This document shows, piece by piece, positions 1 to 64,000 of a stretch of DNA of 64,000 nt. The stretch's first letter is position 1; every line of letters starts with the position of its first letter. The notes under the pieces were generated by a model that worked only from the letters and a program-made list of their open reading frames with translations, did no database searches and was not told the origin of the DNA. The stretch comes from Phoronis australis (taxonomy: Eukaryota > Animalia > Phoronida), in assembly GCA_002633005.1 (NCBI GenBank), contig NMRA01000511.1, forward strand, positions 4,147 to 68,146, given 5' to 3'. The translations under genes were made by a program, and so were the position numbers.

Positions 1-2568
1 TGAATAATACTTCAGGAATCAAGGAAAATGCTTGATTTTTTGAGGTAAAAACAGAAAAATTTCCTGGGCGGGAGGGGGTCAAACCCCCCTCCCGACCTCC
101 CCCCATTCGGTGCTATGCGCATCTACAATCGTGGTTCAGTTTGCGCAAATGCTTACAGCCGGACAAAATGTTGGGCCCCCCCCTTGTGATATCCTAGATC
201 CGCCACTGAGGTGAACCCCGAGGCCGAGGGGTTTTTCGGATTTTCGCTGGCTCCTCGAGCACTTATTTTCTCATCGTAACCTTAACAAATTCCCATATCA
301 TGAACGTACGATTCTCTGTTGAACAGCATCGCCTCTTGTATCTGTCGAAGCGTCTTCAAATAGTGCAAAAACACTCATCGATTCCACCAGGATCGTCATT
401 TAGCGACAGTGTACATGTATTTGCCTCTGACATCTCGTTCGATTGTCGGGTATTACGTGACTTTTGGCATAGGGGCGGAGCTTACGATAGGTCAATTGCG
501 AGACCATCTTAACACACGCCTTTCCACAGGTATTGCATATGTTAGAAACACTTCTCTCATGACCACGACAGTGGGCCTTTCAATTCCGTCAATTCTTCTT
601 TTGCCATCGCCTTTCCTTTTATTTTATTTCATTCTACACACGAAAACGACATTGCAGATTTTTTCATCCTGCTACGTAATGCAATGGAGCCAACGAGAGA
701 CTGCGTTGGACGTGACTTTGATAATACCATTGGCTGCTTGGAGAACCAAGACACACGTATAATGTAGGCTTTGTGTGGAGCCAGATGTCTCTAGGTAATT
801 TTCAAACAAGATTCATTCGAGTGTGGTCTATGCCAAGAACATATAACGTGTACGGCGCGCAAATGCGTACAGTAGACGATTATGCACAAATTATCAATCA
901 AAATTGCCTGACACCTTTTCTCTGTAATTTCGCTCGACATCACGCAGCCTTGTCCACAAGCCTCAAGATAGCGCTGATCGGTTTAGCAAAACCGATTAGC
1001 GTCATCTTGAGGCTTGTGGACGTTGCTGAACGCCGCAGAAGTGCATGGCTCTTCCTATAAAGTCTTTCACAATGTTACGAAAGGTAGCAATGTGGAATGT
1101 TGTTTAACATGGCTTGTCATTGGTTAAAGTAATGAAACCGCAGTCATAACATTCAGTCATTACCATTGGTTGAAATCTGAGAAACCCCGTTCAGAATACT
1201 GTTGTGTAGTATGGCGACGACCTTTGACTTGAATAGTTGCAATTTACTAAAACGGGCAATGATGGAAGTAAACAAATCAAGGAAACCCCGATCCAGTGGT
1301 TTAAGCCCAAACAAGTACAGTGCATAGAAGGAGTTCGCAAGTGGTAACGAAATGATCGGTAAACTTCCGACCAAGCATTGATGCTCGCAAACGGAATTCC
1401 GTGTGTCGTTCATCATGTTTCCACAGGGCCACTTTTTAGTATGGACGACGCTGTGTCAGAAGGTACTATTGACCTTTAGACGAATAGTTAGGCTCGTCAC
1501 GTACAAGCAAGCAGCCAGGATGTCACAGAAACGAGTTAATGAACTGATAGCATCTGCCTTAAACCAGCTCACCTGGTGACTCATTCTGATCTGCAGATTA
1601 ACCAGAGGATTTGTATCCCACAAGTCCACACTCTGTTAATGCGTATACATCGATTTGCTTTCCATAAAAGGCCAATTGGGTATTCGAGGACGGACAAATT
1701 TCCGCAAAAACTGCGACACCCCCTAACAGCGTTTCTAGCCGCTGAACAAATTCACGGCCCTGGGCCCGACAATGTACCAGTTGGAGAGTTCAGTACTAGG
1801 CCAGAGCGTATTCCTTAGACCCAAGACATGAACTCATAGAACGGAGAAATTGAATTTCATCGTAAAATTAATAAATTCTATCCCATTGTTCAACACCTGA
1901 CTACCTAATCATTTCATTGTCTAGGTTAGCAAGGTCTCGATCATACTCAAGAAACATTCGACTTTACTTGCGTGATCTTACGTTACCGCGATGTTCCGCG
2001 TCTACGTAACCATGCCATTTTCTTGACATACAGTAATTAATCCTAAATTTCATGTAGATAATTACTATTCATGGACATTCCCATACGAAAACACGGCTTA
2101 TACAATTTTCAGATTTTTCAGTTTAAAAATAACTTATGCAATCTAATGCTTACCTGTCGAATTGAAAATGATGTAATTGCTTCTAAATTGACCATAGTAG
2201 GTGTTTAATTAACTCAAATTGAAAAGGTTTCTCATTTGGTACTCCGAGTTTGAAATGTCATTCGTGAGACAAGCTATGTACCCTGCGGGTATCTCTGCTA
2301 ACCAAAACCCTTTGTTTAACCGCTGATAATAGTTTTTCACCTGCAATCCTGAGTACCATAGCTGCCTCAGCGCTGTAGTTTTTTAAGCATTGTGTAACTT
2401 ACAGTCAAAGTTTCATTACATTCCACTATCAAATAACAATTGTATAACATGTATAGTGACTGCACCCTATGTTCTTTGTACAATCAAAATTTAATTAGCA
2501 CTGGGAAATGCAGTTCTAAAAAGAATTGACAACGAAACAGTTCACTCGAATACTGGGTTATCTTCTTG

Positions 2569-2973
2569 AAGCCTATCTTGAACGGCAACACTTGTAAATT
2601 TGGATCCTACAGTATATTAAGAGCATTGCTCTGAGCCCACTAGTTCCATAAATTGTCAAATGTAACGAACTATTAAGTTTATTGGTTTGCTTTTGTCTAC
2701 GTCACCGCGAGAGTCAAACAGTTGCGAAAAACTCCCGCACGCAATGGTGTTATATTCAGGCCCCTATTCAGTAACACTGTTATCGATTTTTCTTTATTTG
2801 TGCAGGATCTCGCGGTGACGTAATAAGGCTCGAAAAGGCAACTACAACCAACACTTGACGGGCTTACATTTGCGTGATTAAACTCGTGTTTTCTTATTTT
2901 GCTAAGGCTTTGCTAGAAGTACCTGGTTAGCCCAATACATATAAATTAACAAATTTCCGTTGAAGTTAGGCTT
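2569..2973 (+). mobile_element. MITE family 2 copy
   Basis: TIR aagcctatcttgaacgg / ccgttgaagttaggctt; second copy at 31179-31554. Confidence 0.7.
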
Positions 2974-3827
2974 TAATGTACGTAGATAGACTAAACCGGA
3001 ACAGTGTACGCTACACCCAAGAACGTACCGACAAGACACCAACAACAACGCACGCTTCAACGCGAAATGGGCCTTAGGTAGAGGGCGTGAATTTTCTGTT
3101 GTTAGAGAGTTATAGCGTTTTGATATTCTGTAAACTTGCCTCCTATGAAAATACTTGATATAGTTGGTCGTGGTCACGAGAAATGGAAGAGATGGACCTT
3201 AAGATAGGAAGTATGTGTCCCAAAATGGTAAGGACGGATCAGAAATGGAAAGTACGGAGTTATGATGGGAGTGAGAAATCATTTTACAAAACAACATTAG
3301 AAAGAGTTTTTTGTTGGAGTTTGCAAACATGGAGTGAGAGTTTAAGGAGCATTGAGCATTGTTAAATGTAATCGCGTACTGGTCGCATTACAAGTGTCGT
3401 GCTTTGGCGTTGTCTTTTAGGGTGTAGACGATAAAAATCATATCCACTTTGCCGACACAATACTAATCACATACACCGGCACGAGAAACTAAGGAATAAA
3501 CGTCATGCGTGAAATCTAGACCCTGAAAATGTATTATTCCCGCATCGTTCGACAGAGCTGGTGTCCACTTCAAAAATTGACATAAATTGCAGGTTTTAAC
3601 AACGATCTAAAAACGCAAACAAATGTGCTACTTTCATAAGCTAGCTATTGCCACCTATTAATACCATCTTCCTAATATCGAGTCCGTGCTTTCTGTTGCA
3701 AGGTTTGGTAAACGTAAATATCTCATTTTGTTCAAGAAGCACAAGCACGAGACACGACGTCACGCTCCATTGACAGCACGAATGTTCTAGTGAGTGAAGC
3801 CATTTTGTGTTATAAAAATGGTCGACA

Positions 3828-4164
3828 ATGGAATTGGGAACACTTCTTGTTTTACTGAACGTTGCCGTAGTTTTTGCAGGTAAGCACTTTATAGAACCTA
3901 GTCCGTGCAATTGTCTCTCTGATCTGCAAGCATCGATCGTTTTAAACTGTTTGAAAAGCTACATATTGGATGGTCATTAAACCAACTTGAAGTATTGCGA
4001 GTCGCCAAAGATACACCAGAGCATCAGTTATTTACCTTTTGGAAATAGGCCTTACCGTTTCTGTTTAACAGCAACGTCTGTTCCCGACATTTCGTAACTC
4101 AAAATCATTTTTACCACGATTCAAACATTCTTTTGATACCTTGCATCAGCAGTCGAGTGCACTG
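3828..4164 (+). CDS. Signal-peptide exons (3828-3879 and 15-nt micro-exon 4150-4164)
   Basis: ATG at 3828 gives MELGTLLVLLNVAVVFA|gtaagc, then cag|CAGTCGAGTGCACTG|gtaagt adds AVECT. This joins in phase 1 to GSCDELLDAL at 5211. Hydrophobic core with a plausible cleavage site near VEC. Confidence 0.7.
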
Positions 4165-7100
4165 GTAAGTAAGTTAACAGCTGATATGATCTGGTTGAGC
4201 TCCGTAAACCAAATCCACTGTTTTTTTCGGACTTGGCAGGTCTCTTTTAAGAGACCTGCCAAGTTTTAAAAAACCTCCAAAGATGCTCCATATCAATTCA
4301 GCCTTACAAATCACATGTGGCAATAGTCAGCTTTCTATCTATTATGACCTAGGCTAGTGGGAAAGGAATCATATAGCCTTTGTGCATAACTGTAAAAATG
4401 GCTAAGCCTTCATACAGTTAGCCACCCGACTAGTAGCCAATACTCAGTTGTTTTAACAACTGAGTATTGGCTACTAGTCAAAAAAGGGTTGATTGACTGA
4501 GAAGCTGACTACGTAACACGTCTATCTGGACCTTAGTCTCATTCGTTGAGACCTCGACGGAACCAAAAAATTTCAATTGAATTGAACTGAGGTATAGACA
4601 AATTCAACTTCGCCATACTTTCTCTATGGAGACACCACGTTAAGGTGATTGTTGCTGTTCACAGTGCATTTCATCGAGCTCTTAATCTGCCTCCCGTTCA
4701 GTAACGGTAGGACCTAGCTTAAAAGCAAGACTTCGCGCGAGATTACGCGACATATTGCCATGTATTTTAAAGAAGAGCACTTGACCTTGACTAGCTTTTG
4801 GCTAGGTCCTAGCGTAGGTCCTAGCGTAGGTCCTAGCGTAGGTCCTAGCGTCTACTGAACGCACGCCTGCTTTTTAATCAATTTTAGAATCTCTCTCTTT
4901 ATTAGCTAAGGAATTCGCACACTACTAGTAAACAAACTCCCTTAAGAGGACCACAAAACTCTACCAAAAGTTTTAAAATGTTTGTAACATGTGACTGAAT
5001 TTGCCAAGAGGCACTTGCTTATGTAACGTAAGTGTCTGGTCACGTGACAAGTTTTACTATTACGTTGTGGCTCATCACCTCACCAGTATGCATATGTTGA
5101 TGTTATGAGATGCTTCCAAAATGAGGTTATGGAACAACATGTTACGTACGTGTTACCTGCATGACAAAATTTTTATATACTTGATAATATGCTTTACGTG
5201 CACCTTCAAGGTTCCTGTGACGAACTGCTTGACGCCCTATCCGGCCAGTACTTTGACGCACCATCCTTGAGCAGTTTTGCTCTGTTTAATGCGACATCAA
5301 CGGTGAAGAGGATAGAGTTTTCACGTGACTATTATAAGGTTCTTAGTTTCCCTAGAGACCAGAAACTTGTGGGCCTTTACAGTAAGTTTGGTAATTTTGG
5401 AAGATGCTAATCCTATTTTGGTCAATCCACAGATATAAGGTCTACGAATGCATTACTTAGAGGCGCTACAAACTCCATATTGGCTTAAAGTTTTTATTGC
5501 TCATCATTTTCTCAAAGCAAAATCTCTTATCTCTTATCTTTTATTTTGATTAAAAGTGGTAACAGATACACGTTCTTCTGATGGTATGCTGGTTTGTTGG
5601 CTCAAATTTACCCTTCGTGATAAGCAACTTGACCAGTCTGATTGTTCCGAATACCTGGGGTATTTTTATAGCCTCAAAACTCACCTCCGAATTAAACGTC
5701 TGTTATGTATCTGGGCAGAGAGTAGCGTAGTGTGAGTCGTCTCGACAAGGCTCTGGCAACATTAACAAACTTTAGTTTCAGGCTCCAATCCCTTACATTA
5801 CTGTGACGTGAAGTGCAACGATGACATAGCCACGGTGATCATGCCCATTCAACACATGGGACGAAGGTAGGCATGAAGAAGTTAAGGTTGTGTCCTGGGT
5901 ATGAAAATGATTTTCAGTATTCTTGTACACCAAAAGTGGTCATTCTAGGTATATTTTAAAAACCATTTAATATAGTTGATAAGTAGTGGTACTGCGTGGA
6001 TGTATATCCTTTGACTTTCAAATTTGAGTAAACGGAAGCCAAAGTGTTGCGAGAAGTTGCTTTCTTCAGGGTCAAATTTTGCGTTCACCACGTGACAAAA
6101 AGGAGGGCACCACCGTGACTCGCAACTTTAGGCATGCCAACATGTAAACAAGGGGTAAAGGAACCGTAAAGGTTCGTGTGTATTCGTGTGTATTCGCCCA
6201 CTGCTTCAGAAGGGCTGCGGTTCTGATTGGATGCCCAATATTTCTACTACGGATTTTAACGCCTGAATCGTGTTACCCCGTGCGAAATGTACATAATTGG
6301 CTGTGTGTTAGTGAGACATGTCTGACTGTTCAGTTATTGGAGTGTTTCTTATGACAGGACTCAACCAACGTACCAAGATCGGGGAGAGTTCCTATACCGA
6401 TGTATGAACCTAATGAAAGTGGGTGAACACCTTGCACTGAACTACAAGGATAGCACGCGTAAGTGTCTACATTGTCCATACTTCCTGGTTCGGCCAAAGG
6501 CTGGTTACTAACGTCAAATCGAAAGCACTCTCGCATTGGCTAATGCAAATACTCTGTGTAAACATATAAAACTCAGCAACGTGTTTTCGTCTTTGAAACG
6601 GAAGTGCTCTAAAACACACGTCTAACTCGTCAACGTTTATTTTGTCTACTAAATGAAGTAAACGAAAGCGAGATGAGAAACAAGAATTATTGATATATAT
6701 ACGTACTATAGAAGCGAGATGTGATGGAGTGCATAACAGGTGAACTGCTCTTACAATAAATTGAACCTTTTCCTGAAATCGTCTGTTCAAAATGGCAGAG
6801 AAACTAATCGGCGTTTTTTCCACGACGGGCAAAATGATAGTGTTCATGTTTGAACTTGTACTTAATGTAAGAGCGCCTGCTGAAGTCCAATTGAGACCCA
6901 TTGTGCCTGGTAATTAGTCCCCTTAACGCTACTATGGTTAAGCAGATGATAGTTTTTTTACAAGAGTGTCATTCTCTTGGCTGGGTGCAAAATCGTTCAA
7001 GACCCCATGATTGCTGTTTGCAACTTATTGATTGATTCAGACATGCGCAGTGGAGTCCACACCAGAAGTTCCTGGATTGAATAACGACAACCACAAGACA

Positions 7101-10100
7101 CTGATTTGCACTTCCGGAGAAAAATAACATCTTTTGTAAATGTAGAGCGTCATTGATTGGCAAAATATAACGTTGTTCCAAGAGCATTAAACAAACTCCG
7201 TGTAACCTCTAGCCTGAAGTATACCAGAACACCCAAGATGAAAAGTGTTGCTTATAAAGCTGATCAACGTCGAAATTCGACAAAAAATCGTCTTATAGAC
7301 AAGAACACGCCATTCTCGACAGTGTGAGTTTGACAATATATGTTGCTCCACAAATGCTGGACATATGTTGCTCCCGGCCGCACACATTTCTAAATTGCTA
7401 CAACTTGTCTTTTCAGGTCCATTTGCAAATGAATAATTAGGGGCAATAACATCACAATACCATGTTATTGCGACGAAAGTTCGACTTAATTGCCAAATAA
7501 TTATGACAAAAATTGACCAATTTTGTCAGACTTTTGTCGAAGTTTGTCTATTCTTTAAAGCAACTGTAATTCTTTCTGTTAGTATTTTTGTACATGTAGC
7601 TGTACGTCGTTGATGTGTGCCTTTACAATGTGACCTAAGCCTTAATCTCGGTAATGGGAGTCGAGAATAGGGTTAGTATGTGTTGTCGAAATATATGTTT
7701 AACCCCTTTATTCGTTATTTGGGCTCTGGTTTTTATCTATAAGCGTTATACGATTCTACGTCATCGGTTAGATTCGTATGTTCTGTATCGTGTACTTACG
7801 CACCATTTGGGGCTGTATTCGCACGTTCTGTGTCGCGTACTTACGCACCATTCGGGGCTGTATTAACACGTTCTGTACCGTGTACTTACGCAACATTTGG
7901 GGCTGTATTAACACGTTCTGTATCGTGTACCTACGCACCACTTGGGGCTGTATTAACACGTTCTGTACCGTGTACTTACGCACCATTTGGGGCTGTATTC
8001 GCACTTTCTGTATCGTGTACTTACGCACCCTTTGGGGCTGTATTAACAAGTTTTGTATCGTGTGCTTACGCACCATTTAGCGCTGTACTGTATTAAACAC
8101 GTTCTGTATCGTGTACTTATGCACCTTTTGGGGCTGTATTAACACGTTCTGTTTCGTCTACTTACGTTCCATTTGGCACTGTATTCGCACGTTCTGTATT
8201 GTGTACTTACGCACCATTTGACGCTGTATTCGCACGTTCTGTATCGTGTACTTACGCACCATTTGGGGCTGTATTAACACGTCCTGTATTGTGTACTTAC
8301 GCACTATTTGGCGCTATATTAACAAGTTAGTGTTTTCTTAGTGAAGCACCAAAATTGTTCGAAAGTGACGGATTGTCCGGAAGGGGAGGATTTAGTGAGA
8401 TCTGGACCGTTGCCAGGGAAAGTTCGGCTGCTGAATTGTAAGTCTACTTTCCAATTCACATTAAACAGCTATCCAAACGAACATTTTCTCCTGTAGGTTA
8501 CATTTTCATTCATATCATAGTTGTCTACAAATTTACAATTGCCACATCTGGATGTACCGCGAAGTCGGAAGTGGGTTTCATTCAGGAACGATTGAATTAG
8601 GCCGTCTATTCGACTATGCTAAGTGAGTTTCGAAAAGAGTAAAACTCGGGTAAACATGTACAAAACAACGGACATGAATAGTTCAGTAAAGTTGCTGTGC
8701 ATTAAAGATATTCAGACAATTATCGAAAATACTGAAAATAAAGTTCTGACTAAGAAAAATTAAGACGCCTCACACGGCAAAGAACAAGGGATTTTAAGGC
8801 AAAATGAAGACAACCGTTGTTACCTGTTGTGGAGACAAGCAAACCGTCAATCAAGTGAAGACATAAAATCCTGAAATTTGAACGCATTATTAATTTAGTA
8901 ACTTAGATTTCCAATTTTCTACCGGAGTCTCTGGAAAATTTGACCGACTTAGATTGAACAGTGAGCAACGGTCTGGACTGATTGAAGTTAACTCATGCCC
9001 ATAGATAAAATACCTGCGAGAATGCGACCACAAAAATACTCGAGGTGTTCCGAATGATCACGGAAATAGGCGAGAACAATAGACAACTTTTTTATTTCGG
9101 CCCAGGTACAAAATTGTGCTAAAAAGTTTTGTGGTTTGATAACAGAAAAGAGGAAACATTACACCAAACCCCAAATGTTTGCTTGTAATTTTCCAGTACA
9201 GGTAAGAACTTCAAAATGTGCAGACCGTGTCGTTTTTATGCATTTACCTCACGTGCTGATAGTGAACGTTTTCAAGCTAGTGTTATCTGCGGTGTCCTAA
9301 TGGTTTTCCCGACGCTCTTTGCCTTCAGTCAAAACAAACATGAGAAATATTGTCCCTAACGATTGCCCAGTTGAGCTAGCAACATAGTCCAATTGCGACA
9401 AAGTCTTACAACTTTAAAATCAACTACTTCTACAGTTGGTGCTCTAAATGTCCTACACCAGTATCTAAGCACAACGTGATGAGCCTTTCCACGCGCTTCT
9501 TCGTAGAAAACATTTTTTGCATGCCACAGCGGTGGCTCGCGATAAAATTGTGCAGGTTTATGCAAAGTCTGAGTCCATAACTCAACACACAGTTTGGGAC
9601 CTGTTCCGAGAGAATCACCAAGTGGCATGTTACATATCACTTAAGTTAGTATGTACTTCCAAGTGGTTTAACTAAAACAACTCGTTGAGACATGGCTTTA
9701 GCTCTATCACAGGCGATGGGGTGCAATGTGAAACACTGTAGAAAAGTATCGGCCAAAGAACAGCTGCTCAGTAGTTCTCGTTGCCCTGTGGTAAAAGTCG
9801 TTATATTGAATAGCTCAAGACACAGCGGCAGTGTATGGCCATCTCGTTCTTTCCAGTTAACGTCACCCTCGCAAAGCCAGGCGAAAAACTACAACCCTGG
9901 GTAAAGAAGCAAGGTAATGATTCGGTTTTTGTCTGATGCGTTTCCCAATGACTGAACAATGTAAAGGTATCGGAAGTTGTTCAAGTACTTAATGCAAATT
10001 ACATAGGTTTACCTGTATGTTAAAACACATAAGGACATTGCTGTATGAGATCCCTAACCTGATTCCTTCTGGGTCAAAATTTCATTCATAGATTTTAGAG

Positions 10101-13100
10101 GTGAGTTGAATTGTGTTGCTCAAGTTTACATGCACTTAAAGTGATTGGTCCTTTGTTTTCCACTGAAAATCAACTCACAAATTGTTTTTTACCAGACGAC
10201 GACTACTTAGACATGACAAATAACTACACGCTGGCGGATTACTCTGTCAACACTATTGTCAAAGGTGAGATAGTCTTTTCTCTTTACGTAATCTATCGGT
10301 AGGCGACTACCGTATTGCCGCGTCATTAGGCCCACGTGCGTCTGTGCGGAACTGCACTTAGATGCCAAACTTAGGCGCATACACCAATGTGCACACCACC
10401 TAGGTAAAAAGGCCCCGAAAGGGACATCATTTCGGATAGTGTAGGCCCATGGGCTTATAAACGCGACAATACGGTAATGCACAACTATTAACTAAAATTT
10501 CTTGAAAGCACGCCAAGGAACTCCAAAGATACAGATGCAAACGTGAAAAATTACCATTTTTAGGCACAGTGGCCAGTCAAAATAGCTTGGACTATATGCC
10601 GACTAATGTATGGGTCTATGCAGGGAACATTACCTCAGGGCTTATAAGCTAAACCTAGGCGTTTTCGCCAATTTGCGAACCGCTATGGTAAAATAAACAC
10701 GAAAAAAGCTTTATTTTGGCTATAGGCCCGTGAGCAATACAGTAACAGATAACGATTCTGAAATGTCGGCTTTGGCAACATCAACCGTTTCTAATGAAAT
10801 TACAAAGACGAAAATTTTACTAACACCAGAAAAAGAAGGTTGTCCTGCAAGCCTACTTGAAAATTCTTTGTCTGGCTTTAAAAATAGAAGTAAAATTGTT
10901 TGACATAGGACTTATTTTTATGACTTCGTAATACTACGCAGCCGCCATGCATAGATATAACAACACAGCTACTCTACCTTGATTTGGGCCCAACTTAAGG
11001 ACAACGTGGCTTGGTAACCGAAACTAGGAAATCGGCCAGCCGTAATCGGCAGCGAGTGGGGAGGACGAGTAATTGGTGACGGAGATGGGATTGGAAGGTC
11101 AGGATTATTGGCGGCGATGGGGGGGGGGGGGGGGGGGGGGGCTCAAATCCAATTTCAAGTGTCAAATTCGGAACACGGCGCTTTCGTAACGGANCGGGTT
11201 GGCCGGGGTGGGTGGGTTGGTGAGGGTATGCAATTGAACTTGGTGGCGACAGAGGAGGGGATGGAATCCTTCCGTGACTAGATTTTGACAAAGCCCAGTC
11301 AAGTGCTCCCCACAGCCAAGTCTCCTTCTTGCCAACTGATCCCCGTGTGATACTGATTACAAACTGCAAATTTTCAGACCGTGACGACAGTCGTGACCGC
11401 CGCGTTTGTGATACGATCGCGCTTACCTTGGTGGGGAATTACTCGCTTTGGTCTCCAGAACAGATGGCGCACGGCTGGGCTAAACACGTAGCTAAGTGGT
11501 TGGAGATTGGGTACACACAGTTCAAGACGATAGGGACATTCAATAGACAGCGGATTGGTCGAGGCTTGTTTAGTGAGTGCATCGTTAGAAGTCAGCAGTA
11601 GTAGGCCTATGCGTAATTCTTTAAAATTGATTACCGAGCGCGCTTTGACAGAAATTTATTCTGTTATTCCAAAGGTATAGTCTTACGTACCTGCACCTAG
11701 TTATTCATATGTTTGTTACTGTTGTGACGTTTCTTCACTGGGAAATCCAAATTCGGGTGAAACTTGATTTAAACACAAACAAAATTTGATCATGTCATCT
11801 ATTTTCAGTGGCACATAATGTCCCTTTCCGCTTCAAGATAGTCCACTGCCATTCTCAAGAACTATGGTCATGGGTCCACACGAGACATAAGCCAGGGTAA
11901 GAATATTCACGCATGTGCAGACGATGTTAAATGCTATGAATAAGTACGAGTAACCATAGCTTTCCTGGGAAGTGTGTGTTCTATTTTCAATGACATAAAA
12001 AGTAAGAAAAGGTAAAGAAAAGTATATGTCATGTCGGGTTTTAGACTCGCAACAAGTTTACTATAGCACAAAAACGGTCCCCATGGAAGGCTGTACATAA
12101 TCGCAGGCGTCTGGTGAAGCCACAAACACGCTTCACTGGTTTGGGGGCTGTTATTTATATGGGAATTTTAATAAAGGTGTATTGATGAAAACTGACATCA
12201 ATGTCTGAATGAATTGTTATCTTTTGTTACATTAGATTCCTATAAAGTGTTAAAAACTCGACACATTCTTGAGTAATTAGCCAGTTTTCTAAATAAAAAA
12301 TATATTCTTGTGCGTTTTAGGTGTTCAAATCATAAACGGAAAATTGAAACTGATAGACACTTGGGTACAGCTACACATGGGCCTTTCTGCTCTGTATGCA
12401 ATGAGAATGAAAGGCACGTTTTAATAGGGTATTCAGTGTATGACTGTTTTAGGCAAAAGTTTGATATGCGTTATAACATTAGAAACGTCGATGGTCACCT
12501 CTTCGTTTATTTGATGGCATCCTGCAGTTTCTGGAACTTAGATCGTTTCATTTTTATTCTAAATCGTTAATTTAATTCCCTGTATTATGTCATATCTCCT
12601 TTCAATGTTGATTACACAGTTGTATTTGCCTGATGTGCATGTACATCTGTATATGGACCGGAAGCGTACATGTGTTTTGGAAATTGGTCGGAGGACTACA
12701 CGTAAATACTGCATTAAACCAACTAAATCAAACGTTTTACTTTGAATGAATGAATGACAAAAAACAATTTGCATAATCACGATTTATGAAGAGTGTGCCA
12801 TCGTCATAATTTTACTTTCATTTGACAGTGACCCCACAAGCGATGATTTTTACATGTGTCTGATCATGCGCAAAGTTGGTGATGACGTTGAGGGAACTTA
12901 CACAGAAATCAGTAAGTTTGTGGTCAAGAAATATAGGTGTCACGCTGACGATAACGAAAGTTAAAATAACTCCGCCACATTCGATCTGACCAAGACCAAA
13001 AATAACACAGTGTATTGTACGCTATACATGTATTTATGTGTAGATTTTGAACAACTTAAAGCTGAGTTTGTGACTTGCATGTATAGTGATTCTTCAACTG

Positions 13101-16100
13101 GTAATGTATTTTGTAATATGACTGAAAAAATGTGTAGTGAACTGGATCATTTTTTACTGGACTCACTTGATAAAAATGTCCCAGATCTTCAGAGTTCGGG
13201 TACGAGCTCTTGCTTTGCGCGACACCTGACGGATGAAGACTTGCATTTCATTATGTCTACATAAAGACTATGTTTAAGCATTTTTTTCTCGCAAAGCTCA
13301 CTTTATACCACGGAAGAGTTATCGAACAGTTATAGAAGAAAACACACAATTTTGGTAAATATATTTTTTATTCGAAAAAAAGCGAGGAGTTACCTTACAC
13401 GTGCTTACGATTTCTAAGATGTGTTATGCATTGAACGTTCTCATACTGACGCGGTTTCTCTCAGAAATAGACAAGTATCCTGGCGACTTCGAGGTAATGT
13501 GTAACAACACACTGGCAGAGAAAAACTGGAAGCCTTATCCGGTCAACTACTTCCGTTTTTTCAACCGTGAGTATTCGAAACGCGTAACCTGGCGTGCATT
13601 CAGTAAACGCTAGGACCTACGCTAGGACCTTGCTAAAATCTAGTCAACGTCACGTGTCCTTATTTAAAATACACTGCAATATCTCACTTAATCTCGCGAA
13701 ATCTTGCTTTTTAGCGAGGTCCTAGCGTTACTGAACGGGTTGCTGGTGTAATTGTTACGGCGTTTAGTTACAATGCCTTCTGACAGCACGCGACAGAAAT
13801 ATTTACCATGGTGGCTAGAGCTGTCTTTTACAAGCTGAAAAACATAGAGGAACACATGGATCTGGGCTGTCCGTATTACAACAGTTGCTTTGTGTTAACA
13901 TTTGATGCAAATACCTAATGGTTTGACCTGTGCAGAATTTTTTTTTGGGGCGCGGGCTTAAGTGGGACTTATACTGAAAATAAGCTAAATCCTGATTGCA
14001 TTTCAGTGAGCGCAGTACGCAAGGAAATTACAACACCAAGTAAGAAAAATTCTTTATACCATCTACATGTATATAGGACACTTCTCTGGTTGAGTCGGTA
14101 ATTAATCTAGTAACCTACGTTTCAAAGCCTTTTAATGAATACTATTAAAGACTCAGTACGTCTTAGCACAGCACTGACAGACTCTGTCTAATATCGCCTT
14201 CACATGGCGTCAAATCCTGGGGTAGATCGGAAGTCTGATCAGCTGACCGAGAGCAAAATCAAACATTGAACGTGACTTTTATTAATACTCAAAATCCTGT
14301 CTGTATTTCAGTGAGGGTCACACGCAAGGAGACCACAACACCAAGTAAGGACAATTCTTTATATAATATATTTTTCGTATATCTCTGCTTCAGTAGGTTA
14401 TTCAGGGAGTAACTGTGTTCCAAACAGTTTTTAACCAATACTGCAAAGGACTGGTGACGTCTTAACTTAACAACGCATGACTTTTATCTAATACAGCATT
14501 CACATGACATGAAATCCTGGGGTAGATTGCAAGTCTGATCTGCTGGCCCAGAACAAAATTAAATACGAACGACTGTCAATTGCCTGATCCCTCAGTTACT
14601 TTCACAACCAGATTCACTAAAAGGTAATATAACTAAGAGGTAGTGTTATACCTGATTCACCGAGATTTTCTCTCAGTACTTTGGTCGGCAAAGCATTTTC
14701 CTATCCCGTTTTGTCCAGCACAAAACTCACTTAGACGTACCTGAGGTCTCGCGCCTGCTAAGCGCTGTGGAAGGTCAGTATTTCCACGTGAGCTCTTGTA
14801 GAGTGTAGAATATTCCAATTAATACTCTTAATTGTAACAGATAGAGTTTGGACGCGACTACCACCGAGTGTGCATGCCCACAGGACAAAGCATGAATGGC
14901 CCCTATTTACTAAGTTACATATACGGACTCTCGTCAAGTGGCGGTTCAGCGTATTTTTTCTGGTCCAGCTGCGCTAATCTTAACTGTTTGTGTGGTTTGA
15001 CCTGTACCGAAATTGTTCTGAGAGAGGGCTTAAATGTGGTTTCTAAACGCTGTTTGTACTTTCAGTGATCACCACAAGCATGAAGAAGACGACACCAAGT
15101 AAGAACAATTATTTATAATTTATATCTTCGCATTTCTTTTCTTCAGTCGGTAATTTCACGAGTAAATTATTTTCCAAGCCCTTTAAGAGAATATTGCAAA
15201 TGACTGGGTACGACTTAACCTAGCAACGCCTGGCTCTGTCTAATAGAGTGTTCACGTGACGACAATCTCAAGGTAGGTTTAAAGTGACTTGCCGGCTGAG
15301 CACAAAATCAAATATGATCTATCTTCACGTGTCTGATCCACGAGTTATCTTCACAACCAGATTCACTGAAAGGTGATATAACTAAGAGGTAGTGTTATGC
15401 CTGGATTTTTTAATTTGCAAACTGTGATTATCGAGATTTACTCTTAGTATTTACGTCCGCAAAATGTTTCCCTTTTATGTTTTGTATAACACAATACCCG
15501 GTTTAGACTGCCTTCGGGTCTTAAGCGGGCTAAACGCTCTGCAAGGTCAATGTTTCTACGGAAGCTCCTTGCAGAGTTTAGGATATTTCAAGGAATCCCC
15601 TGCAACGGATAGAGTTCAGACGACACTGCAGCCGAGTTCTGAGCATGTGCACGGTACAATGCAGGAGTGGTCTATTAAGTAAGTTATATATATGGATTCC
15701 CGTGAAGTGGCGGTTCAACATATTTTTTTCTTGTCCAGCTGTGGTGTTCTGATGCTTGTCTGGTTTGACCTGTAACGAAATTGCTCAGAAAGAGAGAGAT
15801 GCCTTAAATGTGAGTTCTACAATTGATACACTGAACGCTGTTTGTACTTTCAGTGATCACCACAAGCATGGAAAAGACGACACCAAGTAAGAACAATTAT
15901 TTATAATCTATATCTTCGCATTTCTTTTCCTCAGTCGGCAATTTCACGAGTAAGTTATTTTCCAAGCCCTTTTAGAGAATATTGCAAATGACTGGGTACG
16001 ACTTAACCTAGCAACGCCTGGCTGTGTCTAATAGAGTGTTCACGTGACGACAATCCCAGAGTAGGTAAAAAGTGACTAGCCGGCTGAGCACAAATTCAAA

Positions 16101-19100
16101 TATGATCGATCTTCACGTGTCTGATCCACCCGTTACCTTCACAACCAGATTCACTGAAAGGTAATATAACTAAGAGGTAGTGTTATGCCTGGATTTTTTA
16201 GTTTGCAATCTGTGATTCATCGAGATATACTGTTAGTATTTACGTCGGGAAAGTGTTTTCCTGTCATGTTTTGTATAACAAAATACCCAGTTTAGACTTC
16301 GCTCGGGTCTTAAGCTGGCTAAACGCTCTGCAAGGTCAATGTTTCTACGGAAGCTCCTTGCAGAGTTTAGGATAGTTCAAGGAATTCCCTGCAACGGATA
16401 GAGTTCAGACGACACTGCAGCCGAGTTCTGAGCATGTGTACGGTACAATTCAGGAGTGGTCTATCAAGTAAGTTATATATACGGATTCCCGTGAAGTGGC
16501 GGTTCAGCATATTTTTTTCTTGTCCAGCTGTGGTGTTCTGATGCTTGTCTGGTTTGATCTGTACCGAAATTGTTCAGAAAGAGAGAGAGATGCCTTAAAT
16601 GTGAGTTCTACAATTGATACACTGAACGCTGTTTGTACTTTCAGTGAGCACCACAAGCACAAAGACTACGACACCAAGTATGGACAATTCTGGTTATATA
16701 TTCTGTTTTTCGCATTTCTGTGCCTGAATTGGCCATTTAACGACTAGCCTGAGTTCCAAATCTTTTTTTAACCGAATGCTGCAATGCACTGACTAAAGTG
16801 CGTCTTAACCTAGCAATGTCATACTCTGTCAAATACAGCGTTCACATTTCGTCAGTCCTAGGGTAGATCGCATAGGCGGATTAAGGGAGAGAGGTAATTA
16901 ACATGAGGCTAAGGGGGGGGGTAGGGGGCTCAGACCCGATTGCAAGTGTCTGTTTCAGACCACCGGCGCAATTGTTTCCCCGATATTTTAGTCCTCTGTT
17001 TGTTGTTTAGTAGTATAAGGTCCACATTCTCAGAAATTCGAGCCCCCTATCTTTAAGGCTGGGTGTACGCATGCAATCGTGCTTTACGCGATTTCCCGAG
17101 ACAAAATGTTGCCCCATTTATTATATCCTAGATCCGCCACTGGATCGTATGTCTCAGTGATCCTCCGGCTGAAAACGAAATCAAATATGAACGTGACGTC
17201 CGTTGATACGCTAAACGATATTTGTATTTCAGTGAGCACCACACGCATGGAGACCACAACTCCAAGTAAGAACAATTCTTTATATGTTCTGTTTTTGCAT
17301 TTCTCAACTTCAATCGACAATTGAGGTAGCAACCTTTGTTCCTCGAGATTTCCTCTCAGTATTTTCATCGTCAAAACATTTTGATATCGTGTTTTGTCTC
17401 ACACAATGCTCAATTTAGATCCCCCGCAGGTCTCGCGCTTGTTAGACGCTCTGGAAGGTCATTATTTCCACGTGAGCTCCTTGCAGAATTTAGCGTATTT
17501 CAAAGAATCCTCTGAAGTGCAGCGGATAGAGTTCGGACGCGACTACTACCGAGTTCTGAGCATGCGCACAGGACAAAGCATGAGTGGCCTATTTAGTAAG
17601 TTACTTATGATGGTTTCCCGTGACGTGGTGTATTTCTCCGTGTCCAACTGAGCTGTTCTTGTGTTCATAATCCAAAATATGGTCTCGCACCTAGTAACTA
17701 CCGAATTGCGTTAGGAGTAAAACATAAAGCACTAAGGTGTCTCCCGCTACAATACTTTGCTCGTCAACTTTGGAATTTCTTTGTATCCGCAACATATTCA
17801 TTTGGTGCGTTCATGTTCACAGTTCTACTGTTAATGCAAAGGAAAGAATGATGAAGTGTTCACCTCTTGTTTCCTGTATACATGTATGTACTTACATGTA
17901 GAAACGAAGCTCATCTTTGAACGTGATTTTTTCTTAACAGTTTCTGGTACCAAACCACTGCGATTCTGCCGTCTTCACGCCGATGGTGAAATCCTCACAG
18001 CTATCATGCACGTGGATTATATGCCCAAAAAGTAAGATGTTGATTTTTGGTGTTTTATGGAATTGCTAACTTACTCCTTTAATGGCTTCTATAAAGGATT
18101 GGATTGTTAGGATCAGGGAATTACGAAAAGACTGAAACAACAACTGAGTCGTTGTCCTTGAGAAACGTATATAAAGCATGTTGGTGTCCTTCAGTTGCAC
18201 CTAGCAGGACTATGTCTTAGAGTTATCTCGGAGCCACGGACACTGCAATTGATCGTGAAATTGGTAAAACATTTGACAGACGCAATTACCGTCCTTGGTG
18301 AACATTTGCCTTGACTACCGTGTCTTTCTATACGACAGGATGATGGAGAGCTACAAGAGCAAAGGACTGTCCAATTACAGATGTCTGAGGTTGATGAAGA
18401 GTGGATCTGATCTTGTGGTGGACTACGAGGACAGTTATTGTAATAAGTGTTTACCATTCATTCTTTGTTTTGTCAGCCCGTGCTCATGTAGTACGACAGA
18501 ATAACCGCTAGCAACGGAACAAGGCCTTGAAACATTTCATATTTCTGCATTACTATGCGTCAGTGTAGAGTCTAAACTGCGTTCTGTAAAGTGCCTTTCT
18601 AGTTTGGTGAACATACAAAAGATCGCGTATACGACAGCGATCTTACTTTAGTAAAATGGATCCAAAAATTTGATAGGTTTACGAGCCTGGGTTGTTGACG
18701 GTGGAAAATTGTGAGGAGGTCTGAACACAATACATGTACTTTCACTCCATATAGCGACGCGTCTCGGGTGTGAAGGGCTTGACGTAATACCATCATTAGC
18801 TAGCGCTCTGTAGGTGTAAGACAAAATGTACCTTGGCGGTTTCATCTCGGGTTGCCAACTGGTCAATTTTCACTTAATAGGAGTCTTTGGAACATGGTAA
18901 TGATGTCGACGATCTCCTTCTTGAAAATCATTCCTGACTATGTGTTGTCTCTTGAATTCAGTTTTTCTAGTGAACGATCTGGATGAACAATGTCATAAGG
19001 TGGACAAGTGTCCCAACGACGCTAGGATAGAGGGATGGCATCCTTCCGCTACTAGACTCGTCTTGCTCAACTGTAGGTATTTATGCCGTCGCGTGCGAAC

Positions 19101-22100
19101 ACATTTGCACCATAAAGCAAACATTAGTTATAGCATTTTTTCAAACTGCTGAATGGAATGAGCTAAAAGTAGACAAAATGTCGATCTCAGTAATTTATGA
19201 AATTTACTACAACATTTGCTCTTGAAAATGATGGCTGACGCCAATGTCGACTTTGGTATTTTCCATGCTGTGATCAGTAAGTGAAAAGAGCCCGTTGTTT
19301 ATGGAATAGAAATCCAAGTTGTAACCGATTTCACATTTCCCGCTTGTTCCAGTAAACGCCACGTTAGCGAAACCAGGAGAAAAACTTCAGCTTAACATAA
19401 AGAAAATGGGTAAGAGTCCACTGTTAAAGAGATCGTGTCACGTTTCTTAAAAACGTCGGCGAGGAAACACGCAAACACGTTCTATAACAAAGAGCAGGGG
19501 TGCGTTCAGTAACGCTAGGTCCTACGCTAGGACCTAGCTAAAATCTAGTCAAAGTCACGTGCTTTCAATAAAAGTACACGGCAGTGTCTCACGTTATCTC
19601 GCGAAGTCTTGCTTTTTAGTGCGGTCCTAGCTTTATTGAACGGTAGGCAGCTGTGCAACAACTGACTTCTTTTGCTGGTTAAACAGTCCATGGCCTAGGC
19701 TTATCCGGCGTTCACCAGTCGCCGAACTCTAATTTATTATCTGACAAACTCTTCTTTTGTCTGTCCGCTGGCAGTCTATTATTTCTAGAACATTAAATGC
19801 AAAGTTTCCGCTAGCGTTTGGGAACCAATTTCGTTCCTTAATGCTCCAATTGAATTAGATAGTACCCGAAAAAAGGCGAAATGGTCTAAAATACAATCAT
19901 TTTTGCCTCACTTTTGAGAAGACCTATCGTGTCACGATAACGCCAAGCTTACTTGCCAATGCAGGCAAATGATAGCGTATATTGATACGTTAGTAAAACG
20001 CATTTTTCCTGATTCAGGGAATAGATACTTGGAAACCACGACAAACGTTTATTTGGGGAATCAGACAGTTCAGACACGCTATCAAGGTGAGTAGTCTAAA
20101 CCCTCGGTAAACGGTGAGCTCTACATAAGACTTCCTCTTGTCTCTTTGCTGCCGCACATCTCGTTAAATTTATTATTGGGGAATTTACAAGCGCAGTGAG
20201 CGGGATTAGAATACAAAATAAGTTGAACGAAAAACGTGGCTGACTGTATGTACAGGAAGGGCAGGGGAGGTCGCGCGAGTTTGGTCAGAGCACGCAACAT
20301 CACGTTTAGAAATAGCTCTCTCAGTGTCTCGCTTGTGTGTTCTTAACCTGTCCAGCCTATTTCAAGAAAATGGCCCCCAGTGATGGTATAGGTCATGTTG
20401 TTGAGCTATGATAGTAGATTGAACCTAAATGTAGTATTTCCGATCCATAAGCCAACCGTGTCTTCCGCGGAAATAGTGTCAACTTTATATTGAATATCAT
20501 TGATATCATTTGCAGCGTTCTGTGCCCCGTTGTTGGACGGTGTGGTCGGGAGGTATTCTCTCTGGTCCCTGGATCAAATGCGGCAGGGGTGGGCTCAGAA
20601 GGCCCCCAAGTATGTTGAGTTTGGACAGGATTACTTCCGAAGCATTGGGACGCTCGATCGTAATGCTATAGGGCATGGTTTATTTCGTAAGTGCTACAGT
20701 TTATGGAATTCATGTCTTTTCAATGAATTCTTAGAACTCGACAAAAGATGGCAAGAGCAAATACTTAGCGCGGGCATTTCCATATATATGTACAGCATAT
20801 GTAAGCAAATTGGACATTTAGTTTGACTCTAATAATGACTTCGTGTCTTTCCGTATATTTACGTAGAATCCTCAGGTAATTTCACTTAATGTACCTGAAT
20901 TTTTCCTGCTTTCTTCTTTTAGTTGCCGACAACATTCCTTTCAGATACAGTCGCGTCAAATGCACAGGTGACAAAATTTGGCTGTGGGTCCACACGAAAC
21001 GCAAGAAACGGTAATACTTTCACGTCTACTACATTTTGGATCTTAAGCGACACCATGCTCGTTCTTAATTTGTGCATTCATCACACCGTCTTTATCATTA
21101 CAATCTTAACGACCATCATGAAGTTCGCCGCCATCTTTGTATTGGTCACCGCCATCAGTATCAACGTTATCGTTCTTTTCGGGTCATCCCTAAATACAGG
21201 CACAGACGAGTTCTTCTCACTAGCAATTTTATCGCTTGCTCTCCGTCTGCGCAAGGCTTACTTGAAGCTATTCTATTTGATTTAAGCAAGCAAGTTTGAG
21301 AGTATTGATATTCTGGTGGTTCGAATTATTGAGGCCTGACAGTTGTGTGCATTATGAATCACCACTCCACCTTGCGTACGTTCCCTTTATTATTCCAGAG
21401 GTGGCCCCAGAGACAATCGCTACATGTGCATCATACTGCGGAAGATTGGTGAGCACGTCGAGGGAACATACTCTACAACAAGTAAGGTTTTGTCTTGTCG
21501 AAATAAAATCGATGCAAACCAGTGTGCGTAGGATCGGAGATGAGTTTAAGTGCTCAGTCACAGATTTTGACTGTGACCTGCTGTAGTCATATATTAGATT
21601 GAAGATCCATTCTTCGACGATTGTCACAATAAGTTCAGGTGCAGAGTTAGCACAGAAGTGGTTCATGCTTGTGGTTTGATGACAATGCTCTTTTGCTCTG
21701 AGACCAAAAATCCCAGGCTTGACTCGAATATTGCCCAGTAAAAATTAACGGTTTTTTGAAGCGTGTTTTGCGATTGGTCACGTTTCGAGCTAAGTGTTGG
21801 GCAGAGTTTGTAAGTATCGGACTTAAGTGCGTCAAATTCGTTCACAATTTCAGGCTACGAGTTGCGCGACTTCAGAAAAATGTGCATCAACACTTTAGAC
21901 GTGGATGCATTCAAAATGAGAGGATACCCGAAAAATTACTTCCGCTTGTACAATCGTAAGTCACTTTTAATACAGTGTGTTGCAAATTTACTTGGAAATG
22001 GTTAATACTGGAAAAATTAATTCTGATAAAGTGGCGATTATAAAACAACGCACTTCAGCAACGTCGAAATCTTCTTATAATTCTTGGTTGGTTGCAGTAA

Positions 22101-25100
22101 ACGAAACTTGTGTGGAAAGGGCACCAGCAGTAAAAAGCAATGCATCAGGTAAGGAATACTCAGACGGCCAAAAAAGCAAACCAATACTAAGTTGAGTTAG
22201 TCAAATCAAATACTATATCGTGTTTGATATCCCGATGAAAGAAGCGACCCCTTGCGATATCACATTTTGCCACGGACATTTTTGACGGGCATTTTCACGC
22301 TGGCCTGGTGTTACCATTGTTCACAAGCACTCAAAAAACGCGCAAAATATGGGCCTGCTTTGTAACTGTTATTTCAGCTGTGGTCTCGTTTTATGTAAAG
22401 TATCATTTGCATTTAAACAGTGAAAATGACGAACACTAACTGGATAATTTACAAACCGCTAACATCGAACATTTATTGCAGACAACTGTCATGTTCAAAT
22501 GAGGCCAGTACTGGGCCAGTACTGGCTTATTAGGTACCCGGGGGATTTTACCTTGTCCACCGATTCCCCTCCTCAGCTGATTGAGTTTGGACCAGACTAC
22601 TACAAAGTGATCAAAATGAATGATAACCAAACCATGACGGGATTGTTCAGTAAGTACGCGAGATCGACAAACATGTAGAATTCTCGGAAAAATGTGGGTC
22701 ATGACAGGATCAGCTATTTTGCAGACTGTGAGATTGAAAACGATACACTAGACAGTGAAATTTAACATGGATCATTGGTGATTCACTTTTACATCAATGA
22801 ACGCAGCCGTCATGTTAAGAAGATGGCCGCCGAAAGATAAAGACAAGGGATTGATACGGCCATGGTCATTTAGGAAATGAATTGCTTGGTGATCGGTGTT
22901 ACCTGAACCTAATACTAGCGTGTTCCGTTCGCTCTCAGTTTCAGGCATGCGCAGACTACGATATTGTCACTTGCAGTGTGACGACAGAAGTGCTCTCAAA
23001 GTCATCATTCCAATAGTTGATCGGTCCCAAAAAAGGTAAAATTTGTAAACAGCCGTTACACCCTTTCTGGTTATTGACGTTTTTCAACGGCAGAGTCAAC
23101 AAATTTTTGGCAAAATAACATCGAATGTAACGCACAGTACCTTGGTTATACGTGATTCTTGACCAAATGATACAGTTCTATAAATGGCGTTCAGGTACGA
23201 ATGCAAGCGACTTATAAAACGTACTGCATGCTCTTGAGTAGCGTATGGTGACGGCCAATTTAATAATGAGATCCAGCGACTACATTTACCCTCGGGAAAA
23301 TGTTCAACTCAGTTACACAAATTGAAGTTGGTTCAACTTTCTTTCAAGAGTGATGGGCGATAATCAACAGAGAATACGTCGCTATCGATGCATGTATTTG
23401 AAGAGAACGGGCGACAATTTATCTGTTGCGTATAAGGACAGCGATGGTAACTATTTAATTGTGACCACCTTAATTTCTTGCCTATTTAAGTCCGATCCAA
23501 TTGATGGGAATGTAATGTGATTCCACCACTGTTTCTGAGCTTGGAAACACAAACGTACATTGTAAGCTCATGCATGCATGGCTTGATGGAGACAAAATAA
23601 AAAACTTCGCTAAGGTATATTCCATTAGCCCTGCAGGAAAGAGGTTTCGGTGCTGCTACAATTCAAAATCAAAGCGTGAGCTGAATTGCTGGATAATGTC
23701 GCCTCTGAGCACACAATCTACCCCGGCTGGGTCCATCTGTAACATTCAAACTCGTCTGCACAACAACTTGTGAATAACGAGAGCACCTTAATCGCTATGC
23801 AAAATTACACAACTGTCACTTCATTATTTCCGTACACATCCAGCGAACGACATGAACTGTTCGGATGTCACCGACTGTCCAGACGTTTCGAAGTTGGAAA
23901 CAGGAAGTCCACAAGGTCTTGGATTAAGATTATTTGACCGTGAGTAAGTTTATTACACGACGCTTCACACAAATACGTTATATCAAGAGAGATAGATTTA
24001 CGTCTTGGCGTTCAGTATGATTTTAGAGAAGTGTGAGATACAGTCCAATATGCATACTGATTTTAACAGCACTGAGTACAACTAGAACATATTATTTTGA
24101 TGATATGCAGAAAATAATGGTGCTTTTCATTCCTTCTAATGCTACTTTTTTAGTCAACACCACCGTGGCACCTCGTGGAGAGATACTTCAGCCGTTCATT
24201 GAACACACAGGTTGGTACGATTCAAATCCCTTTTTGACGGTTTTGTTAAGCGTCTTAGCACCGAAAAAATGCAACTTTTGGCTTACATTCTGGAAATTTT
24301 CTTTTTTAGGTTTTGAAAATGTCCTCTTCCATACAAGCCGCTAACAAAATGCTAATGGTTTCTGATCTTTGTTGTTTCCATTTCACATACGTTTGCGGTG
24401 TTTATGCAAAGATATTTGGAGTCTCTTTTCGCGAAAAAGATATCTGTAGCCGAGCTTCACTGAACGCGTTAACTTTTCTTTTCTTACCAGACGAGGGGTT
24501 TGTAGACACCACGTCAAAATACCTCCTCGAAGATCGACTTGTAGAACCAAGAATTCCTGGTGAGCTGCTTACATGTTTCTGTTTCCATTTAAATGATTTT
24601 TCTGTATTGCGCATTCAATAAAAAATCGTGGTTGATGTTTTTGATTGACCCCGAAGCCCTAGAAGTGTGTGAGCAAAGTTTTGAGTGAAATGCAAATACT
24701 CGGTAGTTGCTTTGCTCTACCCTCCTAGAGCCCGTTGTACCGAGGGCGCGTGAACTGTCGTAGCTAAGACGGTCACTTTATTTAGAACGCGACGCAGCGC
24801 TGTCATAAGATGACTCGTGCCAATTGGGGTTAAGTTAGTAGGCCTAAATGTCCATACTCTGACTTAACGACCGCCTGAAGCACGACCCCAGTGGAACACT
24901 TGCAATTTAAAGCCGAATTTACGACCTCCTGTGCAACGACCTCTGTCTCTGGTTCGAAGATGATCTGCATAGACCTAACCTTGCCACAACTTCAATTCGC
25001 AGACAAATGTGCAACGTTACTAGAGGGAGTGAGGGGCAGATACTCAGCATGGTCGTCAAGAGAGATGGAGGAAGGTTGGGCAAAAAGTGTTCCAAAATGG

Positions 25101-28100
25101 GTCGAGATTGAGCGAGACTACTTCAGGACACTGGGAACGTTTGACCGCCATAGACTTGGTCCGGGCTTGTTTCGTACGTAGAGCTTACTACAGATGTCTC
25201 TATAACAATGGCTGTTTTTGCTTTTTTCATAGAATCAAATATACTTCACCAGTTGATCATTCGATGTATTTCTTGCTTTGATGAATGTCGTTTGAACGCA
25301 ACATGAACAATGGGATTCGGTGTGCTCTACCTCTCAGACGTTGTTTTTACAGAATATTTTGCGAGAAACCGCACGGGTAATGTCCACGATTCATGTACTG
25401 AGTATCCCGGAGTATAACACATTTATGGGAGGGGGAACACAAAGTACGACCCCTAAAAAACGTCGCCGGCATATCTTTTTACAGGTGATGCAAATTCTTT
25501 TCCTTCCATAAAACGGGGTTGCCTACAAGTAACATGCATCGCCTCTCCACTGGTGGCAGATACATTTGACTAAAGCTAGCTTTGTTGATTTTTCTTGCAT
25601 TTGTCTGTAGCAATACCCACTCACTGTCATTACTTTGCAGTTGCCGATAGCGTGCCTTTCCGTTATAACGAAGTGAGTTGCAGTGACTCTCAACTCTGGC
25701 TGTGGATTCGCATTGGAAAGTTGCCCGCGTAGGTACTTGTGCACTACTTCTGGGGCCATTTTGCATTCGTAAAAATAGAAAGATGTAACACAAAAAACAA
25801 CGCTTGTGTGGGGTTCATGCTTAGACAAATTAGCTTTGACGTGGTACTTGCACATTTTTGATATTTTGACTCCATTGTTTAGCAACTATAGGACTTTCAT
25901 GTTTTGCTTACTGCCCCACCTGTCGGCGAGTTATAACTGAAACAGAACACACACACTGTTCTGAGCCAGACTAAAGAAGGAATACAAGTAATTTACAGCA
26001 GATAGCAAGGCATGGACACTTGTTGGCAGATCAATGACTGGAAAGCGAGTGGGAAAGTACAGTAATAAACCTAAACAAAGTAGAATACCCATGAATTCCT
26101 CGACTTGTTTTCCTCGGAGGGCATTGTAAAAACAGCCCTTTTGCGCATTTATAATGAATTTTCAGGTTTAAGTTTGGACTTGCTGTTGCAGAGATAATGA
26201 AATCAAAGGTTTATACATGTGCATAACCCTTCGCAAGTTAGGAGAAGACATTGAGGGAGTAGTCAATACACCTATACGTGAGTGAATCTGTTATAGTTAC
26301 CTTAGTTATGGCAGGGGCCCACAGATGGCGATAATTCGTGACCTTACGGTGGTGGAGTTAAGATCAAACTTTTCTGATGAATCCTCCATTCACACGCTCT
26401 CGGGAGTTTACATATCAAAGGTCAATATAGGCGTTTTCGTCAACTGTTACGATTACATGCAAGGAAAGATCTGTTGGGCATTCACGACTTGTCACCAAAA
26501 AGCCAGCAATATGAAAAACGACTTCTCCTTAGTTACCTAGAAAAGCCACAAAACACGCTGTGTTGTTTCAGGATTGCATTGGAAGTGTTGGCGGAAGAAA
26601 ATTCAAATTTTCACTGAAATTACTGCTCCGGACCTATTACTTTATTGCTTCTCATTCCAGAAATAAGCGAAGAGCCAAAAGATATTAAAGAAATGTGCAA
26701 GTACGACTTCGATCCACCGAAGCTCCTTCGACTGGCAAACGGATACCCAGCCTACTTCTTCAGACTGTATGACCGTGAGTGAGATTTACAGTACATGACG
26801 ACCGATCTTTTACTTTCTAAGACGGCATCTAATAAGTCACCTAAACCCATCTTTGACAGACGTTATATTTATGTACATGAACGATGACGTTTAAGAGGAG
26901 ACATAAGGAGAAGTCCTAAAACAATATAATGGTTGAGCATTTTTTGAAAGGTTGAGTATACTACACAAAATGTGTTTGAACGAGCCTAGCACAATCTTGC
27001 CTATTTCGACTATCACTGCCAAAAAGCAAATGCGTAGCGGGAGGAAATTCATAAGATATGCCGATGGGAATACATAAGACCTCGTGAAAGCCAAGACAGA
27101 TGTAGGACACATCATACCAATGGTTTCCATTTCTCTTCAGTTAACGTGACACGTGACCGGGACGTGAATTCACACGACTTTCTGGGAGACCCATTTGCAG
27201 TTACTGGAGTTAACGGTAAGTATAATGACTTGCATCATCCTGGCTATAGCATAAAGTATCGGCAAATGTATAAAAACGTGTTTTACAAATCTGAGCCGGT
27301 AATGCGAATTAATGTTAAGCATGCTTACCAATGCCGCTAATGTGCAGCGCTGGATCCATTTCAACGTTCTGACACAGCGCATCCTAACTAACAAATGTGT
27401 GCAGCGATTCATTTTAACGAGAATGTACAGACGGACCACGTGATTTCATGTTGATTAAACCTACACTACAAGCAAATATTTTGTTGAGCTGACGTGAACA
27501 GGGCGGTGCCCGGACATCTGGTGGAAGGCACGAGACGGCAGCTCCTACGAAACAGATCATATATCAGCCGTTCGGACCCACCCTCCAGACGTCTGGACAA
27601 CCAAGGACATGGGTGGCCCCCAGGAGCCCTCTATGGTGCGCCGCTCATGATAACGCCAACAAGTCCACTACATCATGTACTCTTGCAGGTGAATGTAATG
27701 TGACGGCGACACGAATAAGGGGCGTGTACTCAACCGAGGACAACATGTCGGACAAGAGAAGAATTAGGTTTTGCCTGGGTTACTTCACAGTGTCGGGGGT
27801 GGGAGGTCCACAGCAATACAGGAACTCCCTGTTTGGTAAATTTACAGTTGCATTTCACATTGTTAACGTCACAGAAATATTGCGAATTCTATTGACAAGG
27901 TTAACAGAGGTAGACAGCCTGTAAAACCTGCGTGAAGCGGTTTGAGGTGAGGAAACCGCGAGAAGTGACTTGTTGTATACACAGTAGAACGCATGCGCGC
28001 ACCCAGGGGATCAGGAGGCCCGAACGAGCCTCCTCATTTGGCGAAGTGGGCAAAAAAAGTCCGCCTGAGAGAAACAAAACTCCGAAAAAAGTAGAAAACC

Positions 28101-31100
28101 AGACAATGGTCCACTAAGAAAGCAGAAACTACCAACATTCGGCGAATGCACAATTCATGGCTCTTAACGTAGCCCATGAATCCTAGTCAAAGATCCACAT
28201 TCTCAAAAATTCGAACTCCATTTTGTAGTCTGGGTGTGCGCATCGAACGTCCAGTCAAATGTATTTTTCTCATAACATTTTGTAGTAACGGACAATATAC
28301 AATTCAAGTACTACCAAATGAAGTGCAACGTCACGTCTACGTCTGTAAGGGCTTTGGTGAAGATTTCAGAAAACGAAAAGTGAGTTTAACTTTGAATATG
28401 TATGTCTACTTTTGACCATTGGAGCACACGGCCGTACCTTACAATACCACTCTAATTTTGGAAATGCCAAATCGGTTAGTTGCATTTACTAAAAGCGAAA
28501 AAAGGAACGAGTAGATGTTAGTCCAAAGGTCGCAAGTCATACTGGTCTTTTGATTTGATGGGAGTCAATTCTTCCTATTCACCCTGATTTTCAGAGTTTA
28601 GTAAGATGGGCGTGGTATTTTTAGCTGCTCCGTATTTTGTCTACTAATACGAAATTACAGTCTCACCATATTATCTCCGTATTGTTTCTGTAGAAAACGG
28701 TCAGCGACCTTATGTTCTTCAACATGAAACCCGTGTAGCTTGTGCAATATCAAAGTGTATGCCTGTCGCACTTTTTCTATTATCCACGTGGTCTATTTGC
28801 AGCCAGACCTTAGTTAGATGCCTTGTGCTGGTGGCCAATGGGTCGAACTTATACGGGACGTTTACGGACAAACGTGAGTGATCGGTATCATTAAGTAACA
28901 AGGAGCAATCATTTTCCATCAAAGTGACCGTCTCATGTACTTACCGAGGTGTCATTCCCATAGACGTCAAGATTTTCTCACTACTGCATATTCTGTTTCT
29001 TCTATTAACTTCGAAAATATTTTCAACGTTCGTGATGCACTTTTTAAGTTTATGTAATTAAAAAACCGTGAATACTTTGTAACCTTTTGTCATCAAGTTT
29101 TAAGACTAAACACATTACTAGAAAACATCCCAGAAACGCTTATTTCTATTGGTTGACAAAGCATGCAAAAACAGTGTTCAAATGCATTTTAAAGGCTGTA
29201 CATCGTTTCAATTACACGCAAACATGCTGATTTTACGGTCTATGAGGTGACTGAATGACTAAATAAGCCTAGTACGCAACAAATGTTGGAGACAGACAAA
29301 CTTGATATTCCGATTTTTCACATTTGCAGGCTATCAAGTTCAAATAAGTTCAAAAAGACGTGTATATTTTTCACTAATCATTGAAAACATAACAATGGGT
29401 AGCATTGACGAGATCAATTCCGCCGTTTTTTAAGTTTCCTTAAAAAGTATTCTGACGTGGAAATCTTATCGGCGCAAGGCGTTGCCATAAGGCAAGAAAA
29501 CAATGGAAGACCATTGATCGCATCGAGAACCAGTGTCTTCTGCAGTATTACTCAAAACAAAGGTGTGTTTAGTTGTTTGCATCTGCTGTTTCTTTCAAAC
29601 GTTGTCATTCTCGAGAATTTAACGTTTGCAGAACTACTTTCGAACGCTAGAGACAGGAGTTGTCTGGATCCTGATTACGTTTCACTTCAGACTACGCCGA
29701 ACTTTTTCCGCCTGCGTAACCGCACGGCTCTAGAGGCACAAATTGGAACAACTACTGGTGAGTTTAGCAATTTTGGTCTGTAAGGTCAACAATTAAAGTT
29801 CGATACCATGCAAGCGATTGGCCCTGCTGACTATTTACTTGGACGTCATTAAAGTAGGTTACGTTGGCCGAGACAATATGGTGGCGTTGCCAGACGTGCT
29901 TCTTCCACTCTTTGTTACTTTCGACTTGTTCAGTTGACCAGAGCGCGGTAATTGTCACTGTAATCAACTGAAGATGTTCATGTAAACGATGCAGTTAAGG
30001 TAATTGTCAACCTTCTCGACTCCTTTTACTCTTAAAAAACTTTTCTGAATCTTCCGATGTCTGGACATTTTTTCATGCATTGTGTTGACACGACGATCTC
30101 AGATTTTTGAAAATTTCTCATTTTAGTACATTTGAGGTGCCAAAATGTATAACTAATAAACTGACTGACAAAATTTTTATTTTATGCAATGAAAGTAACA
30201 TTTTTTGTTAAAATTTTGGCCAAGTTTCAATCTCATAGCAGTAGGGGCAGATTTGGTATTTTTCTCCCAGTGTACTAAACTTAATCTCAAAATGGCATAA
30301 CTGGTGAAACTACTAAATGAGGGTGTTAAATCGATATCTTTCTTTTCAATACATCTGTGTAACAATCCACTGGCACCACTATACAATGCCAAGCGAATAA
30401 TAGTTAATAGTTTTCATTCAAGGAAAATATAAGCAGTTAAAATTGGACAGCTTTACAGCGTGAAAACATGGCTGGGAATTCGTAAATTGTGTTTGAGCCC
30501 ATAACTTTGGTAGAACGTTATATTTTAGGGAAATATTATACCACTGTTTATAGGTCCCATAGGACTACCTATGTGTCAAATTTGGTGAAAATCGGGTGGT
30601 CCCCACCTTGCTGCTGGATGGCTGCTGCTCTTGTGGACTGGTACTAACTCTTAAAAGTATGACTTTTTGAATCTTCCGATGACTGGACATTTTTTTCATG
30701 CATTTAAAAGCCACCAGATCGTTTATAACTACATGACCTCCTTGTAAACACCCATCTACCCAGAGCACACATGTTGCTAAAGATGGCGTATAACCGTGTA
30801 CTCACATATCGACGTACAGTCATTAATACCGGTCATAAAACTGCGTAAAACCTCGTTGCCCAGAGTTGCGAATACAGTGCATCGTTTTGCATGTCTTGTA
30901 CCCCCGCCCCTCCCTTTATCAGCCGCCAATGTTGTATTAAACATATGCACCTGTGAATGTCTTTCTAGAGCCAACAGAAACATCTTCCACCACGCCGCCG
31001 ACAGAGGGCACCACAACCACAACGACTGGTAAAATTAACCGATTTCAAACACAGTTCTTAATGGATGTACTTGATTCGCTCACGTGGCATATGTCGGGTC

Positions 31101-34100
31101 AGCCATGCCCGTTTCATGAAACCTGTTTCTGTCTAAACTTATACCGAAATCGGGTTAACTTGAGACCAAAATATTTTAAAGCCTATCTTGAACGGTAACA
31201 CTTTTAAATTTAGTTCCTACCGTATGTCAAGAGCATCGCTCTGAGCCCACTAGTGCCATAAATTGCTGAATGTAACCAACTGTTAGGTGTACTGGTTTGC
31301 TTTTGTCTACGTCACCGCGAGAATCACCTTTTAATTCATACAACTGCAAATAACACCCGCAGCAATGGTTTTCTATTCAGACAACTGTTATCGGCCTACT
31401 GTTGTTTGTGCTTGGATCTCGCGGAGAGGCAACATTTGACGGGCTTATATTTGCGTGATTGAACTCACGTTTTCTTATTTTACTAAGGCTTTAATAAGAC
31501 TATCTGGTTAGCCCAATACATCTAAATCAACAAAATTCCGTTGCATTTAGGCTTTAGACCGTACAAAGTAAGATCTAGTCTAAGACCGAAAAATAGCCTC
31601 CTATGCAGTCGAAATGACTCTACATGACCAAGACTTAAAACTTTTATCATTATTAACTATTAAGGAAGAGATGTAGTTGATATTTTTCATACTCTAATGT
31701 ATCTAAATACTGTTAATAAATTGGAAATTGTCTGCTTCGATTAGAGAACCGGCAAAGACTGTAGAGACGATGCGATTTAATGGCACATGTGAAATGATAT
31801 TTTCCAACTAAAGCAGGGTGTTCTCAAGCAGGAATATTTTTTAAACCTGTTTCATTCAAAGCCTCGCTTAGTTTTTGTGAATTCGTAACAAGTGGCGAAA
31901 GCGTAGTTTGCGTGCTCACCTATGTCAAAAATCGACTTAATTTCTGTCCAAGTTAAGATCGAAGACCAAAACCCAATTTTGCGTTCAGGAAGCCGTCTTT
32001 TCTGAATTTTCGTATTTGGTCTGTACGCCTTCATCAGTTTTCACACGACATAGCCCCTTGGAGGTTATTTCCGGTGAACAAACCAATCAGATGTTTTAGC
32101 TGATTGACCAGGTTCGAGTTTCGTAGAGGCAAGAATATTACTATGGAAGCAATTGTTGTCACATGCTATGCTTGCAATAAGTGGCAATATCTCGTGAAAG
32201 TCTTGCGAGAATGACTCGCAAGAAACCAGCCTCCCGTTCAGTAACGCTAGGACCTCGGTAAAAAGCAAATTCGCGAGATTACGTGAGATATTGCCGTGTA
32301 TTTCAAATGAGAACATGTGACTTTGACTAGGTTTTAGCTAGGTCTTACTGTAGGTCCTAGCGTCTACTGAACGCACGTCAGGTGTACGAAATGCACACCT
32401 GACTGAACCGGTGTAACCTGGGTGAGTGAATCAAGTGCAACCAATGTTCTTATGCAGTGTTCACATGGCGTGTGATCACAAGGCAAGTCGGACATCTGAT
32501 TCGCCTTTGAACACTCGTCAGACGTGTGGTCTTTTTTCTTACCGTTTGACACCACATTGGAGAACAGAGCTGCTTTCTAGGTTTCAGTGTCGCGTTTTGT
32601 ACTTTAAGGCTTGGCCCGCATTTACTACATAAGGCTGGCGTGTATTATCTGTTTCACAAAAGTCTGCGCATTTTAAAAGGGAACTGTATTTTATTCTGAA
32701 TAAATTTTGGATAGTTTTCTGTGAATTGTTGATTAATTTTACAAGTAATTGAACAACAAAAATTAAACTTATATTCTCTAACGAAGCTCAAAAAAAAAAT
32801 ACCGGCTTGGAGCATATCGGCTCAAACTTATAGGCCTATATTTAGTATACAGCTTTGGGCCAAGGCTTGGATAACCCGGTGATGGTATGCGATGACTATC
32901 CCTTTACAAGACACAGACACCTTTTTCGAAGAGTTTAAAGTCCTTGTCTCACGCGTTGTTAACCCTTATTACATGGTTAGAAGATGTTAAAAGGATCCAA
33001 GAAGTACCTACCCCATAACTAATACACGATCCGTACTCGAAAACAGTTTAAATGAACGCGCCACTCACGATTCGCACCCAGTAGGAACACCGCCATTTTG
33101 AACTTGCCGCGAACCCGGAAGTACAATTCATTCAGGAACCCAGGCCGAGAAAACGCCGTCAGTGCGACTGGAGCAGAGCCTGTACTGTTACCCGCCAGCA
33201 AACGGGGATAAAAAAATCGACAGCGCGCCTTAATTTTGATAAAATCAAACTACGGACAATTTTATGGAATTTGCTGAAGAAATGTGGCGAATAAATTTTG
33301 ACAGAAATTATTTTGCCAGACTCGGGAAAGCAGCCTATCGGACCCGGTGCGGATCGAGACCAGACACTGGCGAACGGTAAATGCATGCGGTTGCAAGCTG
33401 TTTTGTCGAAGTAAAATGGTCAAATGATAAATGCTGCATATATTCAAAGGTAGTTTCAGACACTTGCATGAAATTACGGGGTGGTTAGTCCTGTGTCACA
33501 CTGCTGGCCACAAACACAAAAAACACGAAAATTGAACAAAGTTTCTTTTTTGTAGCAACGTTTGTCAAAATGTATCAACGTTAAATCTTCACAAATTACA
33601 AAGTAGCCGATTGAACATGCCTTTCAGTTCAGCAAAAGTCGACATTGTAGGTGCCGCCAGAAATGAGACGAAGTCCAACGGGAATTGTGAGCACATTTAT
33701 CACTTAATGAGTAACAACTGCGAGGCTGAAATTTGGTGAACACTGCTAAATCGTGCAGAATAGTAAGTAAAGATATGTCTAACTAAATTTCACCGTAATT
33801 TGTTGGCGAAAACAATTTACACAAAGTTTTAAACTCGTAACTCATCCCGCTGTCCTCCAATATGGCCGACGCGATCCAAACAAAGTGACCCAAATTTCGC
33901 CACAAAACTTGCAATAACTTTACAGTGCTTGCCCCGATTTTGATACTTTTTCGATTTTTACTGAGTAGAATGTACTACCTTTCCGATGATAGCAAAGTAC
34001 TTTTTCAAAACGAGGAAAAAAATAAAACCGAAAAAAAATTGGTTCGACCCATATTGGTTCCTAGGTTCGACCGGCCTACGTAAGGAACTAAACACCAATG

Positions 34101-37100
34101 CTATTTTAACATACTAAGTACGCGTAACATTCCAAAAAATCAACGACCACTAACTACAAACTATAAATACACTACATATGCAAACGAATCACGATATATT
34201 ACTAATAAAACAAAATAATGAAGACTTTTCGAGCAAGCCATAGCTCATTCAGTTACAAGGAAAAAATGGCGGCGTTCAGGACAAGTTCCTGAACTGATGA
34301 GCCGGAAATGTGGGTACGGAAATAACCGATGACAACCGGTAATCATACGCTCAGAGAGAAGGGTCAAATACTGTTACATTATCGCTTTTGGCAAGAAAGG
34401 CGAAAAGAATATAAAGAAAGGGTGTCGAAAACAAGAATTTATGTAGTAAGTATTTTCGGATACTGGAACCACATGGGCAACTTGAAAGAAGTTATGTAAA
34501 AGACAATTAACGTTTTGACTACTTTTAGCTCCTACTTCGTCTTCCGTCTCAACTATACGGGACATGTCACCAACGATGAGCACGACCGAATCGACTACAA
34601 CCACCCTAAGAACAGGTGCGTAGGAATACAAGTCATTTAACAACGCGCACGATATGTGTCAACAAAGTCGCAATGTGAATAAACTGGAGGAACTTTTCAC
34701 GATCTGTGTCGCTGCCCTTACAGTATAATCTCGACTGAAAATTTATGTAACAGACTCTGTTATGAATACTAATTTTTATTGGACAACTTAAGTGCTATGG
34801 GCAAAGGCACATTAATTGAGAGAATGCCGGACACTCAATGCATTAATTTTGGAAGCATCCAACTTTGTTCCAATTATGTCTCCTAACGGTACAAAACATA
34901 ACGTAATGTAAGACAGTGTGTAGGACTATAATGCGACGTAATATGAACATAACGTAGCATATCATAACATAATATAATATAACATGACGTAAGGTAACAC
35001 AACGCTTAGGATTGTATGTGAGCATAACAAAGTTTAACATAATATAATATAATATAACATGACGTAAGGTAACACAACGCTTAGGATTGTATATGAACAT
35101 AACAAAGTTTAACATAACATAATACTTAAGACATGGGCATTGGTTGCTGTTTTCTCACACTGTTATTACAGTACGTTTGGTGAAACGTTTACAAAACAAT
35201 CTCTTTAGTGTGTGTGCTCGCTTTTAACCTTACAACAGCGAGTCCCAGTTTCAGAAACAACTGCTTAAATTCATGTAGACTTCAACTGCAACCAAGAATT
35301 CATAAATGGCTTGTCACCAGGGTCGGTAACCATAAGGCGAACAATGAGAAAATTTACAACCACAGATGTTGTAATGCTGCGTCTCGACACGTCCTTGTGT
35401 CCTAATGTTAAATATCTGTTGTTCAAAGAGGTAGTCATTGTAGCAAATCGCGGGCCGGGCCGACTAATCACCACCCCTCGAATCTTTGACTGTTCAGTAA
35501 TAAAGTGACTGTTTTTCTTACAAATTAATTCATAAAACTTCTATCAATTGTATTTAATTATACGAGTTTTTAGTATCGTAATTAAGCTGTCTGCCAAGCT
35601 ATGTTGTGTCTCAGATGCGACAGAACTGTGTCTCAGATGCGACAGAAGTCTCGCCAGATCTCCTGTTTTTTAAGAGTATGTGCAAAGTAGTTCCTTATAG
35701 TCTTTAATGCTCTTCCCGCCAATAGTGATCGTCCGTGGTTGGCCAAAATATTATCATTATTTTTACTCATTAATGTTGATGCTGGGCGCCATTGTGAACG
35801 TGTGTTGTAAGCGACTGATTTGTCTTCTGAGTCAGACTCACTGTCATCTTAAAAGAATCCACATCTGAACGCGGTACTGGTCACGTTTTAAATTACTCGT
35901 TTTGCCATAATTCTCTTCGTGATGTGGTAGTGGTGTTGATGTAAGGAAATATAAGTATCTCAAATCAATCTGTTTTTTCTTCGCACGAAATCCCAGTTTT
36001 AAAAAACAAAAGCTGTTTGTAGGGGACATTTCGTGGAAAATTCAAACTTTGACAAAAGCTGCTATTAAAGCACTTATGACGAGCGACTTGAAAGAAGTTA
36101 TGTAAAAGACAATTAACGTTTTGACTACTTTTATCCCCTACGTCGCCTTCCTTCACAACTATACGTGGCATGTCACCAAAAATGAGCACGACCGAATCGA
36201 CTACAATCACCCTAAGAACAGGTGCGTAGGAATACAAGACATTTAACAACGCGCACGATATGTGTCAAGAAAGTCGCAATGTCAATAAACTGGAGGTACA
36301 CTGCACTTTTTCACGATCGGTTACGCTGCTCTTACGGTATAATCTCGACTGAAAGTTTATGTGACAGACTCTGTTATGAATACTAAACTTTATTGGAGGA
36401 CTCGAGTGCTATGGGCAAAGGCACATTAACTGAGAGGACATGCCGGACAAGCATCCAACTTTGTTCCTATTATTTCTCATAACGGTACACAACATAACGT
36501 AACGTAAGACAATGCGTAAGACTGTAATGCGATGTAATATGACTATAACATAGCATATCATAACATAATATAATATAACATGACGTAAGGTAACACAACG
36601 CTTAGGATTGTACATGGACACAACAAAGCTTAACATATACTAAGGACCTGGGCATTAATTGCTGTTTTCTCACACTGTTATTACAGTACGTTTGCTGAAA
36701 AGTATACAAAACCATCTCTTCTTTAGTATGTGTGCTCGCGTTTAACCTTACAACAGCGAGTCTCAGTATCAAAAACAACTTCTTAACTTCATGTAGACTT
36801 CAACTGCAACCAAGAATTCATAAATGGTTTGTCACCAGGCCGGTGACCACAAGACGAACAATGAGAAAATTGACAACCACAGATGTTGTAATGCTGCGTC
36901 TCTACACGTCCTTGTGCCCAAATGTTATAGTACATCGTATTGTACCCACGTGCCGGGTTGCATGGAACAGTCCCAAATAGGGACTCAACTAAATTCCCTA
37001 AATATACTGCGTATTTTCGGACTTGTCGAAACACCGATTGTCCTTTATTATGCTGTTTTAGTTTCATTACTAGGTCAACGTTTGGTTTTGATACAAATCG

Positions 37101-40100
37101 CGAATGAATTCGGCATTGAATTCTCAATGTTATCTAAAATGTATAGGGATCTTTTCATGCAACACTCCTAACTTTGGGACTAAGTTCCTACTTATTTTCA
37201 TTGAATTGAGGGCCCAGTTTTCACTTATATTATTAGAAAATATCACCAGTCAAAGATGAAACGATAGAAAAATATCACATCTGTGAGTAAACAAACAGAC
37301 AAATAGGCAAAAGATTTAGAAAACTTAGTTGAGTCTCTATTAAGAACTGTTTCATGCAACCCGGCACTGGATTGCTAAAAATTTAATTGCGTTGTGTAGC
37401 AATGCTTCTACCCGACAAAGCAAAAATGGTTTCGGGCTCCCTATGAAAATGTGTCGCAAAGCGGCCTTGGTTTAACCCACATATTTAACGGTATGCATGA
37501 AGAAAGTTGATTTCAACGAGATGGGAATGCACTGAAATAGCCCAAAATTCTTAATGCTGGGATTGGTAACTCGTGACCAGGTTATGAACATATCGTCAGA
37601 TAGTGTTTTCGGGTGGTCTAATTTGACTGCTGTTCGCCTGGTGTTTGTTCTGTGATTTTGACACATGAAATTGGTGCTTTTCAGCACTTTAAAGCTTCAT
37701 TTCTCCCTATTTAGCTGGCTAAAACGATAGTTGATCCTCTACTCGCGTAAAATTGGTCTTAAGATGTTTCTTGCCGTGATAGGATTCTGTTTCCGTTATC
37801 AAATCAAGACACAGGTAATGCGTACGTGCGCCAGTTTTGAGATCGCAACTATAAAGGTTGCTCAACGTCAATAAAATCCGAAACGTTTTCTTGAGTCACT
37901 GATTGTTTCAGTTTCCTTTTTGGTTACGGACATAGAAACCCACCACGGTAACGAATTTTATGACACCAAGTTTTTGAGTGCAACTGTTAAAATCTCTTGG
38001 TCTATTAACACCGACCTCTTGTCTATTTTCACTCTCACGACGTTTCGGTCGGTCTATTCTCCGGCCATCATCAGGTGTTCCCGCGTTCTAAGAAGACCGA
38101 GCACGGATATGTGGTACACTCATGGTGTGATTTTTGTCCGAGCCACGACTTCTGAAATTACAGTTAATTGTCCAGCACCTTAACCACTACACCACGGAGT
38201 CATCCATTTACTTAGAGGGAATTTTATTATACTTAAACCTTCCTAAGTAGACTGAGACAGGTGTTACTTGGTTGTTTGCTTGGCTCACTGAAGACATTGC
38301 CTTGTACTTTCACGTACATGGCTTCCTTGATCTTTCTCTTGGTCCAACCTGTTTCACTATCCAGTATTCGAATGTTATTCCATTGGATAGTGTGTTGTTT
38401 CGACCACATGTGTTCTGCTACTCCTTATGAGGTATTACCCTCTCTACAACACCTCTTATGGTCTGCAATTCTCGTATCCAGTGGTCTTAATGTTTCACCG
38501 ATATATGATTCACCACATTCACATGGGATTTCATAGATGACATTTTTATTTTTCCCCATGTCAGTTCTTGGTTTGTTTTTGTCAGTCGCCGACCCAGTGT
38601 GTCTGAGCTGCGGTATACTGTTCTTATTTTAAATTCTTTACAAACGCGTTCCAGCTTCTCGGTTATTCCGGGTATATATAGTAAGCACATAGACTGCAGT
38701 GGGCGTTCTTCTGCCACTTTCTCTTTTCTCTGCGATGCTAAAGCCGACTTGATGAAATCTCTTGGGTAGCCATTTCTTTCGAATGTCTTCGTCAGGTTGG
38801 TCATTTCTGATTGGAGTGCTGTATCACTGCGGATTTCTTTTGATCTTGATGCAAGGCATTTGATTATACCCTTCTTGACTCCTTTGGTGTGGTTGGAGTT
38901 GAAGTCAAGGTATCGTCCAATAACCTGCTGTCTCGATAGCTGGCTCTCTATTGACTATCGCTGTAACTGCTGATTCTCTCCACTGCAACTCAACTGTAGT
39001 TCTCGTGATAAACTTTCTTGAACTGACTTGATCTTCCTAACACAAACCCGTGCTTGTGTATTTATAGCCTAATGCATTGTTACGCAACTTTTCATCAATT
39101 CAAGCACATACCAGAACTTTCTGGAACCTACCCAATCATTCTACAAACATGTACTAGTCTCTAGAAAATTCCAGACTGCATTAATCACTGTCATGCTAGA
39201 GTCTTCTAAGTGGTTTCACGCTATACTGCAGTAAACAAATTACATCATCACTACTGAAATCAGTCTACTAGAAAGTTCCATACAATTCTGTTGTAAACAA
39301 ATTACATCATCATTGTACTTAACTCAGGGGTCATGCCAATCAAACTGAATAACAAAACAAAACAATACAACTGATGATACTGTCAGACTATATTCTGACA
39401 GTACAATAAAATTCCCTCTCAGTAAATGGATGACTCCGTGGTGTAGTGGTTAAGGTGCTGGACTTGAATTATTATTGTAGTTTCGCAAGTTGTGGGTTCA
39501 AATCCTGCCTTGGGCAAAATATTACACCATGAGTACCACATATCCATGCTCGTTCTTCTAAGCACGCGGGACCACCTGACGATGGCCGGAGAATAGACCG
39601 ACCGAAACGTCGTGACAGTGTAAATAGACAAGAGATCGATTTTAATAATGGTAACACACCACCACCTCAGAGCGGTTTTAGAAAGTCAATTATTTTAGTG
39701 TAAACCACTTTCTTTTTTCAGCCAGCTAAATACAACGATATGCAGCTTTAACCACGTGCTTTGTAAACTAAACATAATGACCCACATTCTATGCCAAGGT
39801 AGTTGTTTGACCACCAAATGATCATGTCTTCTGAATATACACTGTAGTGCAGATTCAGTCGCAAAACTAAATCATGACTACGAGGTTCACACACTTGCTT
39901 ATTACAGTCGAAATAACAACGACTAAGCGTCCTATGGCCAGCTCGTGCGACAGCACCTCTTGTCTCCACGGAGGCACGTGCATCGACAAACCAGGCGGGA
40001 AGCACGTGTGCAAATGTACAAGAAGATTTAGGGGGTCCAGGTGCCAAGACCACTTTAGACCGTGTCAGAAAATGAAATGCAGAAATAACGGACGATGCCA

Positions 40101-43100
40101 CGTCACAGGCAGTGGTCGGCCAGTGTGCCGTTGTGCTATTGGCTTCAAGGGCGCTACATGTCTGCAGAAAGATCCAACTTGCGGAAAGAAGTGTGGTAAA
40201 CATGGCAAATGCCAACAGGAGGACAATGTGTACTCATGTCACTGCGATGCCGGTTACAGCGGACTACGTTGTAGACGGCAGATTGATCCGTGTCTTTCCG
40301 CACCTTGTCGGAACGACGGAACGTGCCAGAAGTCAGCCAGCGGTTATCGCTGTAGTTGTCCAGACGGGTACACTGGGACACTATGTGAATCGCCGGTGGT
40401 GCGAAAATTTAACCCCTGCTCCAAGTCGCCGTGTGAAAATAATAGTACCTGTGTTACTATGGGCGACGGCTCCTACACGTGCATTTGCCTCCCGGCGTAT
40501 TTCGGGGCGAGGTGTGAGAACAAAGTTGAAACTCCTCACGACACCACCGTTGCAGTCTATTGCAACGGGAAGTCGGACAAACAACAATGCGGATCTCACG
40601 GAACTTGCGAGGACGGTGTTTGTAAGTGTGAGAAAGGGTACGATGGAATTCGGTGCGAGACAGATGTTGACGAATGTGCGGGCCTGCCATGCGGAGAGCA
40701 CGGGACGTGCGTAGATGGTATAGCCAAGTACACGTGTGTGTGTTCTGAAGGGTTTGAAGGGAGGAACTGCCAAACTGAGATTGACGAGTGCGTAAGTGGT
40801 CCGTGCCAAAATGGTGGCGATTGCGTCGACCTCATCGCCAGATATGAGTGCAGTTGTAACGAAGGTTTCACAGGACGTAACTGCGAGACAGACATCAATG
40901 ACTGCGCGTCGCAGCCGTGTGAAAACGGTGGTCTGTGTATTGACAGAGTTGCCGGTTACAGATGCGAATGTGCAAAGGGATATGATGGCAGGACGTGCCG
41001 TGTCGACATCGACGAGTGTGCAAGTAGCCCGTGTAAACACGGAGGAATCTGCAGAGACTTCATAGGCGACTACATGTGCAAGTGCGTTGACGGCTATGGG
41101 GGGAAGATGTGTGAGGGACTCCAGGACGCATGCGCTAAGAATCCGTGCAGGAATCAGGGAACTTGTCACACGGAAGAAGAGGGTGAATATTTCTGTGAGT
41201 GTCCCAAGAGGTATTTCGGCAAGAACTGCGAAACGACAAAGTTGGCCTGTCTTAGCAATCCGTGCCAAAATGGAGGGGGATGTGTGGAACAGGATGAATC
41301 CTTTACGTGCACGTGCAAATTAGGATTCACCGGAGCTCGATGCGAATTTGAGATAAACGAATGCAGCAACAATCCATGTTCGGACCATGGTATCTGCAAA
41401 GATGGTAAGGGGCAATTCACGTGCATTTGCAAACAAGGGTTCACGGGAGAGCTATGCGAAACGGAAATTGACATGTGTCAGTCCCAAGAGTGCAAAAACG
41501 ACGGACGTTGTATTACCGAAAGCGGTTTGGCCAGATGTTTGTGCACGCCCGGATTCGCAGGTACGGTCTGTGACGAAAACATAAATGAGTGTCTAAGCAA
41601 TCCTTGTAGAAATGGCGGGAAATGCGTAGATGGCGTTAACAACTACGTCTGCCTATGTAGTCGTGGTTTTTCTGGCCGCACTTGCTCAGAACTCACGCGG
41701 AAATGCATGGTAGGCACGTGCAAAAATGAAGGCACGTGTGTAGAGAATAAAGACGGTGCAAAATGTGTGTGCAAGCCAGGTTTTACCGGGGCTACTTGCA
41801 ACGTTGAAGTCAACGAGTGCGAAAGTTATCCGTGCAGAAACGACGGGTTCTGTCTTGACCTCGTAGACGACTATGGTTGTAAATGCACAGCCGGATTTTA
41901 CGGAAAAAACTGTCAGAGTGACTATAACGAATGTCTCTCCAACCCCTGCAGCAACAACGCTGTTAAATGCATAGACGGGACCAATTCTTTCAATTGTGTG
42001 TGTATGCCAGGTTTTACAGGGGTTACCTGTAGTACGGACATAGACGACTGTAAGGATCAGCTGTGTCAGAACGACGGCATTTGCCTGGACAAGGCCAATG
42101 GCTTCATATGCGAATGCTCCGGAAGCTTCACAGGTCGACTGTGCGAAAATAGGAAAGATCCTTGCGCCAGTAACCCGTGCACTGCTGAGCAAACGTGTAT
42201 GCATATGCAAGGTAACTTTGAGTGCAAGTGTCCACCAAACAGACATGGTGTCCACTGTGACAAAGAAGACACTCTCTGTCACTCTATGCCATGTAAGAAT
42301 GGAGGTGTTTGCAAGGGTTCGCCTCTGGAATACACGTGCCATTGCCAGGAAAATTACAACGGAATGAATTGTGAGATCAAGTACTGTGATGTCAATCAAT
42401 GTGGACACTTGTCCACATGCGTGGTGACTCATCGAGGTCACGGATTTAAATGTGTGTGCCCGCCTGGACTGGAGGGTGACAGGTGTCAACAGACGAAGGA
42501 ACCTTGCGCAAGCGCACCGTGCACACACGGTAACTGCTCGGAAGTCGAAGGCAAATTTGAATGCTCATGTGACGATGGATATCATGGGGTAAGGTGCGAC
42601 AAATATTACCCTTGCCTTAAAAACGTCTGCAAACACCAGGGCACGTGCATGAAGGTGAACCAAGGGTTTAAATGCTTATGTCCAACTGGTTACACCGGTC
42701 GAGATTGTCAACTGGTGACATGCGACCTCATAAACTGCGGCAACAACGGCAAGTGTGTGAAAATTAGGGGGACAGTGACGTGTCGATGTAACAAAGGCTT
42801 CACCGGAAAAGAGTGTAACGTCAGCAAAGGTGAGCAGGATATACAGGGACATGTTGACAATTGGGAGAAACGGGAAACATTTTTTATCTTAACAGAGCGC
42901 GTTTCAAAACGCTTTTGGTGCTTTCTGCATTCACTATTCTCATGCTATAGCAATCCTCATTAGATGATATACACGGAAACGAACCTAGCTTGCTTCCAAC
43001 ATATTGCTAAGTTCAGTAATTGAAACTGTATAGATCTTACAACAGTAGTGCTACATGCACATAGTGCACAACGGTCACTATATAACTGCCACTGGGTGAC

Positions 43101-45330
43101 CTGAACCATTGAAAGAAAAAATAGTTTAACCCTTCAAACTTGTTTACATTCTGTTAAATCAGCAAGCATGTCTTAGGATATCCGCATGACACTATAAACT
43201 AGTGGTCTTAACTGCTTTTATCTCCAAGAACAACACCGAAGTCCCACTCGTACAACAACAGGCGGCAGCAAGGATTTCAGATAAAATGATCTAATCTGGT
43301 GTGGAATCCTTGTAAATAATGTTAAAATAACCTTTTACAGACGGAGCGCGTCACCCCACTACGGTGCCAGATGGATCACGTAACACCACAACGTTGCCGG
43401 ATGTCAAAAGCGTTTCAACGACGTCCAGCGAGTATCCGATACGACCTAAAATAACAATATTCGGTTTCAACTTGTACGTGGCGCAGTTCCTAGCTGCTAT
43501 GCTTGGCGCCATCACCCTGTTTGTCGGCGTCTGCCTAGTGATCACCTGCTGCAGGGTCAGGTACACGGTTTCTAACTCGTACTCTACCCTAGACTTTGCA
43601 CTCATTGCACCCAAGCGTAGAGATATATAGACATGTGTTTAGCGCGTTTAATGGGGGCGGGGGGGGGGGGGTAAAANTCAAATTTCGGACTACAAAATTG
43701 TTTTTTAGATGTTTACGTCAAAGAGGCTTAACGGGGTCACGTGCAGCTGCCAAAATTTGTTCCAGTCACGCTTGTTCGTTTTTGGTGAAATCTGATAACA
43801 ACACATGTTTTCAAATACAACAGGCTGAAACAGCTTTCCATCAAGGACCGAAGATGCACGGCACCAAGCTTTGACCTAAACCGTAAGCAGTGCCCCAACG
43901 TTAAAAGTTCCGAGAGAAGCATACTCACCGGTCATGCTGCCTCGTCCAGTTCCCCGTCCCCTCCTAAAACAGGGACAGTCGGTGTGAAAGTGACTTCGAA
44001 AGGCCCAAGAGTCTACATGTCAGGCTTGTCAACGCCACCTTCAAAAGCCATGAAGACATGGCATAACAACTGCGAAGACAAGGAACAAGTTCTTGTGCGT
44101 CCCAGCATCACAGCGCGCAGTAGCCTTTTTATTGATTTGGCAGAGGAAGAGGAGAGGAGAATTATACAATCTAATGCTTCACTTCCAGTTACGGTCAGTA
44201 GTAAACATAAAACACAACCCGCCAGTCTGGTGAAGAAAGACGCTGGAACACGGGACGCCCATGTGAATGACAAAGGGGAAGTGGTAAGAGTAGTTTATAA
44301 CCATGAGAAAAGGGAGAAAAATGACGAAGGGGTCGTGTTGAATGAGGCAGACACGTCCGGAAAGAGGACAAGGGAGGCATTGAACAATTTATTCGAAAAT
44401 AGGGCAAACTCAAAATACCAGGTACCAAAGACGGAAATGGATGAGTCTCGTGTAAAGGAACGGGATAAATCTAAGAAAGTTCACAGGGATTCAGAGAGTA
44501 CCAAACGCGGGGTTGTAAAAAATTCGAACAATTCATACCAAGACACAGTAATCACAACGAGAGTTTCTAGCGAAAGCAACGTTGTTCCTTTAATGAAGAA
44601 TAAACACAGCAGCGTCGTGCGAGACATGATGAAGTTCTTTGAGAACAGATCCACTGGTGACACACCCAAGTATCCGCAGCGGAATTTCTACGTACCAGGC
44701 GAGAGTAATGACGCTGCGCAAGAGCAGCCGGTGTCTCGCACAAAGTTTGGAGAATCGTCTGCAAAGGTGATCACGGAGAAGAATGCAGGTTTCCAGAAAT
44801 GGGGATTTGAAAAAAGAAAAAGTGAGCAAATCGATGCTGGACCCCCTACACAAGAGGGGCAACCAGAGGCACACCATCAGAAGTATGTCCAAGAGGCACC
44901 AAACGCCAAAGAACCTGAGCTGTCAAGCTCGCACCGAGGAACTGTGTTGGCCCAGCAAACGCTCATCGACGACACATTAGGAACAACAAGACTAGTAGGT
45001 GATAAGATTCACGTGCTTGGCGAATCTGTGGAGATCATGCCAAAGAAAAAGCATAAAACGAAACATGGTCGTAAGCAAACTAAACATAGACGATCCCAGC
45101 CACATGAGAATGGCAACATCTGTCAGAAATCAGAAGGCTGTGATAATACGCCACAACAGAACGCACAAGCGTTAGAACTTGGCAGTAAGTCAAAAGCAGA
45201 TGTAGTAAATGACGAGATACGAGTTGACACAAAATTGACCGTCATGGAAGAAAATGAGGCGGAGAAGGCGAAGAAGCATAGGAGACGGTCATCGAAGCTT
45301 GTAAAATTGCTGAAGCGAGTAAAACCATAA
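3828..45330 (+). CDS. Multi-exon gene (49 predicted coding exons, ~2928 aa): type I membrane protein with signal peptide, 7 copies of an unassigned Cys-containing domain, Thr-rich linkers, 25 EGF-like repeats, TM helix and ~500 aa cytoplasmic tail
   Basis: Exons were found manually from AG/GT boundaries and paralogous translations. Phases are compatible at every junction, and the summed length of 8787 nt is divisible by 3 and ends at TAA 45328-45330. That all exons form one transcript is inferred. Confidence 0.7.
4688..4868 (+). mobile_element. MITE family 1 copy (with a 12-bp taggtcctagcg expansion)
   Basis: Imperfect TIRs ccgttcagtaacg.taggacct / aggtcctagcgtctactgaacgc; six copies in the window. 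Confidence 0.75.
5211..10264 (+). CDS. Repeat module A1 (6 exons: 5211-5381, 5776-5866, 6334-6458, 8342-8437, 9857-9913, 10196-10264)
   Basis: SCDELLDALSGQYF...RIEFSRDYYKVL...GLY / ISGSNPLHYCDVKC / YRCMNLMKVGEHLALNYKDS / CSKVTDCP...RLLN / NVTLAKPGEKLQP / DDYLDMTNNY. Canonical splice sites; exon sizes and phases match A2 and A3. Confidence 0.8.
7772..8325. repeat. 45-bp minisatellite, ~12 copies (intronic)
   Basis: Unit cacgttctgtatcgtgtacttacgcaccatttggggctgtattaa; 15-aa periodicity in the spurious ORFs. Confidence 0.95.
11378..13566 (+). CDS. Repeat module B1 (4 exons: 11378-11572, 11809-11896, 12829-12911, 13465-13566)
   Basis: CDTIALTLVGNYSLWSPEQMAHGWAKHVAKWLEIG...GLF / AHNVPFRFKIVHC...WSWVHT / YMCLIMRKVGDDVEGTY / MCNNTL...YPVNYFRFFN. 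Paralogous to B2 and B3, with the last three exons identical in size (88/83/102 nt) to those of B2. Confidence 0.8.
13590..13741 (-). mobile_element. MITE family 1 copy
   Basis: ggcgtgcattcagtaaacgctaggacc...aggtcctagcgttactgaacggg. Confidence 0.75.
14007..17265 (+). CDS. Array of six 33-nt phase-1/1 Thr-rich micro-exons (14007-14039, 14312-14344, 15066-15098, 15854-15886, 16645-16677, 17233-17265)
   Basis: Each reads tttcag|TGA..(33 nt)..CCAA|gta. Translations: SAVRKEITTP, RVTRKETTTP, ITTSMKKTTP, ITTSMEKTTP, STTSTKTTTP, STTRMETTTP. All are frame-preserving. Confidence 0.7.
14735..14909 (+). pseudogene. Pseudo-exon copy of the module-A first exon
   Basis: VSRLLSAVEGQYFHVSS matches 17419-17595, followed by a frameshift and stop. 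The donor is mutated from gtaagt to ctaagt. Confidence 0.75.
15507..15678 (+). pseudogene. Pseudo-exon copy of the module-A first exon (172 nt, frameshifted)
   Basis: LNALQGQCFYGSSLQSLGYFKES matches LDALEGHYFHVSSLQNLAYFKES. It is 5 nt shorter than the 177-nt intact exon; splice sites are retained. Confidence 0.7.
16296..16467 (+). pseudogene. Pseudo-exon copy of the module-A first exon (frameshift plus in-frame TAG)
   Basis: Near-identical to 15507-15678, with GGA TAT changed to GGA TAG. Confidence 0.7.
17419..20086 (+). CDS. Repeat module A2 (17419-17595, 17941-18031, 18339-18439, 18971-19072, 19353-19409, 20018-20086)
   Basis: LLDALEGHYF...RIEFGRDYYRVL...GLF / ISGTKPLRFCRL / YRCLRLMKSGSDLVVDYEDS / CHKVDKCP...RLVLLN / NATLAKPGEKLQ / RYLETTTNVYL. 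Exon-for-exon paralog of A1. Confidence 0.8.
19498..19650 (-). mobile_element. MITE family 1 copy
   Basis: gtgcgttcagtaacgctaggtcc...ggtcctagctttattgaacggtaggc. Confidence 0.75.
20516..22148 (+). CDS. Repeat module B2 plus linker (20516-20686, 20923-21010, 21399-21481, 21854-21955, 22098-22148)
   Basis: FCAPLLDGVVGRYSLWSLDQMRQGWAQKAPKYVEFGQDYF...GLF / ADNIPFRYSRVKC..WLWVHT / YMCIILRKIGEHVEGTY / MCINTL...YPKNYFRLYN / NETCVERAPAVKSNAS. Confidence 0.8.
22482..24559 (+). CDS. Repeat module A3 (22482-22649, 22939-23035, 23349-23446, 23844-23939, 24154-24210, 24491-24559)
   Basis: NCHVQMRPVLGQYW...IEFGPDYYKVI...GLF / ISGMRRLRYCHLQC / YRCMYLKRTGDNLSVAYKDS / NCSDVTDCP...RLFD / NTTVAPRGEILQP / EGFVDTTSKYLL. 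Confidence 0.8.
25003..27215 (+). CDS. Repeat module B3 plus linker (25003-25173, 25641-25728, 26192-26277, 26661-26774, 27141-27215)
   Basis: KCATLLEGVRGRYSAWSSREMEEGWAKSVPKWVEIERDYF...GLF / ADSVPFRYNEVSC..WLWI / YMCITLRKLGEDIEG / MCKY...YPAYFFRLYD / NVTRDRDVNSHDFLGDPF. Confidence 0.8.
27689..29757 (+). CDS. Divergent seventh repeat module C (27689-27835, 28286-28379, 28803-28873, 29632-29757)
   Basis: ECNVTATRIRGVYS...RIRFCLGYF...SLF / TDNIQFKYYQMKC / VRCLVLVANGSNLYGTF / SC...PNFFRLRN. Same 4-exon phase pattern (1-1, 1-2, 2-1, 1-1) as module B. Confidence 0.7.
27990..28160 (+). repeat. Dispersed repeat, inverted copy at 49669-49812
   Basis: catttggcgaagtgg..aaaaa..ccgcct.agaga...attcggcgaatgcac.attcat matches the reverse complement of 49669-49790. 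Confidence 0.65.
30969..31028 (+). CDS. Thr-rich (mucin-like) stalk exon
   Basis: ttctag|...|gtaaaa; EPTETSSTTPPTEGTTTTTT, 60 nt, phase 1/1. Confidence 0.7.
31179..31554 (+). mobile_element. MITE family 2 copy
   Basis: Collinear with 2569-2973 (gctctgagcccactag, gtctacgtcaccgcgaga, tggttagcccaatacat). Confidence 0.7.
32228..32378 (+). mobile_element. MITE family 1 copy
   Basis: gcctcccgttcagtaacgctaggacc...aggtcctagcgtctactgaacgcacg. Confidence 0.75.
34529..34615 (+). CDS. Ser/Thr-rich stalk exon
   Basis: ttttag|...|gtgcgt; APTSSSVSTIRDMSPTMSTTESTTTTLRT, 87 nt, phase 1/1. Confidence 0.65.
36135..36221 (+). pseudogene. Duplicate of stalk exon 34529-34615 with a broken acceptor
   Basis: Same 87-nt open sequence and donor, but the acceptor ttttAG is changed to ttttAT. 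Confidence 0.65.
36950..37367 (+). mobile_element. MITE family 3 copy
   Basis: TIR gtgccgggttgcatg.aacag / ctgtttcatgcaacccggcac; related copy at 54909-55277. Confidence 0.7.
38003..38233 (-). repeat. Penelope pseudo-LTR-like terminal repeat (3' copy)
   Basis: Directly follows the GIY-YIG stop codon; reverse complement of 39400-39647. Confidence 0.75.
38035..38078 (-). ncRNA. Minimal hammerhead ribozyme motif (PLE type)
   Basis: Minus strand reads cac-CTGATGA-tggccgg agaataga ccgacc-GAAAC-GTC-gtg: core boxes, stem II, palindromic ACGT stem III and short cac/gtg stem I. Confidence 0.6.
38233..38918 (-). mobile_element. 5'-truncated Penelope-like retroelement: RT C-terminus plus GIY-YIG endonuclease (frameshift and stop)
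   Basis: RYLDFNSNHTKGVKKGII...FERNGYP...LYIPGITEKLERV, then after a frameshift NVIYEIPCECGESYIGETLRPLDTRIADH..*GVAEH...KRKIKEA. Confidence 0.9.
38926..39400 (-). mobile_element. LTR-like segment (TG...CA, 475 bp) followed by a Copia-like GGTTAT remnant
   Basis: Minus strand starts TGTCAGAAT, has ggcTATAAAta near 39065 and ends ..cagCA followed by GGTTATTGG. No TSD seen. Confidence 0.4.
39432..39515 (+). promoter_or_regulatory. tRNA-derived Pol III promoter-like head (A and B boxes); not a functional tRNA
   Basis: A box TGGTGTAGTGG at 39439 and B box GGTTCAAATCC at 39495. The anticodon arm and acceptor stem do not close. Confidence 0.6.
39572..39615 (+). ncRNA. Minimal hammerhead ribozyme motif (PLE type)
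   Basis: cac-CTGACGA-tggccgg agaataga ccgacc-GAAAC-GTC-gtg. Confidence 0.6.
39908..42829 (+). CDS. Single 2922-nt exon encoding 25 tandem EGF-like repeats (many of the Ca-binding type)
   Basis: Within ORF 39874-42963; acceptor attacag|TC, donor AAAG|gtgagc. 25 six-Cys units counted, with D/E-I-D/N-E/D-C starts, and C-x-S-x-P-C and C-x4-T-C glycosylation consensus in many repeats. Confidence 0.93.
43341..43560 (+). CDS. Juxtamembrane and transmembrane exon
   Basis: ttttacag|..DGARHPTTVPDG...LYVAQFLAAMLGAITLFVGVCLVITCCRV|gtacac. Hydrophobic ~23 aa helix followed by CC and basic residues. Confidence 0.85.
43824..45330 (+). CDS. Terminal exon: ~500 aa hydrophilic, low-complexity cytoplasmic tail
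   Basis: caacag|G CTG AAA.. (phase 2) runs in frame into ORF 43984-45330. Rich in K/E/S; no ankyrin, RAM or kinase motif. Confidence 0.8.
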
Positions 45331-45978
45331 TTAGCACCGTGTGATTTTACACTGAAAGTTAGCCATTTGTAGATACATATACATGTCTGTTAAAAAGTGT
45401 TCCCATTATGTCCGTTTGTTACGCCATCTTAGAAGAAACTGCGAGTTGATTTCATTACTCATTTTGCAGTTCTTCTTTCTAAAATGCCTAAACAGGAGGT
45501 TGAGGAGAAACGTAGGGGTCCACCACGATGTGTCCAGTAACGCAGGTGGTGTAAGCCTATTCACGCATTAAGGGTGTACTCCAATGGTTTACAGTAGCGG
45601 ATCTACGTTTTCAGTAAGGGGNCCTGGTACGTTTCTGGCACTTAACATGTCCCTGGAGTTTTTCTTAAGATAATTAAAAACCCTTCTCGATTTCGTCACA
45701 TGAACTTGGCTCATAAGTTTCGTGAAACCATATTTGTGCACATCTGGGTATGAGTCCCACCACCAGCAAAAATTTTTGTTGGAACATCTACTTACACACA
45801 CCTTTTTTAGCATACGAAAAGTCGTATACGAAAAAGTGTGGTGTGTATACAGGAGTTTAGACAACTACCAAACATTGAAGAGCATAAGGAGCACCCACGG
45901 GGCGTAAAAACTTGAATCTCAGATGATCGCAACAGCCTCAAGCTGTTTAAGAATGAAGACCTGTACTGTTAGTCCGGA

Positions 45979-46066
45979 AATAAACATGTGTTCTGTCTCG
46001 TTACGAGAAAAACTGGCGAACGATGGTGCTCTCAGCTCATAGTCTATTACTAAAATCAACAATAAA
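45979..46066 (+). terminator. Candidate polyadenylation signals of the EGF gene
   Basis: AATAAA at 45979 and 46061, 0.65-0.75 kb after the stop codon. Confidence 0.35.
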
Positions 46067-46476
46067 CAATTAAGTATCACTTTATTAAGCTGAATCACGT
46101 TGACAACAATTGAAAAACGTCAAATGTATCAGGAAACAAATCATCTGAAAACAGTTTCACGAAACCAAAACACTTTGGTAAGCCTACACCGTGGTGAAAA
46201 GTTATATAGGAGTAGTTCGTAGAGGGACCAGATGTACACTGAGAGTACACAAAAACTCTGGCCTGGTCCGTCACGAGACCAAAAGTACATGTACACCTGT
46301 GCTAATTATCCCTACAAAAATAGTCGATTTGTCGCGGGCCCAAACACCACTGGTTGAGACAAATAGTTTTACAAAGCACACTTTGGTAAACAACATCACA
46401 AGACTAGTTCGCCGAGGGACCAGAAGTACACTGAAAGTCGATATCTACACAAATCAAGCTGGAATGGTCCGTCGTT

Positions 46477-47215
46477 AGACCTAAAGCGTACTTTGCAAAC
46501 TTCTCTCTAGACACGTTTTAATCCCCAGTGGTTGCTCATACGTGTAGTTTACACATCTGGTGGTCAACTGCTGCGAGAGGTTGTCAAGGAAGGGTTTTCG
46601 CACCGCTCTGTAGTACTCGCTGGAAGAAACAAGTATTGGGTACAGATTTAACTACGCACTACACGAAATAAGATTTTATATATGAAGCAGATAGACTCAT
46701 GTGGAAATACAAACCAGAATCAGTTTCTGTGCGCTCGTAGACCCTCTGGTGTACTGGGTAAATTTGGCATGTCTAAAAATAATTTCTATTTAGTTTTTAT
46801 TGTACACAAGCACAAGAAACCGACATTATTACAAACTGTGAATAATTATGACTTATTACCTGGGTGTTTCTCCAGGAACGTTGGTCCAATCTACCTGCTG
46901 TCTAGACTGCCGAGGAATCAGTATATCGGATCCAATGGTTTGCTTGTGTTAGAACCATTCTACCCAGACATCTTCGACGTTAGTTCCCAACGCTTGCACT
47001 TCGTCAACTGTTGTGTCAATGAGCTTGTTCACCTCTATAATGTAGCATCTCGTTTCGCAGCTCAGTTGGCACTAAGCCCCCTGGGGTTACCAAGTCCATT
47101 CAAAAGACTTACAGCATGCGCAACTAAATTTGTTCCTTTCATCATGGACTACATCAAACCTTGACGATGTATCCCAGGACCCATTTGCATCTCTTGCAAT
47201 TTTCGAAATAAACGT
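46477..47215 (-). pseudogene. Decayed hAT-type transposase fragment (PRKRIR/THAP12/ZMYM1-like) with an intron at 46620-46859
   Basis: ...NVEDVWVEWF*...IPRQSRQQVDWTNVPGETP|SEYYRAVRKPFLDNLSQQLTTR matches the hAT motif PR..RQ..R.N.P...EYYR....PFLD.L..L..RF. Internal stop and frameshifts. Confidence 0.65.
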
Positions 47216-47887
47216 CCCAATGTTTGAACGCTTGAAACCCGAAGTGCTAACATCAAATAAATTCCAATGGGCATGGGCGTTTCGTCGAGTGGGCCTTTCT
47301 GCGGAAATTCCCAATATAGAAAACCTCAGTGGTGCTTATTGCAGGTAGAAAGACGGTAGGTGTTGAGGTCGGCACTAGGGCTCCTTAGAAGGCCCATTGA
47401 ACATTGCACGAGTCCCGCAAGTCTTTGTTGTGACAATACTGCCTCCCCGCAATTTCTGGTAGGCCTACTGTACACTGTTCGCGAATGCGGTCACTTTGTT
47501 AATGTGAGTGCCCCCTTGGTCATTCCTTGTATAGTCATAACTTGTTAGAGTGCCATGATCTTCAAACAGACTCGCGACCAGACCACGGCGCCCACAACAA
47601 TAGCAATTCTTCGGAAAACGAATTTTTTTTCAAAAGTATTACATGTACATGTTCATTGTATGATAATGCGCAAGACAACTTTACAATACACCAGTCAAAT
47701 TCGAGTTAAAAACGTGTAGGGTGTAATAGGATGACACGGCATGACAGATGAGGTAAAAAGGTTGCCCATCAATTCGCCTTCGAATATCAGGGTTGCGGCA
47801 CCACAGTATTTCCCCTAATCAAATCAAAACATATCTTAGAGTAAAGAAACTAGTTACCTAAAGAAATCAGCTATAGAGCTGCTTTTT

Positions 47888-48187
47888 CAGCGGTGGATCC
47901 ATCTAAAATGCTTGGCTACTTCAGAAGTGTCGTCGGGGTTTTGCCGATGAGCCACGAAGAATCAAAACGCGTTGATTTTCATAACAGCAATTCACAATGC
48001 AAAAAATTTATTTCCAGAGTGAACCCCCCCCTCATTTTTTCCAAGTTGGTTTACTAGGGGTTTACACACGCTGGCGGTGCCGTTTTTGCTTTGGTGGAGA
48101 CGTTTTTTTGTGTTTTTTTAATTTTTGGGTCCTGGCCCGACGGGGGGGGGTTTAAACCCCCTGAAGCCCCCCCGTAGATCCGCCACA
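47888..48187. mobile_element. MITE with CAGTGGCGGATC-type ends (related ends at 195-208, 17128-17142, 45592, 49656)
   Basis: cagcggtggatcca...tagatccgccac; the terminal motif (ta)gatccgccactg recurs through the window. Confidence 0.5.
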
Positions 48188-49860
48188 CAAACTATGAAGT
48201 GGGAAGATACATACATACATACATATACCGGAAGACAAACCTCTTTTTACCAGCACGTTCGCTGGTTGACAAGAAATTCGTTCCATTAATAGACGCTCTG
48301 TCGGATGTCACCATTCCCAGACAGCTATCCCAAGCAGAAACGTATTCTTGTGGGGTGGGGGGGGGGGGGGGNGGGGGGTCAGTTACCCCTGTTAGTGGCT
48401 GTAGGTCAACTGTAGTAATGTCAAGAAGTGTGTTTGTACCGATATATGTTGTGTAGTGAATTCTCGGGTTGTGGTTATTCTTTAAAGGTACCTGATGTCA
48501 GGGTCTAGTCCCGTATTTGCATACAACAATGTTGAGATCAAGTGGTCGTCATGTGTTCGAAATTATTCCCAGAAACTGCGAAAGGACGGGAATATACGGG
48601 CGAGTACATTTTCCAAAACCCGCAGTTTTTTATGTTCCGTACTTCATCCCAATATTGTCACCAACTTGCAAAATTACCAGATCCATCCTTAAGTATGGTT
48701 GGCCAATCGTGTGACATTCTTCAAAGAAATTGTAATTGGCTTATTTTCGAGCAGTATAGACTAATTTCCTATCAACACGGGCGCTCAGTGGAGTCTGATT
48801 GCAATTTGTACGGTTTCCGTGGTTTCCAAAAACGGACTCTAGAGTTGATGGGAAAATTCAGCTCTATAAATGGAAGCGTAACTGGTATGCGTCATCAGAA
48901 TTCTGTTGTGACGGAGAAGCAAGTACAAGTATATTTATGAAAAATCTTTTTCCTGAAACAGGCCTACATGTTCGTCGTTATCTATTTTGGGGGTATGAGT
49001 ACATTGATATTCAGCAGTGAAAAGGTGCAAAGGGGAATTTTTCGAAAAGGGATGCCACTAGCGGAGGCGTATTTTGGTTGTGTCCTCATAGGAACCACGT
49101 CAGCCTTCCTGGACTTCTTATCAAATTCTCGTGATAAACGAAGCATTGGCGCTGAATTCTGGATTATATCAGTCACGTGTTCATCTCTCCTCACGAGCAT
49201 ATTACCTTATGTCACTCCGTGGTAAACGGAAAATTTACAAAGTACGTGCAGTTGAAAACTTTATTATGAAAATATAAAATATGCATACAGGCTAAACTTG
49301 GTGCACTTGACAAACTACGTATTGCTGTCTGGAATATATGTGCACGTTGATCGAATGTAATTTCGGGGTCCGTCGTCCGATGAAATTTGCCAAAGTCTAA
49401 ACTAACGCAAATGAAACCATGCGCGCACCCAGCCTAAAATTGGGGGGGGGGCTCGAATTCCTGAGAATGTGGACCTTTGAGCAAGATTCACGGAGTATGT
49501 TCAGAGGTATGCAGGGGGCAGACCCAGGATTTTGACTTGAGGTAGAGCGGGACAGAGTATTAGCCAGGATTTTGCCCGTCAGACATTCGCACCTCGAACT
49601 GCCGTATGGAATCTTGGAGAATTTTAGGAGGGACCAAGGCAGCCACGGCAACTTAAATCCGCCACTATTATGAATAGTGCATTCGCCGAATTTTGTCCTG
49701 TATTTTTAGTGGATCTTTGTCTCATTTTCTACTTTTTGTCTCTCTGAGGCGGCCTTTTTGTCCACTTCGCCAAATGGGGGGCTCGAACTAGCCTCCATGG
49801 GTTTCGCGCATGGAAACCATTTACCTAATTCTGAAACCTTACCAAGTCGTTTCAGGGCAT

Positions 49861-50060
49861 TCAGTCGTATGTGTAATATACGTGGGCAGTTTTCACGCGG
49901 TGATAACGATTCACATGACGTTCCATGTAGTCTTTTCTCTTGAACATCTGGTCACATTGTGGACAACGGAATCTGTAGAAGTCTGTGTGTTGGGTTTTCA
50001 AGTGAAGTCGTAAGGCGCGTCGGGCTGACATGGGTTTACCACAGATGCCGCACTGAAAAC
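49861..50060 (-). CDS. C2H2 zinc-finger terminal exon (2 fingers)
   Basis: ctgcag|GT TTT CAG TGC (phase 1); FQCGICGKPMSARRALRLHLKTQH / FRCPQCDQMFKRKDYMERHVNRYH, then stop. Confidence 0.85.
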
Positions 50061-53000
50061 CTGCAGACAGTAAAGTAGAGTGGTCAATACATGTTGAGTT
50101 TCGCTTAAAAATTGTGTTCATCCATCAATCACCGAATAGACAGATATATGTGCATAATCTGAACAAACCGACACCAAACTTCAGTTCAAGTGAAGATGGA
50201 TTTTAACGACGCAAAAGGTTTGGAGCACTGGTATCTGGACACAGGAACACAGGGTCTAACCTGAGCTCAGACTCTTATTGGAAGTAACACCAATCACCCT
50301 ACACGACAACAGGCGTTCTGTCTATGGGACTCGGAATTCCACGGGTGCTTCACTTCAGCCGTCCATATCACTGAACACAAATCTCAATAAATTTACACGA
50401 AACAGGAATTCAATAAACCATGAGCAATTGCTCTTTCTCCTGATAGCATTTACAACGTCCTGCTCCCGCAACAAATTCGAGATTAAAACACATTGTCAAG
50501 TCTTCCCAAAAGGCCGATGCATAGCAACTCCTGTAAGACAGCTCACGTGAGTTAGCAGGGGAATGGTCGATTTGTCGGGAAAGTGACGACATCAATAACT
50601 ACTTAGCCAGACAATTTTGTAGCCTTCCGTGATGAACCGGCAATTGCCGTTATCCGTAACTCATAGGGCAATTCCGTACTTGACCCTAAAGCGACTCACG
50701 TGACCCGTGCGGTGGTAAGGTGGCGGTATTAGTTGGCTCTAGTTGTTTTGAGCCACGGTTCGGTTTGCCTCACAAACTTCACTAAAAATTGCATTTGCTG
50801 GGATGGCTGGGCATTTCAAGTTGTGTGCTGCATGGGAAAGCTACGAATGGAATCAGTTTTAATAGACGTTGCGCAAGGTTTTTGAAATATTTTGCCCATT
50901 CTGACTCATCAAATTTTCAGGTTTTGTACATCCTGTGGAACAGACTGTTGTAGTTGACTCGACCTGATTTTTCAAGCCCCAAATCATCAAACACTGTTGA
51001 GTGCAACCTTATCGTCGCAAACAGTTGAAAAATCCCACCTCTTTTAAATATCCATATAACGCTGTCCACCAACTATTCTACCTACATTTATGGACAAGGC
51101 GTATTTCTTCATGTCCTCGGAAGCAGTTTCATAGACCATTTTACGGATAGCGAGACATAAACAGAAAGGCATATGGGACGTCGGGTCGTCCAGCACATCC
51201 AGCAGGCGTACATGTGCTAAGTACAGACATTACTTAAGCCAAACGTTCAGTAGTTTATGACGAGTAAACAGTTAGCAAACGTGCGTCCTGCACGCCACAT
51301 TCTAACGAATGTTCTGATGCACACGATCTCCGGTGTGCCACAAGAAGTTTGGGTTAACTACATTTTCGAAGATCAGATAAAACTACACCATTTTAAAGAT
51401 GTGGTAGCACAATTTAAAGGGAGTCATTGTCTGGGGGATGTCTTCAAAAAGTGGCATTCCCTTTACATTTGTTTGGTCCTACAGTATATCTTGAGTACTA
51501 TAATTGAACAAACAACCATTTACATTGCAGTTTTTAATACTAACAAAACACAATAACCAATGAAACCCTTCTGTAGAGTTCTCGTGCAAAATGAATTTTT
51601 CTTTCTCAGAGTTCCTAACCTATAAACTGAACCCATTCATGTGACATTTTGTCTGAAAAGGCACCGTTTCGTGAGGAATGTGGCCGTAAAAAATCCACCA
51701 ATGAGAGCGGGATCAGATCTAACACCAAAGTACTCACAGGTTTAGAGGCAAAACGGAATAAAACACAAGAAACGGGAATACTCTTAGTGTTTTCTAACTT
51801 GTAACATATGGATATCAAACAGGACAAAAATGTGCATTCATCGGTTTTCGTCAAATACACGAATCCAACAATTTCGTAACAAGACGATCCGTCACAAAAC
51901 TATTAGCCGCGCGATACCAGAACACAACAGAGTATATTACAAATCATTTCCTACACCTTGGTATCCTATAGCAACGGAAATGTTTCAAGGAATATAATAT
52001 AATACCTATGTAAACAGATTTCATGTGTTTGATCCATGCACCGATCACATTTTTCGGTTTGACATTCATCTGGTCCTGGATGGTTTAGCAAACGTTAGGG
52101 CTTTAAAAACAACTTCCTCCAAGAATGTAGAAACTTTAATAAACAGGCGAAATTCCCGGATTCTTGATACCTGAAGTTGGAAACGCAACCGATACAACGT
52201 CTGCCTATAGTAAAGTTAAATCGTCGTTATTTCTAGTCTGTTTGTTGTCTTTTTGTTTGTAAGTTCTGGGCTTTAAGTCTTGGGGATTCCATGACTATTT
52301 CTTTGCCTTTACATTTCGAACAAAAGTGTAAATAGGTCGCGGTTCAAGGGTGTGGTACGGAGGGAAGCCCAGATTCATTATCGACGGCAAATGTCCACGT
52401 TGCCCCACTGGAAAGCAGGCGTCAACATCACAAGAAGACACTGACACTTCATATTTTGCGTTCGACGATCACTCAGTTTTGCCTCATTCATTGGTCATTG
52501 ATTGATCGGATATTTTCAAGCAATAGACGTCTCTTCGCTCGGTAACCCGCGGCATGATGCACGCAGATTCCACGCTGTTGATACTTTCCGAGCGAAGATA
52601 CATTACCGGGGGAGCACATCTGATGAAAGTCAACACTGATAATTATACAGACACTTATTATTAAGTGGATTCAAATAATGACGTCACAAATCCCTTGGCA
52701 GTGAAAAGATCCGACACAGACCTCGCGTAACAGGCGATAGAAACGAAGAGTTTACAATAGCCATGCATAGTTTACAATAGACATACACAGTTCAATAGCG
52801 ATGCATTATTAAGAAATCGCTTTCCCAGGTTTCTGGAACGTTTGGTTTTTCGGACCTGTACACTTTATATTCACGTGCTCTAACGTTTGTCTGAACGTCC
52901 CAAAAATCAAGGAATTGCTCATTTTTAAATGTTTTAAAAAACACCAATGTAGAAACACGAGTATAAATACGAACAAACTGCATAAACGATGCCAGCCGAA

Positions 53001-53532
53001 AGTCTTGCATGAGTAACACAAGCTCTAGGTCGAAGTAACGCAGGTGGGAGACAAGCCACTTGTTCTCTATTGTAATCATGTAATCCTATTGTAGAAACGA
53101 CAGTCGCCTGCAATCCTGGCCATGAAGCATTGAAAAATCACAGCTGAACAATCAAGGTAGTCTAAGATTTCAACTCTCTCACATAGATCTACGGCAGAAG
53201 ACTGCGCTGTCTGACCAAAGCGCCATCTAGTTGTCAAATCACCAATAGCCTCGTTCGCCGCTTGCGGACGAAGCGTCGCCAACGTGAGTTAATTGGTTGC
53301 AGTATAGAATTTTTTACTCTCATACCTACTATGACTGGATGCCTACAAACTTTTTCACTCTGATATCCTGAAGCTCACTTATAGCGAAAGCATCAGAACA
53401 GAAAAATATTCCACTTTCTATGAGTCTAAACAGAACAAGGTTCTTGTCTCAAATTCCCGTAACAGACACAATACCACGTAACAATTGAACCAGACCGTAC
53501 AAAAGAATTTTTTCAACCAAATAAACCTTGAA

Positions 53533-53867
53533 TCACTTCGAGGCCTGCCCATCCTTCGTCAAATCTGTCGAAATGGCGTGGACTGGGGGATCATCGTTGA
53601 CAATATCCGGGTGCAGTCGGCTCATATGCAGACGATAATACTTCTCCCCGCCAAACACGCCGTTACAATAGATACAGCGCAACTGTGGTTTCACAGTCAT
53701 GTCGTGATAACGCTCCTGGTGGCTCTGCAGGTGGTCACGGCGTGAACACACCTTAGGACAGTATTCGCACTTAAACCTGTCTTTGTCAATATGCAGGCTC
53801 CGAATGTGCGTATAGAGATTACACAACTTCGTAAGCTTTGTGCCGCATATGCCACATTGGTAGACGT
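53533..53867 (-). CDS. C2H2 zinc-finger terminal exon (3 fingers)
   Basis: tttttctttgcag|AC GTC TAC (phase 1); YQCGICGTKLTKLCNLYTHIRSLH / FKCEYCPKVCSRRDHLQSHQERYH / LRCIYCNGVFGGEKYYRLHMSRLH, then stop. Confidence 0.88.
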
Positions 53868-54908
53868 CTGCAAAGAAAAAACAGCCAATCAAGTCTTCGT
53901 GAGTCGCAGAAATGTGTCTTCCAAAGTGACTTGTAAAGACCAAGGCTATTAACAAAAGACATCGAAAAGAACCCAGTGGAATATGCCAATTCTTCACACC
54001 ATGTTATTCTCTCAAACAACTTGAAAAAGACAGTCTAGTTTGAACGTGATCACTGTAAAGGTGCACGCAGTTCGCTGTCGATATTGTTTATACACATGTA
54101 CGTGCTGTAGTTTTGAAAAAGGTCGGCGACATCAAATCTCGCCAAAAATCGGAGACATATCGAAGTTTAAATGTTATTTTTTCGTCTGGTTCCCCTGTGG
54201 ATGTTCGCCGCGTCGATGCCGGACGAATCAATGTCAACGCAATTCGCCAGTACTTTAAAAGACGTTGAAATCGCTAGTATCTCCCCACGTCGAAAACGGG
54301 CAAAGTTTTAAGTTTATGAGTGACAACGATGGGATAATATCCGAACAATTCCTTGTTTTGCTTCAGATTCCCTTCGGGGTTATCCCGACATCACGTGGTT
54401 AATTTTTTCTCGAGATTCAGGCATGCCGTGTGAAGGAAAACGTCACACAACAGCAACACATTTGCATTATTAAATTAAATTTTATTCGATCCTTAGATTA
54501 TCCACATCACTCGAAATAGACATTACACGATTATTATCAAGTAACACATTTTATAACTTCAAAAACACCACGTCACACATGAAGATAAAGGTCATACTGA
54601 CTGACATTTGTGCATACGATTTGCATATTATAGACATTTCACACAAACTCTTTCCCAGAGCTCTGTCTCCCCCAAGATAGCACCGTGGCGGAGCGTAAGT
54701 ACGGTACCTTATAGTTAATAACAATAACAAACGCGGCCACACGTAATGCACTTATAACTCAATCAATACACAAAATATTCTCTAAGTCAATGCCATGTCA
54801 GAATAAGCAAAGGGTCAACCAATCAGGGAAGAGTAAACAAACATGAAAACCTTGAGATGAAACGAATACGTAACCATAAACACATCTTATATAAAACAAT
54901 GTTGGATA

Positions 54909-55277
54909 CAGTGCCCGGTTGCATGAAACAGTCCCAAATCACTGTCCTATTTATGCTATGAATCTCATCATTAAGTCAATTTTAACATTGATAAAAATCG
55001 CGAGTGAAGCCTACGTTGAATTCGCAATATTATTAAAAAAAATAGGTATCTATTCAAGCAACGCCCCTAATTTAAGGACTAAGTTCTTAATTATTTTGAC
55101 TGAATTAAGGGCTCGTTTTTTAGTTATACTAAATGTCATTAGTGAAAGAGGAGCTCACAATGAAGATAAAATGATAGAAAAAATATATCTGTGAGAAAAG
55201 AACGAAACAAATACGCAAAAGATTTAGTGAGCTAAGCAGAGCCCCAATTTGGGATTATTTCATGCAACCAGTTACTG
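54909..55277 (+). mobile_element. MITE family 3 copy
   Basis: cagtgcccggttgcatgaaacagtcccaaat...atttgggattatttcatgcaacc; internal similarity to 37240-37360. Confidence 0.65.
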
Positions 55278-55745
55278 ACGACTGGAAAAGTCCACACAAC
55301 TCAGGTAACAGTCCGTAACATAATCAATGCCAACAAGAGAACTATATTACAGTGGCTGTACACGAAGGCGCACGCCAACGCAAAGGGAGGATGTCTTGTT
55401 TAGAGAGTATTTCATTCATTATGCGCGTAAGAAAACAACTTCCACAACTATTCAGGTGCTGAAAAAGAAACGCTGACGGAAGTGACGAGTTGTTCCCAAA
55501 TCTTCCGCTGGGTGATGCTCTCGTCGATCGCAAGCTTCTCTATGATTGGCTGCTGTACGACTTCCGTTAAGTGTTTCTTAGCCATACGAAGAGAATGGTA
55601 GCGAAGTACCTTCCTTACGTAAGATAGGTAGTTATGATGCGGTACATTGCAAAAAGTAACTTAGCAGACAAGTGTCCATGGTCCAGGTACAAATTCCAAA
55701 ACATGGAACCCAAAGGAGGGCGATCACCTTCACCTTGATTATACC

Positions 55746-56044
55746 TGCCTCCCGTTCATTAACACTAGGACCTCGCAAAAAAGCAAGACTTCGCGAGATT
55801 AGGTAAGATATTGCCGTGTATTTTAACTGAGAGCACGTGACTTTCGCTAGATTTTATCTCTAAGTCCTAGCGTAGGTGCTAGCGTCTACTGAACGCACGC
55901 CAGGCGTGCGTTCAGTAGACGCTAGGACCAAGCTAAAACCTAGTAAAAGGCACGTGTTCTCATTTAAAATGCACGGCAATATCTCACGTACTCTCACGAA
56001 GTCTTGCTTTTTAGCGAGGTCCTGGCGTTACTGAACGGGAGGCT
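55746..56044. mobile_element. Two MITE family 1 copies fused in inverted orientation
   Basis: 55746-55901 followed immediately by an inverted copy at 55903-56044; centre gaacgcacgccaggcgtgcgttc. Confidence 0.8.
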
Positions 56045-56767
56045 GGGGTATACTAATCCAGGTTGTCAACTACATTTATATATAATTAACTTGTACATGT
56101 TTCTATCTCTCTATTTACAGCACACTCACGTCTAAAAACGCTAGCGTATACCAAAACATTTACAAGACATAATTCTGCATTAACAAGAGCTTAAAATTCC
56201 TCCGCGTCCATAAAAAAGCCTAAAAAATCCAAACCAACAGCATCGTGGGAGCAGACAAGTTTCTCATCATTAATACTTCGTTTTAATACCTTACCCAACA
56301 CCATATATATTTCCAATTTCTGGAAAATCAGCACAAGTTAGTAATCAATGCCATATTTTTAATCACGATTATTACTTTAACCAAGACACACTTTTCACCG
56401 GAAGGATTCTAAAAATAGTAAATATAATAACATCTTCGAATAGATAATACTGGCCTGAAGTCATTTTCGAGAAACTAACACAACAAATATATAAATTTTG
56501 AAATAGTTTTTGCATAATCTTAACAGCACTTGAGTTACATTATTTGTACAACATTGTCAATGAATTATTACATCTTCTCAATATTATGATTATAGTTAAT
56601 TCAAGCAAATATTGAAAAAAACAACAAACGATTGAGGTAGGCAACCTTTGAACTAAATATTTACATCATTCAACGAGTAACGAAACTGAAACCTTCGAAA
56701 CTCCGTGGTCACTCGAGTACTTGACCAAGCCAGTACACGAAAACGCGCCCTCTACCTAGATTCACCA

Positions 56768-56920
56768 GGGCCCAGTTGCATAAAAGCTATACGCCGTATA
56801 CCAACAATGACGTCGCATGATCACGCGCCACGTTGTTATTGTTGAACAATGCACCTGACGTCATGCAACAATCAAACTTATCCAGCGGATAACTTTTGAA
56901 GCTTTATGCAACTCAGCCCA
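56768..56920. mobile_element. Small MITE-like element
   Basis: TIR ggcccagttgcataaaagct / agctttatgcaactcagcc. Confidence 0.5.
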
Positions 56921-57452
56921 GAAGTTCTGGTTTTAAGTAATTTAGCATGATTAATCACCTTACATTTAGGTTTCTCAGAAAGTTTTTAGACACATACCGC
57001 AATTATTATCACCTGTAACATCGGACTTCACGAACGTCCATTTGTTAAACAGTGTTGTTTTGCTGGTGAACCACAGCGACTTGTTCTGAGCATGTCAATA
57101 TATCGCTACCGGTTCGAGTGCATGATTGCATTGCATGTGGAAAACTGCATCAACCAGAATCCTTTAAAACATAAACCGTTGTTAAGTCACATTGTTAGTG
57201 AGTGATAAATTTTGCAAAAAATCGACTATGAACTTAGCAGAGTAACATCCGATTGCGACACGGAAACATCGCCCTCTAACGTCTTGAAAAGAAACAAAAA
57301 AAACGTAAGCATTATTCATATCCTATGGCCGACAAAATGATACAGATTTCAGAGCAGTAAGCAATCCGATTCCGAAACATGTGAAGACAGAATTATGCCA
57401 ATCAAGACAACTATCAGCACTGGGTCCTAACAAAGGGGCACGGCTGGCAGCC

Positions 57453-57724
57453 CTATTGAATGAGGTCGTGATGGAATTTCTTCAGGTGCAACCGGAAGTA
57501 TTTCTCGCCGCTGAACACGCCCTTGCAGTAGGAGCAGGTGTACTCGGGGTTGTTGTCCTTGTGATAGATCTCCTGGTGCTTCTGCAGGTAATCGCGCCGC
57601 TTGTAGATGGCCGGGCAGAATTCGCATTTGAACCGCTTCGTGTCTATATGCTGCGTCCGAATATGAAAGTATAGGTTGCAGAGCTGGGACAGACTAGTGC
57701 CGCATATACCGCAAGTGTAGAACC
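57453..57724 (-). CDS. C2H2 zinc-finger terminal exon (3 fingers; not called in this frame in the ORF track)
   Basis: ttttttctttccag|GG TTC TAC (phase 1); YTCGICGTSLSQLCNLYFHIRTQH / FKCEFCPAIYKRRDYLQKHQEIYH / YTCSYCKGVFSGEKYFRLHLKKFH HDLIQ*. Confidence 0.88.
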
Positions 57725-58557
57725 CTGGAAAGAAAAAACGTCACCATGACGATCACAACATCTAGCCTGACACACAGCCTCCTGCCTATTTAACAACCAA
57801 TCACGCGTGAGAGCGAGTGCTCGTGCGAAGCAACACCGACAGGATATGAATGAGAACACCGTGAACGACTCAAGTAAGGGAAAGCCACCTCCCAAATCTA
57901 TTATTTACCTTAAAGCGTGGCCAAATCAATATGTTAATATTGTGGTTGTGAAAAATACGTAGTTAGACGTCACTTTTAATTTTGGTCATATCATTGAACG
58001 CTTTTTTCTATCGCGCAATGATCAATCTTATTTGGAAAAATCATCAGGTTTGAAGATATTTTAGTTAAGCTTTTAAATTTAATTAAAAATTAAAACTCAA
58101 CAATTACCTTAGTTGGCGACTTTCTCTTGTTCTAAATGGTCTAAAGGCACTGTTCGTAAGATTGAGAAATCGTATCACCACACCTTACAGCAACTTACAT
58201 GTAGGCACCGCCGTACTGGTATGAAAAGGTGCAAATAAACTTTCGTCAATCACCCCTTTACTACGCTAGAGGGTACTGCACACAAGGTCGGCAGAGGTGT
58301 CCGTTATTAGCCCAAAAAGATTTAATTACTGCAATTAGTCGTCAGAAACACAGGAAAGTTATATCCCGATTAAGGTTAGTACAAGCTACATATAGATCAA
58401 TCTGACCAGATGAATACGCATTCACTACTCGTAAGCGCTATGGCATTACGATATAATTGCTATTTCTCTAAACGACCACCTAAGCAGGATTCTAGCAAAG
58501 GACAAACACAGGGAGTACTTGAGATTCCCCCACTACATAAATGCAGAAGGGACCGAG

Positions 58558-58740
58558 TAGAGAATTATGGGCTCCTCTGTCTCTTTTGACCCACTATTGG
58601 ACCTAGACGACTTATCCGATAGAATTATAGAATCCTCTGTCTCTTTTAACCCACGATTCGGCCTAAACGACTTATTCGATAGAATTATAGACTCCTCGGA
58701 CTCTTTCGACCCACGATTGGGCCTAGATGACTTATTCCAT
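58558..58740. repeat. 60-bp tandem repeat x3
   Basis: tagaattat.g..tcctc.g.ctcttt..accca...tt.g.ccta.a.gacttat.c.a repeated with a 60-nt period. Confidence 0.85.
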
Positions 58741-59769
58741 AACTAGTTAATGTGGTTCCTCGTTACAGGAACAATAATTCGCCACTCATTTTACGATTTT
58801 TGTCGCCAGTTCAACAGTTTGATTGTATTTTTATGTTATTTAAGTCTTGTGGAAAACTCTTAGGGTTTCTAGGAGTACTAGTAGTTTGTCAATACATTCG
58901 GGGTCCACTGGTGGTACACGCAGGTGGATTCAATTGGTGCACCCGAGTCGGACTCGTGAATCCAAACGCGTGTGACGCTGGCACTCTTAAGACAAGGATT
59001 CTGCACATTTTGCATAAAAATGAGTCCCAGAATTCCGCCTGATCATTGTTTATCAGAGATTTGGTATTCGCACTATCGGCAAGCCCGGCTGTTATACGCT
59101 CGTTCGACAGCTCACGTCACCACTGAGGAAATAGGACTGCGGAGGCCACGGATGGAGGTGTAATTCCGGGCAGCTACATTGCCAGAAAAAACGTGTTGTG
59201 AAAGAATGCGCGAGAATATGTGTGGAGGACACTTCCACGAACTACGCGTGGTCACGTGACTCAATCATATTTTGGCGGTGAAACATCCGCCATTGTCAAG
59301 CTTTATTCAGAGAAGGGATGCCAGGATGGCTGCAGGTACAATAGACAGAACAATCCAAAACACGCAAAAATACCACAACAGGATTGGCTAGCAATCAACG
59401 AATCACAACTCGATGTAACAGTGTCAACAACTCATGGGAAACCTGTGCATTAAGTGAAAGGATCTCTAAAATCCTATGTAGTGTATAATTTGATTGTAGT
59501 TGTTATCAAGCATCTTATATTGGTGAGACAACTCACCACTTGACGACACGGATGAAGGAACGCTTAGTTTACGTAGAGATAAGAATTCGCATAACTTTAG
59601 GTACTAGAAAAACAATGCTGCTTGTGTAGAGGCCGCAAAAAGACATTCGCATTCAGTGTTCGGAACGCCCTCAATCATTGCACAAGTTTCACATGAGTCG
59701 TTGGTATTGTTACACTGAGTTGTGATTTGCTGATTGCTTAGCCAATCCTGATCTGGTATTTTGTAACAT

Positions 59770-60183
59770 TCTGTGTATTGTACCTGCAGCCATCCTGGCA
59801 TCCATTCTGTGTGTATTGTACCTGCAGCCATCCTGGAATACATTCTGTGTGTATTGTACCTGCAGCCATCCTGGCATACATTCTGTGTGTATTGTACCTG
59901 CAGCCATCCTGACATCCATTCTGTGTGTATTGTACCTGCAGCCATCCTGGCATACATTCTGTGTAATGTACCTGAAGCCATCCTGGCATACATTCTGTGT
60001 AATGTACCTGAAGCCATCCTGGCATACATTCTGTGTAATGTACCTGCAGCCATCCTGGCATACATTCTGTGTAATGTACCTGCAGCCATCCTGGCATACA
60101 TGTGCATCCTGTGTATTGTACCTGCAGCCATCCTGGCATACATTCTGTATATTGTACCTGCAGCCATCCTGGCATACATTCTC
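59770..60183. repeat. 36/38-bp minisatellite, ~11 copies, inside the right arm of an inverted repeat
   Basis: Unit gtgtattgtacctgcagccatcctggcatacattct. Confidence 0.95.
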
Positions 60184-61676
60184 TGAATAAAGCTTGACAA
60201 TGGTGGGTGTTTTACCGCCGAAACATTTTAGAAAAGTCTTTATTCAAACAGTGCTTCCATCAAGTTTCTAAGATATTCCAGGTTCAAACATTTCCCTAAG
60301 CCCAAGAAAATCTCGAAACTCTCGAACTCTCCTTTACCTAAACATAATTTTGAAACTAACTTTCATAAATTACACAGAAACCTATAATATGGGTGAAATG
60401 AATCTGAAAAAAATACAAAAATGAGAACTTTATAAGTGTGATCGTTTGAAAATTTATTTGTAAATTGCAATATTCCTCGTTCCACAAGAGTTCATCGTTT
60501 GCTCATAAGATAATACAATGTATACACGCCCTGAATACTACAGGCCCCTCGTTCAATTTACAGCACCATTGTGCAACACATGTGTTTCTATTAATGCAAC
60601 AAAGCACCAATGTACTGTAAGCAGTGCCAACCAATTCGTAAACTTTTCGTCTAAACGGGAGCGCCACCTCTGTGAAGGCTTTCTCGCCTATGCAACAACA
60701 ATTCAGCGCCGTTTTCTCACAGAGTAACACTTCCAAAGATAAAAATGATTATATTTTCACAAATTGTCTGTTAGCATGCTCACCGTATATGCCCACTGAC
60801 GAAGATACGTGCAAAGCCAAGCTATTGAATTAGCGACTACATTAATTATTAAGGGTAGGATTGGCGTGATACAGTCGTTAGATGGCCACCATATTTCCCC
60901 TGGCACGACGAGAGGAGAGAAAGCGTCAGAACACCACGAAAAAGACAACGAACACGAAAGATACCAGAGATCAACAGGCACTCCCCAAAATGATTAAAAC
61001 GACCAGTGAAGTGGTTCTCAACATCGTTTATCTTGTTCTGTTGATAAAGTGGGTAATGAATCTGAAACACTGGAGTCGAATAAGTGTGCCTACTTAAGAG
61101 TTCGAGTAGACCCCGGAATACGCTGTATTGTTGATTAGTAGCGGGTTTCACGAGACCACGTTGGCTTTCTCACAAAATCTCCCATGAAAGTTGACTACCT
61201 CTTGATTATCACACGATTCGCATGCAAGAAACATCAAATTTTACCTGGTTTCAATTCAGACAGCCACGCTAAAAGTCAATAGAGACTTAAACATACAGAA
61301 ATAGCGGGAGACAGTGTTGAGGTAGATCTGCATGCGAGGGTCTAACATTACAATGCACAACAACGAGAGCTCAACAAAATCTAATGTTTCAAAACAATAA
61401 CGTTAATGCAAAACATGACAAACCGTTGACGTTTGAGCAGTCCCAGACGCAGCTCCAGCCGACTTCCACCTGCCAAGATCTCACAGACCGCATCTGCCTT
61501 TTTCACGTCACAAGGCGGGAATTAGAAAATACAACCACGATCGAACAGCATGTAACTAAATGGGTTCTGATGTAATTATAGATTTTTTTGCGTGGATTCC
61601 ACGACACGCATCTCTATTTGAAGGACTCTGGTGCATTAGATATTACTCTACAAATGCAGTCACATTTTTAAACAAT

Positions 61677-61939
61677 CTACACATGTTTGTGAAATCTGTT
61701 CATGTGCAAAATATATGCTCTATCGCCGGAAAAAGAGCCGCTACAAATGTCACAAGAGATAGCGTTATCCGAGCTCGAGTGATACACCTGAATGTGTTTT
61801 GTCCGATAGTCTTTTCGACGAAATGTCGCCGGACATTTGTCACAACTGAGCAGTGTGACATCTGTGTGAAGGGTCCGCATATGACACATCATGTTGCGCT
61901 TAAGCGTGAACCGTTTGTCGCAAAGGAGACAAGCGAACT
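61677..61939 (-). CDS. C2H2 zinc-finger terminal exon (3 fingers)
   Basis: tttttcggtttcag|AG TTC GCT (phase 1); FACLLCDKRFTLKRNMMCHMRTLH / LSCDKCPATFRRKDYRTKHIQVYH / ISCDICSGSFSGDRAYILHMNRFH KHV*. Confidence 0.88.
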
Positions 61940-64000
61940 CTGAAACCGAAAAAGATAGAGCTGACGATGCATGGCACAATTTCCAACTTGAGAAGTTATC
62001 TCAGATGTCTCTCCTAGACACGGCAGTAAATAAGACGGACGCGTTCTTCAGTAGGTTCTGTGGTGACGCATGCACAATCACCAACGCACAGCGGCTGTTT
62101 ACCAAATTAAAGATGCAGTGATCTTCACACGTGCACGAAGCACCGATGCATATTTTGGTTGTTTTCCTAGTTCAATTCGAGAATTTTAATTAATATTCAC
62201 TCACGTTCTTACATTTCGGCAGCTTTATTGTTCTAGCTGGCTACAATATTATCACTACGTCAGTATAGCACCAATGCAACTAACAAAAATGCACCAAGAC
62301 AATTAAAGATGAAATTACATCAAATCAAAGAATTTCAGTTTTCAACAGTTGATGCGACCTTGTTATTAGGTCTAAACTTCACATTCGCACCAGGACCTAA
62401 CTGAATCGGTTTTGTCGACGGACTTTAGTTTTATACCTCAACTGCCACCACGTTCTTGACAAAGAGACTTTCAAGAATACCAGAAACTTTTAATTAACAT
62501 ACAGCGCAAAATAAGGAGTTTTCAACGCTAATCCATAACATTACCATTTAAATATTATTGAAAAGAGATGTTTCGAAAAACTCTGACATTCTCACTGCAG
62601 ACAGAAGAATCATCAGCAAAGAATGGCCGAACAAAAGGAGCAAAATAAAAAGTACCTCAAGTAATTTGTGAATGATTTATTTCTTAATAAGCGCAGTGGC
62701 TCTCGTGTAACACATCCTCCAGTTTCAAAAACCAAGTGGAAATTGAGGACACAATGTTGTAACCCATTTATGAAAACCAAAGGCAGGTTCGCCAAGAGGT
62801 GTGTGGACAAGAATGACGGGACCGTGGTCAACGTCGTCATCAATCTGGCACAATACTATCATTTCAACGCTATGTGTAGGTCAGCAACACAGATCCACTG
62901 GTGAAATGAAAATGATGTTCGACATAAGAGAACATGCACTGTTCACCTAAAGCTTAAATTGATTAATTTGGCGATCGACATCCGCCTTTCCCTTGCACGT
63001 ATCCATGTGTCGCCTTACGAGACAAGGTCGCTTGAACCCCGTAAGGCAATAGGGGCAGTAAAACTCTTTCATCCCTAGGTGGCGCCGTATGTGCTCTTTA
63101 ACGTTCTGCGCTCGTTTAATAGACACCCCACATAGTTGACAGAGAAAGCCTACAAATGACAGAAAACTCTGATTGGAGAAGCGGTAAACGAGGAAAACTG
63201 AAACGCAAGCTGAAGTTAACCTCAGTGTAGGAAGTCAGTGTAAAGGGACAGACTTAAAGCATGGGACGTGTCAACATTTTAGTGAAACCCCAGACAAAAT
63301 TCTTGACTTAAACCCATACACTGAAGTAGCTTATCCCGAAATCACCAGGACTAAAAAGGAGATGACGCCACCGAACATTAGCGAAGCTTGTTTGCCAAGA
63401 AGCACGAGCGCTCGTTATGGCGAACAAAATGGGCAGACAAAGCCCACTGACATCGAAATAAGACAATTCGACACTATGTACCAAAGGACTTCCTCACTGC
63501 TGACAACTAATGGATAATAAAACCTGGCAAACATACTACAGGTAGACCGGACTAGAACTCAATCGGAGAACATGCGAATACATTGATAGAAAAAGTAGTC
63601 AGTTACTCAGTTGTAGTGCTCAGTTTACAACAGGGACGGATCTACTCCACTAAATCTAAGCTATAATTACTAAGCTAATTACAAAGGACAGTACGATTTA
63701 CACTTAATTATAACTTTAGGCACAGAACTAAGAGTATCAAAATAAAAAAGGTCTACAATAAACCACTCGATGTGTTCAAGCCTGTCGTCAAGGCAACGTC
63801 GGAGCGATATGCCACCTGAATCGTTTAGTCCACTAAGTCAAACAGGACCGAAATTCAAAATGCCCCAATTACAACTCCAGTTCTGAATACGACGATGATC
63901 GGTAGAGTTCACCAGAACAAACATACTACAGCCCCGTGAGAAACTTCAGCATGGATAAAATTTCTGTGGCGACGGCTTTCCTCAACAACCCTCAATGTGC

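What the first reader, a model, noticed from the sequence alone, without database searches (positions are those of the whole stretch)
49861..61939. Array of four interchangeable C2H2 zinc-finger last exons: candidate lola/mod(mdg4)-like variable transcription-factor locus
Seen: four paralogous 2-3 finger cassettes on the - strand, about 4 kb apart. Each begins a few codons before the first Cys, right after a polypyrimidine-AG acceptor, all in phase 1, and each ends in its own stop, so they cannot be chained. I found no coding exon or start between them. Fingers are H-x4-H type. Finger 2 keeps R-(K/R)-D-(Y/H) while finger-1 helices diverge (ARRALRL, KLCNLYT, QLCNLYF, LKRNMMC). Established: Drosophila lola, broad, fruitless and tramtrack join constant BTB exons to alternative ZnF last exons, and lola and mod(mdg4) use trans-splicing. 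Inference: a shared upstream exon beyond 64000 is spliced to one cassette at a time, giving a repertoire of DNA-binding specificities, probably in a non-insect lineage. The array may continue past the window.
Basis: partly seen in the sequence, partly recalled or inferred. Interest (0 to 1): 0.85.

Follow-up and report, generated by a model that had tools for sequence, protein, structure and literature searches.

The report
Five swappable zinc-finger gene endings
An invertebrate genome carries five intact zinc-finger end segments in a row, and RNA reads show the first one spliced onto an upstream exon, so one gene likely joins a shared front part to any one of them and would make several regulators predicted to read different DNA sites, as the fly gene lola does.

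Summary
Observation confirmed and extended. The four cassettes are at the stated coordinates, each behind a strong phase-1 acceptor and ending in its own stop. A fifth, missed cassette (63149-62947, C2H2+C2HC) lies 1 kb upstream. Stranded RNA shows the fifth cassette spliced at exactly the predicted acceptor to an exon outside the window (6 and 3 reads in two of three raw-read runs). The four named cassettes have no junction evidence from me: two show low minus-strand coverage, one is barely covered and one is hidden by repeats. The spacers share no paralogous sequence, so these are duplicated exons, not duplicated genes. Synonymous sites are near saturation and the frames are intact. Finger 2 keeps its DNA-contact residues while finger 1 varies. 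Best reading (0.8): the 3' end of one gene's array of alternative last exons, lola-like in layout. The scan found this before: an unreviewed note on the overlapping window (e1-10581269) describes the upstream part of this array, with a non-BTB front domain, probably molluscan. Similar arrays were noted in other genomes. I could not see the front end. Trans-splicing is untested.

The parts
62947..63149 (-).
   Evidence: RNA: depth 4.4-13.6 in the bins 62922-63177, all first mate +; loose ends behind 63151 in X1 (6 reads) and X2 (3 reads) with one consensus
62660..62946 (-). Likely 3' UTR of cassette 1, AATAAA at 62681
   Evidence: signal; depth falls to 0 in all three raw-read runs at 62474-62537
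61677..61939 (-). Cassette 2: three H-x4-H fingers, phase-1 acceptor AG at 61941-61940, own stop
   Evidence: RNA depth 0 (X1), 0.5-2.8 (X2), 0-1.9 (X3); no junction listed
57453..57724 (-). Cassette 3: three fingers, phase-1 acceptor AG at 57726-57725, own stop
   Evidence: RNA depth 1.2-4.2, all first mate +, against 0-0.7 in the two bins upstream
53533..53867 (-). Cassette 4: three fingers plus a tail, phase-1 acceptor AG at 53869-53868, own stop; closest paralogue of cassette 3 (58% identical)
   Evidence: RNA depth 0.5-7.0 first mate +, against 0 in the bin upstream
49861..50060 (-). Cassette 5, most 3' member: two fingers, phase-1 acceptor AG at 50062-50061, own stop; first AATAAA at 49265
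   Evidence: RNA not interpretable: repeat-derived reads on both strands cover these bins
63150..64000 (-). Intron upstream of cassette 1; the donor exon lies outside the window
   Evidence: The 30-letter spliced consensus has 0 matches in the window at up to 3 mismatches

Best explanation
These five exons are likely the 3' end of one transcription-factor gene's array of alternative last exons: the first is spliced to an upstream exon outside the window, and a shared phase-1 donor is likely joined to one cassette per mRNA, which would give proteins with a common front and different predicted DNA-binding ends. Steps: (shown) five intact paralogous finger exons with same-phase acceptors and own stops; (shown) cassette 1 is spliced at that acceptor to outside sequence; (shown, weakly) cassettes 3 and 4 are transcribed on the - strand; (inferred) cassettes 2-5 use the same donor; (inferred) the choice is made by competition between splicing to an acceptor and cleavage at that exon's poly(A) site, in cis, since all cassettes are colinear on one strand; (inferred from the canonical C2H2 code, recalled) finger 2 with Arg-1/Asp+2 anchors on a common G-containing triplet, finger 1 changes the neighbouring triplet, and finger 3 (Gly-1, aromatic residue at +3 in cassettes 3 and 4) is a weak or non-canonical reader; (inferred) the array grew by tandem duplication of single exons with their acceptors.
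For: Anatomy. Junction at the predicted acceptor of cassette 1 in 2 of 3 raw-read runs, same consensus, agreement 1.0; no joint between cassettes 1 and 2 listed. The spliced-on letters are not in the window and read open in the cassette's frame (hand translation; weak, about 0.6 by chance over 10 codons). Spacers: 0 of 15 pairs give a tblastx or blastn hit, while 8 of 10 exon pairs do, and ordinary tandem genes at 5-26 kb of the same window do keep paralogous exons. No in-frame ATG before the first Cys in 4 of 5 cassettes. pS 0.61-0.90 against pN 0.28-0.54 in all 10 pairs, with no stop or frameshift inside a cassette. Contact positions -1,2,3,6 identical in 16 of 24 comparisons in finger 2 against 5 of 24 in finger 1 (pairs not independent). 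Precedent: lola has 20 last exons, 17 with zinc fingers (PMC10551640, passages).
Against: No junction read was listed for any of the four cassettes in the finding. For cassette 2 the exon had depth 0 in X1, at most 2.8 elsewhere, and no step at the acceptor. For cassettes 3-5 the loose-end table was filled by repeats (24 rows shown, 580 not shown). Some spacer bins have as much minus-strand depth as cassettes 3 and 4 (58996-59352: 2.4/0.5/1.3; 54355-54711: 1.3/1.3/2.6; 51499-51855: 3.1/1.8/0), so their coverage may be nascent RNA. Cassette 1 differs in type (C2H2+C2HC, 24-30% identical to the others), so its junction need not speak for cassettes 2-5. Cassette 5 has an in-frame ATG 21 codons upstream. 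I found only one donor-side sequence and saw 30 letters of it. No orthologous cassette was found elsewhere.
Confidence: 0.8

Rival explanations
1. Cassettes 2-5 are alternative last exons of a different gene (or use a different donor) than cassette 1: two arrays lie next to or inside each other.
For: Cassette 1 has another finger type and is the most divergent. Junction reads exist only for cassette 1. An unreviewed note reports a second array of ten triple-finger exons on another piece of this genome (e1-10581451), and cassettes 2-4 are triple-finger.
Against: Same strand, same phase, same offset from acceptor to first Cys, and 1 kb from cassette 1 with no coding exon between. A second front end would have to lie beyond 64000 or be joined in trans.
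Confidence: 0.08
2. Ordinary tandem genes: each cassette has its own promoter and short first coding exon in the spacer.
For: Spacers of 3.5-4 kb could hold a small exon. Patchy minus-strand reads lie in the spacers and just upstream of cassette 2. One ATG-to-phase-1-donor frame of 46 codons at 50592 in the last spacer; the others of 40 codons or more lie in the tandem repeat at 59.8-60.2 kb.
Against: No similarity between any two spacers, although cassettes 3 and 4 are 58% identical. Cassette 1 is spliced to sequence outside the window. No spacer-to-cassette joint among those listed (15 shown, 16 not shown).
Confidence: 0.05
3. Cassettes 2-5 are dead or transposon-borne exon copies that are no longer used.
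For: Very low RNA depth and no junction reads for these four. Cassette 5 lacks finger 3. MITE-like repeats fill the spacers.
Against: Open frames, all Cys/His ligands and strong acceptors are kept although synonymous sites are near saturation. Flanks are unrelated, with no shared terminal repeats. Cassettes 2, 3 and 4 draw little or no both-strand coverage, unlike the repeats.
Confidence: 0.05
4. The cassettes are separate short genes that receive a spliced leader, as in an operon.
For: The spliced-on sequence is not in the window and ends in AG.
Against: Median loose length is 51 letters in X1, at or above the length of known leaders (recalled). The first Met of cassette 1 lies after finger 1, and cassette 4 has none until after finger 2, so leader-joined mRNAs would not encode the intact cassettes.
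Confidence: 0.02

Closest known systems
Drosophila longitudinals lacking (lola)
   Same: Row of alternative last exons, most with a short zinc-finger set, each with its own stop and 3' UTR, joined to common exons (PMC10551640 and 10.1101/132027, passages read).
   Different: lola has an N-terminal TTK-type BTB domain, reported only in arthropods (PMC11426971, passages). The front domain here is not in the window; an unreviewed note calls it non-BTB. lola uses cis- and trans-splicing; trans-splicing is untested here. Three cassettes here have three fingers. No cassette-level homology to lola was tested or found.
Drosophila mod(mdg4)
   Same: Common exons plus a long array of variable 3' exons with DNA- or protein-binding zinc modules.
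   Different: At least 30 isoforms, mostly FLYWCH domains (PMC11426971), all made by trans-splicing from independent promoters (PMC12692577, abstract). Here the modules are C2H2, and all five cassettes are colinear on one strand, so cis-splicing would suffice.
broad, fruitless, tramtrack (TTK-group BTB-ZF genes)
   Same: A few alternative zinc-finger last exons on one front end (recalled; multiple C-terminal isoforms noted in PMC11426971).
   Different: BTB front end, arthropods only, fewer endings (recalled).
Scan notes on similar arrays (e1-10581269 same locus; e1-10581451 same genome; e1-10417243, e1-8147738, e1-9820359, e1-10417560, e1-9027911 other genomes)
   Same: Same layout of same-phase finger last exons reported in a likely mollusc, snails, a probable annelid, a sea urchin and a comb jelly.
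   Different: AI notes, not checked here except that cassette 1 is spliced to an outside exon. They show that this window is not the first sighting.

Membership tests
Alternative-last-exon zinc-finger array (lola-like layout) | Several paralogous finger exons, each with a same-phase acceptor and own stop | tested here: met
   5 of 5 cassettes phase 1 with own stop
Alternative-last-exon zinc-finger array (lola-like layout) | Cassettes spliced to an upstream exon | tested here: inconclusive
   Shown for 1 of 5 cassettes; no junction listed for cassette 2; not visible for cassettes 3-5
Alternative-last-exon zinc-finger array (lola-like layout) | One and the same donor used by different cassettes | not testable with these tools
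   Both read-laying runs used; donor outside the window; no genome held. Reported for upstream cassettes in note e1-10581269, unchecked
Alternative-last-exon zinc-finger array (lola-like layout) | No separate coding front end between cassettes | tested here: met
   0 of 15 spacer pairs similar; short or unrelated exons would be missed
Alternative-last-exon zinc-finger array (lola-like layout) | Separate 3' UTR and poly(A) site per cassette | tested here: inconclusive
   Cassette 1: AATAAA at 62681 and depth drop. The others have AATAAA/ATTAAA 0.6-1.4 kb downstream but no mapped ends
lola / TTK-group BTB-ZF genes | N-terminal TTK-type BTB domain | not testable with these tools
   Front end outside the window; TTK BTB not found in Mollusca or Annelida (PMC11426971); note e1-10581269 says no BTB
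lola / TTK-group BTB-ZF genes | Arthropod host | tested here: inconclusive
   The neighbouring EGF protein gave no lineage signal (best identities 46% or less, mixed phyla). Scan notes say likely mollusc or lophotrochozoan, unchecked
mod(mdg4)/lola trans-spliced loci | Trans-splicing from separately promoted variable exons; U1-binding TSA motif in the last common intron (PMC4387717) | not testable with these tools
   Needs the donor intron and allele-phased long reads
mod(mdg4) | FLYWCH-type variable exons, some on the opposite strand | tested here: not met
   Pfam gives zf-C2H2 and no FLYWCH for all five; all are on one strand
Classical C2H2 zinc finger (PF00096) | Score above the Pfam cut-off with intact Cys/His ligands | tested here: met
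   32.8-41.8 bits against 25.2 in 5 of 5; cassette 1 finger 2 ends in Cys (C2HC)

The most novel reading that the evidence does not exclude
A non-arthropod animal has independently evolved the full lola/mod(mdg4) system: a non-BTB front end joined to ten or more finger endings over about 37 kb, with the distal endings (these four) transcribed from internal promoters and joined by trans-splicing, and with finger 2 as a fixed anchor and finger 1 as the variable specificity switch. Hints only: many reads cross cassette 1's acceptor unspliced, and a patch of reads just upstream of cassette 2 is cut off from cassette 1's UTR by a zero-depth bin in all three runs.
Probability: 0.15. Interest if true: 0.85.

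Novelty: new variant of a known kind. Interest (0 to 1): 0.55.

Why it matters
Arrays of zinc-finger last exons are described in print for fly BTB genes; nine literature searches listed no paper on such an array outside arthropods. If one gene here makes ten or more DNA-binding variants on an unrelated front domain, the design evolved more than once, and gene counts understate transcription-factor diversity in these animals. It would also give a second system for the open question of how one of many last exons is chosen, and whether trans-splicing is needed to reach distal ones. The value of this window alone is incremental: it adds four endings and the 3' boundary to a locus that the scan has already noted.

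Tried and rejected
No whole genome held, so the donor exon could not be mapped. Run search: no RNA holder listed by index; three raw-read RNA runs and one contig set came by species label. Homologue searches for longer proteins with cassette 3 and cassette 1 found no candidate; weak evidence. A profile search of 1.84 billion representatives returned only generic many-finger proteins: among the best 150, best single-stretch score 49.7 bits, and the top blastp rows per cassette were 28-43% identical. Ten of those 150 with grouped fingers were looked up; none was an orthologue. The 30-letter spliced consensus had 0 matches in metagenome contigs. A scan with the cassette 3+4 alignment gave 2 loci of 216 candidates, both generic finger proteins at 29-33% identity. 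Atlas search with cassette 3 gave generic C2H2 clusters only. PDB search gave CTCF, ZFP568 and other generic fingers. The EGF neighbour did not identify the lineage. Positive selection at helix positions could not be tested: dS is saturated or above 1.2 in all 10 pairs, and finger 1 contact positions (5 of 24 identical) are only slightly more variable than other positions (15 of 48). Chaining of cassettes was rejected: each has a stop, and no joint between cassettes 1 and 2 was listed. No structure was predicted, since the fold is settled by Pfam. Scan look-ups by sequence, near place and relatives returned nothing.
Full report
Observation. On the - strand they are c1 63149-62947, c2 61939-61677, c3 57724-57453, c4 53867-53533 and c5 50060-49861. 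Each begins 8 or 11 nt before its first Cys codon behind a pyrimidine-rich YAG, which makes every intron phase 1, and each ends in a stop. All five pass the Pfam zf-C2H2 cut-off. c2-c4 have three fingers and c5 has two, all with H-x4-H spacing. c1 has an H-x3-H finger followed by a C2HC finger. On an ad hoc acceptor score written after I had seen the sites, c2-c5 rank 3rd to 6th and c1 33rd of 828 AG sites in 64000-48000. No more cassettes were found in the window. A convergent + strand gene with a 1030-codon EGF-repeat frame ends at 45330, so c5 is the 3' end of the array.

Exons, not genes, were duplicated. Protein identity between cassettes is 24-58%. pS is 0.61-0.90 and pN 0.28-0.54 over all 10 pairs, and no cassette has an internal stop or frameshift. 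The copies are therefore old and still constrained. None of 15 pairs of spacers and flanks gave a tblastx or blastn hit, whereas 8 of 10 exon pairs did under the same program. As a control from the same window, a tandem family of multi-exon genes at about 5-26 kb keeps paralogous exons along its length. Four of five cassettes have no in-frame ATG upstream of the first Cys; c5 has one 21 codons upstream. Frames from an ATG to a phase-1 donor of 40 codons or more occur only in the tandem repeat at 59.8-60.2 kb and once at 50592. Short or unrelated first exons would escape these tests.

RNA. Three raw-read RNA runs (X1-X3, about 18-19% of each read) and one contig set (X4) with the same species label were found. 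On 61450-63350 all raw-read depth is first-mate +, which in most stranded libraries means RNA on the - strand. c1 has depth 4.4-13.6. Loose ends lie behind 63151 in X1 (6 reads, median 51 letters) and X2 (3 reads) with the same consensus; X3 gave no such row. This is the predicted acceptor, allowing for an AG that fits both sides. The 30 letters are absent from the window at up to 3 mismatches and read open in c1's frame by hand translation, which is weak evidence on its own. Depth falls off past the AATAAA at 62681 and is zero at 62474-62537 in all three runs. Against my reading: c2 has depth 0 in X1, 0.5-2.8 in X2 and 0-1.9 in X3, no step at its acceptor and no junction row. Depth of 3-5.6 also continues into the intron upstream of c1, so much of the RNA there is unspliced. 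On 49000-59700 repeats supply most reads and fill the loose-end table (24 rows shown, 580 not), so no junction could be read for c3-c5. The c3 bins have 1.2-4.2 and the c4 bins 0.5-7.0 first-mate + depth against 0-0.7 in the bins directly upstream, but several spacer bins reach 1-3 as well. c5 is covered by both-strand repeat reads. Of the read variants listed, two fall in c1's coding part (one synonymous, one Phe-to-Tyr in the tail, the latter only in X4); five substitutions and one insertion fall in its UTR.

How it likely works. The simplest model is one gene whose last common exon ends in phase 1 and is joined to one acceptor per transcript, with cleavage behind that cassette's own UTR. 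Shown: the anatomy and the c1 junction. Inferred: use of the same donor by c2-c5, and cis-splicing, which is sufficient because all cassettes are colinear on one strand. Among c2-c5 the contact positions -1, 2, 3, 6 are identical in 16 of 24 comparisons in finger 2 (other non-structural positions 9 of 48), 5 of 24 in finger 1 (15 of 48) and 8 of 12 in finger 3 (8 of 24) (the pairs are not independent). By the canonical C2H2 code (recalled), Arg-1 with Asp+2 reads a G and Asn+3 an A. Finger 2 would then be a shared anchor, and finger 1, which keeps Asn+3 in c1-c4 but varies at -1 and +6, would change the adjacent triplet. DNA binding was not tested.

What I could not see. No genome is held. Searches for full-length relatives found none or only generic finger proteins. 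The lineage is not established by my calls. An unreviewed scan note on the overlapping window (e1-10581269) covers 23,974 letters from 62947 onward, that is c1 and everything upstream to about 86.9 kb in this window's numbering. It reports a shared non-BTB front end spliced to at least six, likely nine, endings, a likely molluscan host, and mussel and scallop genes annotated with 13 or more endings. My c1 junction agrees with it; the rest I could not check. If it holds, c2-c5 extend that array to at least ten, likely thirteen, endings. Other notes describe a second array in this genome and similar ones in snails, a probable annelid, a sea urchin and a comb jelly. They are leads, not support.

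[quoted passage not shown] Trans-splicing of both depends on a U1-binding motif in the last common intron (PMC4387717, passages), and the mod(mdg4) variable exons have independent promoters (PMC12692577, abstract). The locus works like lola in layout but is not shown to be a member of that family. Nine searches of the held library (listings and abstract starts only) listed no paper on such an array outside arthropods. Subscription papers and all supplements were not seen, and public gene annotation may already show it.

Verdict. A real feature, correctly seen and undercounted by one. Most likely the distal end of a lola-like array of alternative last exons (0.8), a new variant of a known kind, already noted by the scan on overlapping DNA. 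Interest 0.55. The boldest reading not excluded, trans-splicing from internal promoters on a non-BTB gene outside arthropods, gets probability 0.15 and interest 0.85.

Noticed in passing
window 39874-45330 (+): Convergent gene with a 1030-codon open frame holding 24 Pfam EGF matches without introns, a likely transmembrane exon near 43340-43560 and a 513-codon low-complexity last frame with no Pfam match. Best relatives 46% identical or less.
   Followed up: partly
window about 5200-26000 (+): Tandem family of multi-exon genes with repeated internal modules (paralogous exons at 5225/17439/22565, 6350/18331/23374, 11407/20521/25008, 11790/20904/25625), 45-60% identical, with partial extra copies at 14.6-16.5 kb. 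No Pfam match for the pieces tested and no usable Atlas hit.
   Followed up: partly
window 59267-60226: MITE-like element with 84-bp inverted ends (90% identical) around a 36-38-bp tandem repeat, inside the spacer between cassettes 2 and 3.
   Followed up: no
window 55744-56046: Palindromic MITE-like repeat with further copies at about 4.7, 13.6, 19.5 and 32.2 kb; draws many RNA reads on both strands.
   Followed up: no
window 38490-38954 (-): 155-codon frame that looks like the C-terminal part of a Penelope-type retroelement protein (recalled resemblance; no Pfam match), in the intron region before the EGF exon.
   Followed up: no
window 61962-62473 (-): Patch of minus-strand reads directly upstream of cassette 2's acceptor, separated from cassette 1's UTR by a zero-depth bin in all three runs; few reads. 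Could be read-through, a longer UTR or an internal start.
   Followed up: partly
whole window: CpG observed/expected 0.95; TACATGTA 10 times against 1.7 expected and CACGTG 42 against 10 from base composition.
   Followed up: no
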